DNA from: Blastocatellia bacterium
GTDB lineage: Bacteria; Acidobacteriota; Blastocatellia; UBA7656
Length of the DNA stretch: 64,000 bases
NCBI GenBank assembly: GCA_963765495.1
Contig: CAVXWP010000001.1
Span: forward strand, 800,001 to 864,000
Direction: 5' to 3'
Shown here: piece by piece, positions 1-64,000 of the stretch
How positions within the stretch are numbered: the first letter of the stretch is position 1
Layout: each line of letters starts with the position of its first letter
Notes under the pieces: model-generated
The model's database searches: none
Told to the model about the DNA's origin: nothing
The model's input: only the letters and a program-made list of their open reading frames with translations
Program-made: the position numbers and the translations under genes

Positions 1-439
1 TCGCGCTCACCCCGGCGCTCTTGAGCGCGGGCACGGCTTCGGTGAAGTTGTCGCGGTAACCGTCGTCGAAAGTTATAGCGACCGCACGCCTGCGGAAGGG
101 CGCGCGAGCAAGCGAACGACGGCAGAGTTCGACGAGACTCAGGCATTCGTAATTTTCTTTGAGGTAGAGGAGGTCGCCTCGAAATTCATCCGCAGGTTTT
201 GTGAGCACATCGCGGCTGCCTATACGATGATAGTACAAAACTACTGCGCGTGACCGGCCCATCATGGCAAGTATCAGATCGCGCAATTGGATGTAGCCGC
301 AATAGAGATAGATAAAAAAGAGGCCCTCTTTGGCAGCCCGGATCATGCGAGACGTAAATGATGCGCGAGAGTTTTCGCCGCGCACGCTTGCCCGGCTCGA
401 TACCAAAGTAGAGATGGTTTCCTCAGTCAGTCTCATCAT
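1..439 (-). CDS. Polysaccharide deacetylase (NodB/CE4), truncated by the window edge
   Basis: Not in the ORF track. Manual translation from ATG at 439 gives MMRLTEE...RAVVLYYHRIG...RAVAITFDDGYRDNFTEAVPALK, containing the YH and TFDDG motifs. Confidence 0.85.
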   Translation of the reverse strand, partial: MMRLTEETISTLVSSRASVRGENSRASFTSRMIRAAKEGLFFIYLYCGYIQLRDLILAMMGRSRAVVLYYHRIGSRDVLTKPADEFRGDLLYLKENYECLSLVELCRRSLARAPFRRRAVAITFDDGYRDNFTEAVPALKSAGVSA

Positions 440-452
440 TTTTCACTCTCTT

Positions 453-1742
453 TTACGCGACTCGAGCGCCCGATAAATCGGCATCCGATAAATCAGCCTC
501 CGGCAAATCAGCGCCCGGCAGCAACCGGCTATAAATCTCAAGCAGAGCCGCGAGTCGCGCCTCAGGCGCGTGATTGCGCAAAACCCTGTCGTAAGCGTTG
601 CGAGCCAGCCCTTGCGCAAGTTCACGGTTCTTTAGCAAAAGATCAAGCGCCCCGCCCATCGCGTTTCTGTCACGAGGTTCGACAAGCAGGGCGCTCTCTC
701 TGTGAGAGACTATTTCGGGCACGCCGCCCGCGAGAGTCGCCGCTATGGGAAGCCTTGCCGCCATCGCTTCGAGCAGTACGTTGGGCGAGCCTTCGGTGTG
801 CGACGGCAGGGCAAGCGCCGAACTCATTCGATAAAACGGTTTTACATCGCTCACCTGCCCGGCAAAGATAACCTGCCTGCCTAGGCCGAGCGCGGAAGCG
901 GTCTTTTCCAGTCGCGCGCCCTCAGGCCCGCAACCGACAATGATCAGCTTGATGCGCTCAGACGGGTTGAGTTTGCAAAGCCGGTCGAATGCATAGAGAA
1001 GATCGAGATGTCCCTTCTCGCGTGACAGTCGCCCTACCGCGAGCACTACGCTTTCGCCGCCCGCGACGCCCAGCCGGGTTCTGAGGGCGTTCACTTCCTT
1101 ATCGCTGATATGTGCGTAAGCGCCCGGGTCTATCGCGTTGTGCAGCACGCTTATGCGATTTGAGGGAGCGCCCGCGCGCGCAATGTCAAGCGCAAATGCG
1201 CGGCTTACGGTAAGGATGCGCGCGGCGGCTCTGAGCGACCACCTGTCGAGTTGGTTATAGACGCGCATCTTCAGATCGGTAGCCGTATATCCGTGATGAA
1301 AAGCAAGCCACGGAATCGAGTTGCAAATTCCCGATTGCCTCAACAGAAAATGCGATTTCACATTATGAGTCTGGATGATGTCGGGCGAGCGCCGGTTTAC
1401 AATTTCTCGCAATTGAACGCGCGCGCGCGGGTCGAATCGGAAGCGTTCGCTGATAATGTCAACGGGTATGCCCGCCTGCCGGGCCGCCGCTACAAAGGGG
1501 GCAGGCTGCGAAGCCTGTAAATCCCGGTCGCCGCGAGAGAAGGTTATAAAGGAGGTCTCGATTGAAGAAAAACCGAAGCGTGAGTGTGCAAGCTCCCGCG
1601 TATGCCTGCAAAATTCCACAAGGTTTTTGGCCGGACCCGTGACGGTAGAGGCCTCTATCACGGCGACCAGTTTAACCTTCTGCCCGGTTGTGGTTGTTCC
1701 AAATAGCATCCACTTCCTTAAATTGCCTGTTCCCGATTCCAT
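453..1742 (-). CDS. Glycosyltransferase family 4
   Basis: VGRLSREKG and EGSPNVLLEAMAA (EX7E) motifs; lies in the EPS cluster. Confidence 0.9.
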   Translation of the reverse strand: MESGTGNLRKWMLFGTTTTGQKVKLVAVIEASTVTGPAKNLVEFCRHTRELAHSRFGFSSIETSFITFSRGDRDLQASQPAPFVAAARQAGIPVDIISERFRFDPRARVQLREIVNRRSPDIIQTHNVKSHFLLRQSGICNSIPWLAFHHGYTATDLKMRVYNQLDRWSLRAAARILTVSRAFALDIARAGAPSNRISVLHNAIDPGAYAHISDKEVNALRTRLGVAGGESVVLAVGRLSREKGHLDLLYAFDRLCKLNPSERIKLIIVGCGPEGARLEKTASALGLGRQVIFAGQVSDVKPFYRMSSALALPSHTEGSPNVLLEAMAARLPIAATLAGGVPEIVSHRESALLVEPRDRNAMGGALDLLLKNRELAQGLARNAYDRVLRNHAPEARLAALLEIYSRLLPGADLPEADLSDADLSGARVA

Positions 1743-1754
1743 CGGGCAGGGTGT

Positions 1755-3170
1755 TCAGACTCGTTCAGGCACAGGCGATAACGCTCGCTGGAAGGGCGCT
1801 TTCTGAGCGTGCCTCGCCTGATTCAATAATCTCGCGTGCAGATTCAGCAAGGACGAACCGAGCGCCGACCAGTCGTAGCGGGCGCTTACAAAAGAGCGCG
1901 CCGCGCGCGCCAGTCTCTGCCGCAACAGATCGTTTTCAGAGACGGCAGAGATTGCGCGGCAGAATTCCTTCGGCGTTTCGGCCATCAGAATATCTTCGCC
2001 GTCGGTTGCTCTTATGCCTTCGGCCCCGAGCCGGGTTGATATTACCGGGACGCCTGCGGCCATTGATTCAAGTATCTTGAGCCGCGACCCGCCGCCTACT
2101 CTCAGGGGAACTACGGCGGCAAGGGCCTCGCGATAGAACGGTCGCACATCTTCGACGGTGCCGGTCACTTCGATGCCCGGCAAACCGGCAAGCGCGCGAA
2201 TGCTTTCGGCGGGCTTGCGGCCTACGATGGTGAATACGAGATCAGGATTTTGCCTTCGCGCTTCGGGCCAGACTTCGCGGGCAAAGTGCGCGCAGGCGTC
2301 TATGTTGGCGTGATAGTCCATAGAGCCTACGAATACGATTCGATTGCGTTTGCCTGCGTACTCTTCTGAGAGATGGCGGCTTGAAATCCACGATCTGTGC
2401 GCCTCTTCGATATTTTTCTCGGAGTGATGATTCACATCCACGCCGTTATCTATGACAAAGACTCGAGCATCGGGCGCAAGCTCGCGCAGGTGCTCGCGGT
2501 CACGTTCGCTCACAACGATGTGAGCATCGAACTCATTGAGCAGTCGTCGCTCCATCGCGGCGATGCTTCGGGCCGTCACTTTCGCGTAGAGGCGATGGAG
2601 CGCGCTCGGCGCGTGCTCGCTATATCGCCTCATCACTTCGGAATCTATATTATGCCAGTCGCAAACCATCACGGGTCGGCTTCGGGCCGAGCGTATGATC
2701 GGCACATAAGATGCCAGATGATGCCCTTCGACCTGAACTATGTCGAAATCCTGTTTATAGAGCAGTCGTTCAAGCTCGCGGGCCATAGCATTTGTGGTGT
2801 AGTTGAGCACGGTGAGAGGCGTTCGGCCCAGAGCGCCGCGAATCATCTTGGACAGCGTGTAGCCGCGCTCGCGCAACACGATGCTTACCTGCTCGCACAC
2901 GTTTTCAAGCGAATCAGCCGGTTCATCCGTATAGCTTTTTGCCGCAGGGTCGGCAACCGGGGCCGCGTAGCCTTCCGAGAAGCATAGATATGACAGGCGG
3001 GCATTGCGGGCCATTTCTCGGGCGAGATAGTAGTTTCTGAGCTTTGCGCCTGTGTTGCGCGGCCAGCACTCATTCGGCGCAAAATAGAGTATGCGGGTTG
3101 TCTCTGTTGCCTGATCCGTTGTGCGAGAGTTTATTGATGAAAACGGGGCTTGTTCGTAAAAATTCTGCAT
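1755..3170 (-). CDS. Glycosyltransferase family 4 (PEP-CTERM/EpsH-associated type)
   Basis: FVGSMDYHAN and PLRVGGGSRLKILESMAAG motifs. Confidence 0.88.
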   Translation of the reverse strand: MQNFYEQAPFSSINSRTTDQATETTRILYFAPNECWPRNTGAKLRNYYLAREMARNARLSYLCFSEGYAAPVADPAAKSYTDEPADSLENVCEQVSIVLRERGYTLSKMIRGALGRTPLTVLNYTTNAMARELERLLYKQDFDIVQVEGHHLASYVPIIRSARSRPVMVCDWHNIDSEVMRRYSEHAPSALHRLYAKVTARSIAAMERRLLNEFDAHIVVSERDREHLRELAPDARVFVIDNGVDVNHHSEKNIEEAHRSWISSRHLSEEYAGKRNRIVFVGSMDYHANIDACAHFAREVWPEARRQNPDLVFTIVGRKPAESIRALAGLPGIEVTGTVEDVRPFYREALAAVVPLRVGGGSRLKILESMAAGVPVISTRLGAEGIRATDGEDILMAETPKEFCRAISAVSENDLLRQRLARAARSFVSARYDWSALGSSLLNLHARLLNQARHAQKAPFQRALSPVPERV

Positions 3171-3357
3171 GCTCGATCTGCTCCCAATTACCAGAAACCA
3201 TGTTCAAAGGCATATATCAGGAACCCTCTTTTTGAGAGAGATGTAAAAAGCAGAGCCATTTCCAGAACGAGTGTCTGCCTGATCTGGAATTTCGTGTTTC
3301 AGATCTCGGACATGCAAAAGCAAATATAACGAAGCGCGGGGCAGAAATCCTCAGAAA

Positions 3358-4704
3358 CTATGCGTATTCGATCTCTTCCAGATCGTCGGCCTCCGGCTCG
3401 GTGGAGGCTTTATATCGAACAATCAGCGCGCCGGCCATCCCTGTAAGAAAACAGAAAATGGATGAATATGCCTGCGACAGGAAAAAGCCCGATACAACAA
3501 ATCCTATAAAACTTACCTCGATAGCCGAAGCCAGCCACCACATCTCTTCGGGGGCCAGCCCTTCGCGTGCGCGCCGTCGGATCAATCTCATCTTTCGGAT
3601 CGAAATTATAAGAATGGCTGTGAAGAGCGCGAGTCCGATAGTCCCAAGCTCGGCCGTGATCTGCACAAATATATTGTGCGGCGAGATGTTTATCTCTGAC
3701 TTCGAATAACGGTCATAGGCCGCGTTGAAACAGCCTATGCCGACTCCGGCAATGGGATGAGCCGCCCACATCTTCAGTCCGGTCTGCCATATCATTACGC
3801 GTCCGGTCTTTTCGTGCAGGTTGTAATCATCCTGATAATCGTAGATGGTGCTGATGCGGCTCCAGTATTCGGGCGGAGCGGCGAATGCGAAAAGCATTAC
3901 GCCTACGGCAAGGGTGAGCAGCGTGTATTTGCGCGCCTGTTTCGACCCGCGCATCAGGATGAGCGTGCCCACAACGATCAGCCCCAGAAACCCGCCGCGC
4001 GAGCCTCCCTTTCCCATGCCTATGAGCATCAATCCGATGGCCGAAATTAGCAGGACGCGCACGAGGGGGCGGCTGGATTTGAGCATAAAGAAGGCAAACG
4101 GGATGCTTACGACAAACAGCAGCGCCAGATCATTCGGGTCATAGGCTTTGCCTACGGCGAGGCGCACTTCCTGTTCTTCGATAAAGCTCTCCCCAAACCC
4201 GGCGAGCATTGCAAGCACAAGAAGCGCGCAACCCGAGACGAGCGCGCCCGCGATTATGCGGCTGTCGCGGTTGGAACGCGCTATCTGTATAAGGAGGTAT
4301 GTGAAGATGACATTCTTGACGTAATAGTCGGTGACGAATTGAAAGCTTTGAGCGGGCCACGCGGCGAGCGGAATCGTTATCGCGCCAAGCGCGAGAATCC
4401 CGAGAATGTATTTGAAAAGCGGCGCGGAACGAAGCCTGATTCGCGAGGCGATGCGCTCGCGTGAGGCGAGAAACATTATTATTACCGCAAGCACCGTGAG
4501 CTTTGCCAGCTGAAGCTTTCCAAGCGCGGGGAACAATTCGAGTATCTGCACTACGAAAAAGAGAGTCATCAACGCAGCGCCAATGACGGGCAATGACGGA
4601 CGCGGCTTTGCGGCGACCGGCGGTTGTTGTTCGATGTCGCCGTCTAATTCAATATCGGCAGCCTGGCTGTATGCGCTTGTCATATCCGAATCAATATGAG
4701 GCAA
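3358..4704 (-). CDS. O-antigen ligase / Wzy-like polymerase
   Basis: Many TM segments; DPNDLA, SRGGFLG, R..IW..G...PIAGVG and HNIFVQITAELG motifs. Confidence 0.85.
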   Translation of the reverse strand: MPHIDSDMTSAYSQAADIELDGDIEQQPPVAAKPRPSLPVIGAALMTLFFVVQILELFPALGKLQLAKLTVLAVIIMFLASRERIASRIRLRSAPLFKYILGILALGAITIPLAAWPAQSFQFVTDYYVKNVIFTYLLIQIARSNRDSRIIAGALVSGCALLVLAMLAGFGESFIEEQEVRLAVGKAYDPNDLALLFVVSIPFAFFMLKSSRPLVRVLLISAIGLMLIGMGKGGSRGGFLGLIVVGTLILMRGSKQARKYTLLTLAVGVMLFAFAAPPEYWSRISTIYDYQDDYNLHEKTGRVMIWQTGLKMWAAHPIAGVGIGCFNAAYDRYSKSEINISPHNIFVQITAELGTIGLALFTAILIISIRKMRLIRRRAREGLAPEEMWWLASAIEVSFIGFVVSGFFLSQAYSSIFCFLTGMAGALIVRYKASTEPEADDLEEIEYA

Positions 4705-4736
4705 GAATCAGGAGGTTGGAATACAAATTTCCCGAG

Positions 4737-5906
4737 TCAGCCCTCGACCTTTACCCTTTCATTGACCGTCCACACGTTTCGTTTGCCGAAGATGAAGTAG
4801 AAAAGCCCCAGGAGCGCCGCCGCGTTCATCACCGAAAAGATGTAAGCCATATTCAGAAGCCGAACCCTGCGATTGCGTTTTAGCAAATAGGCTCCGGCCA
4901 CGACGCTTGCGTAAAACCCGATCTGCCCCGCCAGAAAAAGCCGATAAAAAACCTGCTCAAACCCCTGGGCGGCGGAACCGATCATCGCGATGTTTGCGCC
5001 CAGCAGAAGCAGGAAGAAGATGGGCGCAAGCAGCCTCATAAGCTTGTGCGAATAGAACTGAAAGAAGAGGTTGTAATTGGGCATCAACAGCGCGGGCATC
5101 AACTGACAGAGCTGGTAATTGCCCGTGAGCGTTCGGACCTTGCGCGAAAACTCGCGCCCGGCCGAATCGACGGCCCGGTCGTGCGCTCTTGCTTTTTCTT
5201 CTATCACCGTGCGGAATCCTCGGAGTGCGATCTGCATGGGTGTGTACACATCGTCGAGGATGGTCGAAGGGGGAAGAGGTTTCCAAAGCCCCCGGCGAAT
5301 GGCATAGATCGCTCCGACGGCTCCGACAAGCGAGTTGAAACGCGCTTCGCTCTTGCGAATCCACTCTTCGTATTTCCAGTAAAGTCCCACGCCTTCCCCG
5401 ACGGGCGCTCCTGCGCCTCCATCGAGCAGATACGCGCCCGAAACGGCCCCGACCGAAGGGTCGGCGAAGTTGCTCACCATCGCTTTGATCGAGTCGGGTT
5501 CGAACCACTGCCGGGCATCGGCAAAGACTATGATCTCGCCTTCGGCGGCTGCCACGCCCAGATTGAGCGCCCCGGCCTTGCCCTGCCGCTCGGCGTAATC
5601 GCACACGCGCACGCGTTCGGACTCAAAGCGGCGCGCGATTTCTGCCGTGGCGTCATTTGAGCCGTCCGATACGACGATTACCTCAAGAAGCTCCGGGGGA
5701 TAATTTGAAGCAAGCAGGTTTTTGATTCTGGTTTCAATGTTGATCGCTTCGTTGTGGCAGGGAAGGATCACCGACACGCGGGGCGTGATCGGAGCCTTTG
5801 CGACCTTGCGATTACGCAAGCGGGCCAGCAGCCACACCACTACCGGGTAGCCGATATATGTATAGAGCAGGGCTGCGATTGAAATCCAGAATAGGGATCG
5901 TAGCAT
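4737..5906 (-). CDS. Glycosyltransferase family 2
   Basis: SDGSND, GKAGALN, FADA and LDD motifs with N- and C-terminal TM segments; start set at MLRSLFW. Confidence 0.88.
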   Translation of the reverse strand: MLRSLFWISIAALLYTYIGYPVVVWLLARLRNRKVAKAPITPRVSVILPCHNEAINIETRIKNLLASNYPPELLEVIVVSDGSNDATAEIARRFESERVRVCDYAERQGKAGALNLGVAAAEGEIIVFADARQWFEPDSIKAMVSNFADPSVGAVSGAYLLDGGAGAPVGEGVGLYWKYEEWIRKSEARFNSLVGAVGAIYAIRRGLWKPLPPSTILDDVYTPMQIALRGFRTVIEEKARAHDRAVDSAGREFSRKVRTLTGNYQLCQLMPALLMPNYNLFFQFYSHKLMRLLAPIFFLLLLGANIAMIGSAAQGFEQVFYRLFLAGQIGFYASVVAGAYLLKRNRRVRLLNMAYIFSVMNAAALLGLFYFIFGKRNVWTVNERVKVEG

Positions 5907-6237
5907 GCGAGATTTTCCTGTTGAGTCAGGCCCCCTCATCAAAACAAAATGCTTAAAGCGAATCCATTTCCAGAGCGGAGGCGGGTTCAAAAGTGGTTGA
6001 AGAAATATCTGGAATGTTCTCGCTCAGACCTGATAATATGTTTCGCGAATTAAAGGAAGGGCGGGGCAGCAAAGACCCGTCAATTCCTCATTCAAGTTCC
6101 TGGCTCATTCAGCTCAATTACTGACCGAGATTTATTTCGTCGGGGAAAGGTTTAGCTTATGAAAAAAGCATTAGTTCCCGCCTGCGGTCCATCGGTATGC
6201 CGTAGTTTCAGACGCTTTGTATTGATGAGAGTTATTA

Positions 6238-7243
6238 GATGATCCGACAAATAAAAAAAGAAGCGTGCTTGGGAGACCCACCCGAAAGTGGGCTCACTTC
6301 ACCCCTTGCACCCTCCTCACTGAAGTATGCGATTGAGATGTACCAGCCCGACCACCGCCGACGCTACCATCGGGAACAACCCCATTGCCAGCCGATACTT
6401 CTCTCTCATAATCTTGAATCCTTTCACTCTTCTTATTCCGTGTTCTACATGTACTCTCACTCGCGCCTTCGCTCGATTCTCCTCTCGCTCATCATCACTT
6501 AGCTCACCTCCTTTCGGCTTCTTGTGCGGTACTTCGATTCCCTCTGTCCCTTGATAGCCCAAATCTCCTTGCTTGCTCGCTTCTCGATATTGCTCCCCCA
6601 CTCGACTCGCTTCATAGACTCGCTTATCCGATGCTGGCCCGCGATGTCCAGCACTAATGCCCAGCACTTCTCCCTTTCGATCACTCTCTACTTAACTCTT
6701 GAGCGTATGGCATTTCTTTTTGCCCGAATATACACGCTTTTGACGCTCATAATTGGAAGGGCGGGGTATTGGCGTCTCGAAGCTAGAGATGAGAATTCGG
6801 TCTATCTCTTCGATTTTGAGGCTCGGCTCCTGACCTCGAAATCTCTTCTGTGCCTCAAAGCGATTGGAGGGAAAGAGTTCTCTGAGCAAGGGGAGAATCT
6901 CGTGAAAGAGATTCTCAGACGTGTCGGCGCTGACACCAAACAAGGCTGCGACAACGCGCGTGAGCGAGGTTGTGACGCAGGTAGATGAGAACGAGCAAGA
7001 CCTCCTGAGAAGGAGTGAGTTTGGGTTTTCTACCGCCGCCGAAAGAGCGTTTGCGATCAGGGCGTTGAAGTTTGGCCTGTTGACGGAGATGAACCAACTG
7101 CGGCACGGTAGTGGACAACAATTGTTGAAGGGCATTTGTGGTCATGCCGGTCAAAGCGCGGAGTCTTGCAGGTTTGAGCTTGTTGATATGTTCGATTGTC
7201 ATGCGAATAGTTTACCAAAACCCATCTTATTTCTCGGATCATC
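6238..7243 (-). mobile_element. IS5-family (ISL2-like, DDE_Tnp_4) insertion sequence, about 1.0 kb
   Basis: Terminal inverted repeats GATGATCCGAcAAATAA (6238-6254) and GATGATCCGAgAAATAA (7243-7227), flanked by TA on both sides (6236-6237 and 7244-7245). Confidence 0.85.
6317..7202 (-). pseudogene. Degenerate DDE transposase
   Basis: N-terminal HTH (RALTGM...GGGRKPKL...LIYLRH) and catalytic-region motifs YSGKKKCHTLK, GDLGYQG and RVHVEHGIRRVK are split by a frameshift near 6960 and a TAA at 6692-6694. Confidence 0.85.
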
Positions 7244-7889
7244 TAATGATCAGCGACAGAAGACGAAGCCGGACCCGGCCACCCCGGCTACCAAATTGAT
7301 CGGCAAGAAGACGGGCAAGAAAGTAAAGCCGGGTGACAGATTACGCGTTCGTAACTCTGATGGAAGCGAATCGTCGGAATTTATCTATCCCTGATGATTC
7401 AATCGCACCGACTCTTTAGCCGGTTGCGGCTCTCATAGGCATCAAAAACTTGCAGATAAGTTGAACGAAAGACGATTGGAAATAGACCAGGTATTCGACG
7501 CATGCGGCGGACCAACGCGGATCTTATGCTCTTGAGTAATCCGTGGCCTATCTCCATTTTCCTGTCCTGCGCTTTGGAAAACTGAATAACCCTGTCTCTT
7601 GAAGCGCCTCCGATCCCGTTTTTGAAGATTCTTGACATCGCTTCGCAGGTCTGTTACTACTACTGCCATCGAAGAGTACACTGGCAAACGTATTCTCGAT
7701 TTATTTTGCCTCCGCAAGGTAATGAGTCTGATCGCTTACCGATTTGCCCCAATGTTCGCGCTGTCGCTCTGTGATAACCGACCCGGTTTGTTTATGCCGG
7801 ACAAGTCAAGCGTGACAAAAGATCGCGCATAAGGCTTGAAGTTATGGCGCGAATTTAATGCGGTTCGCGTTATAGGTGGGAGATTATTG

Positions 7890-9185
7890 ATGACCGAGAT
7901 AGATTGGGCTGGGCTGCTCGCCGCCGAAGATGTCGAGATGTTGTGGAACGGGCTGTTTCAGATGATCTCTCGCCATCCGGCTGTGCGACCTCTTCATTTC
8001 GCAACCGATGGGGCCGCCGTCACCTCTCAAAGCGAGATCAATGCCGATCTTACGCAGGAACTCTTTCTGGAACTCTTTCAAAAACAGCGCTTCGAGCATT
8101 ATCTGGACAACGACTACACGAGCGCCGAAATCGAAAACGAGATAGCGCGAATAGAGGTGCCCAATCTGGTTGGGGCGCGATTGCGCAAGCAGTACCCGGA
8201 ATCCTTCCGAATGGCCCGGCGCGTGAGCGCGCTTCTAAAATCAAGCTCCAATTTTCGCCGGTTCGGACCCGGCTCGGAGTCAAGCCTTGAGAAGCCTCTG
8301 CGCCGTCGCGGGCGTCCGCCTAAAAATGCCAAGCCTCCCGCCGGTCCGTCAAATGATGAAAGCCTGAGCTACGGCGAAGAAGAAGACGATTTTGAAGCGA
8401 TAAATGAAGCTCAGGATGAAGAGTGCGTTTGCCGGGATAACGATAAGGTCGCGTCAAACGAGCCGCGCCGCCGCCGTATGGTGAATCAGGTCTTCGGCCT
8501 CCGTGAATGGCCTTCGACAAAACCAATAGGAGACTCGGGCCATTTCGCCGAAAAGATAAAGACTGTGCCGATGCGAAAGCGCGACACGAGGCTTGTGGGA
8601 CGATCAGGCACGACGCAGTTGATACTGTCGAACCCCGAACTTGAACGGTTGATAATCGAGGTACTTCGGGCGATAGAGTCGCCTGCCGATGTCCGCACTA
8701 TTCGCCAGCTTGTGCTGTCAAAGATACCTCTTCAGGATTATAACGTGGCCTCGCTCGATGAAGAGCTTCGCGCCGGTAACAACGGCTCAACCGTTCGCCG
8801 CGAGACGGCAGATACGCGTGAAACCCCCGAATCCGCTATGCTCAGGCGAGAGCGACACGAGGAAGCGTCAAAACTGGCCTGCGATTTTTTGGATTCGCTG
8901 CGTCATTCGGTCAACAACAACGAGCGGCGATTTACCCGATTGCTTTCGACTCTATGGTATTGCTATTACGATCCCAAGAGTCTTTCACAGATAGAGATCG
9001 CTCAATTGCTCGGTGTTTCGGATTCGCTTGTAAGCGACAACCGCCGACTCATCGAATATGAGTTGAAGAAGTTGAGTCTTTCGGTCGAAGAAGGCGCGAT
9101 CTTTTCCGAGTCGCTCCAGCAACTGATTGCCGGGAAGACAAACCGACAGGCTAAAGGCGGCCTCTCGCAAAGGAAATCTCATTAA
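7890..9185 (+). CDS. Hypothetical sigma-70-like DNA-binding protein with an AT-hook
   Basis: DLTQELFLEL (region 2-like), RRRGRPPK, an acidic tract and a C-terminal HTH LSQIEIAQLLGVSDSLVS; GGGAG RBS upstream of ATG 7890. Confidence 0.6.
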   Translation: MTEIDWAGLLAAEDVEMLWNGLFQMISRHPAVRPLHFATDGAAVTSQSEINADLTQELFLELFQKQRFEHYLDNDYTSAEIENEIARIEVPNLVGARLRKQYPESFRMARRVSALLKSSSNFRRFGPGSESSLEKPLRRRGRPPKNAKPPAGPSNDESLSYGEEEDDFEAINEAQDEECVCRDNDKVASNEPRRRRMVNQVFGLREWPSTKPIGDSGHFAEKIKTVPMRKRDTRLVGRSGTTQLILSNPELERLIIEVLRAIESPADVRTIRQLVLSKIPLQDYNVASLDEELRAGNNGSTVRRETADTRETPESAMLRRERHEEASKLACDFLDSLRHSVNNNERRFTRLLSTLWYCYYDPKSLSQIEIAQLLGVSDSLVSDNRRLIEYELKKLSLSVEEGAIFSESLQQLIAGKTNRQAKGGLSQRKSH

Positions 9186-9220
9186 CAAGGAAATCTCATT
9201 AACAAGGAAATCTCATTAAC
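9170..9220 (+). repeat. 3 x 17-bp perfect tandem repeat AAGGAAATCTCATTAAC
   Basis: Read directly; the first copy contains the TAA stop of the 7890 gene. Confidence 0.95.
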
Positions 9221-9271
9221 TCCGCAGTTGCGCGTGATCCAATCAGGGCTGAGTATTTCGGGGCTCTGGTG

Positions 9272-9646
9272 TCATACCATCTGCTTGTTTGCGCCCGGAT
9301 TCGAGTAGAAGCGCCGCAGCAACTCGTCCACTTCCTTTTTTCCTATGACTTCGAAAATAATACTGGGCGGCAGTTCCAGACCGTCGGCCAGTTTCAGGGC
9401 CGTCTCTACGTTTAGCGTGTTGACGACAGATGAAAGTATTTTTGACAGTAAGCCCTGATCGAACCCTGTCCGGCGGCAGAAATCAACCTGCCTCATGCCT
9501 TTTGCTTTCAACTGCGTGTTGACTAAATCGGCCAGTGGAGAGTGACGGGACTGTCCGTTCGAGGCGCCGTTTGAGTTGGAATGAGTTGCGATGCTCGTGG
9601 CGGAGAAGAGTGGTTTAGACATAGGGGGCTCCTGAATCATATTCAA
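9272..9646 (-). CDS. XRE-family HTH regulator (start uncertain)
   Basis: LKAKGMRQVDFCRRTGFDQGLLSKIL...NVETALKLADGL is a Cro/C1-type HTH. Confidence 0.75.
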   Translation of the reverse strand: MNMIQEPPMSKPLFSATSIATHSNSNGASNGQSRHSPLADLVNTQLKAKGMRQVDFCRRTGFDQGLLSKILSSVVNTLNVETALKLADGLELPPSIIFEVIGKKEVDELLRRFYSNPGANKQMV

Positions 9647-9722
9647 TTTCCATTTCTTTTGCGCGGCTATCGCGCTTTTACTCGATTCTATAATTGCTTT
9701 CCTGTTGACAGGGGCGAGCGGG

Positions 9723-10577
9723 CTATCGCGCTCCGTGCGTAAGGAACGTGACGAAACTCGTCAGCCCCACAACGCTTGTGATCTTACTCATTTTCTTGAA
9801 CAGATTCCCGTGTACTATGATCGTATCGCCTGCCCGCAGGTAGGTGTTTTCTTCCGGGCTTGCCTGGCCCTTGAGTATCTTCTTCACGTCAACGGTGAGC
9901 GTCTTCACGCTGCCGTCTTCGTACTGTCTGAGGATGGATACCTTTGAACTGTTGCCGGTCTCAGCGATGCCGCCCGTAGCCGTTATGGCGTCAAGCACGC
10001 GCATCGGGCGCGAAAGCAGCACTACGCCCGGCTGTCGCACATCGCCGAGCACGCCTATCTTGGCGCTGTTGGCTTCAAGAAGCGAGAGCGTCACGCGCGG
10101 GTCTTTGATGTATTCCGAAATCGCCGTGGTGAAGTAATCCTGAAGCTGGCCGAGCGTTTTTCCGGCGACCGATATGTTGCCAAGCAGTGGGTAATAGACC
10201 TGCCCGAAAGGCGACACGGTGGTGTGCTCGATGGTGTCCTGGGGGTGACGGTCTACGTAGATGGCGATGATGTCGCCCGCGCCGAGCCGATAGGTGTTAT
10301 AGAAATTCTGATAGATCGAATTTATCTGCGCCTGGATAGCGGCTTCATCCGGGGGCGCGATTTGGTCGGCCGTGCCCGAAAGACTCGCCGAAGTCTTCAC
10401 GCCTGAGGCGCGCGGCTTTGCAGCCGCCGAGGTGTCATCAACCATTTTGGAGGAAGCGGATTTCGATTGCCCCTGCGCAGGAATCCCTGTACCCGAAAGG
10501 CCCAGGGCGATCATCGCCATCAGTGTGAAGCTCAGGAATTTTCTTGTTGTCGTCATCATATTCATACTCTTTCTCAC
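9723..10577 (-). CDS. Polysaccharide export protein (Wza/Poly_export with SLBB domain)
   Basis: Signal peptide; YRLGAGD, YPLLGNI.VAGKT, VLGDVRQPG and LRAGDTIIV motifs. Confidence 0.88.
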   Translation of the reverse strand: MRKSMNMMTTTRKFLSFTLMAMIALGLSGTGIPAQGQSKSASSKMVDDTSAAAKPRASGVKTSASLSGTADQIAPPDEAAIQAQINSIYQNFYNTYRLGAGDIIAIYVDRHPQDTIEHTTVSPFGQVYYPLLGNISVAGKTLGQLQDYFTTAISEYIKDPRVTLSLLEANSAKIGVLGDVRQPGVVLLSRPMRVLDAITATGGIAETGNSSKVSILRQYEDGSVKTLTVDVKKILKGQASPEENTYLRAGDTIIVHGNLFKKMSKITSVVGLTSFVTFLTHGAR

Positions 10578-10586
10578 GACGGGCGT

Positions 10587-11957
10587 TTATCTTCCCCCGC
10601 GACCGAACAGGACGATCTTGATCGTCTCGAATACAATTATCGCGTCCAGAATAAAGGACTGGTTTTTGATGTAGTAGAGGTCATACCTCAGTTTCTCTAT
10701 GGCGTCTTCGACCGACGCGCCGTAAGGATACTTGATCTGTGCCCAGCCGGTGAGTCCCGGTTTAACGAGATGTCGTTGAGTGTAGAAGGGGATGATTTCA
10801 GTCAACTGATCGACGAAGACCGGGCGTTCCGGGCGCGGGCCCACGAAGTTCATATCGCCCCGCAGGACGTTTACGAATTGCGGCAACTCGTCGAGCCTGA
10901 GCTTGCGAATGATCCGTCCCACTCGCGTGACGCGGGGGTCGGATTCGCCCGCCCAGACCGGGCCGTTGGCTTCGGCATCAATACGCATGGAGCGGAACTT
11001 GATTATGTTGAACCGGCGGTCGTTTTTGCCTAAGCGCTCCTGGATATAAAAGATCGGTCCGGCAGATTCGAGTTTGACCGCGATGGCCACAGCCAGCATT
11101 ATCGGCAGCGAGAGCAGAAACCCTACCGCCGCAAGAGCGAAATTAACGATCCTGCGCGTGTGATGAGCGATGTCCGAGAAACGGCTGCCGCTCGAAAATA
11201 TCAACCAGCTTGGCCTGAGCATATCGGTAGCGATCTTGCCCGTGAGCCGTTCGTAATAGCAGGCGCTCTCTTCGACCGCCGCCCTCCCGCTGAGGCTCAG
11301 GTTCAATAGTTCTTCGGTAGGAAACTGTCCGCGCCGATCTTCGACCGCGACAACTATACGATCAATCTGATGTTGCTCGACCAGATTCGATATATCGCTG
11401 GTCAGCCCGATTACGGAAGGATTTATCAGGCTCTTGCCGACGAGTTCGGGCTTGTTGTCTACGAACCCGACGATGTGAAATCCGGCGTTGCTGCGCTCAA
11501 GCGTGGCGCGGGCAAGCTCTATGGCCTGCTCTCCCGACCCGAGTATCAAGACGCGTTCGCGCACACCCAGTTGAGGATGTCCCGCGCTCCAGGCAACCAG
11601 CCACCGCCACGCAGTTATCAGAGCGAAGCTGATAGCGATCATCCACAGATAGACGCCGCGACCAAGCTGGAGCACCGGCAGGACGTAGAAAAGGATTGAT
11701 ATGAGGACAGTCGTTACACCGAGCGCCTTTACGAGGTTGATCATCACCCGGCGATAGCTGCGCATCGCAGGAAGATCGTAAAGATCGAAGAGGTAAAACG
11801 TCAGTTGAGCCACGAGCGCCACGAGCAAAAGCTTTTGCCAGCTCTGACGCTCAAGCACCTCATACCATATGGCGTTTGCCAATCTGATGTAGGTCGCGGC
11901 AAGTCCCGCCACGAGCATCAATACAAATTCGGCTGCTACCAGAAACATGCGTCTCAT
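10587..11957 (-). CDS. Priming sugar transferase (WcaJ/GumD-like, PEP-CTERM/XrtA-associated type)
   Basis: [32 protein letters not shown] and [10 protein letters not shown] motifs. Confidence 0.92.
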
Positions 11958-12065
11958 ATAATTTTCTCGTCAGTTGCGCCATTCAAGCGGTTGCAACTCA
12001 GGGGTGAGGGGGCATTAGTTTTAAATACGATTCTTAAAATCATCTTTTGATAATCTCAATAACCC

Positions 12066-13208
12066 TTATTTCTTGCGTTTGAACAGACGCCCAAAACCGC
12101 CCTTCGTTTTGCGGTTGTGATAGGCGATCTCTTCTTCAACCTGTGCCTCGTTCAGAACCACACCGACGCGGCGTTCCTTTGGCACAAGCTTGAGGGCGTC
12201 GGTCACATTGCTGTGATGAGTATTTCCTGCGCGGGTCACAAGCACTGTGCCGTCAACTATGGAAGCCAGCCGTTGCGCGTCGGCAAAATCGAGTATCGGG
12301 GGCGTGTCAATAATTATGAAATCAAAATGCTGCTCAAGCTCTGTCAACATCTCCTCGACGCGGGAAGAAGAGAGCGCGTCGGCTATCCCGGGAAGCCCGA
12401 CCTCGCTTTTGTCGCTCTTCGCCTTTGTAGAGGAATCGCCTACGCTGTTTGGCGTCATCACGTAAAGGCCGTTGGGATCGAGCCGTACGGCCGTGTCTTC
12501 GAATCGTTCGGTGCCTGCGAGCATATCGAGCCACCCGCTGCCTGACCGTATGCCGAGAAGACGGGCAACCGACGGGTAGCGCAGATCGGCGTCTATCAAA
12601 AGCACGCGCCGCTCGGAAGGTTTCGACATCACCCAGGCGAGATTCGTAGCCACGGTGGATTTGCCTTCGCCTTCGCGGGCGCTTGTGACGACAATCGTCT
12701 TGAGCTTGCGGCGAGCGGCCAGATTTAGCAGTCTGACCGCAAGCGTTCGGTAACGCTCGCTTGAAAGAACATCGTCGCCTGTGAGTGCCGCCATGTGCGG
12801 CTCGATGGTCAGCGTGGATGCATCTGCTATCTGTTTCGGCTCTACGAAAGAAGGTTTGGCGGGGGCTGCGACAGGCGCGGGAACCGCCTGCGGGAACTGT
12901 GCTTGCGGGAACTGCGCTTGTGGGAACTGGCCTATAGCCAGATTCGCGCCCGTGTAATCGACCGCTATCGGGTCCGTGTTGAGATCGAAGGGGAATGCCG
13001 GTGGCTGGTGGCCTTGTTCTGTCTGATCATTAAATCCGGTTTGTGCGGGCTGTTGCTCGACGAGATACTGGCCGGTGTTTTGTTGACCAGCGACGGGTTC
13101 CAGCGCTTGTGAAGACGCGTTTCCCGAAATCTCTGTGGGGCGACCGATTGGTCGGCTATTGTCTTTCCACCTATCGGATTTCAACAGTGCGTTGTAGACT
13201 CTGCCCAT
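12066..13208 (-). CDS. CpsD/CapB-family BY-kinase (Wzc cytoplasmic part)
   Basis: Walker A GEGKST, IDADLR and IIIDTPP; N-terminus MGRVYNAL. Confidence 0.88.
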   Translation of the reverse strand: MGRVYNALLKSDRWKDNSRPIGRPTEISGNASSQALEPVAGQQNTGQYLVEQQPAQTGFNDQTEQGHQPPAFPFDLNTDPIAVDYTGANLAIGQFPQAQFPQAQFPQAVPAPVAAPAKPSFVEPKQIADASTLTIEPHMAALTGDDVLSSERYRTLAVRLLNLAARRKLKTIVVTSAREGEGKSTVATNLAWVMSKPSERRVLLIDADLRYPSVARLLGIRSGSGWLDMLAGTERFEDTAVRLDPNGLYVMTPNSVGDSSTKAKSDKSEVGLPGIADALSSSRVEEMLTELEQHFDFIIIDTPPILDFADAQRLASIVDGTVLVTRAGNTHHSNVTDALKLVPKERRVGVVLNEAQVEEEIAYHNRKTKGGFGRLFKRKK

Positions 13209-13236
13209 ATCAGTAGACCTTTCACACAGGAGCGGC

Positions 13237-14322
13237 TTAGGCGTGCCGGGTCACACGCACTCGCGAAAAGAACTTCGACGGCATTTCCTGATCGCTGTCG
13301 TTTTCAGAATCGATCACGAATCTTGCTTTGTTGCCTGCGACACTTGCGCTCTGCCCTGACGACGTTTCCGCAGGGTCGCGGTGGATGTAGTGAACGTTTG
13401 GCCCGGCCTGATCCTGATTTCTCGCCTGTGACCATCCATCGTTTTGCGGGTTGCGGGCCATAAATGCGTCTCGCTCGGCGCTGGCCTCGGCGGCCATCTG
13501 CATCGAAGTGGCCTCCATCGGCATCAGGTCGAGTTCCATGATCACATCGCTCACGATAGAGGCTGTAACGCGGGGGCTCTCTTCGCCAAAACCATTCAGC
13601 AGAGCGTTATCGCAGATGTTGTTTATGATGCGCGGGATGCCGCCGGAAAACTGATGGATTATGCGAATCGCTTCGGGCTCGAAAATGTTTTCGTCTCTGG
13701 CTCCGGCTACCCTCAATCGCCAGTGGATGTACTCGGCGGTTTCGCGGGCCGATAGCGGTTTGATCGAGCATTTGAGGCTGACGCGCTGCTTTAGTTGCCT
13801 CAGTTCCGGCTGTGCCAGCAGGTCGTGGAGTTCGGGCTGGCCGCACAATACGACCTGAAGCAGTTTGTCTCGATTGGTTTCAAAATTTGAGAGCAAACGG
13901 ATCTCTTCGAGCAGGTGACGGGGGAGCAGGTGCGCTTCGTCTACGACCAGCACCGTGCGAAGTCCCTGCGCGTGACGCGACATCAACACATAACCGAACA
14001 TCCGCAGCATAGTCGCTTTCGATGTCTGCGACCGCAGGCGAAACTCGCTTCCGAGCAGGTCAAAGAAATCTTCGGTCGAAAGCAGGGGATTGAAGATGTA
14101 GGCCGCAAGCACCGAACGGTCGAGCGATTGCAGCATCGAGCGCAGTATGGTGGTTTTGCCGGTTCCAACTTCGCCCGTAACCACTACCAGCCCTTTGCCG
14201 TTCTCGATTCCATACTGTAAGTTGGCAAAGACTTCGAGCAGGCTTTCGGTGCGGAACAGATACCGGGGGTCCGGCGCAAGACTGAATGGAATGTCGCGTA
14301 ATCCGTAAAATTGCTTGTACAT
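13237..14322 (-). CDS. ExeA/GspA-like AAA ATPase (EPS/PEP-CTERM-locus type)
   Basis: MY..FYGL...PFSLAPDP, TGEVGTGKT, VVDEAH, GQPEL and GGIPR.IN..CDNALL motifs. Confidence 0.9.
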   Translation of the reverse strand: MYKQFYGLRDIPFSLAPDPRYLFRTESLLEVFANLQYGIENGKGLVVVTGEVGTGKTTILRSMLQSLDRSVLAAYIFNPLLSTEDFFDLLGSEFRLRSQTSKATMLRMFGYVLMSRHAQGLRTVLVVDEAHLLPRHLLEEIRLLSNFETNRDKLLQVVLCGQPELHDLLAQPELRQLKQRVSLKCSIKPLSARETAEYIHWRLRVAGARDENIFEPEAIRIIHQFSGGIPRIINNICDNALLNGFGEESPRVTASIVSDVIMELDLMPMEATSMQMAAEASAERDAFMARNPQNDGWSQARNQDQAGPNVHYIHRDPAETSSGQSASVAGNKARFVIDSENDSDQEMPSKFFSRVRVTRHA

Positions 14323-14374
14323 TTATTCTCCCAATCCCTCTCGATTCAATTAAATGACTAATGGCGCGATCTTT

Positions 14375-15991
14375 TCACTTCCTGCCTATGAGGGCGAACA
14401 AATTTGCGACGATCAATAGTTTTGTGAGCGCCACGGTTGCCACAATCGCCACGGCTGTGCCGAGCGCCATTCGCATTCTCGCTCGCCGCTCGTTGCGCTT
14501 GCGATCCTCGGCCGTCTGCGTGCGAGGGATGGCGGCAAGCATCGGCAGCCTTGTGTAGTGCTCTACGTCCCTGGCGTCCTGAAGCGAGGTGAAGCTGCGC
14601 ATTTCAAGCAGAAACGCGAAACCGGCTCCCACGGCCAGCCCCAGGGCTACGGCCACAAGCGAGAGAAGGCGGCGATTTGGCCAGGCCGGCAGTTGAGGCA
14701 GGTTCGCCTGATCGAGCACGCGGAATTGCTCTACCTTATCGCTGCCGAGAGTCTGTTTCTTGAGTTCGGCGTCCTGTAGCTTGGCGAGCACCTCTTTGTA
14801 TGTCTGCTTGAGGCCCAGATAATCCTGAGCCATGCGCGCGGCTCCGGCATCGCGTGTGGCGGGAGACGCAGGCACGGCGGGAGCGGACGAGACGGCGGCT
14901 ACGGGCGGGTTGGCTATGCGGCGTTGGAGTTCGCGGCCTGTGACTTCAAGCTCGATCTTCAAGCGGTTGCGGTCAGATTCAAGCGCGCGGAGGTCGCGCA
15001 TCTCAGGCGACTGGTTGGTTCCGCCTTCCATCTGGCGGCGAAGTTCGGCTATCTGTTGATCTATGGCGGCTATCTGATCGTTTATGGCAATCACACGCGG
15101 GTGCTTATCCGTAAGCTCTTCGCTGTTGATGAGGTTATCGTGTTGGCCCTTAAGCTCTGTGCGTTTGGCAATGAGCGCGGCGTAGGTCGGGTTGTCGCGA
15201 AGATTGACGGTCTTCTTTTGCTGATCGACGATGTGCTGCTGCTCGCTTATGCGGCGCTCGACATCGGCCAGTTCCTGCTGGAGCTTGTATTGCTGATCCT
15301 TGAGGTTTTCAACGGTCATCTGCTGGGCGCGAAGCGCTTCGGCCGATACAGTGCCGCGCCCGCCCGAACCCGTTGGAACGACGGGAGCGTCTTCTTTTAG
15401 CGAGAGCAGCCAGGAGGCTTTCTCTTCAAGCTCGTGCAGTTGAGACGACAGATCGGCCGCGCGCTGGCGCAACACATCGGCTTCGCCCGAAACCTGAGAC
15501 TGCATCGCCTGAACGTTATCGGCTATAAGCTGGTCTGAGAGTTCCGCCGTCACTTTACGCGCGGTCTCGGGGTCGTTTGCGCGATATGAAATCGTAAAGG
15601 CATCGGTCACGTTATCTCTGCTCGAATTCACCTCGACCTTGATGGTCGAGCGCATCTCTTCGATCACATCGTCAATGCGCGTGCCTTTTTGAAGCTCGTT
15701 TTGATAGAGCCCGAACTTTGAAATGATCCCTTCAAGACGAGTGCGGCTTGTGACCTGCTGGCGTATGGTGGCCAGTCTGCGCGCAAGATCGAGCGATGCG
15801 TCCTCGCCTGAGCCTTTGCCCGAAGGTGAGTCTATGATTATAAAGGTCGAAGACTCATAGGCATTGGGCAACTGTTTTATGGCGACGGCCGACGAGATCA
15901 CGATGACGAGCGCCGGAACGATTATGGCAGCCTTGCGACGGCTTATACTGCGAAGATACTCGTTGATGGTGCGTGGTCTGAGCGAATCCAT
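14375..15991 (-). CDS. Polysaccharide co-polymerase / chain-length determinant (GumC/Wzc membrane part)
   Basis: N-terminal TM, coiled coils, TDKHPRV, then FRVLDQANLP..PAWPNR followed by TM; start set at MDSLRP. Confidence 0.85.
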   Translation of the reverse strand: MDSLRPRTINEYLRSISRRKAAIIVPALVIVISSAVAIKQLPNAYESSTFIIIDSPSGKGSGEDASLDLARRLATIRQQVTSRTRLEGIISKFGLYQNELQKGTRIDDVIEEMRSTIKVEVNSSRDNVTDAFTISYRANDPETARKVTAELSDQLIADNVQAMQSQVSGEADVLRQRAADLSSQLHELEEKASWLLSLKEDAPVVPTGSGGRGTVSAEALRAQQMTVENLKDQQYKLQQELADVERRISEQQHIVDQQKKTVNLRDNPTYAALIAKRTELKGQHDNLINSEELTDKHPRVIAINDQIAAIDQQIAELRRQMEGGTNQSPEMRDLRALESDRNRLKIELEVTGRELQRRIANPPVAAVSSAPAVPASPATRDAGAARMAQDYLGLKQTYKEVLAKLQDAELKKQTLGSDKVEQFRVLDQANLPQLPAWPNRRLLSLVAVALGLAVGAGFAFLLEMRSFTSLQDARDVEHYTRLPMLAAIPRTQTAEDRKRNERRARMRMALGTAVAIVATVALTKLLIVANLFALIGRK

Positions 15992-16142
15992 TTTTACTCG
16001 CTTTGTCCCGTCTCTTTTGGGAGCAGGACCGTTAAAAGATGATCTGAAAATAACCTGCCTGATCTGTGCGCGCGATTCAGGCCTAACCATTCCATCTAAT
16101 GAAAGTGCCAATTGTGCCCGGGTTCCAGATGCGGGATAGGCA

Positions 16143-16275
16143 GTGATGCGTGATTCGTGACAGGTGATTCGTGACAGGTGATTCGTGACGGGTGAATCAT
16201 GAGATTTGGAGTCCATCGTAAGAAGAAAACCGCCTTTAAGTCACGGATCACGGATCACGCATCACCCATCACATG
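16143..16275. repeat. Heptamer array (GTGAnnn)x8 with inverted (TCACnnn)x5
   Basis: Read directly. Confidence 0.85.
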
Positions 16276-16313
16276 ATGTGTATCACTTATTACGAATTAT
16301 TAAAATGAAAGTG

Positions 16314-16342
16314 TTGACAAGGCATGGGGAGTGAATTATAAC
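16314..16342 (+). promoter_or_regulatory. Sigma70-type promoter upstream of the LuxR gene
   Basis: TTGACA-17 nt-TATAAC. Confidence 0.65.
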
Positions 16343-16545
16343 CTTGCCGAAGCTACCTTTTGCCCTGTGAAAGTGTTCCCCGGGTCAATGCCGGCCATTG
16401 GCGCAAGTTGGTTGCCTCTGTAATAGCCCGGCTTTCGATCTCCCTGCCCCTCATTGGACTGGCGAGTTGCCGCATCAGGAGTTGAATTTGCACGATTGCA
16501 AAGGCTTCTCTGCCTCCTGCGAGCAATAATCAAATGAGGAATGAT

Positions 16546-17181
16546 ATGTTGGCTCAAGGGTCATATGGTTCTGCGTCCATCGAAGCACCCATGTCTGATG
16601 ATACTGACCGCCTGTATAGTCTGGCGGCTGCGCTCGATGAAATAAACGAAGGTGCGGTTTTCTTAAATCCGGAAGGGCAACTGGTCTGGCACAATCGAGC
16701 ATTTGATAAACTTCTGGTTGATAATAGCGAAGGTCATCTGCTGGTGGCTTCGGTCCTGGAGCTTGGAGCCGATTTTTATCAGGATTTCTATGAATTGCAG
16801 TACCCGGTCAAGCTGAACGGAGAGGCGCTGACCTCTGTTGTGCGCGAGGTTATGGTCGGTCGCATAGAGCATACGCTGCACTGCACCTTGATGCCGGCAG
16901 GGATGCTTGGAGCCGACAGCTATCTGTTATGTCTGGTCAAACGTTCGGCATCGCGATGGTCGAGCTATGGCGAGCATCTGCGCCAGACCTGGGGGCTTAC
17001 CGAGCGTGAATCTCAGGTAGCGCTCGAATGCCTCAGGGGCAAAAAGAACCTTGAAATAGCCGAACGGCTCAGGATAAGCGTCGAAACCGTGAATAAACAT
17101 CTCGATAAGGTCTATCAAAAAGCGTCCGTGAGGGGACGCGCTGAACTGGCTTCCCGCCTGCTCGACAGCGGGCTTTTCTGA
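16546..17181 (+). CDS. PAS-like domain plus LuxR HTH regulator
   Basis: GAVFLNPEGQLVWHNRAF and LTERESQV...GKKNLEIAERLRISVETVNKHL; GAGGA RBS. Confidence 0.85.
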   Translation: MLAQGSYGSASIEAPMSDDTDRLYSLAAALDEINEGAVFLNPEGQLVWHNRAFDKLLVDNSEGHLLVASVLELGADFYQDFYELQYPVKLNGEALTSVVREVMVGRIEHTLHCTLMPAGMLGADSYLLCLVKRSASRWSSYGEHLRQTWGLTERESQVALECLRGKKNLEIAERLRISVETVNKHLDKVYQKASVRGRAELASRLLDSGLF

Positions 17182-17239
17182 CCGCTCAGATACGTAGAAG
17201 GCTTGCGCGCTTGCGGAGGGAAGAATTATTGTTGTTTTA

Positions 17240-17509
17240 ATGCGAATAGAGAAGAGTTCATCAACCGTATTCACTCCGCTTCCCGACGACAACGGTGTTT
17301 TGTTGAATCTGGAAACTCTCTATTATTACCGCCTCAACCGCACAGGCGCGATTATCTGGAAGCAGATAGATGATGGGGGAACCATCACGCTCGATGAACT
17401 GGTCAGAGGTGTTTGCGAGAGGTTCGAGGTAAACGAAGAGGCCGCGCGCCGCCATCTCGGCGCGTTTGTAGAGCAGCTTGAACAGTTCAAGATGGTCAGT
17501 GTTGCCTGA
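17240..17509 (+). CDS. PqqD-family (RiPP recognition element) protein
   Basis: GVLLNLET..YY.LNRTGAIIW...D...L....CERFEV....A...L..FV..L pattern. Confidence 0.8.
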   Translation: MRIEKSSSTVFTPLPDDNGVLLNLETLYYYRLNRTGAIIWKQIDDGGTITLDELVRGVCERFEVNEEAARRHLGAFVEQLEQFKMVSVA

Positions 17510-17687
17510 TCGCTCACGACTTCCCGTTCAAGTATCGCAGGTTTCAAATCTCAAGTCTCAAATCTCAGATTCGATCCTGTCAAACTGACATGTTCTGTCA
17601 GGCCCAGGCATCGAAATTTGTCAGTCACGGGGAAGTGCTCCAATGATAAATCGTTAGATTTTAACGGTTTAGACTCCCCTAAACAGG

Positions 17688-17702
17688 TGGCACGAAGCTT
17701 GC
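17688..17702 (+). promoter_or_regulatory. Sigma54 -24/-12 promoter
   Basis: TGGCACG-AAGC-TTGC matches the consensus; TGTCA/TGACA palindromic half-sites at 17578-17600 lie about 100 bp upstream. Confidence 0.75.
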
Positions 17703-17715
17703 CCAAATAAATTAC

Positions 17716-17850
17716 GCAGCACGAAAGGCTGCACAGCGGACGGGGTTACGGGGGCAACACCGTCCGCCGTCAAATCGAAGAAGTAAATAGGAGAGCCACA
17801 GGGATCGGAGTTAGGGGGGCAACACCGATTTCTGTGGTTCGTGCTGTTTA
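17716..17850 (+). ncRNA. Candidate structured small RNA or leader with two G-rich-loop hairpins
   Basis: Hairpins 17736-17767 and 17796-17837 share CGGrGTTAsGGGGGCAACACCG; closing stem 17716-17725/17838-17847; starts just after the sigma54 promoter. Confidence 0.6.
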
Positions 17851-17949
17851 CGGGCTTTATTCAGAAAATGTTTGCCCGCGCTTAACGCATCTGTAACTGC
17901 TCTTTCGTATGCTTTTATTAGAAGAGTGTGCGAAGGAGGCGAGTATTTT

Positions 17950-18168
17950 ATGTCAATCACAGTTTCAAACGTCGAATCCTTCCTGCCTGGTCAGATGGTG
18001 CAAACCAGTTTCGGACAGGGCGTAGTATCGGCCATCAGCCGTCTGGATTCGATCATATATGTAACTCTGTCAAAACACCCTGCGGGCCTTTACCTCTTGC
18101 GCCCCGAACAAGTGGAGGCATTAGGCGGCGCAGATTCGGCAAGCGTTGATCGCAGACACGATCTGTGA
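17950..18168 (+). CDS. Small hypothetical protein (72 aa, possible SH3/KOW-like beta-barrel)
   Basis: AAGGAGG RBS; FLPGQMVQTSFGQGVV pattern. Confidence 0.6.
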   Translation: MSITVSNVESFLPGQMVQTSFGQGVVSAISRLDSIIYVTLSKHPAGLYLLRPEQVEALGGADSASVDRRHDL

Positions 18169-18193
18169 GCTTGCCGAGGACGCGGAGGCTGTA

Positions 18194-18325
18194 ATGGAAT
18201 TTATGACCGTCACGGGAGTATCTGATAAACGGCGTTATATCGCGATATATCGTAAATGGTTCAACGATAAACTTGGAGCCTGGGAATTTGAGATGATACC
18301 CGGCACCCTCCGCTGGCTTGATTAA
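18194..18325 (+). CDS. Small ORF, 43 aa (MEFMTVTGVSDKRRYIAIYRKWFNDKLGAWEFEMIPGTLRWLD)
   Basis: Below the ORF-track cutoff; GGAGG RBS at 18184-18188. Confidence 0.45.
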   Translation: MEFMTVTGVSDKRRYIAIYRKWFNDKLGAWEFEMIPGTLRWLD

Positions 18326-18550
18326 AGAAAAACCTCGAAGGGTCTTGATAGATTCTTTCCAGACGATTTATCTGTTTGCGCCGGTCCCTGGCGCGGTATT
18401 CAGTCGATTTCTTGCCTGGCTGCATCCGGTTTGCCGTAAGCCGGTCCTTCTGCTCTTGACTTTTTATCCTTCTGCTATAAAGTGATTTCGGTGTTGTCAG
18501 GCCCTGACAACTTCATTGAACAATACGGAGTTTTTAAGGAGAAAATCGAC

Positions 18551-19204
18551 ATGGCATTTTGTCCGAGGTGTGGCACGCAAAGCACCGAATGGGAGCAGGT
18601 CTGCCGCCAGTGCTCATCCCCGCTCCCGAATCGCCCGGCGGAAAACCCTTACGGCGCGCAGCCACCCATGCAGCAACCGCCGCCACAGATGCCGCCTTAT
18701 GGCGCCCCGCCCGTTTATGGCGGCTATCAGCAGCAGCCCGCTTACGGCTATGGAGCGCCTTACTCAGGAGCCTACGCAAGTATAGGCAAGCGCATCGCCG
18801 CTGTGTTGCTGGACGGATTGCTTGGATTTGCAGCAGAGGTGCCCGGATTCGTGTTCATTGCGATTGGAGCAGCTTCGGCAGGCCCCAGCGGACGCTTGGA
18901 AGGCGGAGCCGCCGCGCTGTTTTTTCTCGGATACTTCATTGCATTCGTAGGCGCGCTCGGCATAGGTATTTATAATATCTATTTGCTGGGTCGGGACGGC
19001 GCGTCGCTCGGAAAGAGGTGGATGCACATTAAAGTGCTCGACCCCGCCGGCCAGCCGCTCGGATTCGGCAAGGCTTTCCTGCGCGAGTTTCTCAAAGGGC
19101 TGATTGGAGGTCTTTGCTTTATCCTCTGGCTCTGGCCGCTCTGGGACAAGGAGCAACAGGGCCTTCACGATAAGATCTTCGGCACTCACGTCTATGACGC
19201 TTGA
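18551..19204 (+). CDS. RDD-family membrane protein with N-terminal zinc ribbon
   Basis: CPRCG..CRQC, Pro/Gln/Tyr-rich linker, KRIAA.LLDG, SLGK and QGLHDKIFGT. Confidence 0.88.
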   Translation: MAFCPRCGTQSTEWEQVCRQCSSPLPNRPAENPYGAQPPMQQPPPQMPPYGAPPVYGGYQQQPAYGYGAPYSGAYASIGKRIAAVLLDGLLGFAAEVPGFVFIAIGAASAGPSGRLEGGAAALFFLGYFIAFVGALGIGIYNIYLLGRDGASLGKRWMHIKVLDPAGQPLGFGKAFLREFLKGLIGGLCFILWLWPLWDKEQQGLHDKIFGTHVYDA

Positions 19205-19222
19205 GGCTGATAGAGCTTTTCG

Positions 19223-19393
19223 TTACCACTTCAGGACGAGCGCGAGCCCAATTCCGAGAACCATCAGGCCTACTCCGTCGAGGGGCAGTTTCGAGCTTCG
19301 ACGTGACAGGCTCAATATCAGGTGGACGATGTAGACCACAGCGCCGATCAGAAAAATAATTCCGCCTATTCCGAGATTTCCTAAATTTGGCAT
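19223..19393 (-). CDS. Small 2-TM membrane protein (56 aa)
   Basis: Manual translation MPNLGNLGIGGIIFLIGAVVYIVHLILSLSRRSSKLPLDGVGLMVLGIGLALVLKW; GGGAG RBS. Confidence 0.6.
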   Translation of the reverse strand: MPNLGNLGIGGIIFLIGAVVYIVHLILSLSRRSSKLPLDGVGLMVLGIGLALVLKW

Positions 19394-19415
19394 GTTAAAT
19401 CTCCCGCAAAGCCTC

Positions 19416-21086
19416 TCAGGGCTTTCTCGATTTTTCGTCTGTAAAAAGGATGCTGATCACAAGGGCTACACCGCCGCCCGCCGCGATCAGAAAAAACAGT
19501 ATCGCAAGCCCCGGATAGCCGAGTATTTTGAAAGGGGTTTCCACGCGCATGAGCATAGCCGCCCCAACGATCATCGCGGCCAGAATCAATCCAAGCGTGA
19601 TGCGATTCGCCAGTTTTTGAAAACCCTCCATCAAATGCGTCTCGTCTATCGCATCTACTCTTATCTGTATCTCGTTGTTTGCGACCGCGTCTAAAATCTT
19701 ATTGACCCGCGTAGGCAGGCGTTCGACGAAATCCTTCATCTCGAGCGCGCTGCTGAATACGTTGCCCGGAGACAGGCTCTTGAACATACGCTGCTGCATA
19801 ATGCTTGCGGAGTTGCGGCGAATTGAGGCGTTGGGATCGAACTCCGGGTCGAGCGTGCGCCCCACCTGATCCAGATTGAGCAGGGTCTTGCCAAGCATGG
19901 CAAGCTCGGGCGGAAGACGGATGCCGCAATGGGTGGAGACCTGAGTGAGTTCAAGCACTATGGTTCCGATTTCAATCTGCTGCATATTTGCGCTCTGATA
20001 CCGGCTGACCAGATCGGTGATACGCCGCCTGAACTCCGCCTCGTCGAATTGCTCTCTCGCTTCGGCAACATCTATGGCGAGGGTTGCGGCCTCTTCGCCG
20101 CGACCCTCGCTTATGGAAAGCAGTAATCGCAATAGACGGTCCTGCAATCCCGGCGTGATGCGTGCGACCATCCCCAGATCGAGCAGCGCGATCCGGTTGT
20201 CGCTGGTCAGAAACACGTTGCCCGGATGCGGGTCGGCGTGGAAAAAGCCGTCTACCAGAATCTGCTTCAGATAGGCCCGAAAAAGCTGCTCGGCCAGTTC
20301 CGCCCCGTTCAGGTCGAGGCGCGCAACCGGGCTCAAAGAAGTCACCTTCTGCCCTTCCACATACTCCATCGTCAACACCCGCGAGGTTGTGTAATCTTCA
20401 ATAGGGCGCGGCACAACTATGCGGTCGAACTCCTTGAGGTTTTCGGCCATCGTGAGGAGATTGCGCGCCTCTTCGCGATAATCGAGTTCTCGCAAGAGGC
20501 TCTTTCGGAATTCATCGAGCAACTGCTGAAACTGATAATGCCTGCCCATGTCGGTATTGTTGTCGAGGAGTTCGGCTACGCTTTCGAGCGCCTCCAGGTC
20601 CTTGATGAGGTCTTCGCGTATGTCGGGCCGCTGCACCTTGACGGCCACCGCCCGCCCGTTGCGCAATCTCGCGCGGTGCACCTGACCGAGCGATGCCGCT
20701 GCCATCGGTGTCGCTTCAAATTCCGAGAAAGCCCTTGAGATGCGCACCCCCAACTCGTTTGTCACCGTCTTTTCGACATCCGCGAAAGAGAACGACTCGA
20801 CGTTATCTTGCAGCCGGGCAAGCGCCTCCATGTAGGCGAAAGGCAGGATGTCGGGACGGGTAGAAAATAGCTGGCCCAGCTTGATAAACGTAGGCCCCAT
20901 CCGTTCCAGATCATCAGCCAGCGCCTTCGCCTCAGAAGGAATCTCGTTCGCCTGCTCCGCGTCTTCGCCCGCGAGGGCTTCATCCAATCCGACCTGCTTG
21001 ACCAGATCGCCCCGGCCATACTTCATCAGCAGCCAGGCAATGTCTTTGTATCTTTTCAGATGTTCGGGTTTAAGTGAGATACCCAT
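19416..21086 (-). CDS. ABC1/AarF/UbiB-family atypical kinase
   Basis: GPTFIKLGQ, AASLGQVH, VAVKVQRP, FHADPHPGN and LDLGM motifs. Confidence 0.92.
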   Translation of the reverse strand: MGISLKPEHLKRYKDIAWLLMKYGRGDLVKQVGLDEALAGEDAEQANEIPSEAKALADDLERMGPTFIKLGQLFSTRPDILPFAYMEALARLQDNVESFSFADVEKTVTNELGVRISRAFSEFEATPMAAASLGQVHRARLRNGRAVAVKVQRPDIREDLIKDLEALESVAELLDNNTDMGRHYQFQQLLDEFRKSLLRELDYREEARNLLTMAENLKEFDRIVVPRPIEDYTTSRVLTMEYVEGQKVTSLSPVARLDLNGAELAEQLFRAYLKQILVDGFFHADPHPGNVFLTSDNRIALLDLGMVARITPGLQDRLLRLLLSISEGRGEEAATLAIDVAEAREQFDEAEFRRRITDLVSRYQSANMQQIEIGTIVLELTQVSTHCGIRLPPELAMLGKTLLNLDQVGRTLDPEFDPNASIRRNSASIMQQRMFKSLSPGNVFSSALEMKDFVERLPTRVNKILDAVANNEIQIRVDAIDETHLMEGFQKLANRITLGLILAAMIVGAAMLMRVETPFKILGYPGLAILFFLIAAGGGVALVISILFTDEKSRKP

Positions 21087-21335
21087 CCATCATCTCCCGT
21101 GATAGATGGCCTTGAGTGAAACAGGCCGTTCAGAACGAGCGTCCAGGACTCGCTGGCATTATGTGGGATTGGCTGGCTCAAGTCCAGGAGTATTCGTGTG
21201 ATTGTTCGGCGACAACCATATCGAATCTCGATTTGAGCGAGAGGCGAATACGAATAGGCCGCGAACGGACGCGGCCTATTTCAATTGTATTGATTGACAT
21301 CTTAGAGAAAGCGGATCAATCAAAGCGAAGTCTGT

Positions 21336-21920
21336 TCAATTCGAATCAGGATGATTTGGGTCTGATTCCTTCTCTTCATCTTCACCGGGGCTATCTTCCT
21401 GATCGTGGTCCTTATCGTCTTTTAGCGATATGCCCATTATATTCGGATTGTCTATAAACTGGCTCAGTCTGTCGGGGTCGAATTTGAACTGGACCACGAA
21501 CGCCTGTTCCTGCTGTAACGTGACGACGAGGAATTTTATATGTTTTCCCTCTTCCGAAGCATAGACATAAGTCCACTGGGTTTTACGCGGTTGAGCGATC
21601 TCTATGACCGGCTGCCACGCGGGGTCGACCGCGTCGTGAACGAATTTGTGAAAATCGGTTTGCGAGTTCTCGGAAAAATCGAGCTCCTTGAGCATCACTA
21701 CCTTGAAGTTCTTGACTCCCGCCGGGCGTACCATCTTTACGGCCAGCCTCGCAAAACTGATCAATCCGAACGTGCTCTGGCTCTTGGCCCCGTAGTGCGC
21801 TTTGATGTGTTTGACCACCGAACTGAAGCTCTTGTCGGTTGCAAGCCCCGGTGTCGCGCCAAAGATCACGCTGAGAATCAGGATTAAGATCGTGAGGGAG
21901 AATCTTTTTCCCGCTTTCAT
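21336..21920 (-). CDS. Exported hypothetical protein (DUF4252-like)
   Basis: Signal peptide; start overlaps the stop of the DUF4252 gene (ATGA). Confidence 0.6.
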   Translation of the reverse strand: MKAGKRFSLTILILILSVIFGATPGLATDKSFSSVVKHIKAHYGAKSQSTFGLISFARLAVKMVRPAGVKNFKVVMLKELDFSENSQTDFHKFVHDAVDPAWQPVIEIAQPRKTQWTYVYASEEGKHIKFLVVTLQQEQAFVVQFKFDPDRLSQFIDNPNIMGISLKDDKDHDQEDSPGEDEEKESDPNHPDSN

Positions 21921-22498
21921 TGCTTGTCCTCCTCGTGCGTGTCGCCCGTCTCAAGCCCGAATCGCGGGATGCCGAATTTGCCTTCGAGTTGAGAGAGCTT
22001 CTCTAAATCAATAGGCCCGACAATGTTTACGACCGTGAGCGCCTTTGGCTCGACCGCGAGCACCGCGAGCCCTTTGATCACGTTCCCCTCCGTCATGATG
22101 ACAACATCGAAACTGGCTTTCTTCTTGCTGCGAACATCGGCGATCTTAGTCCAGCCCGGAGCGTTTAGTTGCGCGCGGATTGTTTCGACATCCGACGGCA
22201 GGTATTCGCCTTCATTCTCGAATTGAAACCTCTTGACATAGACGCCCTTCAAATTCTGGATCAATTCCTTGGCCTTGGCTTCGTCGGGCGATCTCTCCGG
22301 TCTGAGGAACGTAGCCGCGAGCTTGAGCAGATTCTCGGGCACATCCACGTTTATGACTTCCGATGCCTTATCGGTGAAGCGGTCGAGGTGCGCGATATTC
22401 AATCTGGCCTCTTGCCCGTAGGCGGGCAGCGCCCCAACGACTGAAAGTATCAGGGAAAGAAAGATCAATCTCATCGAAGTAGTTACTATAAATTTCAT
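21917..22498 (-). CDS. DUF4252-family exported protein
   Basis: Signal peptide; LKGVYVKRFQF, PGW and LTVVNIVGPIDLEKL..LEG.FGIP motifs; follows an ECF/anti-sigma pair. Confidence 0.75.
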   Translation of the reverse strand: MKFIVTTSMRLIFLSLILSVVGALPAYGQEARLNIAHLDRFTDKASEVINVDVPENLLKLAATFLRPERSPDEAKAKELIQNLKGVYVKRFQFENEGEYLPSDVETIRAQLNAPGWTKIADVRSKKKASFDVVIMTEGNVIKGLAVLAVEPKALTVVNIVGPIDLEKLSQLEGKFGIPRFGLETGDTHEEDKQ

Positions 22499-22545
22499 GA
22501 TTCCTCCATTAAACACACAGACTATTTACCGACCTGGAAGCTATT

Positions 22546-23175
22546 TCATTCATCGTCTCCATTGACCGCCTTTTGAGCTTCGCCAAGGGTGCTGCTGGCG
22601 ATGTGAAGGGCCAGCATGAGTTGTTCTTTGGCAATCTCCCCTTCGGACTTTACAGCCACATTGATTCCGGGCTCATCCGGTCGCGCCGATTTGCGAACAG
22701 ACCGGGGCCGGTGCTTTACCGGGTGTTTCGCGTCTTCAAGCTCGGTTGATTCAGCACCCTTCGCAATATCATCGCCGGGCTGATGCTGATTTGAAACATC
22801 GGGCGTCTGCTGATTTTTCGGCCCGGCAGATTCCCGATCCCCCGCCTGTATAGCGCCGTCGCGCTCGCCTGCGCGGTCCTTCTCTACGCTCGCGGCCTGC
22901 TGTTCAGGCGAGGCAACATGACGGGGCCAGTATTGAAACGCGCCAATCGCTATCAGCAACAGGGCGGCAAGCCCCGCCGCGAGCCACCGAACTCTGGGCG
23001 GCTCGATGAGAATCAGCAACGACTCCCACCATCGCCTTCTCGTCGGAGCCTTCTTCGCGGCAGCTTTTTTCATAGTTGCCTGAGCGTTGATTTGCTCCAT
23101 CACTCGCCCGGTGAAATCCGGTGAAGGCTCCTGGCGGCTGAATGCCAGTCTTAATTCATCATCAAGGCGACTCAT
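22546..23175 (-). CDS. Putative transmembrane anti-sigma factor
   Basis: Coupled to the ECF gene; EPSPDFT.RV, a single TM and AKEQLMLAL. Confidence 0.7.
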   Translation of the reverse strand: MSRLDDELRLAFSRQEPSPDFTGRVMEQINAQATMKKAAAKKAPTRRRWWESLLILIEPPRVRWLAAGLAALLLIAIGAFQYWPRHVASPEQQAASVEKDRAGERDGAIQAGDRESAGPKNQQTPDVSNQHQPGDDIAKGAESTELEDAKHPVKHRPRSVRKSARPDEPGINVAVKSEGEIAKEQLMLALHIASSTLGEAQKAVNGDDE

Positions 23176-23753
23176 ATATGTGCTTCCCCCAGGCAGCGCG
23201 TCAGCTTCTCGCGCAACAACACGAGCGACCGCCGCAAATGGCTCTTCACGGTATTTACCGGCATATCAAGCGCCTCGGCGATCTCAAGCGGTTCGAGGTC
23301 TTCCTGATACCGGAGTATCACTACCATCCGTGGTTTTTCCGGCAAGGTGTCCACGACTCGCCGCAAAGTTTCCGAGAGCAAAAAATCGTCCACCGGTTGC
23401 TCTGCTACGGGCTCCGGCACATCTTCCAGACTCACCTGCGGGCGGAGTTTCCGCCGCCGAGACTGGTCTATGCATCTGTGACCGGTCACCTTCCGCAACC
23501 AGAAGGTGAGGTGAGCCGGGGACTGTATGGCCGAAAGATTCTGGTGGAGATGAAGGAACACTTCTTGAGCCAGCTCCTCCGCCAGCGCGCGATCTCGCAG
23601 AAAATGATAAGCCATGCTGAAGACCATCGCCTGATGTTCCCGCACAATCTCAGCAAATGCCGATTGATCACCCCCGGCAGATTTCGCCAGCCGTTCTTCC
23701 GCCCGGTCAAGGGTTTTGCTTCCCAAGTCGTATGTCCCTTTCCACCCCACCAT
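23172..23753 (-). CDS. ECF sigma factor (start uncertain)
   Basis: GDQSAF, AEELAQEVFL, WL.KV...CID and EIAEALDMPVNTVKSHLRR. Confidence 0.9.
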   Translation of the reverse strand: MVGWKGTYDLGSKTLDRAEERLAKSAGGDQSAFAEIVREHQAMVFSMAYHFLRDRALAEELAQEVFLHLHQNLSAIQSPAHLTFWLRKVTGHRCIDQSRRRKLRPQVSLEDVPEPVAEQPVDDFLLSETLRRVVDTLPEKPRMVVILRYQEDLEPLEIAEALDMPVNTVKSHLRRSLVLLREKLTRCLGEAHI

Positions 23754-23918
23754 CTGTAAGTACGCAGGACCGTAGTCGAGCGAATGCAAATTATTTTGTA
23801 CGGTCAGAGAAGGCAAAAGGTTAGCATAACCTGCCGAAAGACACACTCAGACGTTAGGAGGCGGGGAAGATGAGAACATTCTCTGACCTCTATTTCGTAA
23901 GATAAAACGGAGGGAACA

Positions 23919-24128
23919 ATGAGCAATTCGGGAACAGCAGCGGTCTTGAGCCTTGTTATTCCAGGCGTGGGCCAGATTTATAACGGCAAGATACTGCGCG
24001 GCATCTTCTGGCTGATCGTCACGCCCGGCCTCTGGATAGGCACGGGCGGATTGTTGGGATGGGTCTGTCACGTCATCGCTGCTTATACGGCTTACAGCTA
24101 CGCCGACAAACACAGATACGAAAGGTGA
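23919..24128 (+). CDS. Small membrane protein (TM2-like, 69 aa)
   Basis: AAVLSLVIPGVGQIYNG motif; GGAGG RBS. Confidence 0.75.
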   Translation: MSNSGTAAVLSLVIPGVGQIYNGKILRGIFWLIVTPGLWIGTGGLLGWVCHVIAAYTAYSYADKHRYER

Positions 24129-24235
24129 TGCGTGATACGTGATGCGTGATACGTGATTTTCAGGCATATGGTTGTTAACAGATGATTGCCGATCTCCAGG
24201 TCACGTATCACGCATCACGTATCACGCATCACTCT
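24125..24235. repeat. Inverted heptamer arrays between convergent genes
   Basis: (GTGATRC)-type x5 and (TCACGYA)-type x5; both flanking stop codons lie inside the arrays. Confidence 0.9.
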
Positions 24236-24812
24236 CATCTCTTCCATCGCGCCCGACTCCTAGCGCGTCGGCCACGCGGTTGATGTAGTTGAACCATGAG
24301 GCGATCAGGGTAATTTGCAATATGGCTTTGTCGTCAAAGCCCACACCACGCAACCGCTCGTGATCCTGCGGGGAAATTCGCGTGGCGTCTTTTGTCAACT
24401 GCACTACGTAATCGAGCATGACTCGATCCTGTTCATTGATAGGTGCAGACGTGTAATCATCTTCGAGCGCCTGAACCAGTTCTTTATCCAGCGTGACTCG
24501 ACGCAGAAACTCTGCGTGCGACTCGATTCAGTAAAAGCACCGATTCGTCACCGAAACCATAGTCGCGATCATTTCGTGCTGCCGCCTTGCCAGAGGCAAC
24601 TCAGGCGACATCAGCGCACCAAAGGTTGAGAAGGCATGAAAGAGCGCATCGGGGATCAGGCTGTGCGAAGCGACTATGCCGCTTGTCTCGCCGCCCGACA
24701 CGGGATGAACCGGCGTGGCGTACTCTATCGGGTATAACTCTTTCTGGCCCTCCATAGCGCGGCGCAATTCCTCGCTTGCCTCAGACAATTCTATAGTCTT
24801 GATCCAGGTCAT
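24222..24812 (-). CDS. AhpD/CMD-family peroxidase, probable selenoprotein (CxxU)
   Basis: Two track ORFs are in frame across TGA at 24530-24528, giving [14 protein letters not shown] (CxxCxxxH pattern); a hairpin follows the TGA. Confidence 0.8.
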
Positions 24813-24840
24813 TGTTGACGGCTCCCTTCTTCTATGTTTT

Positions 24841-26187
24841 TCAATGGCCGTTCACTGATTCACGTTTGCGAAAGAAAAGATGATAAACCGGGGCGCCGAG
24901 TGCCACAACTCCCGCTCCGAGAAATGCCTGCTTCGGATTGCTTCCCGCCAGCAACACAAGCAGCACCATTACAAGCGCGAGAAACAGAAGCGGCGTAAAC
25001 GGATAACCGGGAGTTCTATAAGGCAACCCGTCCGCCCCTCTGCGACGCAACACGAATACGGCTCCAACGGTCAGCGCGATAAATATTACCGTCACAAAGA
25101 CGAAATAAGCTATGATGCCATCGAAAGAACCGAGCGCCACAAGCAGACTCGCAAGCGATGCTTGCAGGCAAATAGCGCGAGCCGGGGTATTGAATTTTGG
25201 ACTCAGCGCCGCTATGGAATCAATAAACAGCCCGTCGCGCGCCATCGCGTAATAAACACGCGGCGCTGTCATAATCAACCCGGCCAGGCTGCCCAGGACT
25301 GAAATAATCACTATGCCGGAAAGCACTTCGCCGCCCGCTTTGCCAAAGAGAGCTTCTCCGGCCTGAGCCGCGAATGTCTCGCCCGACGTGACGCGCTCGA
25401 CCGGGACAAGATACAAAAACACGGCGCTCGTAAGGATGTAAACCAGCGTTACGGCCACGACTCCAAAGGCGAGCGCGCGCGGAAGGCTGCGGGCCGGGTC
25501 GCGCACCTCGCCCGCTATCTTGCTCAGGTCCCACCACCCGCCAAACGAAAAAAAAGCCGCCACCATCGCCCCCGAAAGCGCCCCCACGAGCGGAGACGAA
25601 CCGGGTCGTTGCGCTGCGAATGGAATGAAGTTTGACCAGTCGCCAAGCCTGAGCCCGAATCCCCAAACGACTACGAAGGCGATCAGCCCGAGCTTGATTA
25701 TAGTCAGCCAACGCATCAGCCACGCGCCAAATCGCACGCCATAAATATTCGCGGCGGCAAGCAGCACAATCACAGCGATAGCCACCGCTTTTAACCCTGT
25801 CGGAGACAGACCGAGCGAGTACCCCACGTAGCTTGCCAGCCCCACCCCGAGCGCCGCCGTGATTCCGGGGTCCATCACAAGCAGACACATCCAGCCGTAG
25901 AGAAAAGCCAGTCGCGGCCCGTACGCCTCGCGCAGGTAGACATATCCGCCGCCCGCCTCCGGGTATTGTGCCGCCAGTTCTCCGTAACAGAGCGCGCCGC
26001 ATAAAGCCATCGCGCCCATCACCGACCAGACCACAAACAGCCACAGGGGCGAGCCCAGCGATTTCGCCATTCCGGCAGGAGTCAGAAAGATTCCCACCGC
26101 TATAACCTCGCCTACGACCAGAGCCGCTGCCGTGCCCGTGCCTATCTGGCGCTTTAGCCTGCTCGCTTCCTGGGCTTTTGACGTCAT
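24841..26187 (-). CDS. APC-family amino acid permease
   Basis: IAVGIF.TP, YGELAA.YPEAGG.YVYL, FSFGGW and AGEVRDP.R.LPRA motifs. Confidence 0.9.
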   Translation of the reverse strand: MTSKAQEASRLKRQIGTGTAAALVVGEVIAVGIFLTPAGMAKSLGSPLWLFVVWSVMGAMALCGALCYGELAAQYPEAGGGYVYLREAYGPRLAFLYGWMCLLVMDPGITAALGVGLASYVGYSLGLSPTGLKAVAIAVIVLLAAANIYGVRFGAWLMRWLTIIKLGLIAFVVVWGFGLRLGDWSNFIPFAAQRPGSSPLVGALSGAMVAAFFSFGGWWDLSKIAGEVRDPARSLPRALAFGVVAVTLVYILTSAVFLYLVPVERVTSGETFAAQAGEALFGKAGGEVLSGIVIISVLGSLAGLIMTAPRVYYAMARDGLFIDSIAALSPKFNTPARAICLQASLASLLVALGSFDGIIAYFVFVTVIFIALTVGAVFVLRRRGADGLPYRTPGYPFTPLLFLALVMVLLVLLAGSNPKQAFLGAGVVALGAPVYHLFFRKRESVNGH

Positions 26188-26189
26188 AT

Positions 26190-29156
26190 TTAGAACGAGA
26201 GTTTTACCGCAAACTGAAACGCGCGTGGGCCGCCCGAGCCGAATACGCCGCCTGCCGTCGTCACCGCCTGCCCGAACCTCGACGAGCGCAGAAAGCCGGG
26301 GCTGGCCGGATTGTCGCTGTCACGCACAAGCGCGTTCGCGTATCCCGAATAATTTACGTTCGACACTCCCAGCACGTTTGTCATATTGAAGAGGTTGAAG
26401 ACTTCAAGTATAGGCTCAAGCCTTACACTCTCTGAAAACCTGAACTGCTTCGACACGCGCAGGTCGAAAGAATTGAATCCGTCGCTGAATCTGGCATCAT
26501 CGCTGACGAGTGGCAGGAACTCGCCGTTTATGCCTCCGCCCGCGTTGACTTGATTTATGAATCGGTTGAGCTCGGCTCCCGTGTGGAAGAGTCGCCCGCC
26601 CGCATTTCGCTGCAAAAGAGGAATGCGCGAGATGCCGTCGGGCAAGAGAATATCCATTGGAACGCCGGAGGCCAGCGTCCAGATGGGCGATAATCGAAAG
26701 CCCTCGAACAGATCGAACACGCCCGAAAAAGTGAAGCGATGGCGCTGGTCGTTTGGCGTAGGCCCGTATTCCAACCCGAGATTGTTCGGATCGAGCGGCC
26801 CGTTGGAAAAAGGGATCTGATCGTCGTTGGCATAGTTGAATGCCTTAGACAGCGTGTATGAAGCGCGGAATTGGTAACGATTCGAGAATCGCTTTTCAAG
26901 GCTGACTAGCAACCCGTCGTATTGTGTATTAACACTCGATTCCAGATTCACAACCGAGTCCGGCCCGCCCACCACGGGATTGAAAACGGTTCCTATCGTC
27001 CGGCCTATGATGAAATGTGTGCCGAGATTGTGCAGGTAATCAACTCGCGCCACGAAATTCTCTCCTAGCTCTTGCTCTATGCCGATGTTGGTCTGCTGCA
27101 CGGAAGGGTTTTGCAGTCTGTTATCAATGATGTTTATCCCGCCCGCGCCCGCGCCCGGCAGTATGAAACCCGTAAATGGATTTGAGATGGTCGGCGCAAA
27201 GGGCGGGAACTGGCCTGTCATCGGGTCTATAAAAAAGAGGTTACCCGCCCTGACTTCGATGGGCAGTGCGCGCCCGTCAAGCCCGCGCTCCAGAGATTGA
27301 ATCTGCAAGATGACGCGGTCGTAATAGATGCCGTAGCCGCCGTGTATGCTTGTATGTCCGCCTTTGCTCGCCCAGTTGAATCCTATTCGCGGGCCGAAGT
27401 TGTTTCTGTCACGCGAGCGGGTGACGCCGAGAAAAGAGAGTATTATCGGGTTTAGCTCATCCGTGCGACTGATGTTTTTGACATCGGTGTCGAGTTCGTA
27501 TCGCAGGCCGAGATTCAAAGTAAGTTGCGGATGTATTCGCCAGTCGTCCTGCGCGAAGAAGGCCAGATGCACATTGTCGGCGTTGTCGATAATAAGGGGT
27601 CGGTCGGGTACTCCGCTTCTGAGGGTCACGGCAAACAGCAGGTCGTCATCATCTACGCGACCGTCGCCGTTGTGATCGAAATCAGGGAAGTCCTGAACAA
27701 ACTCGATGCGGCCCTGTTGAAATACGCCGAGATCGAAATCGGCGTCTATTTTCTGAACCTCGCCTCCGAAACGCAGAGTGTGAGCGCCTTTCACAAGCGT
27801 GAGGGTGTCTGAGAACTGAAGTCTGTTCTGGCGGGTTTGCTGCGGGACGCGGAAAGAGGCTCCATCCTGCAAAGACGGGAATGTCAGTTGCGGCGCGACG
27901 GTGACCGGCTCGATTTCATTTATGAAATTATTCACGCTGAAGCCAAAGCTGTTTACGACATTTGGCGAAAACAGGCGCGTGTAGTTAGTCAGAAAAGTTT
28001 GATAATGATTCGTGCTTTGCTGGCGCTGAGAGGCCGAGCCGATGGCGCGTATCAGGGTGCTTGCCGTCACGTCATCGGCGCGCTCAAGCGAGTACCGAAA
28101 CGTGAGATTGTCGTTGTCGGAGACGACGATATCGCCTCGCGCGGTCGCAAGCAGATCGTTGAGCGGCGCGGCGGCAAAGTTGCGATTGATCGTTCGCGTA
28201 GCCGCATCGCGTTCGCCCACGAGCACCGCGCCGTCCTGATTTCGATACTCGATGGAGCCAAACCAGAATGCTTTGTCGCGAATTACCGGGCCGCCGAGGG
28301 CAAAGGCGTATTGCTCTCGATCAAAGGGTGGCTCTTCATTGCCGCGGTCGAACGTAGCGGGGAGCCCTTGAAGCCTGCGGTCGCGCACAAAAAAAGAGGC
28401 CGATCCATGCAACTCGTTTGTTCCCGTCTTGGTGAGTATGTTTATGATCGAAGATCCCGAGCGTCCGTATTCGGCCGAGAAGCGATTCGTGGCTATTTGA
28501 AACTCCTTGACGGCGTCCTGCGAGATGTTTTCAAGCGGCCCGCCCACTACATCATCGTTGTTGTCGGCTCCGTCAATCGAGTAATTCCCGCCGCGCCCAA
28601 GCTGCCCGGCCGAAGAGATGGTCACGCTGTTGGTCTTTGTAGGGTCGAAATTCGGCGCGGGCGAGTTGCCGGGAATCAGCAACGCCAGTTCCAGAAAATT
28701 GCGCCCGTTAAGAGGCAGCGACTCGATCTGCCGCGCGGCTATCACACCGTCAACTACTGATGTGGTCTTATCAATCGGCTCGACTTCGGGAGAAGAAAAA
28801 TTGTCGGCTTCTAAAAAGCCAACTTCAAGAGTCAGATCAAGCGTAGCACTCTGCCCGACTCGAAGCACGATGATCGAAGAACTTGCCGTTGTAAATCCAG
28901 GTGACTCGACTTTTATATCGTAATCGCCCGGCGGCAGGTTCGTCAGTACATACAGACCTTCGCTGTTTGTCTCGGTTTCGCGCTTGAGGCCGGTAGCCGA
29001 TTGCGTCAACGTCACCCGCGCTCCCGGGATGACGGCATCCTGAGGATCGGTGATTCGCCCTCCGAGTGTGGCCGTCGCCGATTGCTGAGCGCGGGCCGCA
29101 ATACTCAACAAGCATATAAGTACAAAATAAAGAGTTGTCGTAAGTATTCTTCTCAT
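26190..29156 (-). CDS. TonB-dependent receptor (Oar type, carboxypeptidase-regulatory N-domain)
   Basis: G.ITD..GA.V, LPLNGRNF, FSAEYGRS, AFFAQDDWR...LTLNLGLRYE and C-terminal PR..QFAVKLSF. Confidence 0.92.
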   Translation of the reverse strand: MRRILTTTLYFVLICLLSIAARAQQSATATLGGRITDPQDAVIPGARVTLTQSATGLKRETETNSEGLYVLTNLPPGDYDIKVESPGFTTASSSIIVLRVGQSATLDLTLEVGFLEADNFSSPEVEPIDKTTSVVDGVIAARQIESLPLNGRNFLELALLIPGNSPAPNFDPTKTNSVTISSAGQLGRGGNYSIDGADNNDDVVGGPLENISQDAVKEFQIATNRFSAEYGRSGSSIINILTKTGTNELHGSASFFVRDRRLQGLPATFDRGNEEPPFDREQYAFALGGPVIRDKAFWFGSIEYRNQDGAVLVGERDAATRTINRNFAAAPLNDLLATARGDIVVSDNDNLTFRYSLERADDVTASTLIRAIGSASQRQQSTNHYQTFLTNYTRLFSPNVVNSFGFSVNNFINEIEPVTVAPQLTFPSLQDGASFRVPQQTRQNRLQFSDTLTLVKGAHTLRFGGEVQKIDADFDLGVFQQGRIEFVQDFPDFDHNGDGRVDDDDLLFAVTLRSGVPDRPLIIDNADNVHLAFFAQDDWRIHPQLTLNLGLRYELDTDVKNISRTDELNPIILSFLGVTRSRDRNNFGPRIGFNWASKGGHTSIHGGYGIYYDRVILQIQSLERGLDGRALPIEVRAGNLFFIDPMTGQFPPFAPTISNPFTGFILPGAGAGGINIIDNRLQNPSVQQTNIGIEQELGENFVARVDYLHNLGTHFIIGRTIGTVFNPVVGGPDSVVNLESSVNTQYDGLLVSLEKRFSNRYQFRASYTLSKAFNYANDDQIPFSNGPLDPNNLGLEYGPTPNDQRHRFTFSGVFDLFEGFRLSPIWTLASGVPMDILLPDGISRIPLLQRNAGGRLFHTGAELNRFINQVNAGGGINGEFLPLVSDDARFSDGFNSFDLRVSKQFRFSESVRLEPILEVFNLFNMTNVLGVSNVNYSGYANALVRDSDNPASPGFLRSSRFGQAVTTAGGVFGSGGPRAFQFAVKLSF

Positions 29157-29310
29157 CGTGAGTCCGTCCATAGGTGTAATCGAGGAAGCGCAAACAGCGA
29201 GACGATCTTCGATCCATATCGAAGATCGTCAGGAGGGCGCTTGTTTTCTCCCTGGTTGAATCTATTGAGCCGGGAATCGCTTCGAGTGCGCTTTCACCTG
29301 ATAAGATTAA

Positions 29311-29389
29311 CCGCCGCAGACACCACGGGATGCAGAGGCAATTAGTTCGAATCTCTGCAATATATATTTGCTCTCGGTGTCTGCGGCGG
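29311..29389. repeat. REP-like inverted repeat
   Basis: 14-bp perfect arms CCGCCGCAGACACC/GGTGTCTGCGGCGG with an inner TGCAGAG/CTCTGCA stem. Confidence 0.7.
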
Positions 29390-29670
29390 CCAGCTCTACC
29401 CTGGATTATTCAATCTGGGGGGTGAACCGTTTTCCGTAAACTTGAAGTCTGCCGTAGAAAAACAGCGCCTAGAGAATAACGTCTGACCTTCGATTTGTCA
29501 TCAGACCAGAGGAGAGGATTTGGCTACAACTTTCGATCTAAGCAGAGGTAATACTGTGCGGGATTCGAGATTTGAGATCTGAAATTTGAGACCTGATCCC
29601 CGAGTTTGAAATTTTCTCTTTAAAAGAAAACAGGTCTTTACCTTACGCCTCACGCATCACGTCTCACGCA

Positions 29671-30588
29671 TCAATGCGTGGTTTTTGGCTTTAAGCTTTC
29701 GATAAAATCGCGGTCTTTCGTCCCCTGATGACAGACCATGCAGGATTGCTGGCCTCGCTCTTCGAGGTCGCTCACGAGCGCGTAGGTCAATCCGCGATCC
29801 GACCAGGTCATCACTTTCAGCCCGTCTATCGAATCGTAATGAAATGTGATCCCCTTTGAGGTTATCTCTTCGCCGCCCGACGGGTGCGCTACGGTGGCCG
29901 AAGTGACTACGAGGCTGATGGGGCGCTGCCGCATCTGGTAGGCGACATAAGCGGCATAATCGTTTTTGAAACCTACAAGCCGCGCGCCTTCCAGTTGATA
30001 AAGTTTTTCCTGCCCGGATGATTCCTGATACGCGGGCAGCCTGAAACTGAACGGGACTTTGCCCTTGAACCAGTCGGATATTTCTTCAGGCGAGAGGCTC
30101 GCGATCTCAAGTGGAAGCTGACCTCGCAGGTGTCTGAGGTGAGTGTCTACGGCCATGACGGCGAACTCTGATGGGGGGAGCGGGCGCGAGATATCTTTGC
30201 GGTTGATGCCCGCCCAGATGCCAAGCGCAGCGAGGACGACAAGCAAAACGGCAAGCACCGCCACCTGGCGGGCATAGCGGAATCGGGACGCGAAGGGCGC
30301 GCCTCGCCGGACCGCTTTCTGCACGCGACGGCGCAGCCCGGAAGGTGCCGTATAGGTCGGCTCTGCCTTATCCAGTAGCTGCTCTACTCGGGCGCGAAGC
30401 TCGGGCGGGGCCTCGTGAAGTGGGCGTGACTGCCGTATGTTTTCCAGAAAGCGCCGTTCATCTTCTATCGCAGCGCGACAGGCGGCGCACTGGCTGAGGT
30501 GCGACTGAAAACTGGCAAGCTCGCTGCCGCGCAATTCGTCGTCCAGATAAAATGCCATCCGTCCGTGATTTTCTTCACATTGATTCAT
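29671..30588 (-). CDS. Transmembrane anti-sigma factor (zf-HC2) with C-terminal CxxCH
   Basis: YLDDEL...HLSQCAAC, one TM and a periplasmic domain ending SCMVCHQG. Confidence 0.85.
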   Translation of the reverse strand: MNQCEENHGRMAFYLDDELRGSELASFQSHLSQCAACRAAIEDERRFLENIRQSRPLHEAPPELRARVEQLLDKAEPTYTAPSGLRRRVQKAVRRGAPFASRFRYARQVAVLAVLLVVLAALGIWAGINRKDISRPLPPSEFAVMAVDTHLRHLRGQLPLEIASLSPEEISDWFKGKVPFSFRLPAYQESSGQEKLYQLEGARLVGFKNDYAAYVAYQMRQRPISLVVTSATVAHPSGGEEITSKGITFHYDSIDGLKVMTWSDRGLTYALVSDLEERGQQSCMVCHQGTKDRDFIESLKPKTTH

Positions 30589-30630
30589 AGCACTTCGATA
30601 CACCCTCTCGTCCGAACGAGTCAATTTGAT

Positions 30631-31203
30631 TCAGGCTCTTTTCGCGTGCAGAGGTTTCGGCTCTCTTCCACTTTGCCACTGATAAAGCAGTTGCCTGAGT
30701 TTCTCTCTGGCCCGTCCAAGTCGGCTCATCACTGTTCCGGCGGGGCACTCCAGAATGCCCGCTATTTGCTGATAACTGAAGCCTTCGATATCGCGCAGGA
30801 CGATGACCTCGCGATATAGATCGGGCAGACTCGCAATCGCATCCCGCATCTCTTCGCGCTCCACCTTGCTGACATAGACCGCGTACGGGTCGCACGCTTT
30901 CTGGTCAAGCCACCACGACTCGTTCTCTGCTTCGGAATCGAGTTCGACAAACTGGGGTCCGCTCCGATGATGGCGAAGCTGGTTGAGCCAGATGTTTCGC
31001 ATGATGGCAAAAAGCCAGCTCTTGAGATTGCTGTCAGGCATCAACTGCCCAAATGCTCGAACGGCCCTCAGATACGTCTCTTGCACGAGGTCTTCCGCTT
31101 CGGTCCGATCACGGGTGAGCGTCATGGCAAATCCATAGAGCGGATCGAGGTGCGCGAGCGCCGCCTGAGAAAACTCCGATGTGCGCATATTGGATTTGCT
31201 CAT
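30631..31203 (-). CDS. ECF sigma factor
   Basis: AEDLVQETYLRA, WLF.I.RN and SYQQIAGILECPAGTVMSRL.RAR. Confidence 0.92.
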   Translation of the reverse strand: MSKSNMRTSEFSQAALAHLDPLYGFAMTLTRDRTEAEDLVQETYLRAVRAFGQLMPDSNLKSWLFAIMRNIWLNQLRHHRSGPQFVELDSEAENESWWLDQKACDPYAVYVSKVEREEMRDAIASLPDLYREVIVLRDIEGFSYQQIAGILECPAGTVMSRLGRAREKLRQLLYQWQSGREPKPLHAKRA

Positions 31204-31244
31204 ATCAGGATTATCCGTATCGCGATTTCCGCGACCTCTTAATA

Positions 31245-31270
31245 TAACACGCTACGGGCCGAAATATTCC
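31245..31270 (-). promoter_or_regulatory. ECF-type promoter for the sigma/anti-sigma genes
   Basis: GGAATA-N13-CGTGTTA. Confidence 0.65.
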
Positions 31271-31307
31271 CGGTCTGGCAGTTTTTCCGCCACAGCGAAA
31301 TAGGCGT

Positions 31308-31333
31308 GGAATAAATCCGGGCCTCGCGTGTTA
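31308..31333 (+). promoter_or_regulatory. ECF-type promoter for the cytochrome operon
   Basis: GGAATA-N13-CGTGTTA; same boxes and spacing as the divergent copy. Confidence 0.65.
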
Positions 31334-31519
31334 TTACAGGTGCGGCCGAATTATTAAAGCGGCACAAGGCCGAAATCAAGCAACTCAATTCTACTGACAT
31401 TGCGCCCTTGCGCTATTCAAGAGAGGGCATTTTTACAATACGCTGCGAATATGCAGGCGTGCGAAAGTGGGCAAAGAGAGGCGTGAGACTCCCTTGCCAT
31501 GAGAATCAGGAGGAAGCAG

Positions 31520-32740
31520 ATGACCAAGATAGCTGGTTTACGGCGGCGGCTGTTGATGAAGCTTGTGGCGCTCGCGCTCTTTTCGGCAGCAGCGGCAGCC
31601 CTGATGAGCGGCGGCGGAAGTCGACATCAAGTGGAAGCAGCCGCGCCGCAGGTGAAGAAGTTTCAGATGAAAGTTCCTCTGGGATTGCCTGCCGATATGT
31701 GGGAGGCGATGGTGCCGCCGAGTAATCCCATTACCGAAGAGAAGGTCGCCCTGGGCGAAAAGCTCTATTTCGACAAGCGCCTTTCAGTTGACCGCACGGT
31801 CAGTTGTGCTACCTGTCACGACCCGGCTACGGCGCTCGCCGATCACAACATGGTCGGCGTAGGCATCGAGAACAAAAAAGGTGCGCGCAATTCGCCCACC
31901 GTACTCAACGCCATGTTCAATGAGGCGCAGTTCTGGGACGGACGCGCTCCTTCGCTTGAAGAACAGTCGAAACTCCCTATCATCAACTCGGTCGAGATGG
32001 GCATGAAAGATCACCCGGCGGTCGTAGAGCGCGTGCGAAGCCTTTCCGAATATCAGCCGCTGTTTGCCAAAGCCTTTCCCGGCGAAGAGATCAACATCGA
32101 CACGATAGCAAAAGCCATAGCCTCGTTCGAGCGTACGCAGCTATCGGGCAACTCTCCGTTTGACCGCTTCATGGCGGGCGATCAAAACGCGATGTCGGCT
32201 GCGGCAAAGCGCGGCTGGGACCTCTTCAACAACAAGGCCCGCTGCATAAGCTGCCACGCCTTTAACCCGTCAGCGCCCTTCTTCAGCGATTTCAAGTTTC
32301 ACAACATAGGCGTCGCGGCCAAAGATCAAAACTTCGATTCTCTCGCCCGCCGCGCACAGCAAATCACGGCCTCAGACCCCAGCAGCGTGCAACTCGTAGA
32401 CGAGCTTGCGCTCTCTCCGGGCTTTTCCGAACTCGGGCGATACCTTGTCACAAAACAGCAGAGAGACATCGGCTCGTTCAAGACCTCTATGCTGCGCGAC
32501 ATAGAATTGACCGCGCCCTACATGCACAACGGGTCTGAAAAGACTCTGCTCGATGTGGTCAAGTTTTATGACAAGGGCGGAGAGCTAAATGCGAATCTTG
32601 ACGGCGGCATGCGCCCGCTCAAGCTGACCGATCCGGAGATGAACGATCTGGTAGAGTTTTTGAAGGCTCTCACAAGCGATGACACGCGCCAGAAGGTCAA
32701 GAGCGCCAAAGCGCAAACGCGCGCGCCGTTCCCGAATTAA
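31520..32740 (+). CDS. Di-heme cytochrome c peroxidase / MauG-family protein
   Basis: LG.KLYFDKRLS, CATCH, RNSPT, QFWDGR, CISCH and TAPYMHNG; signal peptide; AGGAGG RBS. Confidence 0.9.
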   Translation: MTKIAGLRRRLLMKLVALALFSAAAAALMSGGGSRHQVEAAAPQVKKFQMKVPLGLPADMWEAMVPPSNPITEEKVALGEKLYFDKRLSVDRTVSCATCHDPATALADHNMVGVGIENKKGARNSPTVLNAMFNEAQFWDGRAPSLEEQSKLPIINSVEMGMKDHPAVVERVRSLSEYQPLFAKAFPGEEINIDTIAKAIASFERTQLSGNSPFDRFMAGDQNAMSAAAKRGWDLFNNKARCISCHAFNPSAPFFSDFKFHNIGVAAKDQNFDSLARRAQQITASDPSSVQLVDELALSPGFSELGRYLVTKQQRDIGSFKTSMLRDIELTAPYMHNGSEKTLLDVVKFYDKGGELNANLDGGMRPLKLTDPEMNDLVEFLKALTSDDTRQKVKSAKAQTRAPFPN

Positions 32741-32761
32741 TCGGAAAGGAGATGATCAGAA

Positions 32762-33910
32762 ATGAATCCTTTGAAATGGATCAAGCGCCGCCAGGAGTAT
32801 CTGAGCGAGCGCGAGACGTGGCTCGATCAATTGATGACGGCGGGCCGGATGGAAGAGGGGCGGCGCAAGTTCATGAAGATGGCGGCGATGGCCGCGACCG
32901 CGGCTGCCGGAAAATATATTCCGCACTCTTTCCAGCTTGTAGACGTAGTCAGCGCCGCAGGGTCGCAAACGGCTTCGGGTTCCGAGCCTGCCTTTACCTT
33001 CGCCTACATATCGGATTCGCACCTCTACGAAAAGAAACTCAACGAGCGGTTCGTGCGCCAGCTTGAACGCGCCGTGGCCGATGTGAACGCGCTCGACCCG
33101 CAGCCCGACTTCGTGCTTTACGGGGGGGATCTTGCGCAACTCGGCCAGCCGGGCGAATTGAAACTGGGCGCAGAAGTACTCAAAGCCCTGAAAGCGCCCG
33201 TCCGAATGATGGTGGGCGAGCACGACTGGTTTCTCGATATGGGCGATCTGTGGAAAGAGATGTTTGGCCCGCCTTACTATTCATTCGATCACAAAGGCGT
33301 TCACTTCATCACATTGATGAGCGTAAACGAGGCCGATTTCTGGACCCCTCTGGGGCTTACTCCGATGCAGCGAATGCAGATAGTCGCCGGCCTTGACGAT
33401 GGCCGCCAGAGCCGGTTCGAGGTGGGCGAAGAGGGGCGCGCGTGGCTCAAGCAAGACCTTGCGAAAGTTCCCACCAGTGCTCCCGTCGTGGTCTTTTCTC
33501 ATTCGCCGCTCTACAAATACTATCGCGACTGGAATTTCTGGACCGAAGATGCCGAACAGGTGCAGGCGCTTTTGAAGCCATACAATTCGGTCACGGTCAT
33601 TCACGGTCACACGCATCAGGTGCTGACGAACAGAATCGGAAACATCCATTTTCACGGTATGCTCGCGACCGCGTGGCCCTGGCCTTATGCGCCTTCGGGG
33701 CTGCCGCGCCTTACCGTGATGATGAACCGGTCAGACCCGTTCAATCAGGTAGACGGGATGGGCGACGGCACTTTTCAAGTCAACAAAACGGGCGGCGTAG
33801 ATATGCATTACAACCTGTGGAATCGCAACCCCCTGATAGTCTCCGAGCGTTACCTGGCTTCAAACGGCGCTGAAGACGTACCGGCGAAAACCACTCTACC
33901 GTCCTATTGA
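32762..33910 (+). CDS. Calcineurin-like metallophosphoesterase with probable Tat signal
   Basis: DSH, GGD, GEHD, H and HGHTH metal motifs; GRRKFMK twin-arginine. Confidence 0.85.
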   Translation: MNPLKWIKRRQEYLSERETWLDQLMTAGRMEEGRRKFMKMAAMAATAAAGKYIPHSFQLVDVVSAAGSQTASGSEPAFTFAYISDSHLYEKKLNERFVRQLERAVADVNALDPQPDFVLYGGDLAQLGQPGELKLGAEVLKALKAPVRMMVGEHDWFLDMGDLWKEMFGPPYYSFDHKGVHFITLMSVNEADFWTPLGLTPMQRMQIVAGLDDGRQSRFEVGEEGRAWLKQDLAKVPTSAPVVVFSHSPLYKYYRDWNFWTEDAEQVQALLKPYNSVTVIHGHTHQVLTNRIGNIHFHGMLATAWPWPYAPSGLPRLTVMMNRSDPFNQVDGMGDGTFQVNKTGGVDMHYNLWNRNPLIVSERYLASNGAEDVPAKTTLPSY

Positions 33911-33981
33911 GGGATGAGGGATGAGGGATGAGGGATGAAACAGATGCTCTCTCATCCTCTTGATGAAAAGGAGCGGAGATA

Positions 33982-34740
33982 ATGAGAAGGAGAGACCTGT
34001 TAAAAACGGTTATGCTTGTTGTCTTTTTGATGGGCGGAGTCGCTTATCTCAGAAGCGTGCACGCGCAGCAACAGCAGCCAAAGCATCCGCCTGTACCCGG
34101 CGACCCCAAGAGTCTGGTCGTGCAGCTTTGCGACGGAAAGACAAATCTTGAAGTGCCGGGCGTGGCACCTGACGCGCGGCTGTCACCTGACGAGGCGCAG
34201 GCCGTATCCGATAAATTGATGCAGATGTGGATGGGCAAACAGGACCCGACTGTTGCAGCCGCCTGGGCGAGCGAGGCCGCCGAGCAGTCGGATCGGCAAA
34301 AGAATCCGTCTCAAAAACAGGAGTCGATGAAGGATGACAAGACCGCCCCGAAACAGGATACGAGTCGCGGCCCGCTGACTCTTGTGACCGAGCAGGTAGC
34401 GCCCTTCAGCCCGCGTGACAACGTAGTCTGGGACCGCGAGGTATCGAAGGAAGTCGAGTACGGCAATAAGCTTTTTCACGATGACAAACTGATCGGCAGC
34501 ACAAACGGGATAGCCTGCGCGATGTGTCATCCAAATGCTTCGAATACGCATCCTGAGACTTATCCGAAGTTTCAGGTGCAGCTTCAGCGCGTAGCCCTGT
34601 TGCGCGACATGATCAACTGGTGCATCGAAAACCCCGCGCGAGGCAAGACGCTTGCTGCGGACGATCCGAAGATGCGCGCGCTTGAAGCCTACATTTTATG
34701 GCAACGGAGGGGCGTTGCCATGGCTCCGGGAAAACACTAA
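33982..34740 (+). CDS. Monoheme c-type cytochrome (SoxA/TsdA-like domain)
   Basis: CAMCH, then YPKF...L.DMINWC...G..L..DD..M.ALEAY; N-terminal signal. Confidence 0.75.
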   Translation: MRRRDLLKTVMLVVFLMGGVAYLRSVHAQQQQPKHPPVPGDPKSLVVQLCDGKTNLEVPGVAPDARLSPDEAQAVSDKLMQMWMGKQDPTVAAAWASEAAEQSDRQKNPSQKQESMKDDKTAPKQDTSRGPLTLVTEQVAPFSPRDNVVWDREVSKEVEYGNKLFHDDKLIGSTNGIACAMCHPNASNTHPETYPKFQVQLQRVALLRDMINWCIENPARGKTLAADDPKMRALEAYILWQRRGVAMAPGKH

Positions 34741-34822
34741 GGGCAGGGTGACCGGAGCCCGAACAGGATTAACAGGATTCTCCTCCTTCGCTTTCAAATC
34801 CTGTTAATCCTGTCAAAAAAAA

Positions 34823-36166
34823 CTATATATCCAGTTTGCGTCTGATCTCCGCTTTATCGGCGGCCACGCGGATGGGGCGATTCGCAAGGTTACCTTCGAT
34901 TCGCGTCTGTTTGCCCTCTTGTTCGCTCTCTTCTTCCAGCACAAGATTGCCGGTGTGATAGCCTATCGTATAGTTCGGGTCTTTCAGCAGATTGCCCGTC
35001 AGCACGCCTATTACACTTTCATATGAACGGATGGTACCCGCAGTCACAAGTCGGCGCAGACCCGCAAGAGTGGCGGCTGAGGCGGGCTCGCAGCCTATGC
35101 CGTCGCTGCCTATCACGGCCTTTGCGTCGGCGATCTCCTGTTCGGTTACGCGCTCGACAACGCCATCGGTCAGCCGAACGGCGCGCAGGGCTTTCTTCCA
35201 CGAAACGGGATTGCCTATCTTTATCGCGGTAGCAAGCGTCGAAGGATGAGCGCGAGCTTTGAAGACCGAGCGATCCTCGGAAGCGAACAGGTCATAAAAC
35301 GGCGATGCGCCTTCGGCCTGAATTATCGCCATACGAGGCAGCCGGTCGAGAAATCCCAGCGTAAAGAGTTCGTCAAGCGCCTTGCCGAACGAAGACGAGT
35401 TCCCGAGGTTCCCGCCCGGAACCACTATCCAATCCGGGGCCTGCCAGTCGAGTTGTTCCATCATCTCGATTATGATCGCCTTCTGACCTTCGAGCCGGAA
35501 CGGGTTGATCGAGTTCAAAAGATAGATATCGGTTTCGCTTGCGAGTTCGCGCACGATTCGCATAGCGTCATCGAAATTGCCTTCGATTTCGATGACGGTC
35601 GCGCCGTATTCGAGCGATTGCGCGAGCTTGCCGTAAGAGATCTGACTGGCGGGAATAAAGACGAAGGCGCGCATTTCGGCGCGCGCGGCGAAGGCTGCCA
35701 TCGAGGCCGACGTGTTGCCCGTAGACGCGCAGGCGACAGCCGTGGCCCGGAGCGCGCGAGCCTGAGTCACGCCCGTCGTCATGCCGTTATCCTTGAAAGA
35801 CCCCGTGGGGTTCATCCCCTGATGCTTAAAACTGACCCGTTCGAGACCGGCGAAACGGGCCGACCGCGCCGCCGTATAGATCGGCGTATTGCCTTCCGAG
35901 AGCGTGATTATATCGTCTGTGTCGGTGACGAAAGGGAGCAACTCCCGGAAGCGCCACACGCCGCTCCGGTCAATATGAGTCTCGCTCGTCTTTCGAGATT
36001 TAAAGAGCGATTTCAGGTCTTCCGCACGGGGCAGATCGAAATCGTATACGACATCGAGCAAGCCCCCGCACTCGGGGCAGGTATAAATTCTCTGATCGAT
36101 CGCTTGTTGAGCGCGGCACTCGGGTTCTATGCAGCCGAGATGCGCGCTCGTCGGGTTTGTCCTCAT
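34823..36166 (-). CDS. thrC: Threonine synthase
   Basis: EGNTP, NPTGSFKD, CASTGNTSAS, NSINPFRLEGQK and PGGNLGN. Confidence 0.93.
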   Translation of the reverse strand: MRTNPTSAHLGCIEPECRAQQAIDQRIYTCPECGGLLDVVYDFDLPRAEDLKSLFKSRKTSETHIDRSGVWRFRELLPFVTDTDDIITLSEGNTPIYTAARSARFAGLERVSFKHQGMNPTGSFKDNGMTTGVTQARALRATAVACASTGNTSASMAAFAARAEMRAFVFIPASQISYGKLAQSLEYGATVIEIEGNFDDAMRIVRELASETDIYLLNSINPFRLEGQKAIIIEMMEQLDWQAPDWIVVPGGNLGNSSSFGKALDELFTLGFLDRLPRMAIIQAEGASPFYDLFASEDRSVFKARAHPSTLATAIKIGNPVSWKKALRAVRLTDGVVERVTEQEIADAKAVIGSDGIGCEPASAATLAGLRRLVTAGTIRSYESVIGVLTGNLLKDPNYTIGYHTGNLVLEEESEQEGKQTRIEGNLANRPIRVAADKAEIRRKLDI

Positions 36167-36332
36167 AGCAGGTAGGTTAGTTGAGATGCCGCAGCAAAAT
36201 CAAAGTGATTCGTGACGAGTGACGAGTGAAAAAAATCGGCTCTTTCTCGATTCAACAGATATTTTCAGTTCTTTGCTTGCCTGCTGCCTCAATTGACAAT
36301 AGGGCCTTGCGCAAATTAGATTCTTACTGATC

Positions 36333-36881
36333 ATGAAAACAATCCTGATTTCACTTGTAATGATGATAGCTGCCGTGAGTGTTTACGGGCAGTTGCGCGC
36401 GCCGGCCAAAGAGCTGAAGGTGGGCGACAAAGCGCCCGATTTCGCGCTGCCAAACCCTGACGGCAAGATAGTAACTTTATCGGAGTACACAGCGCGCGGC
36501 CCCGTGATAGTGCTCTTCTACAGAGGTTACTGGTGAGCCGCCTGCACGATGCAACTCACCAGGCTGGCTGAGGATTACGACAAGATCAAGCAGGCGGGCG
36601 CAGACCTTGTAGCCATAAGCGTCGACGACCCGTCGTTCGCGTGGTCAATGGGTCAGACTACGGGGGCGAAATTTCAGTTACTCTCGGATACGGATCATAA
36701 GGTGATAGAAACCTACGGGGTTCTCAATCCGAACGAACACGGCGGCATCGCTCACCCTTCGGTCTTCATAGTTGATAAGGAAGGGCATATCAGATTCCTC
36801 TACGTGGGGAAAAACCCTACTGATCGCCCTCCCGACGAAGAGATAATCACAGAACTGAAGAAGGTCATGGCCGCCAAATAA
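36333..36881 (+). CDS. Exported AhpC/TSA peroxiredoxin-like protein, probable selenoprotein (UxxC)
   Basis: VGDKAPDF...FYRGYW-TGA(36534-36536)-AAC continues in frame to AISVD, LLSD and PSVFIVDKEG. Confidence 0.8.
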
Positions 36882-37075
36882 AGAAGTGATGCGTGATTCG
36901 TGATTCGTGATTCGTGATTGTCAGGCAGGTCACAGACTTGAGACGATTTGCAAACCCGGCAAATCGCGCATCACGCATCACTCCCCGCGCATAGGGTTGT
37001 ATAACTCATCTTACGGGCGTAGAATCCAGTCACTTTTATTACCTTTACAGCCTGTTACAACAAGGAGGTAGAGCT

Positions 37076-38056
37076 ATGCCTGAAATAACCGATCCGCCGC
37101 CCCAGAAGATAGCAGACGAACTTGGCGAATTGCAGCTTGATCTTGATGCCCGGATTCCTTCCAAGGCGCTCGACCGCAATCTGCTGATCGCCACATGGAA
37201 CCTGAGGGCTTTTGGTGATTTGACTGAGAAATGGGCGTCTACGGAAAACGATACGCCCAAGCGGGATTTGCAGTCTCTCTTGAGCATAGCTGAAATCGTT
37301 TCGCGTTTTGATGTGATCGCGATACAGGAGGTGCACGGCAAGATCAAATCGCTCAGGCACATGCTGAAGAAGCTCGGCCCGCACTGGAGCTTTACTTTGA
37401 CCGATGTGACCAAAGGCGATGAGGGCAACAATGAGCGCATAGCCTTTCTGTTTGACACCCGCAAAGTGAATTTATCGGGGCTTGCCTGCGAGCTTGTCGT
37501 GCCGCTTGAAGAGCTACAGGCGGTTGCTGTGGGCAGCCTAACAAAACAGTTTGCGCGCACGCCTTATGCCGTCAGTTTCCGTTGTGGAAGCAAGACCTTT
37601 ATCCTTGTGACGTTGCACGTGCTTTACGGCAAAAAAGCCGATGACCGGCTGTCTGAACTCCGCGCGATTGCGCGCTGGATAGCCGACTGGGCCAGAGACA
37701 TCAATGCCTTTGATCAAAACTTGATCGTGCTGGGCGACTTCAACATTGATAGAAAGGACGACAAACTCTATCAGGCATTCACATCGACCGGATTGGAAGT
37801 GCCCGCGGATTTGAACGCGGTGCCGAGGACGATCTTCAGCGATCAGAACGACCCGAGCGGAGGCAAGTTTTACGATCAGATAGCGTGGTTCACAGGGAAA
37901 AACGGCGCGCCTGCCCTCTCGCTCAACTATTCGCGAGGCGGCTTCTATGATTTCGTGGGCAATGTCTTAAAGACAAGGAATCTGACAAAATCGCAGCTAT
38001 CCTGGCGCATATCTGACCACTATCCGCTATGGACCGAGTTTTTGATCAGAGATTGA
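37076..38056 (+). CDS. Endonuclease/exonuclease/phosphatase family (DNase I-like)
   Basis: ATWNL, IAIQEV, GDFN, YDQI and SDHYP. Confidence 0.88.
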   Translation: MPEITDPPPQKIADELGELQLDLDARIPSKALDRNLLIATWNLRAFGDLTEKWASTENDTPKRDLQSLLSIAEIVSRFDVIAIQEVHGKIKSLRHMLKKLGPHWSFTLTDVTKGDEGNNERIAFLFDTRKVNLSGLACELVVPLEELQAVAVGSLTKQFARTPYAVSFRCGSKTFILVTLHVLYGKKADDRLSELRAIARWIADWARDINAFDQNLIVLGDFNIDRKDDKLYQAFTSTGLEVPADLNAVPRTIFSDQNDPSGGKFYDQIAWFTGKNGAPALSLNYSRGGFYDFVGNVLKTRNLTKSQLSWRISDHYPLWTEFLIRD

Positions 38057-38083
38057 AGCTGCTCAGAAAGAGAGAAAATCTGT

Positions 38084-38151
38084 CACGGCAGGCGCAGAGA
38101 CACAGAGAGAAGTTTTTGTAAACTTTTCTCTGTGTCTCTGTGTCTGCCGTG
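38084..38151. terminator. Long hairpin between convergent genes (bidirectional terminator or REP-like)
   Basis: CACGGCAGGCGCAGAGACACAGAGA pairs with TCTCTGTGTCTCTGTGTCTGCCGTG. Confidence 0.6.
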
Positions 38152-38155
38152 GGTA

Positions 38156-41041
38156 TTATTCGGATTGCGCGAGCGATTGCCTAAGCACGAAAGGCAGGAT
38201 GCCGCCGTGCCGATAGTAATCGACTTCGATAGGCGTATCTATGCGCAGGGTGAGCGGAACCTCTTCGGTGTCGCCGTTTGCGCGATGGATCACGAGCCTT
38301 ACATCCTGACGCGGCCTGATCCCTTCTTCGACGCCTAAAAGGTCAAAGATTTCGGTGCCGTCCAGGTTGAGCGATCCGGCGTTTGTGCCTTCCTTGAACT
38401 GGCAGGGCAAGACGCCCATGCCTACCAGATTGCTGCGGTGTATGCGCTCGAAGCTTTGAGCGACGACCGCCTTCACGCCTAAAAGCAAAGTCCCTTTGGC
38501 TGCCCAGTCGCGTGAGCTTCCGGTCCCGTATTCCTGACCGGCTATGACTACGAGCGGAATGCCTGCGGCCTGATACTTTATCGCCGCGTCATAGATGCTC
38601 ATCTGTTCGCCGTGCGGCTGATGAAGCGTGACGCCGCCTTCGGTGCCCGGAACCATCAGGTTCTTGATTCGGACGTTTGCGAAAGTGCCGCGCACCATCA
38701 CCTGATGATTGCCTCGCCTCGCGCCGTAGCTGTTGAAGTCTCTGATCTCGACGCCGTGTTCTTGCAGATAGAGCCCCGCAGGTGAGGTAGGCTTGATCGC
38801 GCCTGCCGGGCTTATGTGATCCGTAGTAACCGAGTCACCGAATATGGCCAGCGGGCGCGCACCTTTGATGTCGCACACTTCGCCGGGCTGCATGCTGAAT
38901 TTTTCGAAGTAGGGCGGTTCCTGAATGTAGGTCGATTGCGAATCCCATTCGTAAACATCGCCCAGCGTGGATGGTATCTCGTCCCACATGGGGTTTTGCT
39001 CGGCGAAGCTTCCGTAAAGTTCCCGGTAAGTTTCGGGGTCAAATGCCTGCTTCATAACATCGTTGATCTCTTTCATACTCGGCCACAGATCGCGCAGGTA
39101 AACGTCCTCGCCCGCCTCCGTTTTGCCTAGAGGCTCTTCGGCCAGATTGATGTCGACTCGCCCGGCAAGGGCGAAGGCGACCACAAGCGGCGGACTCATA
39201 AGGAAATTTGCCTTCACGCTTTGATGAACGCGCGCCTCGAAATTTCGGTTGCCGCTCAGGACGCTTGCGGCGACCAGATCGTGCTGATTCAGCACCTCTT
39301 CGATTCGGGGGTCGAGCGGGCCGGAATTGCCTATGCAGGTAGTGCAGCCGTAACCGACCAGATTGAAGCCTATTTGATTGAGGTAGGTTTGTAGTCCGGT
39401 CTTTTCCAGATAATCGGTCACAACACGCGAGCCGGGCGCGAGCGATGCCTTAACCGTGGGGCTGAGCGAGAGATTTTTTTCTACGGCTTTCTTTGCCACA
39501 AGACCCGCCGCAAGCATCACGCTCGGGTTTGATGTGTTTGTGCAGGAGGTGATCGCAGCGATGACTACATCGCCGTGGCCTAGATCGACAACCGCGTCGG
39601 GGAACTCTCCGTCTATAACCTCTTCAACGCGGTCAGGGGTGGGACGGTTATTCATCATCTCGGTTTCGGTCCAGGAACTCGTGTTTTTCGTGCTAACCGT
39701 GTCGTGTGTGCTTTCGGGCGCGGTATCGGATCCCTGCTCTCCGCCTCCGGCAAGTGGTCGAACTCTGTCACCCCTATGAAGACCGATCTTTGTCGGATAG
39801 CGTTTGTGAATCTCGGTTTCCGATTTCTTATACCCGCCCTCGGTTGTCGGCTTTCCGAGCAGTTCATAGAATCGATTTTTAAGATTGGTCAGATCGATCC
39901 GGTCCTGCGGGCGTTTTGGCCCCGACACACCCGGCTTAACGTCGGCCAGATCGAGTTCGAGCAACTGGCTGTATTCGCATTCACCCTTGCGCGGGATTCC
40001 GAACATACCCTGCGCCTTGAAATAACTGCGTACCGTCTCGACCTGTTCTTCGGTGCGGCCAGTAGCCTTCAGATAAGCGCAGGTCTCTTCATCGACGGGG
40101 AAAAACCCGAGCGTCGCGCCGTATTCGGGCGACATGTTGGCGATGGTAGCGCGGTCGGGAACCGAGAGCGTAGCCGCGCCTTCGCCGTGATACTCTACGA
40201 ATTTGCCCACGACCTTTGCCCTCCGCAACATCTCCGTGCAGTGCAGCACGAGGTCGGTAGCGGTTACGCCTTCATTGAGTTTGCCCGTCATGTGAACGCC
40301 CACTACATCGGGTGTCAGAAAATAGACGGGCTGGCCGAGCATGCCCGCCTCGGCTTCGATGCCGCCCACACCCCATCCGACTATGCCAAGGCCGTTTATC
40401 ATAGTCGTGTGCGAATCGGTTCCCACGAGCGTATCTGGATAATAAACGCCGTCGCGTTCGATCACACCTTTGGCGAGATATTCCAGATTTACCTGATGGC
40501 ATATGCCTATTCCGGGGGGCACTACGTTGAATCCGTCGAAGGCCTGTCGGCCCCATTTAAGGAACTGGTAACGGGCGCGATTGCGTTTGAACTCCATCTC
40601 CATGTTGAGTTGGAGCGCTTCGGGTATGCTTGAAAAATCGACCTGTACCGAATGATCTATTATAAGATCAACAGGCACAAGCGGTTCGATGATTTTGGTA
40701 TCGCGCCCGATCCGATCAACCGCCGAGCGCATTGCGGCGAGGTCCACAAGCAAAGGCACGCCCGTGAAATCCTGCAAGAGTATTCGCGCGACGACGAAGG
40801 GAATTTCTTCGGTTCGTTCGATGGTTGCCTGCCAGTTGGCAAGCTGGCGAATGTTTTCTTCGGTGATCCGCTTACCGTCATAATTCCGCAGCACGGATTC
40901 AAGCACTACGCGGATGCTGACGGGAAGTTTCGAGATGGGGCCGACTCCTTCTTTTTCAAGTTGAGGCAGGGAGTAAAACTTGCCTGTGCGGTCGGCTGTG
41001 ATGTTGAAGGATTGAAGCGAGTTGAAGAGGTTATGTGTCAT
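38156..41041 (-). CDS. acnA: Aconitate hydratase A
   Basis: [48 protein letters not shown] and [10 protein letters not shown]. Confidence 0.95.
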
Positions 41042-41596
41042 ATTTTTCAATCATCGGAAATTTGGCGCGGTCCGCCTGCGCGGTTACGCGGCGAGGTTAA
41101 AGTTGGGCTACAAAGTGTGCTTACTACTCTGTGGCCAGTGAAGATTAGTTTAAGTGGCTATCCGGCAGAACGTCAAGCAGGGCGGTGGCCGGTGGTCGGT
41201 GGTCGGTGGTCAGTGGCGAGTAAGTAAAGACTTTGATTAAATCGGAGCGCCCAGAGAGATAAATGGCAATAGGCCACCCATGACACGATGGTTTGTTTTG
41301 CTATGGGCCATCCATTCGCAGATTTCACCCATTCACCCATTGTTGAAATCCATCCATTGAATATCCAGTGAAGGATGCCGGAATTGGGTATATCTTCGTC
41401 TGTCACTTAACAGCAGAACCTCTCGGCCTTCCCTAAGGGCCACGGCAGAGAGTTTCTCAATGAGTTTATTATGAAATCGCTCGTTTCGAATCTGAGCGCC
41501 AGTGCAAATTCAGTTGTTTCGAAGCTGCCGGATTGCGCGGCGTACGCAGTCTATTCGCGAATGCTCCACTTCACTCACTTCAAGGAGACTTCCTGA

Positions 41597-43798
41597 ATGA
41601 AAATGAATAAGCAGATGACCCGTCTCTTAACGCTGATCTTTGTCTTGAGCAGTTTTCCGGTGATCGGTTACGGTCAATCGAACGGCACATTGCGCGGCAA
41701 GGTTACCCTTGAAACCTCTGGAAAACCGGTTCACGGCGTCATCGTGACAATCCTGCAGTTGAGGCGTTCTGCCGACACTGATGATGATGGAACATACGAA
41801 ATTCAGGATGTTCCACCCGGCACCTATGATGTGACTGCGCATCTGGACCGCGTCCCGGATGTAGTACAGTCGGTGCAGGTCACGGAAGGGACTACCACTG
41901 CCGATTTCCAACTACGCCTCAGAGTCGTTGGCGAACAGGTTAATGTTAGCGCGACGGGCGGAGAAGAGACTTCTTTCAACTCCATTCAGTCCGTCACCTC
42001 GCTAACGGCCTCCGAGATTTCGGAGCGGAATACCCAATCATTGGGCAGTGTTCTGGATCACGAGCCTGGTGTTGCCAAGCGGTCGTTTGGACCTGGTAAC
42101 GAACGACCCGTCATCAGGGGGTTTGACGGTGATCGCGTGTTGGTGCTGGAGGATGGCAACCGGATTGGCGCGCTGGGGTTTCAGTCGGGAGATCACACCG
42201 AGCCAATCGACCTTTTGAGCATCGAGCGACTCGAAGTGGTTAAGGGTCCGGCAACCTTGCTCTACGGTAGCAGTGCAATCGGCGGTGTGGTGAACGCCAT
42301 CTCCGAACACGATGCGGCTCATCCCGGTTTGCGCGGGTACATCACAGCCCTTGGCAGCAGCAACAACTGGCAGGGCGGCGGTGGTGGTGGCATCGAATAC
42401 GGCACCAATTCATGGTTGGTTTGGGGCAACGGCAGCGGCCAGCGCGCCGGCGACTACGATACGCCGATTGGACGGATCACAAACTCTTACACCAAAGAAG
42501 GGGCCGGCGACGGCGGCTTCGCCTACTACCCAGGCAAGTCGTTCTTCAGCGTGGGTTACTCCTTTGACAGGCGGCGCTACGGGATTCCTTTCGATCCGGC
42601 GGAAGAAGAACCGGAGATCGTTTTTCTCAATCCTCGGCGACACGCCATTCGTTTCAATGGTGGCTTCCGCGACCTGGATTCATTCGTCACCGACGCGCTG
42701 TTTTCGCTTCAGTACAACGACTATAAGCACGAAGAGACCAATCCCATCGAGAACGTAGTGAACACCACGTTCAAGAACAAGACGTTCATTTATCGCGGCT
42801 CGTTCGACGAGCGCAAATCCGGCAAATGGTCCGGCACCTTCGGCTTCTGGGGGTTGCGGCGTGATTATAGCTCGCTGGGCGAAGAGGCGTTGGCGCCGCC
42901 GACGATTCACAACGCTTTCGCGGTATTCGCGCTTGAGAAGTTAGACTTTGACCGCATCGGTTTCCAGTTTGGCGGTCGCTTCGAGCACAACGGCTACAAC
43001 CCCGCACAAGGCGTCGTCGAACAAGCCACCCCGCCGCGGTCGTTCAACGGTTTTTCAGGCGCAGTTGGTATGCGCATTCCAACCTGGGAGGGCGGCGCCT
43101 TCGTGGTTAACTACACGCATTCATACCGCGCACCGGCGCTCGAGGAGCTTTACAATTTTGGCCCCCACGGCGGCAACGCCACCTTTGAGATCGGCGACCC
43201 GACATTGAAGCACGAAACGAACGATGGCCTGGATGTATCGCTTCGCCATTCTACCAGCCGGGTTCGCGCCGAACTGAACTACTTTTACTATCACCTGAAA
43301 AACTTCATTTTCCTCGCGCCGACCGGTGAAGTGGAAGACGGACTCATAGAGGCCAACTACGCGCAAGGGAAAACCCGATACACCGGAGCGGAGGCTCGAT
43401 TCGACATCGGGCTGAGCCATAATCTGTGGTTGCTCTCAGGGCTTGACTATGTCAACGCCAAACTGACCGATACAGACACGCCGCTGCCGCGCATTCCGCC
43501 ACTGCGTGGCCGCATCGGATTCGAAGCAACGTATAAGGGTTTGCGCTTCGCCCCGGAAGCCGTGATGTCGAAAGATCAGGATCGGATATTCCCGACCGAG
43601 ACACGAACCGCAGGGTACGCGGTATTCAATGTGAATGCGTCATACATCTTTCCGCACCAGCACTACGCTCAGACTATCTCGGTTACGGCCTTTAACCTTG
43701 GTGATCGCCTGTACCGCAATCACCTGTCGTTCATAAAAGAATTCGCGCCGGAGATAGGGCGAGGTGTCCGGCTGACATATTCGTTGAGATTCTTCTGA
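41597..43798 (+). CDS. TonB-dependent receptor (ZnuD-like, metal uptake)
   Basis: RPVIRGFDGDRV, DH..PID, GPATLLYGS.AIGGVVN, GPH, YRNHLS and C-terminal F; adjacent to a ZIP transporter. Confidence 0.85.
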   Translation: MKMNKQMTRLLTLIFVLSSFPVIGYGQSNGTLRGKVTLETSGKPVHGVIVTILQLRRSADTDDDGTYEIQDVPPGTYDVTAHLDRVPDVVQSVQVTEGTTTADFQLRLRVVGEQVNVSATGGEETSFNSIQSVTSLTASEISERNTQSLGSVLDHEPGVAKRSFGPGNERPVIRGFDGDRVLVLEDGNRIGALGFQSGDHTEPIDLLSIERLEVVKGPATLLYGSSAIGGVVNAISEHDAAHPGLRGYITALGSSNNWQGGGGGGIEYGTNSWLVWGNGSGQRAGDYDTPIGRITNSYTKEGAGDGGFAYYPGKSFFSVGYSFDRRRYGIPFDPAEEEPEIVFLNPRRHAIRFNGGFRDLDSFVTDALFSLQYNDYKHEETNPIENVVNTTFKNKTFIYRGSFDERKSGKWSGTFGFWGLRRDYSSLGEEALAPPTIHNAFAVFALEKLDFDRIGFQFGGRFEHNGYNPAQGVVEQATPPRSFNGFSGAVGMRIPTWEGGAFVVNYTHSYRAPALEELYNFGPHGGNATFEIGDPTLKHETNDGLDVSLRHSTSRVRAELNYFYYHLKNFIFLAPTGEVEDGLIEANYAQGKTRYTGAEARFDIGLSHNLWLLSGLDYVNAKLTDTDTPLPRIPPLRGRIGFEATYKGLRFAPEAVMSKDQDRIFPTETRTAGYAVFNVNASYIFPHQHYAQTISVTAFNLGDRLYRNHLSFIKEFAPEIGRGVRLTYSLRFF

Positions 43799-43843
43799 AT
43801 GTTTCAATAGGAAAGCTCACCTCAAATTAAGAACGGATGTGCT

Positions 43844-43887
43844 AGTACTCCTGTTATTGCTCGTTACAATAGCAGGAGTACTTTTTT
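43844..43887 (+). terminator. Intrinsic terminator
   Basis: AGTACTCCTGTTATTG/CAATAGCAGGAGTACT stem followed by a T run. Confidence 0.75.
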
Positions 43888-43920
43888 ATCAATTTTACGG
43901 TTAGACTCAAAGAGGAAGTC

Positions 43921-44670
43921 ATGTCAGCTCGCGGCATATATGCGATTGTAAGCGTCATAGTGGTAAGCGTGATCTCGCTGATCGGAATCGCCTTCATCTC
44001 GATCAGCGATGAGAGAATGAGAAGAATAGACTTCTTCCTGGTCAGCCTGGCAGCGGGTAGTCTTTTCGGCGATGCTTTTATCCATCTATTGCCGGAAGCG
44101 TTTGCGAAGACCGAGACGAGAGTGGAAGTTTCCATATATGTGCTGGCCGGGATATTCGCCTTCTTTATACTGGAAAAATTTCTGCTTTGGCGACACGAGC
44201 ATTCGTTGAAATCCGAGAGTTCCATACACCCTGTCGGCTATATGAACCTGTTTGCCGATGGCGTGCATAACTTGATAGACGGGCTGATTATCGGCGCATC
44301 TTATCTGATCAGTACTCGGGTTGGAATTGCTACTACGCTGGCCGTCATCCTGCACGAGATACCGCAGGAAATAGGTGACTTTGGCGTCTTGATTTACGCC
44401 GGATTCAGCAAGCCTAAGGCTCTGCTGTTCAACTTTCTATCGCCGACATTCGCTGTGGTGGGAACCATCATTGCGCTGCTGGTAGGTTCGAATGTGGCAA
44501 CCTTCACGGCGTTGATGCTGCCACTTGCGGCAGGGGGCTTCATTTACATTGCCGGGTCCGATCTTATACCGGCACTCCAAAAAGAGGTATCAGCATCGAA
44601 TTCGGTGGTGCAACTGATCGCGATGGGAACAGGCGTTGGTATGATGCTCTTACTCATCTTGCTGGAATGA
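43921..44670 (+). CDS. ZIP-family metal transporter
   Basis: HLLPEA, DGVHNLIDG, HEIPQEIGDFG and AGGFIYIA. Confidence 0.92.
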   Translation: MSARGIYAIVSVIVVSVISLIGIAFISISDERMRRIDFFLVSLAAGSLFGDAFIHLLPEAFAKTETRVEVSIYVLAGIFAFFILEKFLLWRHEHSLKSESSIHPVGYMNLFADGVHNLIDGLIIGASYLISTRVGIATTLAVILHEIPQEIGDFGVLIYAGFSKPKALLFNFLSPTFAVVGTIIALLVGSNVATFTALMLPLAAGGFIYIAGSDLIPALQKEVSASNSVVQLIAMGTGVGMMLLLILLE

Positions 44671-44966
44671 TACAACCTCGATGAGGAAAGGACGCGCCAC
44701 TTGGTCTGGACAGCTTGGGAAGCTGAATTCTCATCTCCGGTCATTGCCAATTCCGCCCGCCTCCCTGGAATGAGAGAGCAGGATTGAGGGGGTCTATTCT
44801 TCCAAATGCAATGGTGCGTAGGCTTCCGCCATTGGCCGCAAAGAATCACCTGTTGAACTGCCTTTATAGCCCATCCATTGAAAACCGATTTTGCGATTGA
44901 GTCTGCGTGATTAAGCTCTACTCCACTCACTAGTTTCAAGGAATTAATTTCCGCTGCACAAAAGTA

Positions 44967-46031
44967 ATGGCTGATAAGGGCTTATATTCTCAAAGACAGT
45001 TTGACACCCTGAAAAGCTATTCCTCCAGCCTTGCACCTGCCGTCCTGATCCCAGCTTTGTTGATCTCCGCTTTTTTCCTGCTGACATGTGCTGCGCTTTG
45101 CCGACAGAATTCTTTCTCCGGGCAGACTGAAATCGGTAAGAGCGATGAGCACATCAATCCCGATAAGAAGAGAAGTAATCAAACCGATCAGAAGATTCTG
45201 ATTGAGACTGACCTGGTGAACTTGACGGTGACGGTTACAGATTCTCATGGACGATTCATTTCCGGGCTGACGAAAGATCGCTTCCTTGTCTACGATAAAG
45301 GCGTCGAGCAACAAATCGCGCACTTTTCCAATGAGGACTCTCCAGTCTCGCTCGGAATAGTTTTTGACGTATCGCATTCGATGAAGGACCGGATGAAGCA
45401 ATCCGTGCGCGCTCTGAAGCGATTTCTTGAGACCTCACACGCGGATGATGACCTCTTTCTGATTATATTCAATGACAGGGCCAGACTGGCGCAGGATTTC
45501 ACGACCTCTGGCGATCAAATCATCGAGCGTTTGAGACTTACAAAACCGAGCGGCTCGACGGCGCTTTATGACGCTGTCTATCTGGCCATTGAGAAGGTGC
45601 AACAGGGGCGTCATCCGAAGAGAGCCATCCTCATTATCTCCGATGGCGAAGACAATAACAGCCGTTATAACAGCAGTGAACTTCGCGCACGGGTCAGAGA
45701 GGCTGATGTGCAGATTTACGCGATAGGACTTATAGACGCTTTTTCAGAAAATTTTTCATCTTCTATGGATGGGCGCAAACTGCTTGAAGGAATCACCCGG
45801 ATGACCGGAGGCCGCGCTTTCTTTCCAAATGCATACAAGGAGGAACTGCTCGTTGAAATATGCGCGCGAATCGCGCTTGAGCTTAGGTGCCAGTATTCAA
45901 TTGGATTTTACCCAAGCAGCAAAGCTCACGATGGCACCTGGCATAAAATTCAGGTGAAGGTCAAACCGCCAAAAGGTTTTGGACGGGTATCACTGTCGCA
46001 TAGGGAAGGCTATCAATCCATAAAGAGATGA
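44967..46031 (+). CDS. VWA-domain protein (acidobacterial VWFA-related type)
   Basis: LVNL.VTVTD..GRF..GL, DVSHS MIDAS, TALYDAV, ISDGEDN.S and QYSIGF. Confidence 0.85.
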   Translation: MADKGLYSQRQFDTLKSYSSSLAPAVLIPALLISAFFLLTCAALCRQNSFSGQTEIGKSDEHINPDKKRSNQTDQKILIETDLVNLTVTVTDSHGRFISGLTKDRFLVYDKGVEQQIAHFSNEDSPVSLGIVFDVSHSMKDRMKQSVRALKRFLETSHADDDLFLIIFNDRARLAQDFTTSGDQIIERLRLTKPSGSTALYDAVYLAIEKVQQGRHPKRAILIISDGEDNNSRYNSSELRARVREADVQIYAIGLIDAFSENFSSSMDGRKLLEGITRMTGGRAFFPNAYKEELLVEICARIALELRCQYSIGFYPSSKAHDGTWHKIQVKVKPPKGFGRVSLSHREGYQSIKR

Positions 46032-46665
46032 TTGCGTACTTCTCACCTTATAAACCAATGTAGTTCTCTTGGAAGCCTTCGGGGGCTATTGACTGGGAGG
46101 ACGCTTCCTGATGCAAGCCTCTGCCTGGAGACTCAGAATGGTAACAGGGCAGCGAGCCTGTGTTCGCTGCCCTGCACTTGCTAAGGAGAATAATTCTCTG
46201 CATTCGGCAAGGAGTCGTAGCGGAGAAATTCACCGCCGCAATAGTATATTGATAAGCGACACAGGTGTGACTGATTTTCAATAAATTGTCGAAGGTGGGA
46301 GGTGAATGGTTTTTATTTCAGGATGGCCGGCATAAAGACGATTTATCACTGTAAGGACTATAACCCTTCGTTTGCAGCGCCGTTCTCCTTAAAAGGAATC
46401 TTACGCCTCGCGCTTCTTCGGCATTCAATTCATTACAGATAGTGTCTCCCGCACTACCATCCGCTTCAGAAGCGTGAGGCGTTCTCTCAACAGATGCATA
46501 AGAGTAACTTCATGGGAAAGGCTGCGTAACTCTTTTTCAATGAGCGGCAGTTAAAGCGGGATCAGAAACCTGAAAGCGGATGTGGATGGTAACGTTGCTG
46601 TTGTTAGCTTGCGATTTTGAAAGCGGGTATCGCAATGAGAAAGAACTGTCTGGTGAAGTCGCTGA

Positions 46666-47442
46666 TTACAACCGCAGTAGTTGCTCGCGCAGTACACGCG
46701 ATTGCAGCCGGCTGACTTGAAGCTGCTGCTCATTGGTCAGAGTGACGATATAGGTCCCGCCCGGCATCGCATTCACTCGCGCAATCATCTCGACATTGGC
46801 TAGCGTTCCGCGACTGAGCCGCACGAAGCGTTGAGGATCAAGCCGGGCTTCGAGGTCTTTCAAACGGTAGGTGATCGTATAGCAGTCCTTTTTTTCAGTA
46901 GTTATTCGCAGCAATTCCCCGTCGGCGACAATGGATGCAATCTGGTTGGTCGAAACAAGCACGATTTCATCGCGCCGACGGATCGGCAGCCGCTCAAGGT
47001 AAGGTGAGCGCGTCGCGGCCTCGTAGTCATCGGTGGCGGCGCGGACTCGGGCAGTCTCCTCCGAGCGGAAGTCTTCGCGTTCCAATCGCTCGTGCGCACG
47101 GTTGAGCGCCTCTCTGAGCCGTGCGCGGTCAACCGGTTTCAGAAGATAATCTACCGCATTCATATCAAACGCCTGCACGGCGTACTCATCGTAAGCGGTG
47201 ACAAAGGCGACAAGCGGCATTCGGTTTTTCTTGAGCAAGCGCACAACACCCAGGCCATCCACTTCCGGCATTTGCAGATCGAGCAACACCAGGTCCGGTC
47301 GCTCGCGCTCGATGATTTCGACCGCTTCTACGCCATTCTCCGCCTCGCCGACGATTTCAACATCCTCAAAAGCGCGCAGCATCGCAGCGAGAAAAGAACG
47401 GGCCGGTCGCTCGTCGTCGGCGATTACTACGCGGAGTTTCAT
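46666..47442 (-). CDS. LytTR-family response regulator
   Basis: IADDE, LDLQMP, FVTAYDEYA, YLLKP and LEARLDP..F.R.SR. Confidence 0.92.
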   Translation of the reverse strand: MKLRVVIADDERPARSFLAAMLRAFEDVEIVGEAENGVEAVEIIERERPDLVLLDLQMPEVDGLGVVRLLKKNRMPLVAFVTAYDEYAVQAFDMNAVDYLLKPVDRARLREALNRAHERLEREDFRSEETARVRAATDDYEAATRSPYLERLPIRRRDEIVLVSTNQIASIVADGELLRITTEKKDCYTITYRLKDLEARLDPQRFVRLSRGTLANVEMIARVNAMPGGTYIVTLTNEQQLQVSRLQSRVLREQLLRL

Positions 47443-47444
47443 AT

Positions 47445-49532
47445 TTATGCGCGCCTCCTCCGGGTTGCGCTTGTAGACAAGGCTCCTTCACCCGATGGCT
47501 TGATCGAAACGGGCAGCCACGCTTCGACTTTAGTTCCGACGCCGCGCAGACTCTCTATCGCCAGATGCGCGGCAGACCCGTAATAGCATGCGAGGCGCTG
47601 CTCGACATTGGCGATTCCCAGCCCGCGCTTGCGACCATGCGCCATTTCGATCTCGCTCACGCCTGCCCCGGTATCTCGCACGGTTATGCACAATAGCTGT
47701 GTCTCTTCGGACTCGTCGCCTCTATCTTCGATGCGCGCCGAGATGATGACCTCTCCACCTGAGCGATGAGGAGCGATGCCATGCTTGATGGCGTTTTCCA
47801 CCAGAGGCTGGATTAGCAAAGGCGGGATGCGAATCGGAGAGAGGCTCGCAGGCACTTCGATTGAAACCCGCAATCGTTCTTCAAATCTGGCTCGCTCGAT
47901 ATCCAGATAAGATTCGATCAGGGCAATTTCCTCGCCCAGAGCGACAAACTCTCCGCCCGTACGCAAGACGCCGCGCAACAGCTCTGTGAGTCGCATCAAC
48001 GTGCCCAGCGCACGCGCCGGGGCGGTTTGGATCAAGAAACCAATGGTCGTGAGCGCGTTGAAGAGGAAGTGCGGATTGATCTGCGCTCTGAGAGCACGCA
48101 GTTCGGCTTCGGTTGCCAGCTTGCTGATCTCTTGCTCGCGCAGGTTCTGTTCGCATCTTTCGTGCGTGATCCGCAAGCCATCTATCCGGCGCGCGAGGGT
48201 GAAAGCCACTCCCTCAAGCATCGCGAGATCATCCGACAACAACCGTCTCCCGGCAGAAAGCTCGCCGATGATGAGCGTGTAGCGCGGCGGTTCGGTTGTC
48301 GGGATGATTACAATGGCACCGGTGTCGTGCGGGTCCGTCAGTACGATTCGGTCAATTCGATCAATCTGGAATGAACGATTTGCAGCAAGCTCTCCGGCTT
48401 CAAGACTTTGATAAAGAGTAGGAGTTGATCGGGCAAATAACTCTGCGCTTCCTCCACCCGTTTCCGCTTGATCGAGTTTGATCCAATTCATCCCGCGCGA
48501 ACTGAGCGCGGGCGCAAGGCAACTGCAAACTTCATCCAGAATTGCGATGACATCCTCTCTGGTTGCGGTCAGTCGCGTGATCTGCGCGCGCAATTCATCG
48601 TAATCGGGACGTCGCAACACAACCTTATCGACAAAAGCGCCAACGGCCCTGCGTAGCGCCGGGTAGGCGAGCGCCGTCATCACCCACAATCCAAGTAGCG
48701 CGCCCACCGCAAGCGGCTCCGAATGTCTTTCTTCCCCGCCCGATAGGAACTGGCTGGCGACTCCCAGATAGAGGGCAAACGACATCGCGACAAGCACGAC
48801 GAGCGAGAGCGCCCGCTTCAAAAAGATGTCGGCGAGCGCAAACTTGTAATCCTGGTACAGAATCGCGAGCGCCAGCGGCAAAGAAGCATGGTGGCCGATC
48901 AGTTCGACCGGCCACGAATATTGATCGCCTTCGTGATGGCTGAGGTGTAGAGCCGAGACGGCAAATACCGACAGCGCGACAAACCAGAGCACCCGTGACC
49001 GGTCAGGCTGTCGCCGCGTCAACAGCAGCAACGGAATAATCAGAGCGCCGAAACTGAGCGTCAGCAGAAGCAACGCGCGTCGCGACGGGGCCGTATGCTC
49101 AAAGATCGCCGAGTGAAAGTGCAACCCGGAGGCGACCAGGCTCAATAAATAGGCCGCGACGACTAACCATACTTCGTTCTTGCGCTCGGCGGGTCTCTGG
49201 TGGTTTCTGAGGGCGGTATGAACGACGACGGCCGGGAGAAAACCAAGCGCCGTGAAGGCGGTTGCAGTAAGCAGGGGGGGTAACTCGCCAACGCCAAGAT
49301 CACGCAGGCCGTAGGCAGCCAGAGCAACCAGATTCCAGAATAAACCTAAGATGGCAGTGGCCAATGGCAGAAGGTCTTCGGGTAGCGACGACCGCCTCAA
49401 ATCAGTCGGCAAGCTCAAGCCGCGAGAGCTGCGCAGTCCGCGCAAAACCATCACCAGCAACATCGCATATAGCGTCGCGCCGGTAATGAAACCGATTAGA
49501 TTGACCAGAACAGCCGCGTCTCTGGAGGTCAT
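47445..49532 (-). CDS. LytS/YehU-type sensor histidine kinase
   Basis: Multi-TM N-terminus; LRAQINPHFLFNAL, QPLVENAIKHG, DTGAG and GLGIANV. Confidence 0.9.
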   Translation of the reverse strand: MTSRDAAVLVNLIGFITGATLYAMLLVMVLRGLRSSRGLSLPTDLRRSSLPEDLLPLATAILGLFWNLVALAAYGLRDLGVGELPPLLTATAFTALGFLPAVVVHTALRNHQRPAERKNEVWLVVAAYLLSLVASGLHFHSAIFEHTAPSRRALLLLTLSFGALIIPLLLLTRRQPDRSRVLWFVALSVFAVSALHLSHHEGDQYSWPVELIGHHASLPLALAILYQDYKFALADIFLKRALSLVVLVAMSFALYLGVASQFLSGGEERHSEPLAVGALLGLWVMTALAYPALRRAVGAFVDKVVLRRPDYDELRAQITRLTATREDVIAILDEVCSCLAPALSSRGMNWIKLDQAETGGGSAELFARSTPTLYQSLEAGELAANRSFQIDRIDRIVLTDPHDTGAIVIIPTTEPPRYTLIIGELSAGRRLLSDDLAMLEGVAFTLARRIDGLRITHERCEQNLREQEISKLATEAELRALRAQINPHFLFNALTTIGFLIQTAPARALGTLMRLTELLRGVLRTGGEFVALGEEIALIESYLDIERARFEERLRVSIEVPASLSPIRIPPLLIQPLVENAIKHGIAPHRSGGEVIISARIEDRGDESEETQLLCITVRDTGAGVSEIEMAHGRKRGLGIANVEQRLACYYGSAAHLAIESLRGVGTKVEAWLPVSIKPSGEGALSTSATRRRRA

Positions 49533-50098
49533 AATATGCTACTCGTGGTTTGAGAACTATAAAATTGCCGACATCGTTTAACGCCGTCGCAGATTGTAAT
49601 CGCAAAGGCCCTCGGCGGCAACGTACTGCCAACCAATAGGGGTTCTGGACAGATGAATGGATGGGAATTGAGGTTCAGTGGTTATCCAGCCATGCCCAAA
49701 TTAAGCTATGGCAAGCCCTTCCAGTAATTCTTACGTGCGTCGCTTCTAAGACAATGTTTGACAAAGCTCTTTTCTTGTGGTTCAATCGGCCTACCCAAAG
49801 AAGTTCTAATAGCCCCCTGGCAGTACGCAGGAATTATCCGGGCCTCCTTCATTCGGATGTTTACCGAAGTTGGAGGGTTTGTGTTGTCCCGGAGTGGCAG
49901 GCCCCCTCACGAATAAGTACAAGTGTAGTTGAGGGCAAGCAGTGACTGTTTGAGTCGAGAGGCGATACCGGCAATTTCCTCAGGTTTCAAGTATTTTGCC
50001 GCCGGTTCGTGGGAACGCGTCAAGTGCTCTACAGAGTCCAGGCTTGTAAAGCAAAAATAGATCCGGGGCTAGCCGGGTTCCTCATACAGGAGGCAAGT

Positions 50099-53038
50099 AT
50101 GGAACGCGTTCTGAGGTGTTCAATAATAAAAGCCGTAACAATTCTCATCTGTCTGCTGGGCCTGGCCCGGACGGGATTTTCTACTTCGGTCATCATACCT
50201 TCCGACGACGATCTGGTCATAAGCGCCCGCGCCATCGTCACGGGCACAGTGCTTTCGATGGGCACTGGCTTTGACGATGAACAGGAACGCGTATACACCT
50301 ACGTTACTTTGCAGGTCGAGGACGTGCTAAAAGGCGCGATTACCCAGCAAGAGATTATTTTGAAACAGGAGGGCGGTCAGTTCGGAGACCGCGGCGAAAT
50401 TTTATACGGCACTCCCGATTTCAGCGTAGGCGAGCGAGTGCTTGTATATCTGGACACGTGGGCCGACGGAAGCCTTCGGGTTCATCAGATGTTTCTGGGC
50501 AAGTTCTCCATCGTGAAGGACCCGGCGACCGGGCAGGAGATGGCGGTTCGAGCCAGTCTCAGAGACGACGTGGTCACAGTGCCTACGGTCAGCAATAAAG
50601 CAAAAGCGACCAACCGCATGGAGTTGAACGCGTACAAAGAGATGCTGCGCGAGAGGCTCGCGGCAAACCTTGCGCGCTCGACAGAGTTCCAGAATGCCTA
50701 TTATGGAAATGTGCCGATGTATGCTCGCCCGCTCAATTACGATGCGGAGAAGGCGCGGGGAGGCATACTGCCGAGCTTTGTCACGATAAGCCCGCTCAAC
50801 CCGCGATGGTTCGAGCCCGATTCGGGGCTGCCCGTCTCTTTCAAGGTCAACCCTGACAATGCGCCTTACGCGACAGTCAACGATGACATCACGGCGGCGA
50901 TGAACGCGTGGACCCACGTCAACGGGATTCCTCTTGAAGTGATAATAGGCGGCACGACGAGTTCCTGTTCGCCGTCTCTTTCAGAGAACACGATAATCTT
51001 CAACGGATGCGACGGGCGATGGTCGCCAAGCTCAGGTTGTCAGGGCGTACTTGCGCTCGGCGGGTTGAGCTGGACCGGTGCTTCGATAACGATAGAAGGC
51101 ACGACCTTTCGCAAGGCCGCAGCCGGGTTTATATCGTTTAATCCATACACCTGCTACTTCTCGAATCACTGCAACGTTCAGGAAGTCACTACGCACGAGC
51201 TTGGACACGCTCTGGGGCTCGGCCATTCGCAGTTCAGCGTCGCCACGATGTGGGGCGTAGCGCACTTCGACGGGCGTTGTGCTTCAATCAAGCAGGACGA
51301 TATTGACGGGATTTCTTTCCTGTATCCTCCGGCGGGTGGCGGCGGCGGTGGCGGGGGTGGAAGCCCTCTCGCTATCACGACATCTTCTCTGCCTTCGGGC
51401 ACAGTCGGCTCGACCTATTCGCAGAGCCTTGCCGCATCAGGCGGGACGCAACCATACAGTTGGAGTCTTGCAACGGGGTCGGGACCGCTCCCTTCGGGTT
51501 TGAACCTGAGTTCAAGCGGCGTGATAAGCGGAGTGCCCGCGTCAAGCGGCACATCGAGCTTCTCGATAAAGGTTATGGATTCCGCGGGCGCATCTTCGCA
51601 AAAAGCCTTCGCCATCACGGTCAACGGAACATCCTCACAAAACTATGATTCGATATTTTTATCCCAGACCGTGCCGCAGACGCTGCAACCCGGGCAACAG
51701 TTCACCGTCAACCTCAAATGGCAAAACACGGGAACGGCCACGTGGAACGGATACTCCGGGTTCAGGGTGGGGTCACAAAACCCCGCAAACAACGGGACAT
51801 GGGGAGGCAATACCGTGTTGCTGCCCGGATTCGTAATCCCCGCCGGTCAGACGCTCGACCTTTCATTTAACGCTTTTGCGCCAGTCGAGCCCGGCCTCTA
51901 CGATTTTCAGTGGCAACTGGTGCAGGACAACGTGTTTTTTGGCCAGATGTCGTCCAACGCTCAGATAGCGGTAGGAGTGATTACAGATGAGTCTCCGCCT
52001 GCTATGAGCGGTTCTACTTCGCTGACGGCGGTCAAGGCCGTTGCCTTCAGTTATCAGTGGGCCGCAAGCGGCGGCACGCCCCCGTATACGTGGTCAATAG
52101 CGAGCGGCACCGTGCCTGCCGGGCTTGGGCTGAACGCGGCTACGGGCACGTTGTCGGGGACTCCGACCGATACGGGGAATTTCACGGTCGCTGTAAAGGT
52201 GACGGATTCCGCATTCTTAAGCGATCAAAAGACGGTGGCGATCACAGTAGAGCCTCCGCCCGCTGCGCAGATAGAAGTCACCACTTCATCGATCCCGGAT
52301 GCAGGAATTGGAGCGACCTTCATCTTCTCGTTAGAGGCCACAGGCGGCACACCGCCCTACACGTGGTCGATAGCCGGGGGTACGTTCCCTGCCGGATTGA
52401 GCCTGAACTCCACCACGGGCGTAATCTCAGGCGTGGCCGCATCGGCCGGGAATTTCTTATTTACGGTTCAGGTGACTGATTCCGCCTCGCACAAGGCTCA
52501 AAAGGATTTCTCGATCAAGATCAAGCCGGCCCCGCTTTCGATTGACGCGGTGCCGCAGATGGAAGTGATGATGGGAGCGCCCTTATTTTACCAGCCGAAA
52601 GCGAATGGGGGGACGCTGCCTTACACCTGGTCAATGACAGGCGGCGCGCTGCCTGCGGGGGTGGGGCTCAATACGAGCACGGGAACCATAAGCGGGACTC
52701 CGACCGTAAGCGGAACCTTTGATTTCAGCATCAGCGTCAAGGATGGAAATCAGACAAGCGCATCGACAGCGGTGCAGATCAAGGTGATCGACCCGGCAAG
52801 TATACCGCAGATAACCAATGCCAAATACAAACCGGCAGGCAGAAAGCTGATCGTAAAAGGTGAGCGGTTCGACCCGACGGCGAGGGTCAGGGTTGACGGG
52901 GGCGAGATAAATGTCAGCCCGAAGAACAGCCATAAATTTGTGATCAAGCGATTCCCTCTGGATAAGGGACCGCACACCGTTGTCGTAGTCAATTCCAGCG
53001 GAGGCATTTCGCAAAGCGTTACCTTCACTGTCAAATGA
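50099..53038 (+). CDS. Secreted metzincin (matrixin-like) protease with Ig-like repeats
   Basis: HELGHALGLGH with ATMW Met-turn; Gly linker; four GGT.PY.WS...G..P.GL repeats; an NBR1-Ig-like insert; C-terminal IPT-like domain. Confidence 0.85.
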   Translation: MERVLRCSIIKAVTILICLLGLARTGFSTSVIIPSDDDLVISARAIVTGTVLSMGTGFDDEQERVYTYVTLQVEDVLKGAITQQEIILKQEGGQFGDRGEILYGTPDFSVGERVLVYLDTWADGSLRVHQMFLGKFSIVKDPATGQEMAVRASLRDDVVTVPTVSNKAKATNRMELNAYKEMLRERLAANLARSTEFQNAYYGNVPMYARPLNYDAEKARGGILPSFVTISPLNPRWFEPDSGLPVSFKVNPDNAPYATVNDDITAAMNAWTHVNGIPLEVIIGGTTSSCSPSLSENTIIFNGCDGRWSPSSGCQGVLALGGLSWTGASITIEGTTFRKAAAGFISFNPYTCYFSNHCNVQEVTTHELGHALGLGHSQFSVATMWGVAHFDGRCASIKQDDIDGISFLYPPAGGGGGGGGGSPLAITTSSLPSGTVGSTYSQSLAASGGTQPYSWSLATGSGPLPSGLNLSSSGVISGVPASSGTSSFSIKVMDSAGASSQKAFAITVNGTSSQNYDSIFLSQTVPQTLQPGQQFTVNLKWQNTGTATWNGYSGFRVGSQNPANNGTWGGNTVLLPGFVIPAGQTLDLSFNAFAPVEPGLYDFQWQLVQDNVFFGQMSSNAQIAVGVITDESPPAMSGSTSLTAVKAVAFSYQWAASGGTPPYTWSIASGTVPAGLGLNAATGTLSGTPTDTGNFTVAVKVTDSAFLSDQKTVAITVEPPPAAQIEVTTSSIPDAGIGATFIFSLEATGGTPPYTWSIAGGTFPAGLSLNSTTGVISGVAASAGNFLFTVQVTDSASHKAQKDFSIKIKPAPLSIDAVPQMEVMMGAPLFYQPKANGGTLPYTWSMTGGALPAGVGLNTSTGTISGTPTVSGTFDFSISVKDGNQTSASTAVQIKVIDPASIPQITNAKYKPAGRKLIVKGERFDPTARVRVDGGEINVSPKNSHKFVIKRFPLDKGPHTVVVVNSSGGISQSVTFTVK

Positions 53039-53175
53039 ACGGGTGGGAAGAAGGCAATATGGGTGAAGAGTGATGCGTGATGCGTGACGCAAGCAGGCTT
53101 GCAAGTTATCTTAAACCTGCGACCTGCCTGAAAGTCACGTATTACGCGTCACGCTTCACGAATCACGTTTCGCGT

Positions 53176-54135
53176 CTATTTTTCCGGCTGGCTTTCCGAC
53201 AAAGCTTCCAGTCTCTTCGAGCCGTTGCCGCTCTGGTCTATTTTCATCGCGCCGGAGCGAAGATGAAGATCACGTTGCGGGAAGGGAATCTCTACGTTGT
53301 ACTTGCGGAATTGAGCGTCTATCTGAAAATTCACCTTGCTGCGAATGCGGGGATGTTTGTGAGGTTCTTTTATCCAGACCCGTATTTGAAAATCGAGCGA
53401 TGAATCGCCAAACCCGCTAAAATGGACCTGCGGAGGCGGGTCATCCATAACCTCTTCCACATTACGAGCCGCTTCCATCAAGGCGTCTGAAACCACTTTC
53501 AGATCGCTGCCATAGGCCACGCCGATCGGGATATCGAGTCGAACGGTTGGATCACCATAAGACCAGTTTATAAATTTTTCCTGAACCAGCTTTGAATTCG
53601 GAATGATGACGGCAATGTTTTCATTCGTTATAACGAGCGTCGAGCGGATACTGATATTTGCAACGCGGCCTTCTATCTCATCCAGCTTTATGCGGTCGCC
53701 CACGCGGACGGGCCTCTCAAAAAGCAGGATAAAACCCGAGACCATATCGGCGGCGATGTACTGGAGGCCAAAGCCTACGCCTACGGAAAGAAATCCGAGT
53801 ATGACGGCTACGCCGGTCAGGTCTATGCTGAAGCCGACCTTCAATGCGTAGAGGAGGCCGAATGTTATTATCAGGTAATGAGCGATTCTGAGCAGCGTGT
53901 ATTGAAGCCCCGCGTCAAAGGGGAAATTCGGCAATACGCGCTTTCTTAAAAAGCCCCTGGCGTATCGAGAGATCAGCGCGGCGAAGATCAGTATCGCGCC
54001 AAGCAGCACAAGGCTCAAAATAGAGACCTTGAACTGTTCCTGATTTACGAAATTGTAATTCAGAATGTGGAGAATCTTTTGGAGTATAGTATCGCTGAGC
54101 GAGGGTGGCGGTTGGGTGGATTCCTGAAAAATCAA
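53176..54135 (-). CDS. MscS-family mechanosensitive channel
   Basis: VGVGFGLQ...SGFILLFERP.RVGD, IPNS, GVAYGSD and IPFPQRDLH. Confidence 0.92.
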   Translation of the reverse strand: MIFQESTQPPPSLSDTILQKILHILNYNFVNQEQFKVSILSLVLLGAILIFAALISRYARGFLRKRVLPNFPFDAGLQYTLLRIAHYLIITFGLLYALKVGFSIDLTGVAVILGFLSVGVGFGLQYIAADMVSGFILLFERPVRVGDRIKLDEIEGRVANISIRSTLVITNENIAVIIPNSKLVQEKFINWSYGDPTVRLDIPIGVAYGSDLKVVSDALMEAARNVEEVMDDPPPQVHFSGFGDSSLDFQIRVWIKEPHKHPRIRSKVNFQIDAQFRKYNVEIPFPQRDLHLRSGAMKIDQSGNGSKRLEALSESQPEK

Positions 54136-54478
54136 TTGTCAATCTCCCGTTTTTTGGCGGGCTTACGGACCCGCTGTGGATGCCGGATTCAGCAATAATT
54201 CTTAATGAAGCGCCACGTGACTGCCGGTTCAAGAGCAGCATGAATGAACATAGACCCTGACTAATATAGCACTAACGGGTAGCGGTTCTTCAAGTAATGC
54301 GCGGATCAGACAGGGCTGGATAAGGGCTGGATAAGGACTTGATACCGGCTGGCGCTGGCACTGGCTTTCTCGGAATTGTTATACTTCTGGCTCACGATAA
54401 GCAGATAATTCATCATAAATCCCTGTTGCGAGGCGCAGCATTCGAATGCTGCCGGGTTAATCTGGAGGAATGTTCAAT

Positions 54479-55000
54479 ATGGCGAAGCAGTCATCGCAGA
54501 CCCGCGAAAGCAAGAAGGCTCAATTTGCCGAGCCAGTTCAACCCAAAAACAAGCTCACGCCTGTTTTGATAGTGATAGCGGCAGCCATGATTGGCGTGGT
54601 CGCTTATCTTATCGTGAGCAGTTCAGGCACTACCGAGGCTCCCGTCGCTTCGAATGCAACTGAGATAAGGATTCCGCTCGCGGATCTGGAGGGGGGCAAG
54701 GCGAAGTTTTTTGATCATACGTTGTCCGACAATAAGCCTGTCCGGTTCTTTGCGATCAAGAGTTCGGACGGCGTTTACCGCGCGGCGCTCGACGCCTGCG
54801 ACGTATGCTTTCACGCCAAGAAAGGTTATCGCCAGGAAGGCGATGACATGGTGTGTAATAATTGCGGATTGAAATTCCATTCCGCCTTGATCAATGAAGT
54901 CCACGGCGGCTGTAATCCGGTCGGGCTGCCTCGCACAATCGAAGGCGATTTTCTGGTTATCAAAACCAGTGAATTGGAGAGCCGGGGCGGCTACTTCTGA
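54479..55000 (+). CDS. DUF2318-type membrane-anchored Fe-S protein
   Basis: One TM; DACDVC, GY, VCNNCG and GGCNP. Confidence 0.85.
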   Translation: MAKQSSQTRESKKAQFAEPVQPKNKLTPVLIVIAAAMIGVVAYLIVSSSGTTEAPVASNATEIRIPLADLEGGKAKFFDHTLSDNKPVRFFAIKSSDGVYRAALDACDVCFHAKKGYRQEGDDMVCNNCGLKFHSALINEVHGGCNPVGLPRTIEGDFLVIKTSELESRGGYF

Positions 55001-55021
55001 AGGATTTGAGATTTGACGGGT

Positions 55022-56254
55022 ATGAGAATCAGCACTATAGCTTTCGCAAATCTGAAACGGCGCAAAGGCAAGGCCGCCTTTCTCGTCATAGGCATAGCCA
55101 TCGGCATAGGTACGGCGGTTGCCCTGTTGAGCCTGAGCGCATCAATAAAAGAAGAGATAGGTTCGCAGCTTGACCGCTTCGGAGCCAACATAGTCGTAGT
55201 GCCGCAATCAAACAGCCTCGCGCTCGATTACGGCGGCATATCGGTCTCAAGCGTCTCATTCGATGTTCATCAATTGAAAAACGAAGACGCCCGAAGCGTG
55301 CTCGATATACCTTATCGCAATCGCCTGAGCATAGTCGCGCCCAAGATTTTAGGCGCGGTCGCAGTCGAGGGGCGCGAGATTCTGGTTGCCGGTGTTGATT
55401 TCGAAAACGAACTGAAGCTCAAACGCTGGTGGCATATCACGGGTGAAACGCCCTCGGCAGAGCAGGACGTGATCGCGGGCTATGAAGTGGCGCGGGCGCT
55501 TTCGATAATCGAGCCGACCGCAGACTCGCATCTTGAAACCGTTTCGCACTCGGATCACGCGGATGTTCAAATTCCCTTCAAACTCGTTCGGGATCAGATT
55601 CAACTTGCCGGTTTCGCTCATCACGTTTCAGGCGTTATCGCACAGACCGGAGGGCCGGAAGACCGCATGATTTTCGGGTCGCTCGCGCACATTCAATCGC
55701 TTTTGGGAAAGCCCGATCAGTTGAGCCTGATCGAGGTGAGCGCGCTGTGCAAAGATTGCCCCGTCACGGATATAGTCGCGCAGATCAGCAACAAACTGCC
55801 GCACGCGAAGGTCTCGGCCATACAGCAATCCGTCCGCGCCCGTACGGAAACCGTCGAGCGGCTGACTCGATTCTCTGCCGTAGTCGCCGCCGTAGTGCTG
55901 GCAATCGGCGCGCTTATGATCTTCACAACCATGACGGGATCAATCGTCGAGCGCACAAAAGAGATAGGCGTCTTGCGCGCCATCGGCTTTCGCAAGACTC
56001 ATATCATCAAGGGGCTGATGATCGAAGTTGCGACCATAAGCATAGCAGGCGGTCTGCTTGGCTGGGTCGCCGGTATTTTTGCGAGCCGCCTGGCACTGCC
56101 TTATTTTGCCGAGACCGATATAGGTTTTCACCTCCAGCCCTCGCTTGCCCTTGCAGCCGTAGGCGCGGGTCTTGTGATAGGCGTACTCAGCAGTTTTTAT
56201 CCGATCATACGCGCCTCGCGGCTCGACCCCTCCGAATCGGTCCGCTACGTTTGA
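55022..56254 (+). CDS. ABC transporter permease (MacB/FtsX type)
   Basis: N-terminal TM, GANIVV, ERTKEIGVLRAIG and YP..RASRLDP. Confidence 0.9.
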   Translation: MRISTIAFANLKRRKGKAAFLVIGIAIGIGTAVALLSLSASIKEEIGSQLDRFGANIVVVPQSNSLALDYGGISVSSVSFDVHQLKNEDARSVLDIPYRNRLSIVAPKILGAVAVEGREILVAGVDFENELKLKRWWHITGETPSAEQDVIAGYEVARALSIIEPTADSHLETVSHSDHADVQIPFKLVRDQIQLAGFAHHVSGVIAQTGGPEDRMIFGSLAHIQSLLGKPDQLSLIEVSALCKDCPVTDIVAQISNKLPHAKVSAIQQSVRARTETVERLTRFSAVVAAVVLAIGALMIFTTMTGSIVERTKEIGVLRAIGFRKTHIIKGLMIEVATISIAGGLLGWVAGIFASRLALPYFAETDIGFHLQPSLALAAVGAGLVIGVLSSFYPIIRASRLDPSESVRYV

Positions 56255-56268
56255 GGAAGTCCAACAGC

Positions 56269-56955
56269 GTGTCTTTTCTGCTAATTGAAAATGTCGGCAA
56301 GACTTACAGCGAAGACGGGCAGTCTTCGAGCGTGCGAGTGCTTTCAAACGTCACGGCCGAGATCGAAGAGGGCGAATTCGTCTGTCTGATGGGGCCTTCG
56401 GGTTCGGGCAAAAGCACGCTGCTTACGGTCGTAGGCGCGATGAACCACCCGACCGAGGGACGCGTCGTCGTAGACGACATCGATGTGTATGCATTGCCTG
56501 ATGAGCGCCGGGCAGATTTTCGCCGCGAGTATCTCGGTTTCGTATTTCAGCAGCATCACCTGATGCCTTATCTGAACACGATTGAAAACGCCATGCTCCC
56601 GCTTGCCACAGTGAATCTCGGCGCAAAACAGAAGCGAGAGCAGGCCGCAGAGGTGCTTGAGCGGGTCGGCCTCGCCGATAAAGCGCGGCGGCTGCCCAAT
56701 CAGCTCTCAGGCGGAGAGCAGGGACGGCTGGCCATCGCCCGCGCCATTATCAATAACCCTCCTTTGATACTTGCAGACGAGCCTACGGGCGCGCTCGATA
56801 CGCAAACGGGGCGCGAAGTGATGGAAGTATTTTTGAAACTCAACAAACAGGGACAGACTATCTTTATGGTCACGCACAACCCCGAAAACGCTATGCTTGC
56901 GCATCGAACAATAAACATCAAAGACGGGCGGATAGTCTCAGATGAGCGCATCTGA
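56269..56955 (+). CDS. ABC transporter ATP-binding protein (LolD-like)
   Basis: GTG start; GPSGSGKST, LSGGEQ, LADEPTG and VTH. Confidence 0.92.
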   Translation: MSFLLIENVGKTYSEDGQSSSVRVLSNVTAEIEEGEFVCLMGPSGSGKSTLLTVVGAMNHPTEGRVVVDDIDVYALPDERRADFRREYLGFVFQQHHLMPYLNTIENAMLPLATVNLGAKQKREQAAEVLERVGLADKARRLPNQLSGGEQGRLAIARAIINNPPLILADEPTGALDTQTGREVMEVFLKLNKQGQTIFMVTHNPENAMLAHRTINIKDGRIVSDERI

Positions 56956-58251
56956 TCAGGCGGGCAAGCCTGAGTGAATCGCTTTTTCCACCGCCTCGCA
57001 GAAAGTGTCTATCTCTTCCACCGTGGTGTAGACATTCGGCGTAACTCTGATGCCGTTGAATTCTTCGTGGCCTATGGGTGTGACTATGATTCTGTACTGC
57101 TGCCAGAGGTGAGCGCCGAGTTTATAGTGATCCATTCCTTCTATGTGAAAATTGGCCAGCCCGCAAGATTGCTGTGGGTCGTAGGGCGTAAGGAGTCGCA
57201 CTCCTTCCATCTTCTCAAGCCTTCGCGCCCAGCGGTCTTTCAGATAGCGCAACCGCGCGGCCTTGCGCTCGCTTCCTATCCCTTCGTGAAAGGTGAGAGC
57301 CTCCGATATAGCATTGTGATTGGCCGCCGGGTGTGTGCCTATCTCTTCAAACTTGCGGATGTTATCATCCGATTTCTCATCGGCCGCCATCAGAGGCCAC
57401 AGCTTTTTGATCTTCGATTTCCTCACGTAAAGAAACCCGGTTCCGTGCGGCGCAAGCAGCCATTTGTGCAGGCTCGTGCCGTAGAAATCGCAATCCAGGT
57501 CTTCGTGCTTGAAGGGGAAGTGCGCGAATGCGTGCGCGCCGTCTACGATTACCTCGATGCCGCGTTCGCGCGCCATGCGGCAAATCTGCTTGATAGGAAA
57601 AATCTGACCCGTGAGGTTTGTGATGTGGCAGACCAGTATGACTTTTGTGCGCGGCGTCAATGCCCGCACGAATCGCTCGTAAAGATCATCCATCGAAGGG
57701 GGCGGCACGGGAAACGAGATCATCCTGAGCTTTACGCCTTCTCTCCGCTCGCGCTGCCGCCAGCTTGTGAGCATCCTCGGGTAATCCTGATTAGTGGTTA
57801 GTATTTCATCGCCCGCTTTGAGGTCGAGGCCGAAGATGCAGTTTTCGAGTGATTCGCTTGCATTTCGAGTGATGGCTATCTCTTCCGGGTCGCATCCGAA
57901 CATTGCGGCAAGGCGGCGGCGGACGCTTTCGACTTCGGGTTCGAGCACCTGCCACATATTTATAGTTGGAGCCTGATTTGAAAATTCAAGATAGCGGCGC
58001 ATCGCCTCCTGCACGATGCGAGGCGAAGGGCTGACGCCTCCGTTGTTGAGATTGATGAGCGAGCGATCAACGGTAAATGCCTGTTGAATCTCGCGCCAGA
58101 AATCTTCGTTGCTTGCGATATCTTCGGGAGATACGCGGCTCGCGCTGCGCGAGGCCGCAAATATCCGCTCGATACCTCCTTCCCGAAAAGAAGCCGTGAG
58201 CATCGCTGTTGCGCCGCCAAGAGTTCTCAAGAAGCCTCGCCTTGTAAACAT
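56956..58251 (-). CDS. Class V PLP-dependent enzyme (isopenicillin-N epimerase / desulfurase-like) with Tat signal
   Basis: TRRGFL; LNNGGVSP, DGAH and SLHKWL. Confidence 0.85.
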   Translation of the reverse strand: MFTRRGFLRTLGGATAMLTASFREGGIERIFAASRSASRVSPEDIASNEDFWREIQQAFTVDRSLINLNNGGVSPSPRIVQEAMRRYLEFSNQAPTINMWQVLEPEVESVRRRLAAMFGCDPEEIAITRNASESLENCIFGLDLKAGDEILTTNQDYPRMLTSWRQRERREGVKLRMISFPVPPPSMDDLYERFVRALTPRTKVILVCHITNLTGQIFPIKQICRMARERGIEVIVDGAHAFAHFPFKHEDLDCDFYGTSLHKWLLAPHGTGFLYVRKSKIKKLWPLMAADEKSDDNIRKFEEIGTHPAANHNAISEALTFHEGIGSERKAARLRYLKDRWARRLEKMEGVRLLTPYDPQQSCGLANFHIEGMDHYKLGAHLWQQYRIIVTPIGHEEFNGIRVTPNVYTTVEEIDTFCEAVEKAIHSGLPA

Positions 58252-58312
58252 GATCGCCTCCTGTATGGGGGTTTTAAGAAATGCGGCAGGATTTTATCAC
58301 AATAAAATCCCT

Positions 58313-59062
58313 TCACCGAAACAAATCCAGTTCCGGTCGCCGGATCAATTCGGCGGCGCTCGCCTCTCTCGCCTCGTAATCGAATCCGCGCACTATCGCG
58401 ACGGGCACGCCGAGACTTTTTCCCGTCACGAGTTCTGCGGCCGAAGCCAGTTCATCGGCCACCGCCAGAACCGTGACCCTCAGCAATTGCCCGTGCGAAT
58501 CCAACTGCCCTCGATAATCGGTCAAAGGCGCTATCCCTGAGACTCCGAGCGCGACATTGACAAGCCCTTCGCGCCACGGACGTCCGAAGGTATCAGAGAC
58601 GATGACCGCCAGACGAACGCCGAAAACCGCTTCGAGTCTTGCGCGTATCAGTTGCGCTGATTCATCCGGGTTTTCCGGGAGCAGCACGACCGTTCCTTCT
58701 GCTGTATTCGATGTGTCTACACCGGCATTTGCGCAAACAAAGCCGTGATGAGTCTCTGAAATAATCAGGCCGCGCTCCATTCTCACTATTCGCCGGGTCT
58801 GATTGAGGACCACCTCTACGACGCGCGCGTCCTTGCCGTACTCATCGGCCCACCTGCGAGCGAGTGGCGACGGGTTCACCGAATCGAGCCGAAGGATGCG
58901 GCCCTCGGCCTTCGAGACTATTTTTTGCGCGATCACAAAGACATCGCGATCCTTGATTACGGCGGACGACCTCCGCGCGGCATCCGCGATCAGTGAAGGC
59001 AGGTCGTCGCCCTCAGATATTTCGGGCAGACCCGCGAGCCCCGTAATCGTGATTTCAGCCAT
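58313..59062 (-). CDS. cofE: Coenzyme F420-0:L-glutamate ligase
   Basis: QKIVSKAEGR, CANAGVD.SN, DTFGRPWR.G and ADELASAA.L. Confidence 0.92.
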   Translation of the reverse strand: MAEITITGLAGLPEISEGDDLPSLIADAARRSSAVIKDRDVFVIAQKIVSKAEGRILRLDSVNPSPLARRWADEYGKDARVVEVVLNQTRRIVRMERGLIISETHHGFVCANAGVDTSNTAEGTVVLLPENPDESAQLIRARLEAVFGVRLAVIVSDTFGRPWREGLVNVALGVSGIAPLTDYRGQLDSHGQLLRVTVLAVADELASAAELVTGKSLGVPVAIVRGFDYEAREASAAELIRRPELDLFR

Positions 59063-59114
59063 GACGCTTTTTGACAGGATCAACAAGATTAACAGGAATC
59101 CCGTCAAATCCCTT

Positions 59115-59771
59115 CTAAATCCTGTCAACACGGTCAAAGATTCCCATCCTGACAAGCGTATTGAAAGTTTCTGTGCCCCGCCCTGCCTCTAAAAATAATT
59201 TCAGATCGGCCGGATCATCAATATCGAGCGCGATTCTTGGATTGGTTACGACCACGCACCGACTGCCCGCGCGAGCGGCTTCTTCCTTGTGCAATGCGAG
59301 CGAATTCGGGCCGAAGCGCGAAGGGAATAAATCGGCCGGGGCGCGAACGATGGCGTTTGTTCCCGTTCCGTCACGCGAAGGCACAAGCAGGGTGGCGGGC
59401 GCTCTGAGTTCTGTTGCCAGCAATTCGTCCACGTCTTCGGCCCTCACGAGCGGTATGTCTGCGGGCAGCCTCATCACGGCGTCAAATCCCTGTCGACGGA
59501 GTCTTCGCGAGGCCCAGTCTATCGAGGCGCTTTCCGAATCCTGAGTCTCTTCCCTCAGCACTTCCCACCCAAGGTTGCGGGCGCGCTCGATTGCTGCATC
59601 AAAGCTTGTGACGATAAAGATTCGGTCGGCTTCTTTCGCCCCGGTAACAGCGCGACTGACATCTTCAAACATAGCCCATGCCAGATGCCGCCTTTCATCT
59701 GCCGATAGCAACCGGTCAAGGCGCGTCTTTGCCCGCACAGGCTCTTTAATTGGAATCAGTAATGCTTTCAT
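59115..59771 (-). CDS. cofC: 2-phospho-L-lactate/PEP guanylyltransferase
   Basis: IPIK....AKTRL, PADIP, GTGTNA, FGPNS...H and DIDDPADL. Confidence 0.88.
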   Translation of the reverse strand: MKALLIPIKEPVRAKTRLDRLLSADERRHLAWAMFEDVSRAVTGAKEADRIFIVTSFDAAIERARNLGWEVLREETQDSESASIDWASRRLRRQGFDAVMRLPADIPLVRAEDVDELLATELRAPATLLVPSRDGTGTNAIVRAPADLFPSRFGPNSLALHKEEAARAGSRCVVVTNPRIALDIDDPADLKLFLEAGRGTETFNTLVRMGIFDRVDRI

Positions 59772-59778
59772 CCATCAA

Positions 59779-59862
59779 GTTTGAGTTTTGAATTATGAGT
59801 TTTGAGTTTTGAATTTTCACGACGACGCGCTAATTCAAAACTCAAAACTCATAATTCAAAAC
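59779..59862. repeat. Inverted heptamer arrays (TTTTGAG/TTTTGAA type)
   Basis: Read directly; overlaps the cofD stop. Confidence 0.85.
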
Positions 59863-60768
59863 TGTTTTGGCCAGCCTCTGTTTGTCTTCCGCCGTATTCA
59901 TAATGGTATCGGTCACAACTACTCGCATACCGAGGTCTTCTATATCCGGGCAAGTCCGGGCGTCTGTTTCGTCAAGCACGAACAGAGAGGCAAAATCGCG
60001 GTAGAGTCGAGCTACGCCCGTCGCTGAAACCTCGTGCCCCAGATCGCGGAGCATATCAGCCGCCGGTCCCTTGAGCGCCCGCCCGCTAATGATCGGTGTG
60101 ATGGCTGTGACAGAATCACGCTTTTGCCCGAGGGCCTCGCGCACGCCCGGTACGGCCAGTATCGGCCCTATGCTGATAAAGGGATTGCTCGGACAGATGA
60201 TTACCCGGTCGGCTTCGGCAATCGAGCGCAGGAGGCCGGGCGCAGGCAGGGCCGATTCCATGTGCTCAAATCGAATCTCCCTGACGCGGGGCTCACACCT
60301 GCGACGCACGAAATATTCTTGAAAGTGCATCTGGCCTTCATCGGTCACAACCCGCGTCGGAGTGTAGTCATCCGTCATCGGGAGTATCGAAGAGCGAACG
60401 CCGAGGGCGAGACGTATCTGATCTGTCGCCTCCGAAAGCGTCTGACCGCGTCTCAGCAAATCTGTGCGATGGATATGTGTGGCAAGATCGCGGTCACCGA
60501 GATTAAACCACGAAGGCGCGCCGTAGCGCGCCATCCATTTCAACGATTCAAACGTGTCACCCGCGATTCCCCAACCCGTGGCTTCGTTTATCACCCCGGC
60601 CAGCGTGTAGGTCAGCGTGTCTATATCGGGCGATATGCGAAGGCCGAACATCTCTATATCATCGCCCGTGTTGGCAAGGATAGTGATCTCCTCCGGCCGC
60701 ATCACTCGCGCAAGCCCCAGTAAGAATTTCGCTGCCCCGATGCCGCCTGCAAGTGCTGTGATCTTCAT
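59842..60768 (-). CDS. cofD: 2-phospho-L-lactate transferase
   Basis: LAGGIGAAKFL, NTGDD, SPDID, WFNLGDRDLATH, HFQEY and PSNPFISI. Confidence 0.93.
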   Translation of the reverse strand: MKITALAGGIGAAKFLLGLARVMRPEEITILANTGDDIEMFGLRISPDIDTLTYTLAGVINEATGWGIAGDTFESLKWMARYGAPSWFNLGDRDLATHIHRTDLLRRGQTLSEATDQIRLALGVRSSILPMTDDYTPTRVVTDEGQMHFQEYFVRRRCEPRVREIRFEHMESALPAPGLLRSIAEADRVIICPSNPFISIGPILAVPGVREALGQKRDSVTAITPIISGRALKGPAADMLRDLGHEVSATGVARLYRDFASLFVLDETDARTCPDIEDLGMRVVVTDTIMNTAEDKQRLAKTVLNYEF

Positions 60769-60876
60769 AATAGAGTGATGAGTGATGAGTGATGAGTGAT
60801 TCGTGACTTTCAGGCCGTCCGGTTATTAAAGCAGGTTTGCAAGACGGGTAAATCACGGATCACGCATCACTCATCT

Positions 60877-61557
60877 CTACCCCGGCAATCCTACGATTCG
60901 ATAACAGGCCGTCTTTATCTTATAGCGGCGATTGATGCCTATGGCCAGCACTGTCATCCGCTCGATGGTTCTCGCGCTGTAGAGAAGGCCAGCATCTACG
61001 GGCCGAAGCCCTTCGATAGACTCGATTGCTTCAATCACACGCGCTCGCGCTTCTTTGGAGTCGCTTGCTACAAGCACATCTGAGTCAAGCTTCTCAGTTG
61101 GGTCAACCAGCAGATGGGCAGGCTCGGTCTTGAAGGCTGCCACAAGAGGAATTGATTCGGGCAGCCTTGCGCGCAGATGCTCGCTTGCCGAGCCTTCGGG
61201 CAACTCCGTGTAGCGCACTCGCCCGCCTTCAAACGACACGGGCACGGTTATGTCTATCAGCACAGCGTCTTTCTGAAAATCGTTTTGAAGCTCTTCAAGC
61301 GTCGCCGCCGCGTGCGAAAAAGGCACGGTGAGCAGGACAAACTCCGCGCCTGAGACGGTCGCGGAGTTTTCCGCATATGCTATCGAATTGCCTTCGAGTA
61401 GCTGGTTCAATTCGTCAGCCGCAGCCTTCGCCCGCTCAATTGAGCGCGACCCTATAATCACCTGCGCGCCCGCCATTGCCCATCTGAGCGCAAGCCCTCG
61501 CCCCTCTTCTCCAGTGCCTCCGATCAGACCTACTTTCAAATCACTGATGCTGGTCAT
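60877..61557 (-). CDS. npdG: NADPH-dependent F420 reductase
   Basis: IGGTGEEG.GLA.RWA, IGSRS, GSASE and DAG.L..AR.IE..T.L.I.IN..YK; lies in the cof operon. Confidence 0.88.
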   Translation of the reverse strand: MTSISDLKVGLIGGTGEEGRGLALRWAMAGAQVIIGSRSIERAKAAADELNQLLEGNSIAYAENSATVSGAEFVLLTVPFSHAAATLEELQNDFQKDAVLIDITVPVSFEGGRVRYTELPEGSASEHLRARLPESIPLVAAFKTEPAHLLVDPTEKLDSDVLVASDSKEARARVIEAIESIEGLRPVDAGLLYSARTIERMTVLAIGINRRYKIKTACYRIVGLPG

Positions 61558-61809
61558 CAAGTTATGCTCGCTTTCAATCCATTGATTAAGTGTCAGGTCA
61601 AGGTTGCCATCTGGGGCGAAGGGTGTCAATGTTTGCGCTGTCGGGTCGAGTGGCCCCGGCCTTGGCAGTGTGCAAAGACAGGCTCTAATCGTTTATACTC
61701 TGGTTGCCCTCCATACTAAATCTGGAGTTTATTTAAAGAGCCTCGTAAACAGGGTAAAGAAGAGGCGGCCCTCGTTTATTCATCCGGGAAAGGAGAAGGG
61801 ACAGGATTC

Positions 61810-64000
61810 ATGCCCTCGAAGAGCAAATTCCTCATAAACAGGCTGGATAAGGAACTCGATGTCGTCTGCCTCGAACAAGAAAGCATAACCATAGGCCGGC
61901 TTATCAGCAACGATCTTGTTTTGAACCACCGCGCCGTCTCGCGCACTCACGCCGGGATAAAAGAGATCGGCGGCGTCTTCTGGCTTTTTAATCTGTCGCT
62001 TTCAAACGGAACTTTGCTTGACGGCGAACTGGTGCATAAATCGCCGATTTCCGACGGGGATGTAGTGCAGATAGGCCCGTATCTGCTGCTGATGAATTGC
62101 CCCGATAATGCGATCTCCATAACCGTCGAGATGGAACTCGATGTCCACCCGCTCGACACTCAACCCAGGGCGCTCCAGGACCAGACCGTCCTGATAGCCA
62201 TCCCCTCTTCGCCCGATAAGCCGGCCAGGTTCGGCGCTAAGAAACTCATAACCGGCGGAACCCGACTGAGCAAAGTCATGCCCGCGATAGCGGCACAGGC
62301 GCTCGACCTCTACTGGGCCTTGCGACAGAGGGAGGCGGGGAAAATGTATGCCCGGACCCCGCTCCATCCGAGAGGCAACGAGAAGGTAGGCAAGATTCAA
62401 TTCAACTGGCGTCCGACGCTCGACCTGAGCCGGTTCAGCCGCGCGTCGCTCTTTGTCTGGGGCGCTCTGGTTGTCGCGCTGCTTTCTGTAGCAGCCTTCT
62501 TTGCTCATGCGAATGCGTATTCGCCGGGCGAATTGTCGGTCACTCACAGTTCCGCTTTCGTCTCTGAACGCAATATCGCTGTTCGCTCAAACAAGGGGGA
62601 CTGCGCGGGTTGTCACGGCGTAAAGCAGGGGATGCTGGATAAATGCATCAATTGTCATACGACGCCGGCCTTTCAATCGGCTCCGGGTTTTCAGCCCGCC
62701 ATATTCGATGCTCACAAACGCGCGCGGGTCGGCTGCACAGATTGCCACACGGAGCACGCGGGCGTGAAGCCGGAAGAAGGATTGATGAGCGCGGGGCTTT
62801 GTTCGAGCTGTCACAACGACGCTTATAAAATCAAGGCGGGCGAAAGGGCGGGCCAGATACTGGGCGAGCCGCACGGCGGCGGCATCGGTTACCCTGTCGT
62901 TGACGGCGTGTGGAAATGGAAGGGGTTATCGGCCGATTTGTGGGCCGCAAAGAACCTCTCGCCTTCGCTTGCCCAGGAGAGACCCGCAGACCAGTTTCAT
63001 CTGCTCCATATGAGGGGCAGGATGCAGGGTCTTGTGGGATGCACGGACTGTCATAAGGGAGATGTGAGCGCGAGCGAGGAGTTTCGAAAATCTCCCCGGG
63101 GCGAATGCGCCAAATGCCACGGGCTCGCGACGACCGAAGGCGGGCTCACGGTTGGAAAGCGAAATTGCTATACCTGCCACGTACAGCATCACAGGAATGA
63201 AACCTTCGACGCGCTGCTTGCCGCCGGAGCGAGCGAGACGTCTATCCGCGATTATCTCGCCAGATTGAATGCCGGGGAGAATCAAGCCGCTCGCTCAACG
63301 GCGAAGCCTGATAGACCTCTTGCGGGCAGCGGGGGAGCCGCCGCGATGCGCCAGAACCGGGAGGCTACGGGCTGGAGCGCGACTTCGAGTCTGGGCGCGT
63401 TGCCGTGGTATGGGTGGCTCGGACTGATTGCAGTCCTGCCCGTTGTGGGGCTTGTGCTGGCCTTTGCCGACACGGCCCGAAAAAAACGCATGCTGATAGA
63501 GGCGAGCCGCGAAGTGATCGAAACCGAGAAGGGCCATACTACGGGCTCGCTCGATCTGGAAAAACTGAAGGCCGAAGGCCCTACATACCCGCATCCGGTG
63601 ATTGATCCGGCCCTCTGCATAGGCTGCCATGCATGCGTAGAAGTATGCCCGCACGACGTGCTTACAATCGTCAACGGGATAGCCTCGCCCATCCACCCCG
63701 ATCAATGCATGGAAGACACCAGTTGCCAGGTCGAATGCCCTACAAATCCAAAGGCCTGCATAGTCCTCAATACGACAAAGAAGATTCCGCACCGCCTGAT
63801 CCCGGATCGCGACCGCGAATATATGACAAACATATTTGGGGTCTACCTGATTGGAGACGTATCGGGTGTGCCGTTGATCAAAAACGCGGCCAACGAAGGC
63901 GCGAAGGTCATAACCCATCTGGTCGAAGAGATGAGAAGAGAAAGGCCCGACCCGGCAGCCGAATACGATGTGGCGATCATAGGCATGGGGCCCGCCGGTC
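61810..64000 (+). CDS. FHA - TM - 7xCxxCH multiheme - TM - 2x[4Fe-4S] - TrxR-like flavoprotein fusion (runs off the window)
   Basis: Not in the ORF track. Manual translation is open for 730 codons: IGR..SRTHA..SNGT; CAGCH, CINCH, CTDCH, CSSCH, CTDCH, CAKCH, CYTCH; CIGCHACVEVCP and CMEDTSCQVECP; GVYLIGD; DVAIIGMGPAG. Confidence 0.88.
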   Translation, partial: MPSKSKFLINRLDKELDVVCLEQESITIGRLISNDLVLNHRAVSRTHAGIKEIGGVFWLFNLSLSNGTLLDGELVHKSPISDGDVVQIGPYLLLMNCPDNAISITVEMELDVHPLDTQPRALQDQTVLIAIPSSPDKPARFGAKKLITGGTRLSKVMPAIAAQALDLYWALRQREAGKMYARTPLHPRGNEKVGKIQFNWRPTLDLSRFSRASLFVWGALVVALLSVAAFFAHANAYSPGELSVTHSSAFVSERNIAVRSNKGDCAGCHGVKQGMLDKCINCHTTPAFQSAPGFQPAIFDAHKRARVGCTDCHTEHAGVKPEEGLMSAGLCSSCHNDAYKIKAGERAGQILGEPHGGGIGYPVVDGVWKWKGLSADLWAAKNLSPSLAQERPADQFHLLHMRGRMQGLVGCTDCHKGDVSASEEFRKSPRGECAKCHGLATTEGGLTVGKRNCYTCHVQHHRNETFDALLAAGASETSIRDYLARLNAGENQAARSTAKPDRPLAGSGGAAAMRQNREATGWSATSSLGALPWYGWLGLIAVLPVVGLVLAFADTARKKRMLIEASREVIETEKGHTTGSLDLEKLKAEGPTYPHPVIDPALCIGCHACVEVCPHDVLTIVNGIASPIHPDQCMEDTSCQVECPTNPKACIVLNTTKKIPHRLIPDRDREYMTNIFGVYLIGDVSGVPLIKNAANEGAKVITHLVEEMRRERPDPAAEYDVAIIGMGPAG

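What the first reader, a model, noticed from the sequence alone, without database searches (positions are those of the whole stretch)
17578..17860. Sigma54-driven candidate ncRNA with twin GGGGG-loop hairpins and an alternative 5' fold
Seen: candidate enhancer palindromes TGTCA-N3-TGACA-N5-TGTCA (17578-17600), an AT-rich spacer and a consensus sigma54 box TGGCACG-N4-TTGC (17688-17702). From the expected +1 follows a ~135-nt non-coding stretch. Hairpin 1 (GCGGACGG/CCGTCCGC, 17736-17767) and hairpin 2 (CCACAGGGATCGG/CCGATTTCTGTGG, 17796-17837) have different outer stems but the same apex, CGG-R-GTT-[A(C/G)GGGGGC]-AAC-A-CCG. The 5' end GCAGCACGAA can pair with 17838-17847 to close the whole structure, or form a local GCAGC/GCTGC hairpin. 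Established: repeated stem-loops under sigma54 or two-component control are typical of protein-sponge sRNAs (CrcZ, CsrB/Rsm), but those use A-rich or GGA motifs. Inference: an undescribed sponge or base-pairing RNA, or a regulatory leader for the downstream small ORFs. I do not recognise it as a known family.
Basis: partly seen in the sequence, partly recalled or inferred. Interest (0 to 1): 0.8.

Follow-up and report, generated by a model that had tools for sequence, protein, structure and literature searches.

The report
Sigma-54 small RNA family with G-loops
This is a real, previously uncatalogued small regulatory RNA gene, one of at least six copies in a soil acidobacterium, switched on from a sigma-54 promoter and carrying two hairpins with an invariant GGGGGC loop whose binding partner is still unknown.

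Summary
Window 17688-17702 is an exact sigma-54 box. About 12 nt downstream starts a ~140-nt RNA: a 5-bp hairpin, then two long hairpins with the loop A-N-GGGGGC.

It is a gene family, not a chance fold. A covariance model finds it in 51 of 53 genomes of one Blastocatellia family, at 1-5 copies each. It is essentially not found in 116 other genomes of the class or 398 of the phylum. Rfam 15 has no match.

On a MAFFT alignment 24 of 42 pairs change on both sides; on 59 model-fitted rows 41 of 42 do. Fifty-two of 53 copies examined have a sigma-54 box at a fixed distance, and the 53rd has it inside the hit.

One conserved locus, between radA and yacL, has a U-tract terminator and no downstream gene. 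The family is therefore a stand-alone sRNA, not a leader.

Each hairpin keeps a purine-purine mismatch exactly 3 bp below the loop, which suggests shape-specific recognition. The partner is unresolved: protein titration ~0.4, base pairing ~0.35. CsrA is absent, Hfq is present, and no conserved target was found.

The parts
17578..17600 (+). Upstream activator-site candidate. The conserved core is TGACATGTTCTGTCA (17586-17600) = TGAC-N7-GTCA, 102 nt upstream of the -24 element.
   Evidence: Sequence read. TGAC-N7-GT[CT]A lies 87-114 nt upstream of the box in 31 of 53 copies. In the own genome only 5 of 152 sigma-54-like boxes have such a site, and 4 of those are sRNA copies.
17614..17634 (+). 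Second upstream element, AAATTTGTCAGTCACGGGG. It aligns by eye with the conserved (A)ATTTGTTA(A)CCC-N4-GGGTA block of the other copies.
   Evidence: Upstream sequences printed. The alignment is by eye. Its function is inferred.
17657..17687 (+). A/T-rich block ATTTTAACGGTTTAGAC followed by CCCCTAAACAGG. It is conserved as TTTTCAACGACTTAGC...ACCC-N5-GG just upstream of the -24 element, where an IHF-type bending site would sit.
   Evidence: Conserved in the upstream sequences. The IHF assignment rests on a recalled consensus and was not tested.
17688..17702 (+). Sigma-54 (-24/-12) promoter TGGCACGAAGCTTGC. The predicted start is near 17714.
   Evidence: A [TC]GG[CT]A[CT]-N5-[TC]TG[CT] box ends 8-14 nt before the model start in 51 of 53 copies. 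One more is shifted by the hit boundary and one lies inside the hit. No transcript data are available.
17716..17732 (+). P1: 5-bp 5' hairpin, GCAGC / ACGAAAG / GCUGC.
   Evidence: RNAalifold. All 5 pairs change on both sides in the 59-row alignment, with 97% of cells paired.
17733..17770 (+). P2: first G-loop hairpin. It has an 11-bp lower stem, a G.A mismatch, a 3-bp upper stem and the loop ACGGGGGC (17748-17755).
   Evidence: The loop is A[CAU]GGGGGC in 52 of 53 distinct copies. The mismatch is G.G in 45, G.A in 3 and G-C in 3 of 53.
17771..17794 (+). Purine-rich linker. It includes the 5' strand of the closing helix P3; in this copy GUAAAUAG pairs with CUGUUUAC in the minimum-energy fold.
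   Evidence: fold. P3 is GAGAAGCGA/UCGCUUC in most orthologues. The linker is 51% A and 74% purine over 53 copies.
17795..17838 (+). P4: second G-loop hairpin. It has a 14-bp lower stem, an A.A mismatch, a 3-bp upper stem and the loop AGGGGGGC (17813-17820).
   Evidence: The loop is A[CAUG]GGGGGC in 50 of 53 copies. The mismatch is G.G in 35 and G.A in 13 of 53.
17839..17862 (+). 3' tail (UCGUGCUGUUUACGGGCUUUAUU). The 3' end is undefined: there is no canonical terminator in this copy.
   Evidence: One search finds no + strand terminator. Other paralogues have clear U-tracts or a separate terminator.
17860..17913 (+). Conserved intergenic blocks before the small ORF: TTCAGA-N17-TAAC, a second GTAAC, then a TAnAAT-like hexamer (TATGCT). 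They probably form the ORF's own promoter or operator region.
   Evidence: Alignment of 23 orthologous loci. Their function is inferred and no sigma factor is assigned.
17950..18168 (+). Syntenic 72-aa protein of unknown function. It belongs to the conserved locus, not to the RNA.
   Evidence: No Pfam hit. Found in 20 of 34 genomes of the same family and 0 of 116 elsewhere in the class, always next to this sRNA copy. Twenty-two homologues, all unnamed or 'hypothetical'. The model is a small beta-barrel, pLDDT 78.5. Fold matches are weak, Tudor/KOW-like, best E 7.9e-3.

Best explanation
Window 17714 to about 17850-17862 encodes one paralogue of a lineage-specific family of trans-acting small RNAs.

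Supported by sequence comparison:
- Transcription starts from a sigma-54 promoter. That promoter needs an enhancer-binding activator bound at a shared upstream palindrome (TGAC-N7-GTCA plus a second element), with an A/T-rich block in between.
- The same control region precedes the four full-length paralogues that the model found (c1-c4). The fifth, single-hairpin copy and a sixth, divergent locus have the sigma-54 box but not the strict palindrome. Almost no other sigma-54 box in the genome has the palindrome, so one signal probably raises these RNAs together.
- The RNA folds into a short 5' hairpin and two long hairpins.
- Each long hairpin presents the same module: an 8-nt loop A-N-GGGGGC on a 3-bp stem, above a purine-purine (G.G or G.A) mismatch.

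Inferred:
- The two modules are the effector sites.
- They are read as shape plus sequence by an unidentified, probably dimeric, RNA-binding protein.
- The induced sRNAs titrate that protein away from its other RNAs. This is the logic of Csr/Rsm, CrcZ or GlmY, but with a different motif and a different protein.
For: It is a gene family.
- Model R1 hits 51 of 53 genomes of the family, in 20 of 20 genera, at 1-5 copies each.
- Elsewhere in the class there is 1 weak partial hit in 116 genomes.
- A composite pattern (box plus both loops) matches 3 of 3 family genomes and 0 of 398 others in the phylum. The tool's control pattern gives 0.

The fold is supported.
- MAFFT alignment of 11 copies: 95.2% of cells paired, 24 of 42 pairs changed on both sides, 0 of 500 shuffles as good, slid controls 35-50% paired.
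- 59 model-fitted rows: 95.9% paired, 41 of 42 pairs changed on both sides.

The promoter is conserved.
- 52 of 53 copies have a sigma-54 box upstream; the 53rd has it inside the hit.
- The palindrome is present in 31 of 53.
- In the own genome 4 of the 5 box-plus-palindrome combinations, out of 152 boxes, are sRNA genes.

It stands alone.
- 23 copies sit between radA (convergent) and yacL/ispD (divergent). Hairpin P4 is followed directly by a U-rich tail there, and no gene follows on the same strand.
- A sixth, roughly 300-nt paralogue at G000:C15 has its own strong terminator.

The module is invariant.
- Loops match in 52 of 53 and 50 of 53 copies.
- The mismatch is G.G or G.A in 48 of 53 copies in both hairpins.
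- 11 of the 12 such hairpins in the genome lie in these loci. Six control motifs give 0-2.

For a protein rather than an antisense partner.
- The geometry is fixed while the stems covary.
- There are two modules per RNA.
- Complementary sites in 5' regions show no excess over a reversed-seed control.
- GCCCCC.T sites are intergenic at the background rate: 127 of 626, about 20%, against an intergenic share of 20%.
- No conserved GCCCCC lies in the syntenic loci.
Against: - No transcript evidence: no RNA run holds the locus.
- No candidate protein. CsrA is not found in the genome.
- The neighbouring 72-aa protein is missing from genera that keep the sRNA, so it cannot be the general partner.
- The module is found in no mRNA leader, so no mimicked target site is known.
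- Most characterised sRNAs act by pairing (general knowledge).
- Hfq is present, and the A-rich linker and U-tails fit an Hfq-dependent pairing RNA equally well.
- The target scan used a home-made gene caller and one genome, so its negative result is weak.
- The cognate activator is not identified.
- This window's copy has no clear terminator.
Confidence: 0.4

Rival explanations
1. Same sigma-54-controlled sRNA family, but the two G-rich loops are redundant antisense seeds. They pair with C-rich GCCCCC(N)U stretches in mRNAs or in other sRNAs, helped by Hfq. This would resemble Qrr in regulation and 6C or sX13 in architecture, with the complementary base composition.
For: - The only invariant single-stranded nucleotides are in the apical loops.
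- Hfq is encoded.
- The linker is 51% A and 28 of 53 copies carry an (ARN)3 run.
- Many copies end in hairpin plus U-tail.
- Pairing is the commonest sRNA mechanism (general knowledge).
- CCCCCG rises mildly at -50 to -26 from starts: 43 against 7-30 in the other bins.
Against: - Duplex energies against 5,5xx 5' regions are no better than a reversed-seed control; for example 33 versus 35 sites at -18 kcal/mol or lower.
- The best-looking target, a bEBP-like gene at G000:C8:906072-907109, keeps its site in 1 of 24 orthologues, the own genome only.
- (CCCCCGG)n arrays occur in only 10 of 53 genomes of the family.
- G-rich seeds cannot mask the GGAGG ribosome-binding sites this genome uses.
- A conserved G.G or G.A mismatch at a fixed distance from the loop is not needed for a seed.
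Confidence: 0.35
2. In this window the structure is a cis-acting 5' leader. The sigma-54 transcript runs on into the 72-aa and following small ORFs, and the hairpins control their expression or are processed from the leader.
For: - No canonical terminator lies between 17838 and the ORF.
- The sRNA and the 72-aa ORF are syntenic and co-oriented in at least 23 loci, about 100 nt apart.
- U-tails are weak in this locus type.
Against: - The same RNA occurs at the radA/yacL locus with a terminator and no downstream gene, and at other unrelated loci.
- Genera without the ORF keep the sRNA.
- Conserved blocks with fixed spacing and a TAnAAT-like hexamer lie between the RNA and the ORF, suggesting a separate promoter.
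Confidence: 0.07
3. A ligand-sensing or self-associating RNA. The two identical G-rich modules bind a small molecule or ion, or form G-G contacts with each other or between molecules, as the paired hairpins of guanidine-II do.
For: - Tandem hairpins with identical loops beginning ACG.
- Conserved G.G mismatch and G5 runs.
Against: - No Rfam riboswitch match.
- Loops are 8 nt and position 2 varies (C, A, U or G).
- The radA/yacL copies have no gene to control in cis.
- G-rich loops cannot pair with each other.
Confidence: 0.05
4. Not a functional RNA: a repeated DNA element (REP or MITE-like palindromes) or protein-binding DNA sites that happen to lie after sigma-54-like sequences.
For: - The element is multi-copy.
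- The genome is rich in short intergenic repeats.
Against: - Covariation keeps RNA pairing, including G-U pairs, on one strand.
- Orientation and distance relative to a sigma-54 box are fixed in 53 of 53 copies.
- The loci are syntenic across 20 genera.
- Terminators follow.
Confidence: 0.03

Closest known systems
Qrr1-5 of Vibrio (LuxO/sigma-54-dependent quorum-sensing sRNAs)
   Same: Several paralogous sRNA genes per genome, each with its own sigma-54 promoter and a shared upstream activator site. The activator's recognisable sites sit almost only at sRNA genes. Knowledge of Qrr and LuxO is recalled.
   Different: No Rfam match. The fold is different, with no conserved linear seed. The upstream palindrome TGAC-N7-GTCA is not the LuxO site as I recall it. 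The phylum is different. Pairing is not shown here.
CsrB / RsmX, RsmY, RsmZ (CsrA/RsmA sponges)
   Same: Repeated hairpins present the same short G-containing loop motif, with multi-copy genes under one regulator. This is the logic I favour for how it works.
   Different: The loops are A-N-GGGGGC, not A(N)GGA. CsrA (PF02599) is not found in the genome. The promoter is sigma-54. There are only two modules per RNA.
CrcZ/CrcY (CbrB/sigma-54, Hfq-titrating) and GlmY (GlrR/sigma-54 plus IHF, RapZ decoy)
   Same: These are sigma-54 and enhancer-binding-protein dependent sRNAs that act by sequestering a protein. The promoter has an upstream site and an intervening A/T-rich block. The sigma-54, GlrR and IHF control of glmY/glmZ was seen only in the search listing and abstract of PMC3045617. 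The linker here is A-rich.
   Different: No sequence or model similarity. The conserved elements here are G-loops, not A-rich repeats or a GlmZ-like stem.
6C RNA of Actinobacteria and sX13 of Xanthomonas (hairpins with C-rich loops)
   Same: Two or three hairpins whose apical loops carry the same homopolymer-rich motif (recalled).
   Different: The composition is the mirror image: G5C instead of C-runs. It cannot target G-rich ribosome-binding sites. There is no Rfam 6C match, and the promoter is sigma-54.
Guanidine-II riboswitch (mini-ykkC)
   Same: Two similar tandem hairpins with loops that begin ACG.
   Different: The loops here are 8 nt rather than tetraloops, and position 2 varies. There is no Rfam hit. 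The element is not consistently upstream of a gene.

Membership tests
Sigma-54-dependent promoter | GG and GC dinucleotides 10 nt apart within TGGCAC-N5-TTGC(W), at a fixed short distance from the transcribed element | tested here: met
   Exact TGGCACG-N4-TTGC at 17688-17702. A box is present at 53 of 53 copies, and in 51 it ends 8-14 nt before the model start.
Sigma-54-dependent promoter | Upstream activator sites about 80-150 bp away, and actual dependence on RpoN and an enhancer-binding protein | tested here: inconclusive
   A conserved palindrome lies at -87 to -114 in 31 of 53 copies. About 30 enhancer-binding-protein genes are in the genome. Dependence itself cannot be tested with these tools.
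Any Rfam 15 family | Covariance-model score at or above the family's gathering threshold | tested here: not met
   0 matches in the whole window at gathering score. In 17450-18050 only three hits at E 2.6-4.8, far below gathering.
CsrB/Rsm sponge sRNAs | Multiple GGA motifs in hairpin loops, and a CsrA/RsmA protein in the genome | tested here: not met
   The loops are A-N-GGGGGC. PF02599 finds nothing in the 97.9%-complete genome, while the positive controls score.
Qrr sRNAs | Match to the Qrr model, with a conserved about 32-nt pairing region and four stem-loops | tested here: not met
   No Rfam hit. The consensus fold is P1 plus two long hairpins closed by P3.
6C RNA | Two hairpins with loops of six or more C | tested here: not met
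   The loops are G-rich and there is no Rfam hit.
Guanidine-II riboswitch | Two hairpins with ACGR tetraloops located in the 5' leader of a regulated gene | tested here: not met
   The loops are 8 nt. The radA/yacL copies have no downstream gene on the same strand. There is no Rfam hit.
Hfq-dependent sRNA | Hfq encoded, a terminator hairpin with U-tail, A-rich (ARN) or U-rich internal sites, and binding to Hfq | tested here: inconclusive
   Hfq is present. U-tails occur in many but not all copies. An (ARN)3 run is in 28 of 53 linkers. Binding cannot be tested.

The most novel reading that the evidence does not exclude
A Csr-like global post-transcriptional switch built from different parts. 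A single enhancer-binding protein and sigma-54 would drive a battery of sRNAs whose structured G-loop module (3-bp stem, G.G mismatch, A-N-GGGGGC loop) captures an undiscovered RNA-binding protein. This would operate in a lineage of soil Acidobacteriota that lacks CsrA.
Probability: 0.3. Interest if true: 0.8.

Novelty: new variant of a known kind. Interest (0 to 1): 0.66.

Why it matters
Acidobacteriota are among the most abundant soil bacteria, yet almost nothing is known about their RNA regulators. Five full-text searches found no paper describing this family, and Rfam 15 has no model for it.

The family offers several concrete handles:
- a well-defined regulatory RNA with a readable promoter, so the inducing signal can be sought through the activator;
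- a clear phylogenetic boundary, one Blastocatellia family;
- several paralogues per genome;
- an unusual G-rich effector module that points to a partner different from those of the textbook systems.

It also provides a covariance model and a simple pattern that can be used to annotate these genes and to look for their transcripts in soil metatranscriptomes.

Tried and rejected
Expression. One search for sequencing runs listed no RNA holder, only DNA contigs of one soil study. Read laying was therefore not used. This says nothing about expression.

Targets.
- Loop-to-5'-region duplex energies equal those of a reversed-seed control.
- The positional profile of GCCCCC/CCCCCG shows only a slight rise at -50 to -26.
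- GCCCCC.T sites are intergenic at the background rate.
- No conserved GCCCCC lies within 1.5 kb of the syntenic copies.
- A tempting feedback target, a 345-aa activator-like gene with AGCCCCCGUU in its leader, keeps the site in 1 of 24 orthologues. Rejected.
- C-rich heptamer arrays (CCCCCGG)n, complementary to the loop, occur in 10 of 53 genomes of the family and 5 of 20 genera, against 51 of 53 for the sRNA. Rejected as the conserved partner.

The 72-aa neighbour as partner. It is absent from genera g14, g4 and g2, which keep the sRNA. Rejected as the general partner. Its fold matches are below significance.

Cognate activator. None of about 30 enhancer-binding-protein genes is adjacent to a copy; the nearest is about 6 kb from the C8 copy, with unrelated genes between. 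Not identified.

Plain blastn found homologues in only 9 of 60 relatives at E < 1e-3. The covariance model was needed. Even that model under-counts divergent copies: the C15 locus scores only 26-28 bits.

R-scape is not available. Supplementary files of papers were not consulted, and no paper's text beyond search listings and abstracts was read.

Full report
**What is in the window.**
- the palindromic run TGTCA-AAC-TGACA-TGTTC-TGTCA (17578-17600);
- an exact TGGCACG-N4-TTGC box (17688-17702);
- a stretch with no + strand ORF of 30 aa or more;
- two hairpins that share the apex GTTA[C/G]GGGGGCAAC (17745-58 and 17810-23).

The 152-nt stretch folds far better than shuffles: -67.5 kcal/mol, z = -7.24, 0 of 200 shuffles as good. 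Taken alone, the promoter match and the twin motif are not beyond chance. The case rests on comparison with other copies.

**It is a gene family.**
The window's own genome is 7.3 Mb in 17 contigs. It holds a second copy on contig 9 with its own exact sigma-54 box, the same loops and different, compensating stems.

Blastn found nine orthologues in other genera of the same family. A MAFFT alignment of the 11 sequences gave a consensus of four helices:
- P1, a 5-bp 5' hairpin;
- P2, the first G-loop hairpin;
- P3, a closing helix;
- P4, the second G-loop hairpin.

On that alignment 95.2% of cells are paired and 24 of 42 pairs change on both sides. No shuffle out of 500 does as well, and slid controls reach only 35-50% pairing.

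A covariance model built from the alignment gave:

| Search | Result |
|---|---|
| Genomes of the same family | 51 of 53 hit, 20 of 20 genera, 1-5 hits each |
| Class, same family (without the own genome) | 33 of 34 hit |
| Class, other families | 1 weak partial hit in 116 |
| Phylum, composite pattern (box, then two A-N-GGGGGC loops at the right spacing) | 3 of 3 family genomes, 0 of 398 others, controls 0 |

On 59 distinct model-aligned rows, 41 of 42 pairs show changes on both sides. That alignment is fitted to the model, so it leans towards the structure.

Rfam 15 has nothing at gathering score in the window and only noise at E > 2 locally. Five full-text searches found no description of the family.

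**Promoter architecture.**
I examined 53 copies from 32 genomes. In 52 a sigma-54 box lies upstream: 51 end 8-14 nt before the model start and one is displaced by the hit boundary. The remaining single-hairpin copy has the box inside the hit.

Upstream, TGAC-N7-GT[CT]A sits 87-114 nt before the box in 31 of 53 copies, and most of the rest carry near variants.

Two further blocks are conserved:
- (A)ATTTGTTA(A)CCC-N4-GGGTA;
- an A/T-rich TTTTCAACGACTTAG-like block next to the -24 element.

The second block sits where an IHF site would be. That reading rests on a recalled consensus and was not tested.

In the own genome only 5 of 152 sigma-54-like boxes have the palindrome at -60 to -140. Four of these are sRNA genes. 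This crude scan suggests an activator devoted largely to these RNAs, as recalled for LuxO with qrr or GacA with rsm. The activator itself was not identified.

**Stand-alone RNA, not a leader.**
Neighbour clustering shows two conserved locus types.
- Type A is the window's type: LuxR/GerE regulator, PqqD-like protein (Pfam), sRNA, then a 72-aa ORF. At least 23 loci are of this type.
- Type B lies between radA (convergent) and yacL(PIN-TRAM)/ispD (divergent), with 23 hits and no gene downstream on the same strand.

In type B, P4 is followed at once by a U-rich tail such as CCCCUUUGGUAUUUUGG or a run of eight U, which is an intrinsic terminator. Type B occurs in all genera, including those with a single copy.

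Other paralogues sit at unrelated loci. Scanning the genome for the hairpin module revealed a sixth locus at G000:C15:33106-33430. It is divergent and about 300 nt long, with a sigma-54 box, both modules, the conserved linker words and a separate strong terminator.

In the window's copy no canonical terminator follows. Conserved blocks lie between the RNA and the ORF: TTCAGA-N17-TAAC, GTAAC and a TAnAAT-like hexamer. These suggest the ORF has its own promoter, although read-through is not excluded.

The local GCAGC/GCUGC hairpin is conserved, with G-U and compensatory changes. The long-range pairing of 17716-25 with 17838-47 has no counterpart elsewhere. Other copies instead close P4 with GAGAAGCGA/UCGCUUC, and in the window the minimum-energy fold uses GUAAAUAG/CUGUUUAC.

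**The effector module.**
What never varies is the loop.
- P2: ACGGGGGC in 41, AAGGGGGC in 10 and AUGGGGGC in 1 of 53 copies.
- P4: A[CAUG]GGGGGC in 50 of 53 copies.

Below each loop is a 3-bp stem that covaries freely. Below that is a 1x1 internal loop that is almost always purine-purine:

| Hairpin | G.G | G.A | G-C | Other or gap |
|---|---|---|---|---|
| P2 | 45 | 3 | 3 | 2 |
| P4 | 35 | 13 | 2 | 3 |

Of 12 hairpins in the genome with this design, 11 lie in the six sRNA loci. Six control motifs give 0-2. The linker is 51% A.

**How it probably works.**
The comparisons support a sigma-54 promoter with shared control elements, the fold, two invariant modules and independence from neighbouring genes. 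Everything beyond that is inference.

I favour recognition of the module by a protein that the induced RNAs titrate (about 0.4). The reasons:
- a fixed geometry (loop, 3 bp, purine mismatch) with covarying stems is typical of protein sites;
- there are two modules per RNA;
- I found no sign of antisense targets.

The evidence on targets:
- duplex energies equal those of a reversed control;
- complementary sites are not enriched between genes;
- the best candidate site is not conserved, present in 1 of 24 orthologues;
- the complementary heptamer arrays occur in only 10 of 53 genomes.

Against the protein reading:
- no protein candidate exists;
- CsrA is not found;
- the neighbouring 72-aa beta-barrel protein is missing where the sRNA persists;
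- Hfq, an A-rich linker and U-tails fit a pairing RNA.

Base pairing through the loops therefore stays a close rival (about 0.35). My target scan was crude and used a single genome.

**Comparison with known systems.**
In regulation the family resembles Qrr, CrcZ and GlmY. In repeated loop motifs it resembles Csr/Rsm sponges and, as a mirror image, 6C and sX13. It fails the defining tests of each: no Rfam match, no GGA motif, no CsrA, no C-rich loops and no tetraloops.

I class it as a new variant of a known kind: an enhancer-dependent, multi-copy regulatory sRNA with an unprecedented G-loop module, restricted to one family of Blastocatellia.

**Limits.**
- There are no expression data.
- E-values of the home-built model are rough.
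- Related genomes are not independent samples.
- Gene calls used for the scans were home-made.
- Papers were seen only as search listings and abstracts.

Noticed in passing
whole genome G000; in the window for example 17545-17570 (TCTCAAA-type units just upstream of the activator site): There is a striking excess of tandem heptanucleotide repeats: 436 arrays of at least 3 exact 7-nt units, against 7-37 arrays for periods 5, 6, 8 and 9. Of these, 360 are intergenic. A handful of unit types dominate (AGGGATG 107, ACGCATC 63, ACTGCCT 49, AATCACG 48, AAAACTC 45, CCCCCGG 29, AAATCTC 25). From the coordinates, CCCCCGG arrays often appear as inverted pairs about 100-130 nt apart. This recalls the heptamer repeats of cyanobacteria.
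   Followed up: partly
window 17950-18168 (+): A 72-aa protein restricted to this bacterial family, always directly downstream of this sRNA locus type. It has no Pfam family. The predicted fold is a small 4-5-strand beta-barrel (pLDDT 78.5) with only weak Tudor or NusG-KOW-like matches (best E 7.9e-3).
   Followed up: partly
window 17860-17913 (+): Conserved spaced blocks TTCAGA-N17-TAAC, GTAAC and a TAnAAT-like hexamer lie between the sRNA and the small ORF in 23 orthologous loci. This looks like a promoter or operator of unknown sigma factor or regulator, possibly for the LuxR-type protein encoded upstream.
   Followed up: no
window 16534-17509 (+): A LuxR/GerE-type regulator (215 aa) and a PqqD-like protein (89 aa; a family recalled as a peptide-recognition element) are conserved immediately upstream of the sRNA in about 20 loci. 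No partner maturase or precursor was looked for.
   Followed up: no
G000:C15:33106-33430 (+), locus L105 706-1030: A sixth, expanded paralogue of about 300 nt. It has a sigma-54 box, a long 5' extension, both G-loop modules 137 nt apart and a separate strong terminator. The covariance model missed it at genome scale.
   Followed up: yes
G075:C10:462687-463375, G071:C339:9293-9899, G070:C303:16870-17528: In three genomes of genus g14 the radA/yacL-type sRNA is tandemly duplicated. The two copies are about 450-540 nt apart, each with its own sigma-54 box.
   Followed up: partly
G000:C8:906072-907109 (-), locus L104: A 345-aa protein related to enhancer-binding proteins, with no receiver domain. 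By eye the GAFTGA loop is degenerate (recalled motif; sequence). Orthologues occur in about 24 of 53 genomes of the family.
   Followed up: partly

Follow-up and report, generated by a model that had tools for sequence, protein, structure and literature searches.

What is encoded by a gene that opens near the end of the window, the 64,000-nucleotide stretch of DNA analysed here, and runs beyond it? The first-pass annotation had noticed, in this DNA of a soil bacterium, a chain of more than 730 residues without a stop. The open reading frame, listed inside the window solely as 3'-open, was extended in the genome sequence; it closes outside the window and yields a protein of 1048 residues with no internal stop (Table 1). 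Sequence, conservation, gene order and gene fusions lend somewhat better than even confidence to the reading that this chain belongs, together with a separate di-heme b partner, to a regulated outlet that passes electrons from NADPH to the periplasm, the orphan copy in the window being an alternative subunit. Homologs are abundant, as 261 among 8000 scored candidates match at E<=1e-20 and 51 of 52 genomes of the same family hold a match to the chain, mostly as a single open frame. Counts out of 117 given below refer to the listed full-length homologs longer than 1000 residues. Since all 117 keep the seven hemes and an Asp at the second Fe-S site, a chimeric assembly is excluded. Contigs of run X1, possibly the source sample, cover the gene piecewise at at least 99% with no joint, none of them spanning the gene, and they are given no weight here.

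Table 1. Features of the gene and of its divergent neighbour (positions in the window; aa, residues of the encoded chain)
Feature	Position (strand)	Remarks
npdG-cofD-cofC-cofE operon, divergent	58313..61557 (-)	real neighbour, not part of the system
Full gene (P0001), 1048 aa	61810..64000 (+) in the window, then 956 bases beyond it to window-equivalent 64956	ORF start 61810; stop at window-equivalent 64956; 861810-864956 on contig C1 of the genome
FHA domain, aa 26-89	61885..62076 (+)	Pfam E 1.8e-12; R30, S44, H47, N66
Thr126 and hydrophobic +1 to +3 residues	62185..62196 (+)	variable, low-confidence linker after FHA
Conserved segment ahead of TM1, predicted cytoplasmic, aa 164-206	62299..62427 (+)	
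TM1, about aa 212-232	62443..62505 (+)	hydrophobic peak near 214-232 (Kyte-Doolittle)
Heptaheme domain, predicted periplasmic	62545..63189 (+)	7 CxxCH and 7 invariant extra His
TM2, about aa 533-555	63406..63474 (+)	hydrophobic peak near 535-553 (Kyte-Doolittle)
2x[4Fe-4S]-type ferredoxin	63592..63759 (+)	Pfam Fer4 aa 596-619; atypical second site
Permuted segment, about aa 665-710	63802..63939 (+)	GD motif and helix
YpdA/Bdr-like FAD and NADPH domains, aa 719-1048	from 63964 (+)	only the first 12 codons in the window

The chain begins with an FHA domain (PF00498, 47.9 bits, cut-off 20.7) whose predicted phosphothreonine-binding residues, already pointed out as GR, SxxH and NGT, are intact in the window's copy and nearly universal among the 117 homologs (GR in 116, SxxH in 114, NG[T/S/V] in 115). 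In the linker behind it (aa 111-151, pLDDT <50 in AlphaFold2), position 126 is Thr in 117/117 with a hydrophobic +3 residue in 117/117, and an alignment-free form of the motif is found in 105 of 117 homologs vs 5.6 after shuffling. Thr126 is thus a candidate phosphosite for the chain's own FHA domain or that of a neighbour. The genome holds 35 kinase-motif and 18 FHA open reading frames.

The seven CxxCH motifs annotated at 62602-63180 are present (aa 265, 279, 309, 331, 411, 433 and 453), and seven additional His residues of the domain are invariant (246, 302, 316, 355, 397, 400 and 460). All seven hemes are probably bis-His ligated, which would make the domain a wire and not an enzyme. Pfam matches of cytochrome c3/c7 type cover aa 262-336 and 408-457 below the curated cut-offs, and an eighth CxxCH-like motif, CIGCH at aa 603, forms part of the ferredoxin motif. 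The heme domain is absent altogether in some relatives (P0122, P0124, P0131). Four K/R residues stand before TM1 and five after TM2, vs 0 and 1 on the opposite sides; this bias puts the hemes in the periplasm and the FHA domain, ferredoxin and flavoreductase in the cytoplasm, so that charge counts and hydrophobicity peaks agree with the two helices and external hemes of the first-pass annotation. In split forms, where the reductase is a subunit on its own, the helix equivalent to TM2 is its second one.

Behind TM2 follows a ferredoxin in which the second site, CMEDTSCQVECP (aa 633-644), indeed carries Asp in place of Cys (Asp636), and a further Cys650 is invariant. The FAD domain had also been correctly recognised, but the label 'TrxR-like' was imprecise: by sequence motifs and fold this part is a circularly permuted, YpdA-like NADPH flavoreductase lacking CxxC, with the GD motif and helix that are C-terminal in YpdA/TrxR placed ahead of the FAD Rossmann fold. 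Pfam Pyr_redox_3/2 matches span aa 719-1047, and beyond the window the NADPH-site motifs are intact (GAGNSA at 933-938, Arg968). Of the 117 homologs, 113 share an insert of zinc-ribbon/rubredoxin-like type, CxxC-x10-CxxC at aa 880-897 (Pfam zinc ribbon match at 880-899). The redox-active CxxC that precedes the NADPH Rossmann motif in low-Mr thioredoxin reductases is absent, KYKLADPEYY standing at 915-924 where TrxB-3 has its CxxC stretch, and model TIGR01292 scores 54.5 vs a cut-off of 343.45 bits. Bdr/YpdA (PDB 7a7b, 7a76) gives the best sequence and fold match and likewise binds FAD and NADPH without CxxC; unlike it, the present domain is permuted, preceded by a ferredoxin, interrupted by the zinc-ribbon insert and membrane-bound. 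It also scores below the curated cut-off of the bacillithiol disulfide reductase model (TIGR04018, 126.2 bits vs 339.9), lacks the EAHP motif, has GNRG in place of the GYYG holding the gating Tyr128 of Bdr, and carries Ala729 for Cys14, a residue of the Firmicutes enzymes only. A separate YpdA-like gene and bshC occur in the genome. AlphaFold2 modelled the whole chain with a pLDDT of 62 and a pTM of 0.38, and much of the heme and ferredoxin parts fell below 50, so that no cofactor distances were taken; Foldseek with this model gave only YpdA/TrxR/FNR/AhpF-type folds among the matches listed. For flavoenzyme research, the circularly permuted YpdA-like fold and its varying Fe-S ligand (Asp, His, Cys or Leu) offer a new subject.

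The presence of all modules in one chain, the divergent F420 operon, which is real, and a cofG gene in the genome speak for the earlier idea that a single chain carries electrons over the membrane and is linked to F420/NADPH. Neither TM1 nor TM2 holds a conserved His (any His falls in the span in 14/117 and 4/117 homologs), hence nothing redox-active in the chain bridges the bilayer, and the neighbouring gene nearly always encodes a predicted di-heme b partner. Moreover, cof/npdG genes adjoin none of the relatives examined (0/29 closest relatives and 0/20, 0/19 and 0/8 further class and phylum loci, in partly overlapping sets) and none of 80 distant reductase loci. As they flank only this copy among those examined, gene order rules out the F420 link, while the NADPH motifs are intact. 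A chain acting by itself with F420 is accordingly barely credible, the role in transmembrane redox being judged right.

The partner combines a pair of cNMP-binding domains with an Fe-S domain of DmsB/NrfC type and a five-helix domain that carries two WX3HX13H motifs, predicted to bind heme b. Its gene lies directly upstream in 26 of the 29 closest relatives, the exceptions being one unexplained case, one at a contig end and the closest relative of all, which is likewise an orphan, and in 20/20, 17/19 and 8/8 further hand-picked loci (the sets partly overlap, and related genomes are not independent samples). No five-helix di-heme membrane protein is encoded beside the window's copy; the only such membrane domain of the genome, and hence the sole candidate partner, is found on another contig, C16. 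That protein shows five hydrophobic helices, WX3HX13H motifs at 630 and 802, TGLFG at 671 (Thr for the Ser of SGXXG, both Gly invariant in 16/16), a PF13247 match of 31.2 bits vs a cut-off of 26.2 and two PF00027 stretches, fused to the inner-membrane protein (IMP) part. His634, His648, His806 and His820 are invariant in 40/40 and kept in 81, 82, 79 and 66 of 83 distant sequences, the remainder being nearly all gaps. Among the 80 distant loci, which were picked by the reductase alone so that association is read from the reductase side, 69 hold this His-helix domain, 67 a multiheme protein and 63 both. Furthermore, 12 of 149 representative proteins join the ferredoxin-reductase directly to this membrane domain, and split two-gene forms occur in other families. 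The partner model (pLDDT 56.6 overall) aligned to STEAP4 6hcy with Z 7.6 and rmsd 5.0 over 157 residues, within the helical-bundle background; the top Z in VIA was 8.3, with generic helical bundles, Foldseek gave no match at E<=0.001, and the first 723 residues have no Pfam ferric-reductase match. The top ESM Atlas clusters were named ferric-reductase-like at 0.89, none reaching 0.9, which serves as a lead.

In 25 of the 29 closest relatives the next gene downstream encodes a class II cAMP phosphodiesterase, behind which a gene for an FHA-GAF-adenylate cyclase usually stands, and cNMP-gated MscS genes come next in several loci. Together with the conserved FHA residues and Thr126 and the many kinase-motif and FHA frames of the genome, this neighbourhood could suit a redox sensor that reads the periplasmic hemes and passes their state on as cAMP and Ser/Thr signals, the net electron flux being small. 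Neither subunit has an output domain, and the core occurs free of the cAMP parts: the 80 distant loci hold cNMP domains in 0, a phosphodiesterase in 0 and a cyclase in 1, and split-form loci have no phosphodiesterase gene. The cAMP parts look like inputs attached to an enzyme, and a mainly sensory role is unlikely.

Binding of the chain to the di-heme partner is supported by a complex model of P0001 residues 195-660 with C16 partner residues 341-830, which scored 0.61 while the best of three controls scored 0.00. Of 157 solved complexes, 116 attain the mark applied to this score, as do 2 of 215 mismatched pairs (rough counts from own alignments). The runs share at least 78% of contacts, with a partner pLDDT of at least 73. 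In the model, TM1 packs on the last heme-bearing helix of the partner, aa 198-206 touch its Fe-S domain and the heme-1 region (269-276) lies inside the interface. No part of the ferredoxin (596-650) belongs to the confidently placed interface. As close cousins of a true partner would pass such a test as well, the model does not single out the orphan over the C16 copy as the binder.

The copy in the window, a second one that lies apart from the cluster, is an orphan paralog and evolves fast. Of 355 conserved columns, 34 are altered in it (median in the family, 6), and in a tree from a quick search only, with deep forks left open, its branch is long (0.62 vs a median of 0.19) and pairs with another orphan at SH-aLRT 99. 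A terminator-like hairpin about 70 bases past its stop suggests that it is probably transcribed alone. A promoter scan gave 2 sites vs 2.2 expected, none upstream, and plasmid searches returned few records (1, 12 and 2). The substitutions cluster at aa 739-782, near the FAD, and the family's Phe, which stacks on FAD in Bdr, is His766 here; judging from these deviations, the chemistry of this copy may differ. It could be imagined that the orphan has given up the membrane partner and now, tethered to the membrane, uses NADPH to reduce a disulfide, a ferredoxin or a metal on the cytoplasmic side, the heme domain being a passenger, in line with its solitary gene, its long branch beside another orphan, the changes near FAD and the existence of heme-less relatives. 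Against this stand the retention of all cofactor ligands (seven CxxCH, seven distal His and all Fe-S ligands), the passing of the complex test by this very copy, the missing Bdr residues and the separate YpdA-like gene and bshC of the genome, which make such a role very unlikely.

In NOX, ferric reductases, STEAP and MsrQ-Fre, an NAD(P)H flavin domain lies inside, two b hemes sit on HX13H helices and the acceptor lies outside; NOX and ferric reductases need no quinone. The outlet favoured here would work in the same way, with a flavin domain of TrxR fold and not FNR fold and with an Fe-S relay and a c-heme wire added. The chain would be a fusion of an FHA-anchored periplasmic heptaheme cytochrome with a membrane-anchored ferredoxin-flavoreductase, both being subunits of one inner-membrane electron-transfer complex. 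Electrons would pass from NADPH to FAD and the ferredoxin clusters, possibly via the Fe-S clusters of the partner, then cross the membrane from the inner heme b (His634/His806) to the outer heme b (His648/His820), and leave through the seven c hemes towards periplasmic and outer-membrane multiheme proteins. Outward flow would be favoured by redox potential and membrane potential alike, as in NOX and ferric reductases. It would drain both, which would explain why the partner would be gated by a cyclic nucleotide and the chain by phosphothreonine (FHA, Thr126). The window's copy would most likely be an alternative subunit for the genome's one partner on contig C16. As regards direction, the di-heme b of the same complex could instead exchange with the quinone pool, where the cytochrome and NADPH branches would meet, the flow being perhaps inward. 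He et al. read WX3HX13H as a di-heme b motif, noted a likeness to ferric reductases, likened the membrane protein to quinone-active cytochrome b and proposed quinone activity with inward flow (PMC5566968). Related clusters are present and expressed in Fe(II) oxidisers, and gene order and binding evidence fit equally well. On the other side, an NADPH flavoenzyme with a ferredoxin is tied to the membrane subunit across phyla by gene order and by direct fusion, and inward flow to NADP+ would be uphill in redox and membrane potential, so that quinone exchange is rather improbable.

Systems of this type have been noted in genomes, with no functional study found, and the best reading makes the present one kin to the uncharacterised PCC3, PCC4 and ptd clusters. 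PCC4 (PMC5566968) and ptdABCDEFG (10.1101/2023.11.21.568154) comprise a porin, several multiheme cytochromes, the FAD/NAD(P) oxidoreductase PtdC, PtdE with cNMP and Fe-S parts, and the ferric-reductase-like PtdF/IMP with two WX3HX13H motifs, borne by helices 3 and 5, and SGXXG on helix 4; an Fe-S gene lies upstream of IMP and is at times fused to it, and neither paper assigns a function to its cluster. The C16 cluster, compared by description and domain class, has the same kinds of parts, PtdC being matched by the Pyr_redox_3 domain of P0113 and P0001 at the level of domain class only. The heme counts differ (4, 5 and 10 in PCC4/ptd; 4, 9, 4, 8, 9 and 7 in C16). Here, unlike there, cNMP-FeS-IMP make one chain and FHA-heptaheme-ferredoxin-reductase another, with cAMP enzymes adjoining; the described hosts of PCC4/ptd are mostly marine Proteobacteria, Nitrospirales and Planctomycetes. 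The candidate for a porin in C16 is a protein of 799 aa, 37% identical to a Sphingobium hypothetical protein, in which an N-terminal tetraheme domain is joined to a long stretch, a putative beta-barrel, that neither Pfam nor NCBIfam recognises. In many of the 80 distant loci, as in PCC3, an IMP of roughly 300 aa adjoins cytochromes bearing about 20-24 and 30-60 hemes, and the permuted ferredoxin-reductase is encoded alongside. The loci examined for the window's family have no 20-heme proteins. PCC3 was described as four genes in a main text that contains neither 'ferredoxin' nor 'thioredoxin' (PMC5566968). In Ferrigenium straubiae, a nonaheme cluster likewise has a cytoplasmic FHA domain, one helix and a periplasmic multiheme part, adjoins a five-helix protein and a 4Fe-4S protein, and is expressed under all conditions tested; it differs in its nine hemes and the lack of a fused reductase, and its authors, who found the membrane protein devoid of redox motifs, proposed inward flow to quinone (10.64898/2026.01.22.701106). 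A 10-heme 'Forkhead-associated protein' is tabulated in PMC9900912. FHA with multiheme is thus already published for Gallionellaceae, without a fused reductase. The full FHA-heptaheme-ferredoxin-reductase chain and its permutation were not found described in the literature covered, subscription journals and bioRxiv supplements lying outside its scope; the ptd supplement and Supplementary Figure 4 of He et al. could bear on novelty. In accordance with the earlier remark that no characterised protein has this architecture, no full-length PDB match and no NCBIfam model above cut-off were obtained.

The presence of PCC3, PCC4 or ptd is taken to indicate iron oxidation and extracellular electron transfer, yet the inner-membrane end of these clusters and the direction of their flow are putative. 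The fusion described here names a candidate for the cytoplasmic end, an NADPH flavoenzyme with a ferredoxin, whose link to the di-heme subunit appears in gene order in many phyla, in direct fusions and in a passing complex model. Moreover, the gene and its partner form a two-gene system by which direction and quinone dependence can be put to direct test. A broader proposal, offered tentatively and with more doubt than belief, is that permuted ferredoxin-flavoreductase, di-heme b and multiheme proteins form a widespread, unrecognised NADPH outlet to the periplasm and the cell surface that bypasses quinone, gated here by cAMP and FHA-Thr126 with swappable subunits, and that PCC3/PCC4 partly serve export. 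If this is true, common soil Acidobacteriota would possess a signal-controlled way of discharging electrons from NADPH to the exterior, and PCC3/PCC4, now regarded as candidate inlets for Fe(II) oxidation, would at least partly be NADPH-driven export devices.

The reading frame described in the first-pass annotation as a multi-module chain without a stop in the window is real. When extended into the genome contig, it yields P0001, whose modules are confirmed by Pfam (table). Two hydrophobic helices (TM1 and TM2) flank a segment with seven CxxCH motifs, and an eighth motif belongs to the ferredoxin. Because the helix flanks on the FHA side and the ferredoxin side carry basic residues, the hemes are likely outside and the remaining modules inside, as first proposed. 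The hemes are probably all bis-His, since seven additional histidines, one for each heme, are invariant in the family.

Coordinates and composition of P0001, its genomic surroundings and related clusters
Feature	Location	Coordinates	Remarks
P0001 reading frame	window (G000:C1:800001-864000) and beyond	61810 to 64956	1048 aa; no stop before window end
FHA domain	P0001	aa 26-89	Pfam
Cytochrome c3/c7-like stretches	P0001		Pfam
Ferredoxin	P0001	aa 596-646	Pfam
Pyr_redox_3 domain	P0001	from aa 719	Pfam
Zinc ribbon	P0001	aa 880-899	Pfam
npdG-cofD-cofC-cofE operon	window	58313-61557	with cofG, F420 synthesis in an acidobacterium
cofG	elsewhere on C1	490244
FtrD-like Fe-S membrane protein, then FtsX/MacB permease and ABC ATPase	window	54470-56955
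Matrixin-like metalloprotease	window	50009-53038	1009 aa; probably secreted; several Ig-like repeats
Winged-helix/TPR regulator, TPR-CHAT-like protein, ECF-like sigma factor, anti-sigma-like gene	L001, just beyond window	9118-16916	by eye
Full C16 cluster	G000:C16	164146-185521	L003 8152 to L004 9509; five multiheme genes
C16 cluster, first part			tetraheme protein with probable barrel, 9-heme LVIVD protein, 4-, 8- and 9-heme cytochromes
C16 cluster, then			830-aa cNMP-cNMP-FeS-membrane protein, fusion P0113, class II cAMP phosphodiesterase
C16 cluster, end			FHA-GAF-adenylate cyclase, two cNMP-MscS genes on opposite strand
Sphingobium herbicidovorans cluster homologous to C16	L157	11846-27293	barrel-like 37%, LVIVD cytochrome 44%, HbpS-like 42%; unpermuted reductase fused to cNMP-FeS; FHA-like decaheme protein
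Pseudoalteromonas fusion	L158	12932-15286	N-terminal permuted reductase, polytopic membrane domain, C-terminal Fe-S motifs; inside glycosyltransferase/DUF2064 cluster; same flavin module, different membrane partner

Of 8000 candidates scored in a protein search with P0001, 261 were homologs, all from Blastocatellia or Acidobacteriota where source names are stated. Among the matches listed, the 117 proteins longer than 1000 aa (three shorter ones left out) all possess the seven hemes and the Asp at the second Fe-S site noted earlier, and 113/117 possess the zinc ribbon. Furthermore, 175/251 genomes of a class sample, which takes in the unpublished genome G130, match P0001, including 51/52 of its own family. 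Several other families of the class mostly carry two genes, corresponding to aa 1-470 and 525-1047, and some also possess the fused form. The heme-to-ferredoxin segment occurs in 16/301 genomes of a phylum sample, 15 of those in the same class. In some split forms (L036, L038, L042, L051; also L037, L039, L040, L043), the halves are separated by unrelated genes whose products, judged by eye from motifs, resemble ClpX ATPases, rhomboid membrane proteins or deacetylases. At L061 (G011), a split-form set directly precedes a full cluster with the fused form, two versions in tandem. P0122, P0124 and P0131 combine FHA, both helices, ferredoxin and reductase without the heme domain.

Thr126 is invariant within a variable linker, its +3 residue is hydrophobic in every homolog compared, and an alignment-free count finds the motif in 105/117 proteins against 5.6 after shuffling. 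It may be a candidate phospho-switch resembling that of Rv1747, which is regulated by phosphorylated linker threonines adjoining FHA domains (PMC8339232).

TM1 and TM2 lack a conserved His in the homologs compared; therefore, the chain would hold no cofactor within the bilayer. This argues against the initial proposal of a single-chain transmembrane conduit. As to the possible F420 link, the adjoining F420 operon is real, but cof/npdG matches were absent next to the 29 closest relatives, in three further sets of 20, 19 and 8 loci that partly share genomes, and in the 80 distant loci. The single-chain/F420 model is thus extremely unlikely.

The P0001-type flavin domain is circularly permuted. 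In a profile of 18 distant members, positions 171-432 align with residues 3-267 of the bacillithiol disulfide reductase Bdr, and positions 121-164 align with the TrxB-3 C-terminal 271-318, a match that is weak taken alone. Comparison with the YpdA-like protein encoded in this genome shows the same order swap. A relative from Sphingobium has the unpermuted order (profile 184-432 first, 112-161 after; E 2.8e-11). The TrxR CxxC is missing in P0001; GAGNSA and Arg968, which we take to indicate NADPH, are kept and point to its use. Membership in TrxR or Bdr was rejected by family-model comparison. At Fe-S site 2, the identity of the second ligand varies in the wider family: among 107 scored of 149 representatives, it is His in 38, Asp in 31, Cys in 17, Leu in 14 and another residue in 7.

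A paralog, P0113 (46% identical), lies in a cytochrome cluster on contig C16, upstream of which are HbpS-like, globin and DUF4331 genes. The cNMP-FeS-membrane gene is directly upstream in 26/29 closest relatives, and the phosphodiesterase downstream in 25/29. A sensor feeding cAMP signalling is considered quite unlikely. The membrane domain of the C16 partner, the only matching one in the genome, has five helices with His634, 648, 806 and 820 invariant in 40/40, arranged in two WX3HX13H motifs. From helix order, His634/806 would face inward and His648/820 outward.

P0001 itself stands alone, with a terminator-like hairpin 3' of the stop. A quick tree built from the ferredoxin-reductase part pairs it, on a long branch, with a G138 copy (SH-aLRT 99) that likewise has no partner gene within the 6.4 kb upstream of it, and places the C16 copy with the second G138 copy. 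Of 355 conserved columns, P0001 differs at 34 (family median 6), and no cofactor ligand is affected. One change, Phe766His, aligns with Bdr Phe51, a residue stacked against the re-face of FAD (bioRxiv 10.1101/2020.12.02.408641). That the orphan is a partner-free reductase is very unlikely: relatives without hemes exist, but bacillithiol is covered by a separate YpdA-like gene and bshC.

A complex model of P0001 195-660 with C16 partner 341-830 scored 0.61 against 0.00 for the best control. The score mark is reached by 116/157 solved complexes and 2/215 mismatched pairs, counts that are only rough with our own alignments. Contact agreement among runs was at least 78% and partner pLDDT at least 73. 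TM1 lies against the partner's final heme helix, and residues 198-206 against its Fe-S domain; the interface includes the heme-1 region and the partner's stretch around His648, and the ferredoxin lies outside its confident part. PDB searches found no like complex. The model supports binding, although cousins of true partners also pass such a test.

Among 80 distant-reductase loci (Proteobacteria, Bacteroidota, Ignavibacteria, Gemmatimonadota, Terriglobia, Myxococcota, Calditrichaeota and others), 69 carry the di-heme membrane domain, 67 a multiheme protein and 63 both, several negatives being short contigs; cNMP domains occur in 0/80 and FHA in 1/80. Moreover, the reductase is fused to the membrane domain in 12/149 representatives, one of which (P0204) adds cNMP, and others combine the reductase with several FHA domains and 4 to 9 hemes. 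Named examples occur on Emticicia and Sphingobium plasmids. Judged from this locus and fusion content, the conserved core is reductase, di-heme membrane protein and multiheme cytochrome, to which individual lineages have added cAMP and FHA parts. At L091, L096, L099 and L106, cytochromes with 58 to 67 CxxCH adjoin reductase and membrane protein.

Related systems have been described. In the parts available of He et al. 2017 (PMC5566968), PCC3 and PCC4 carry the WX3HX13H motif, proposed as a quinone-active cytochrome b, and Table S6 gives clusters of 7- to 18-heme cytochrome and membrane protein, 10/15 with an additional redox protein. A quinone-linked branch is weighed here as a lesser, rather unlikely reading. 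The ptd operon encodes an FAD/NAD(P) oxidoreductase, a cNMP-FeS protein and a ferric-reductase-like protein, given no assigned function in the sections available (bioRxiv 10.1101/2023.11.21.568154). In Ferrigenium, an FHA-helix-nonaheme protein adjoins a five-helix protein (bioRxiv 10.64898/2026.01.22.701106, section 6.3.2); further related literature includes, in part, PMC9900912, 10.1101/2025.02.27.639646 and 10.64898/2026.05.27.727921. The literature searched contained no description of the four-module chain, the permutation or NADPH as cytoplasmic end.

A gated path from NADPH to the periplasm is the most likely reading, held with modest confidence. Electrons would pass from NADPH through FAD and Fe-S to the partner's two b hemes, the seven c hemes and further periplasmic or outer-membrane cytochromes, with cyclic nucleotide and phosphothreonine as the signals that gate the outlet. 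The redox and membrane potentials alike would favour outward flow, and cytochrome c maturation genes are present in the genome. Such a system would work like NOX/ferric reductase with Fe-S and c-heme wires added. When compared by features rather than sequence, it matches the PCC4/ptd type, although its heme count departs from theirs. On sequence grounds, P0001 is a real, conserved and uncharacterised protein, a variant of a kind of system known from genomes.
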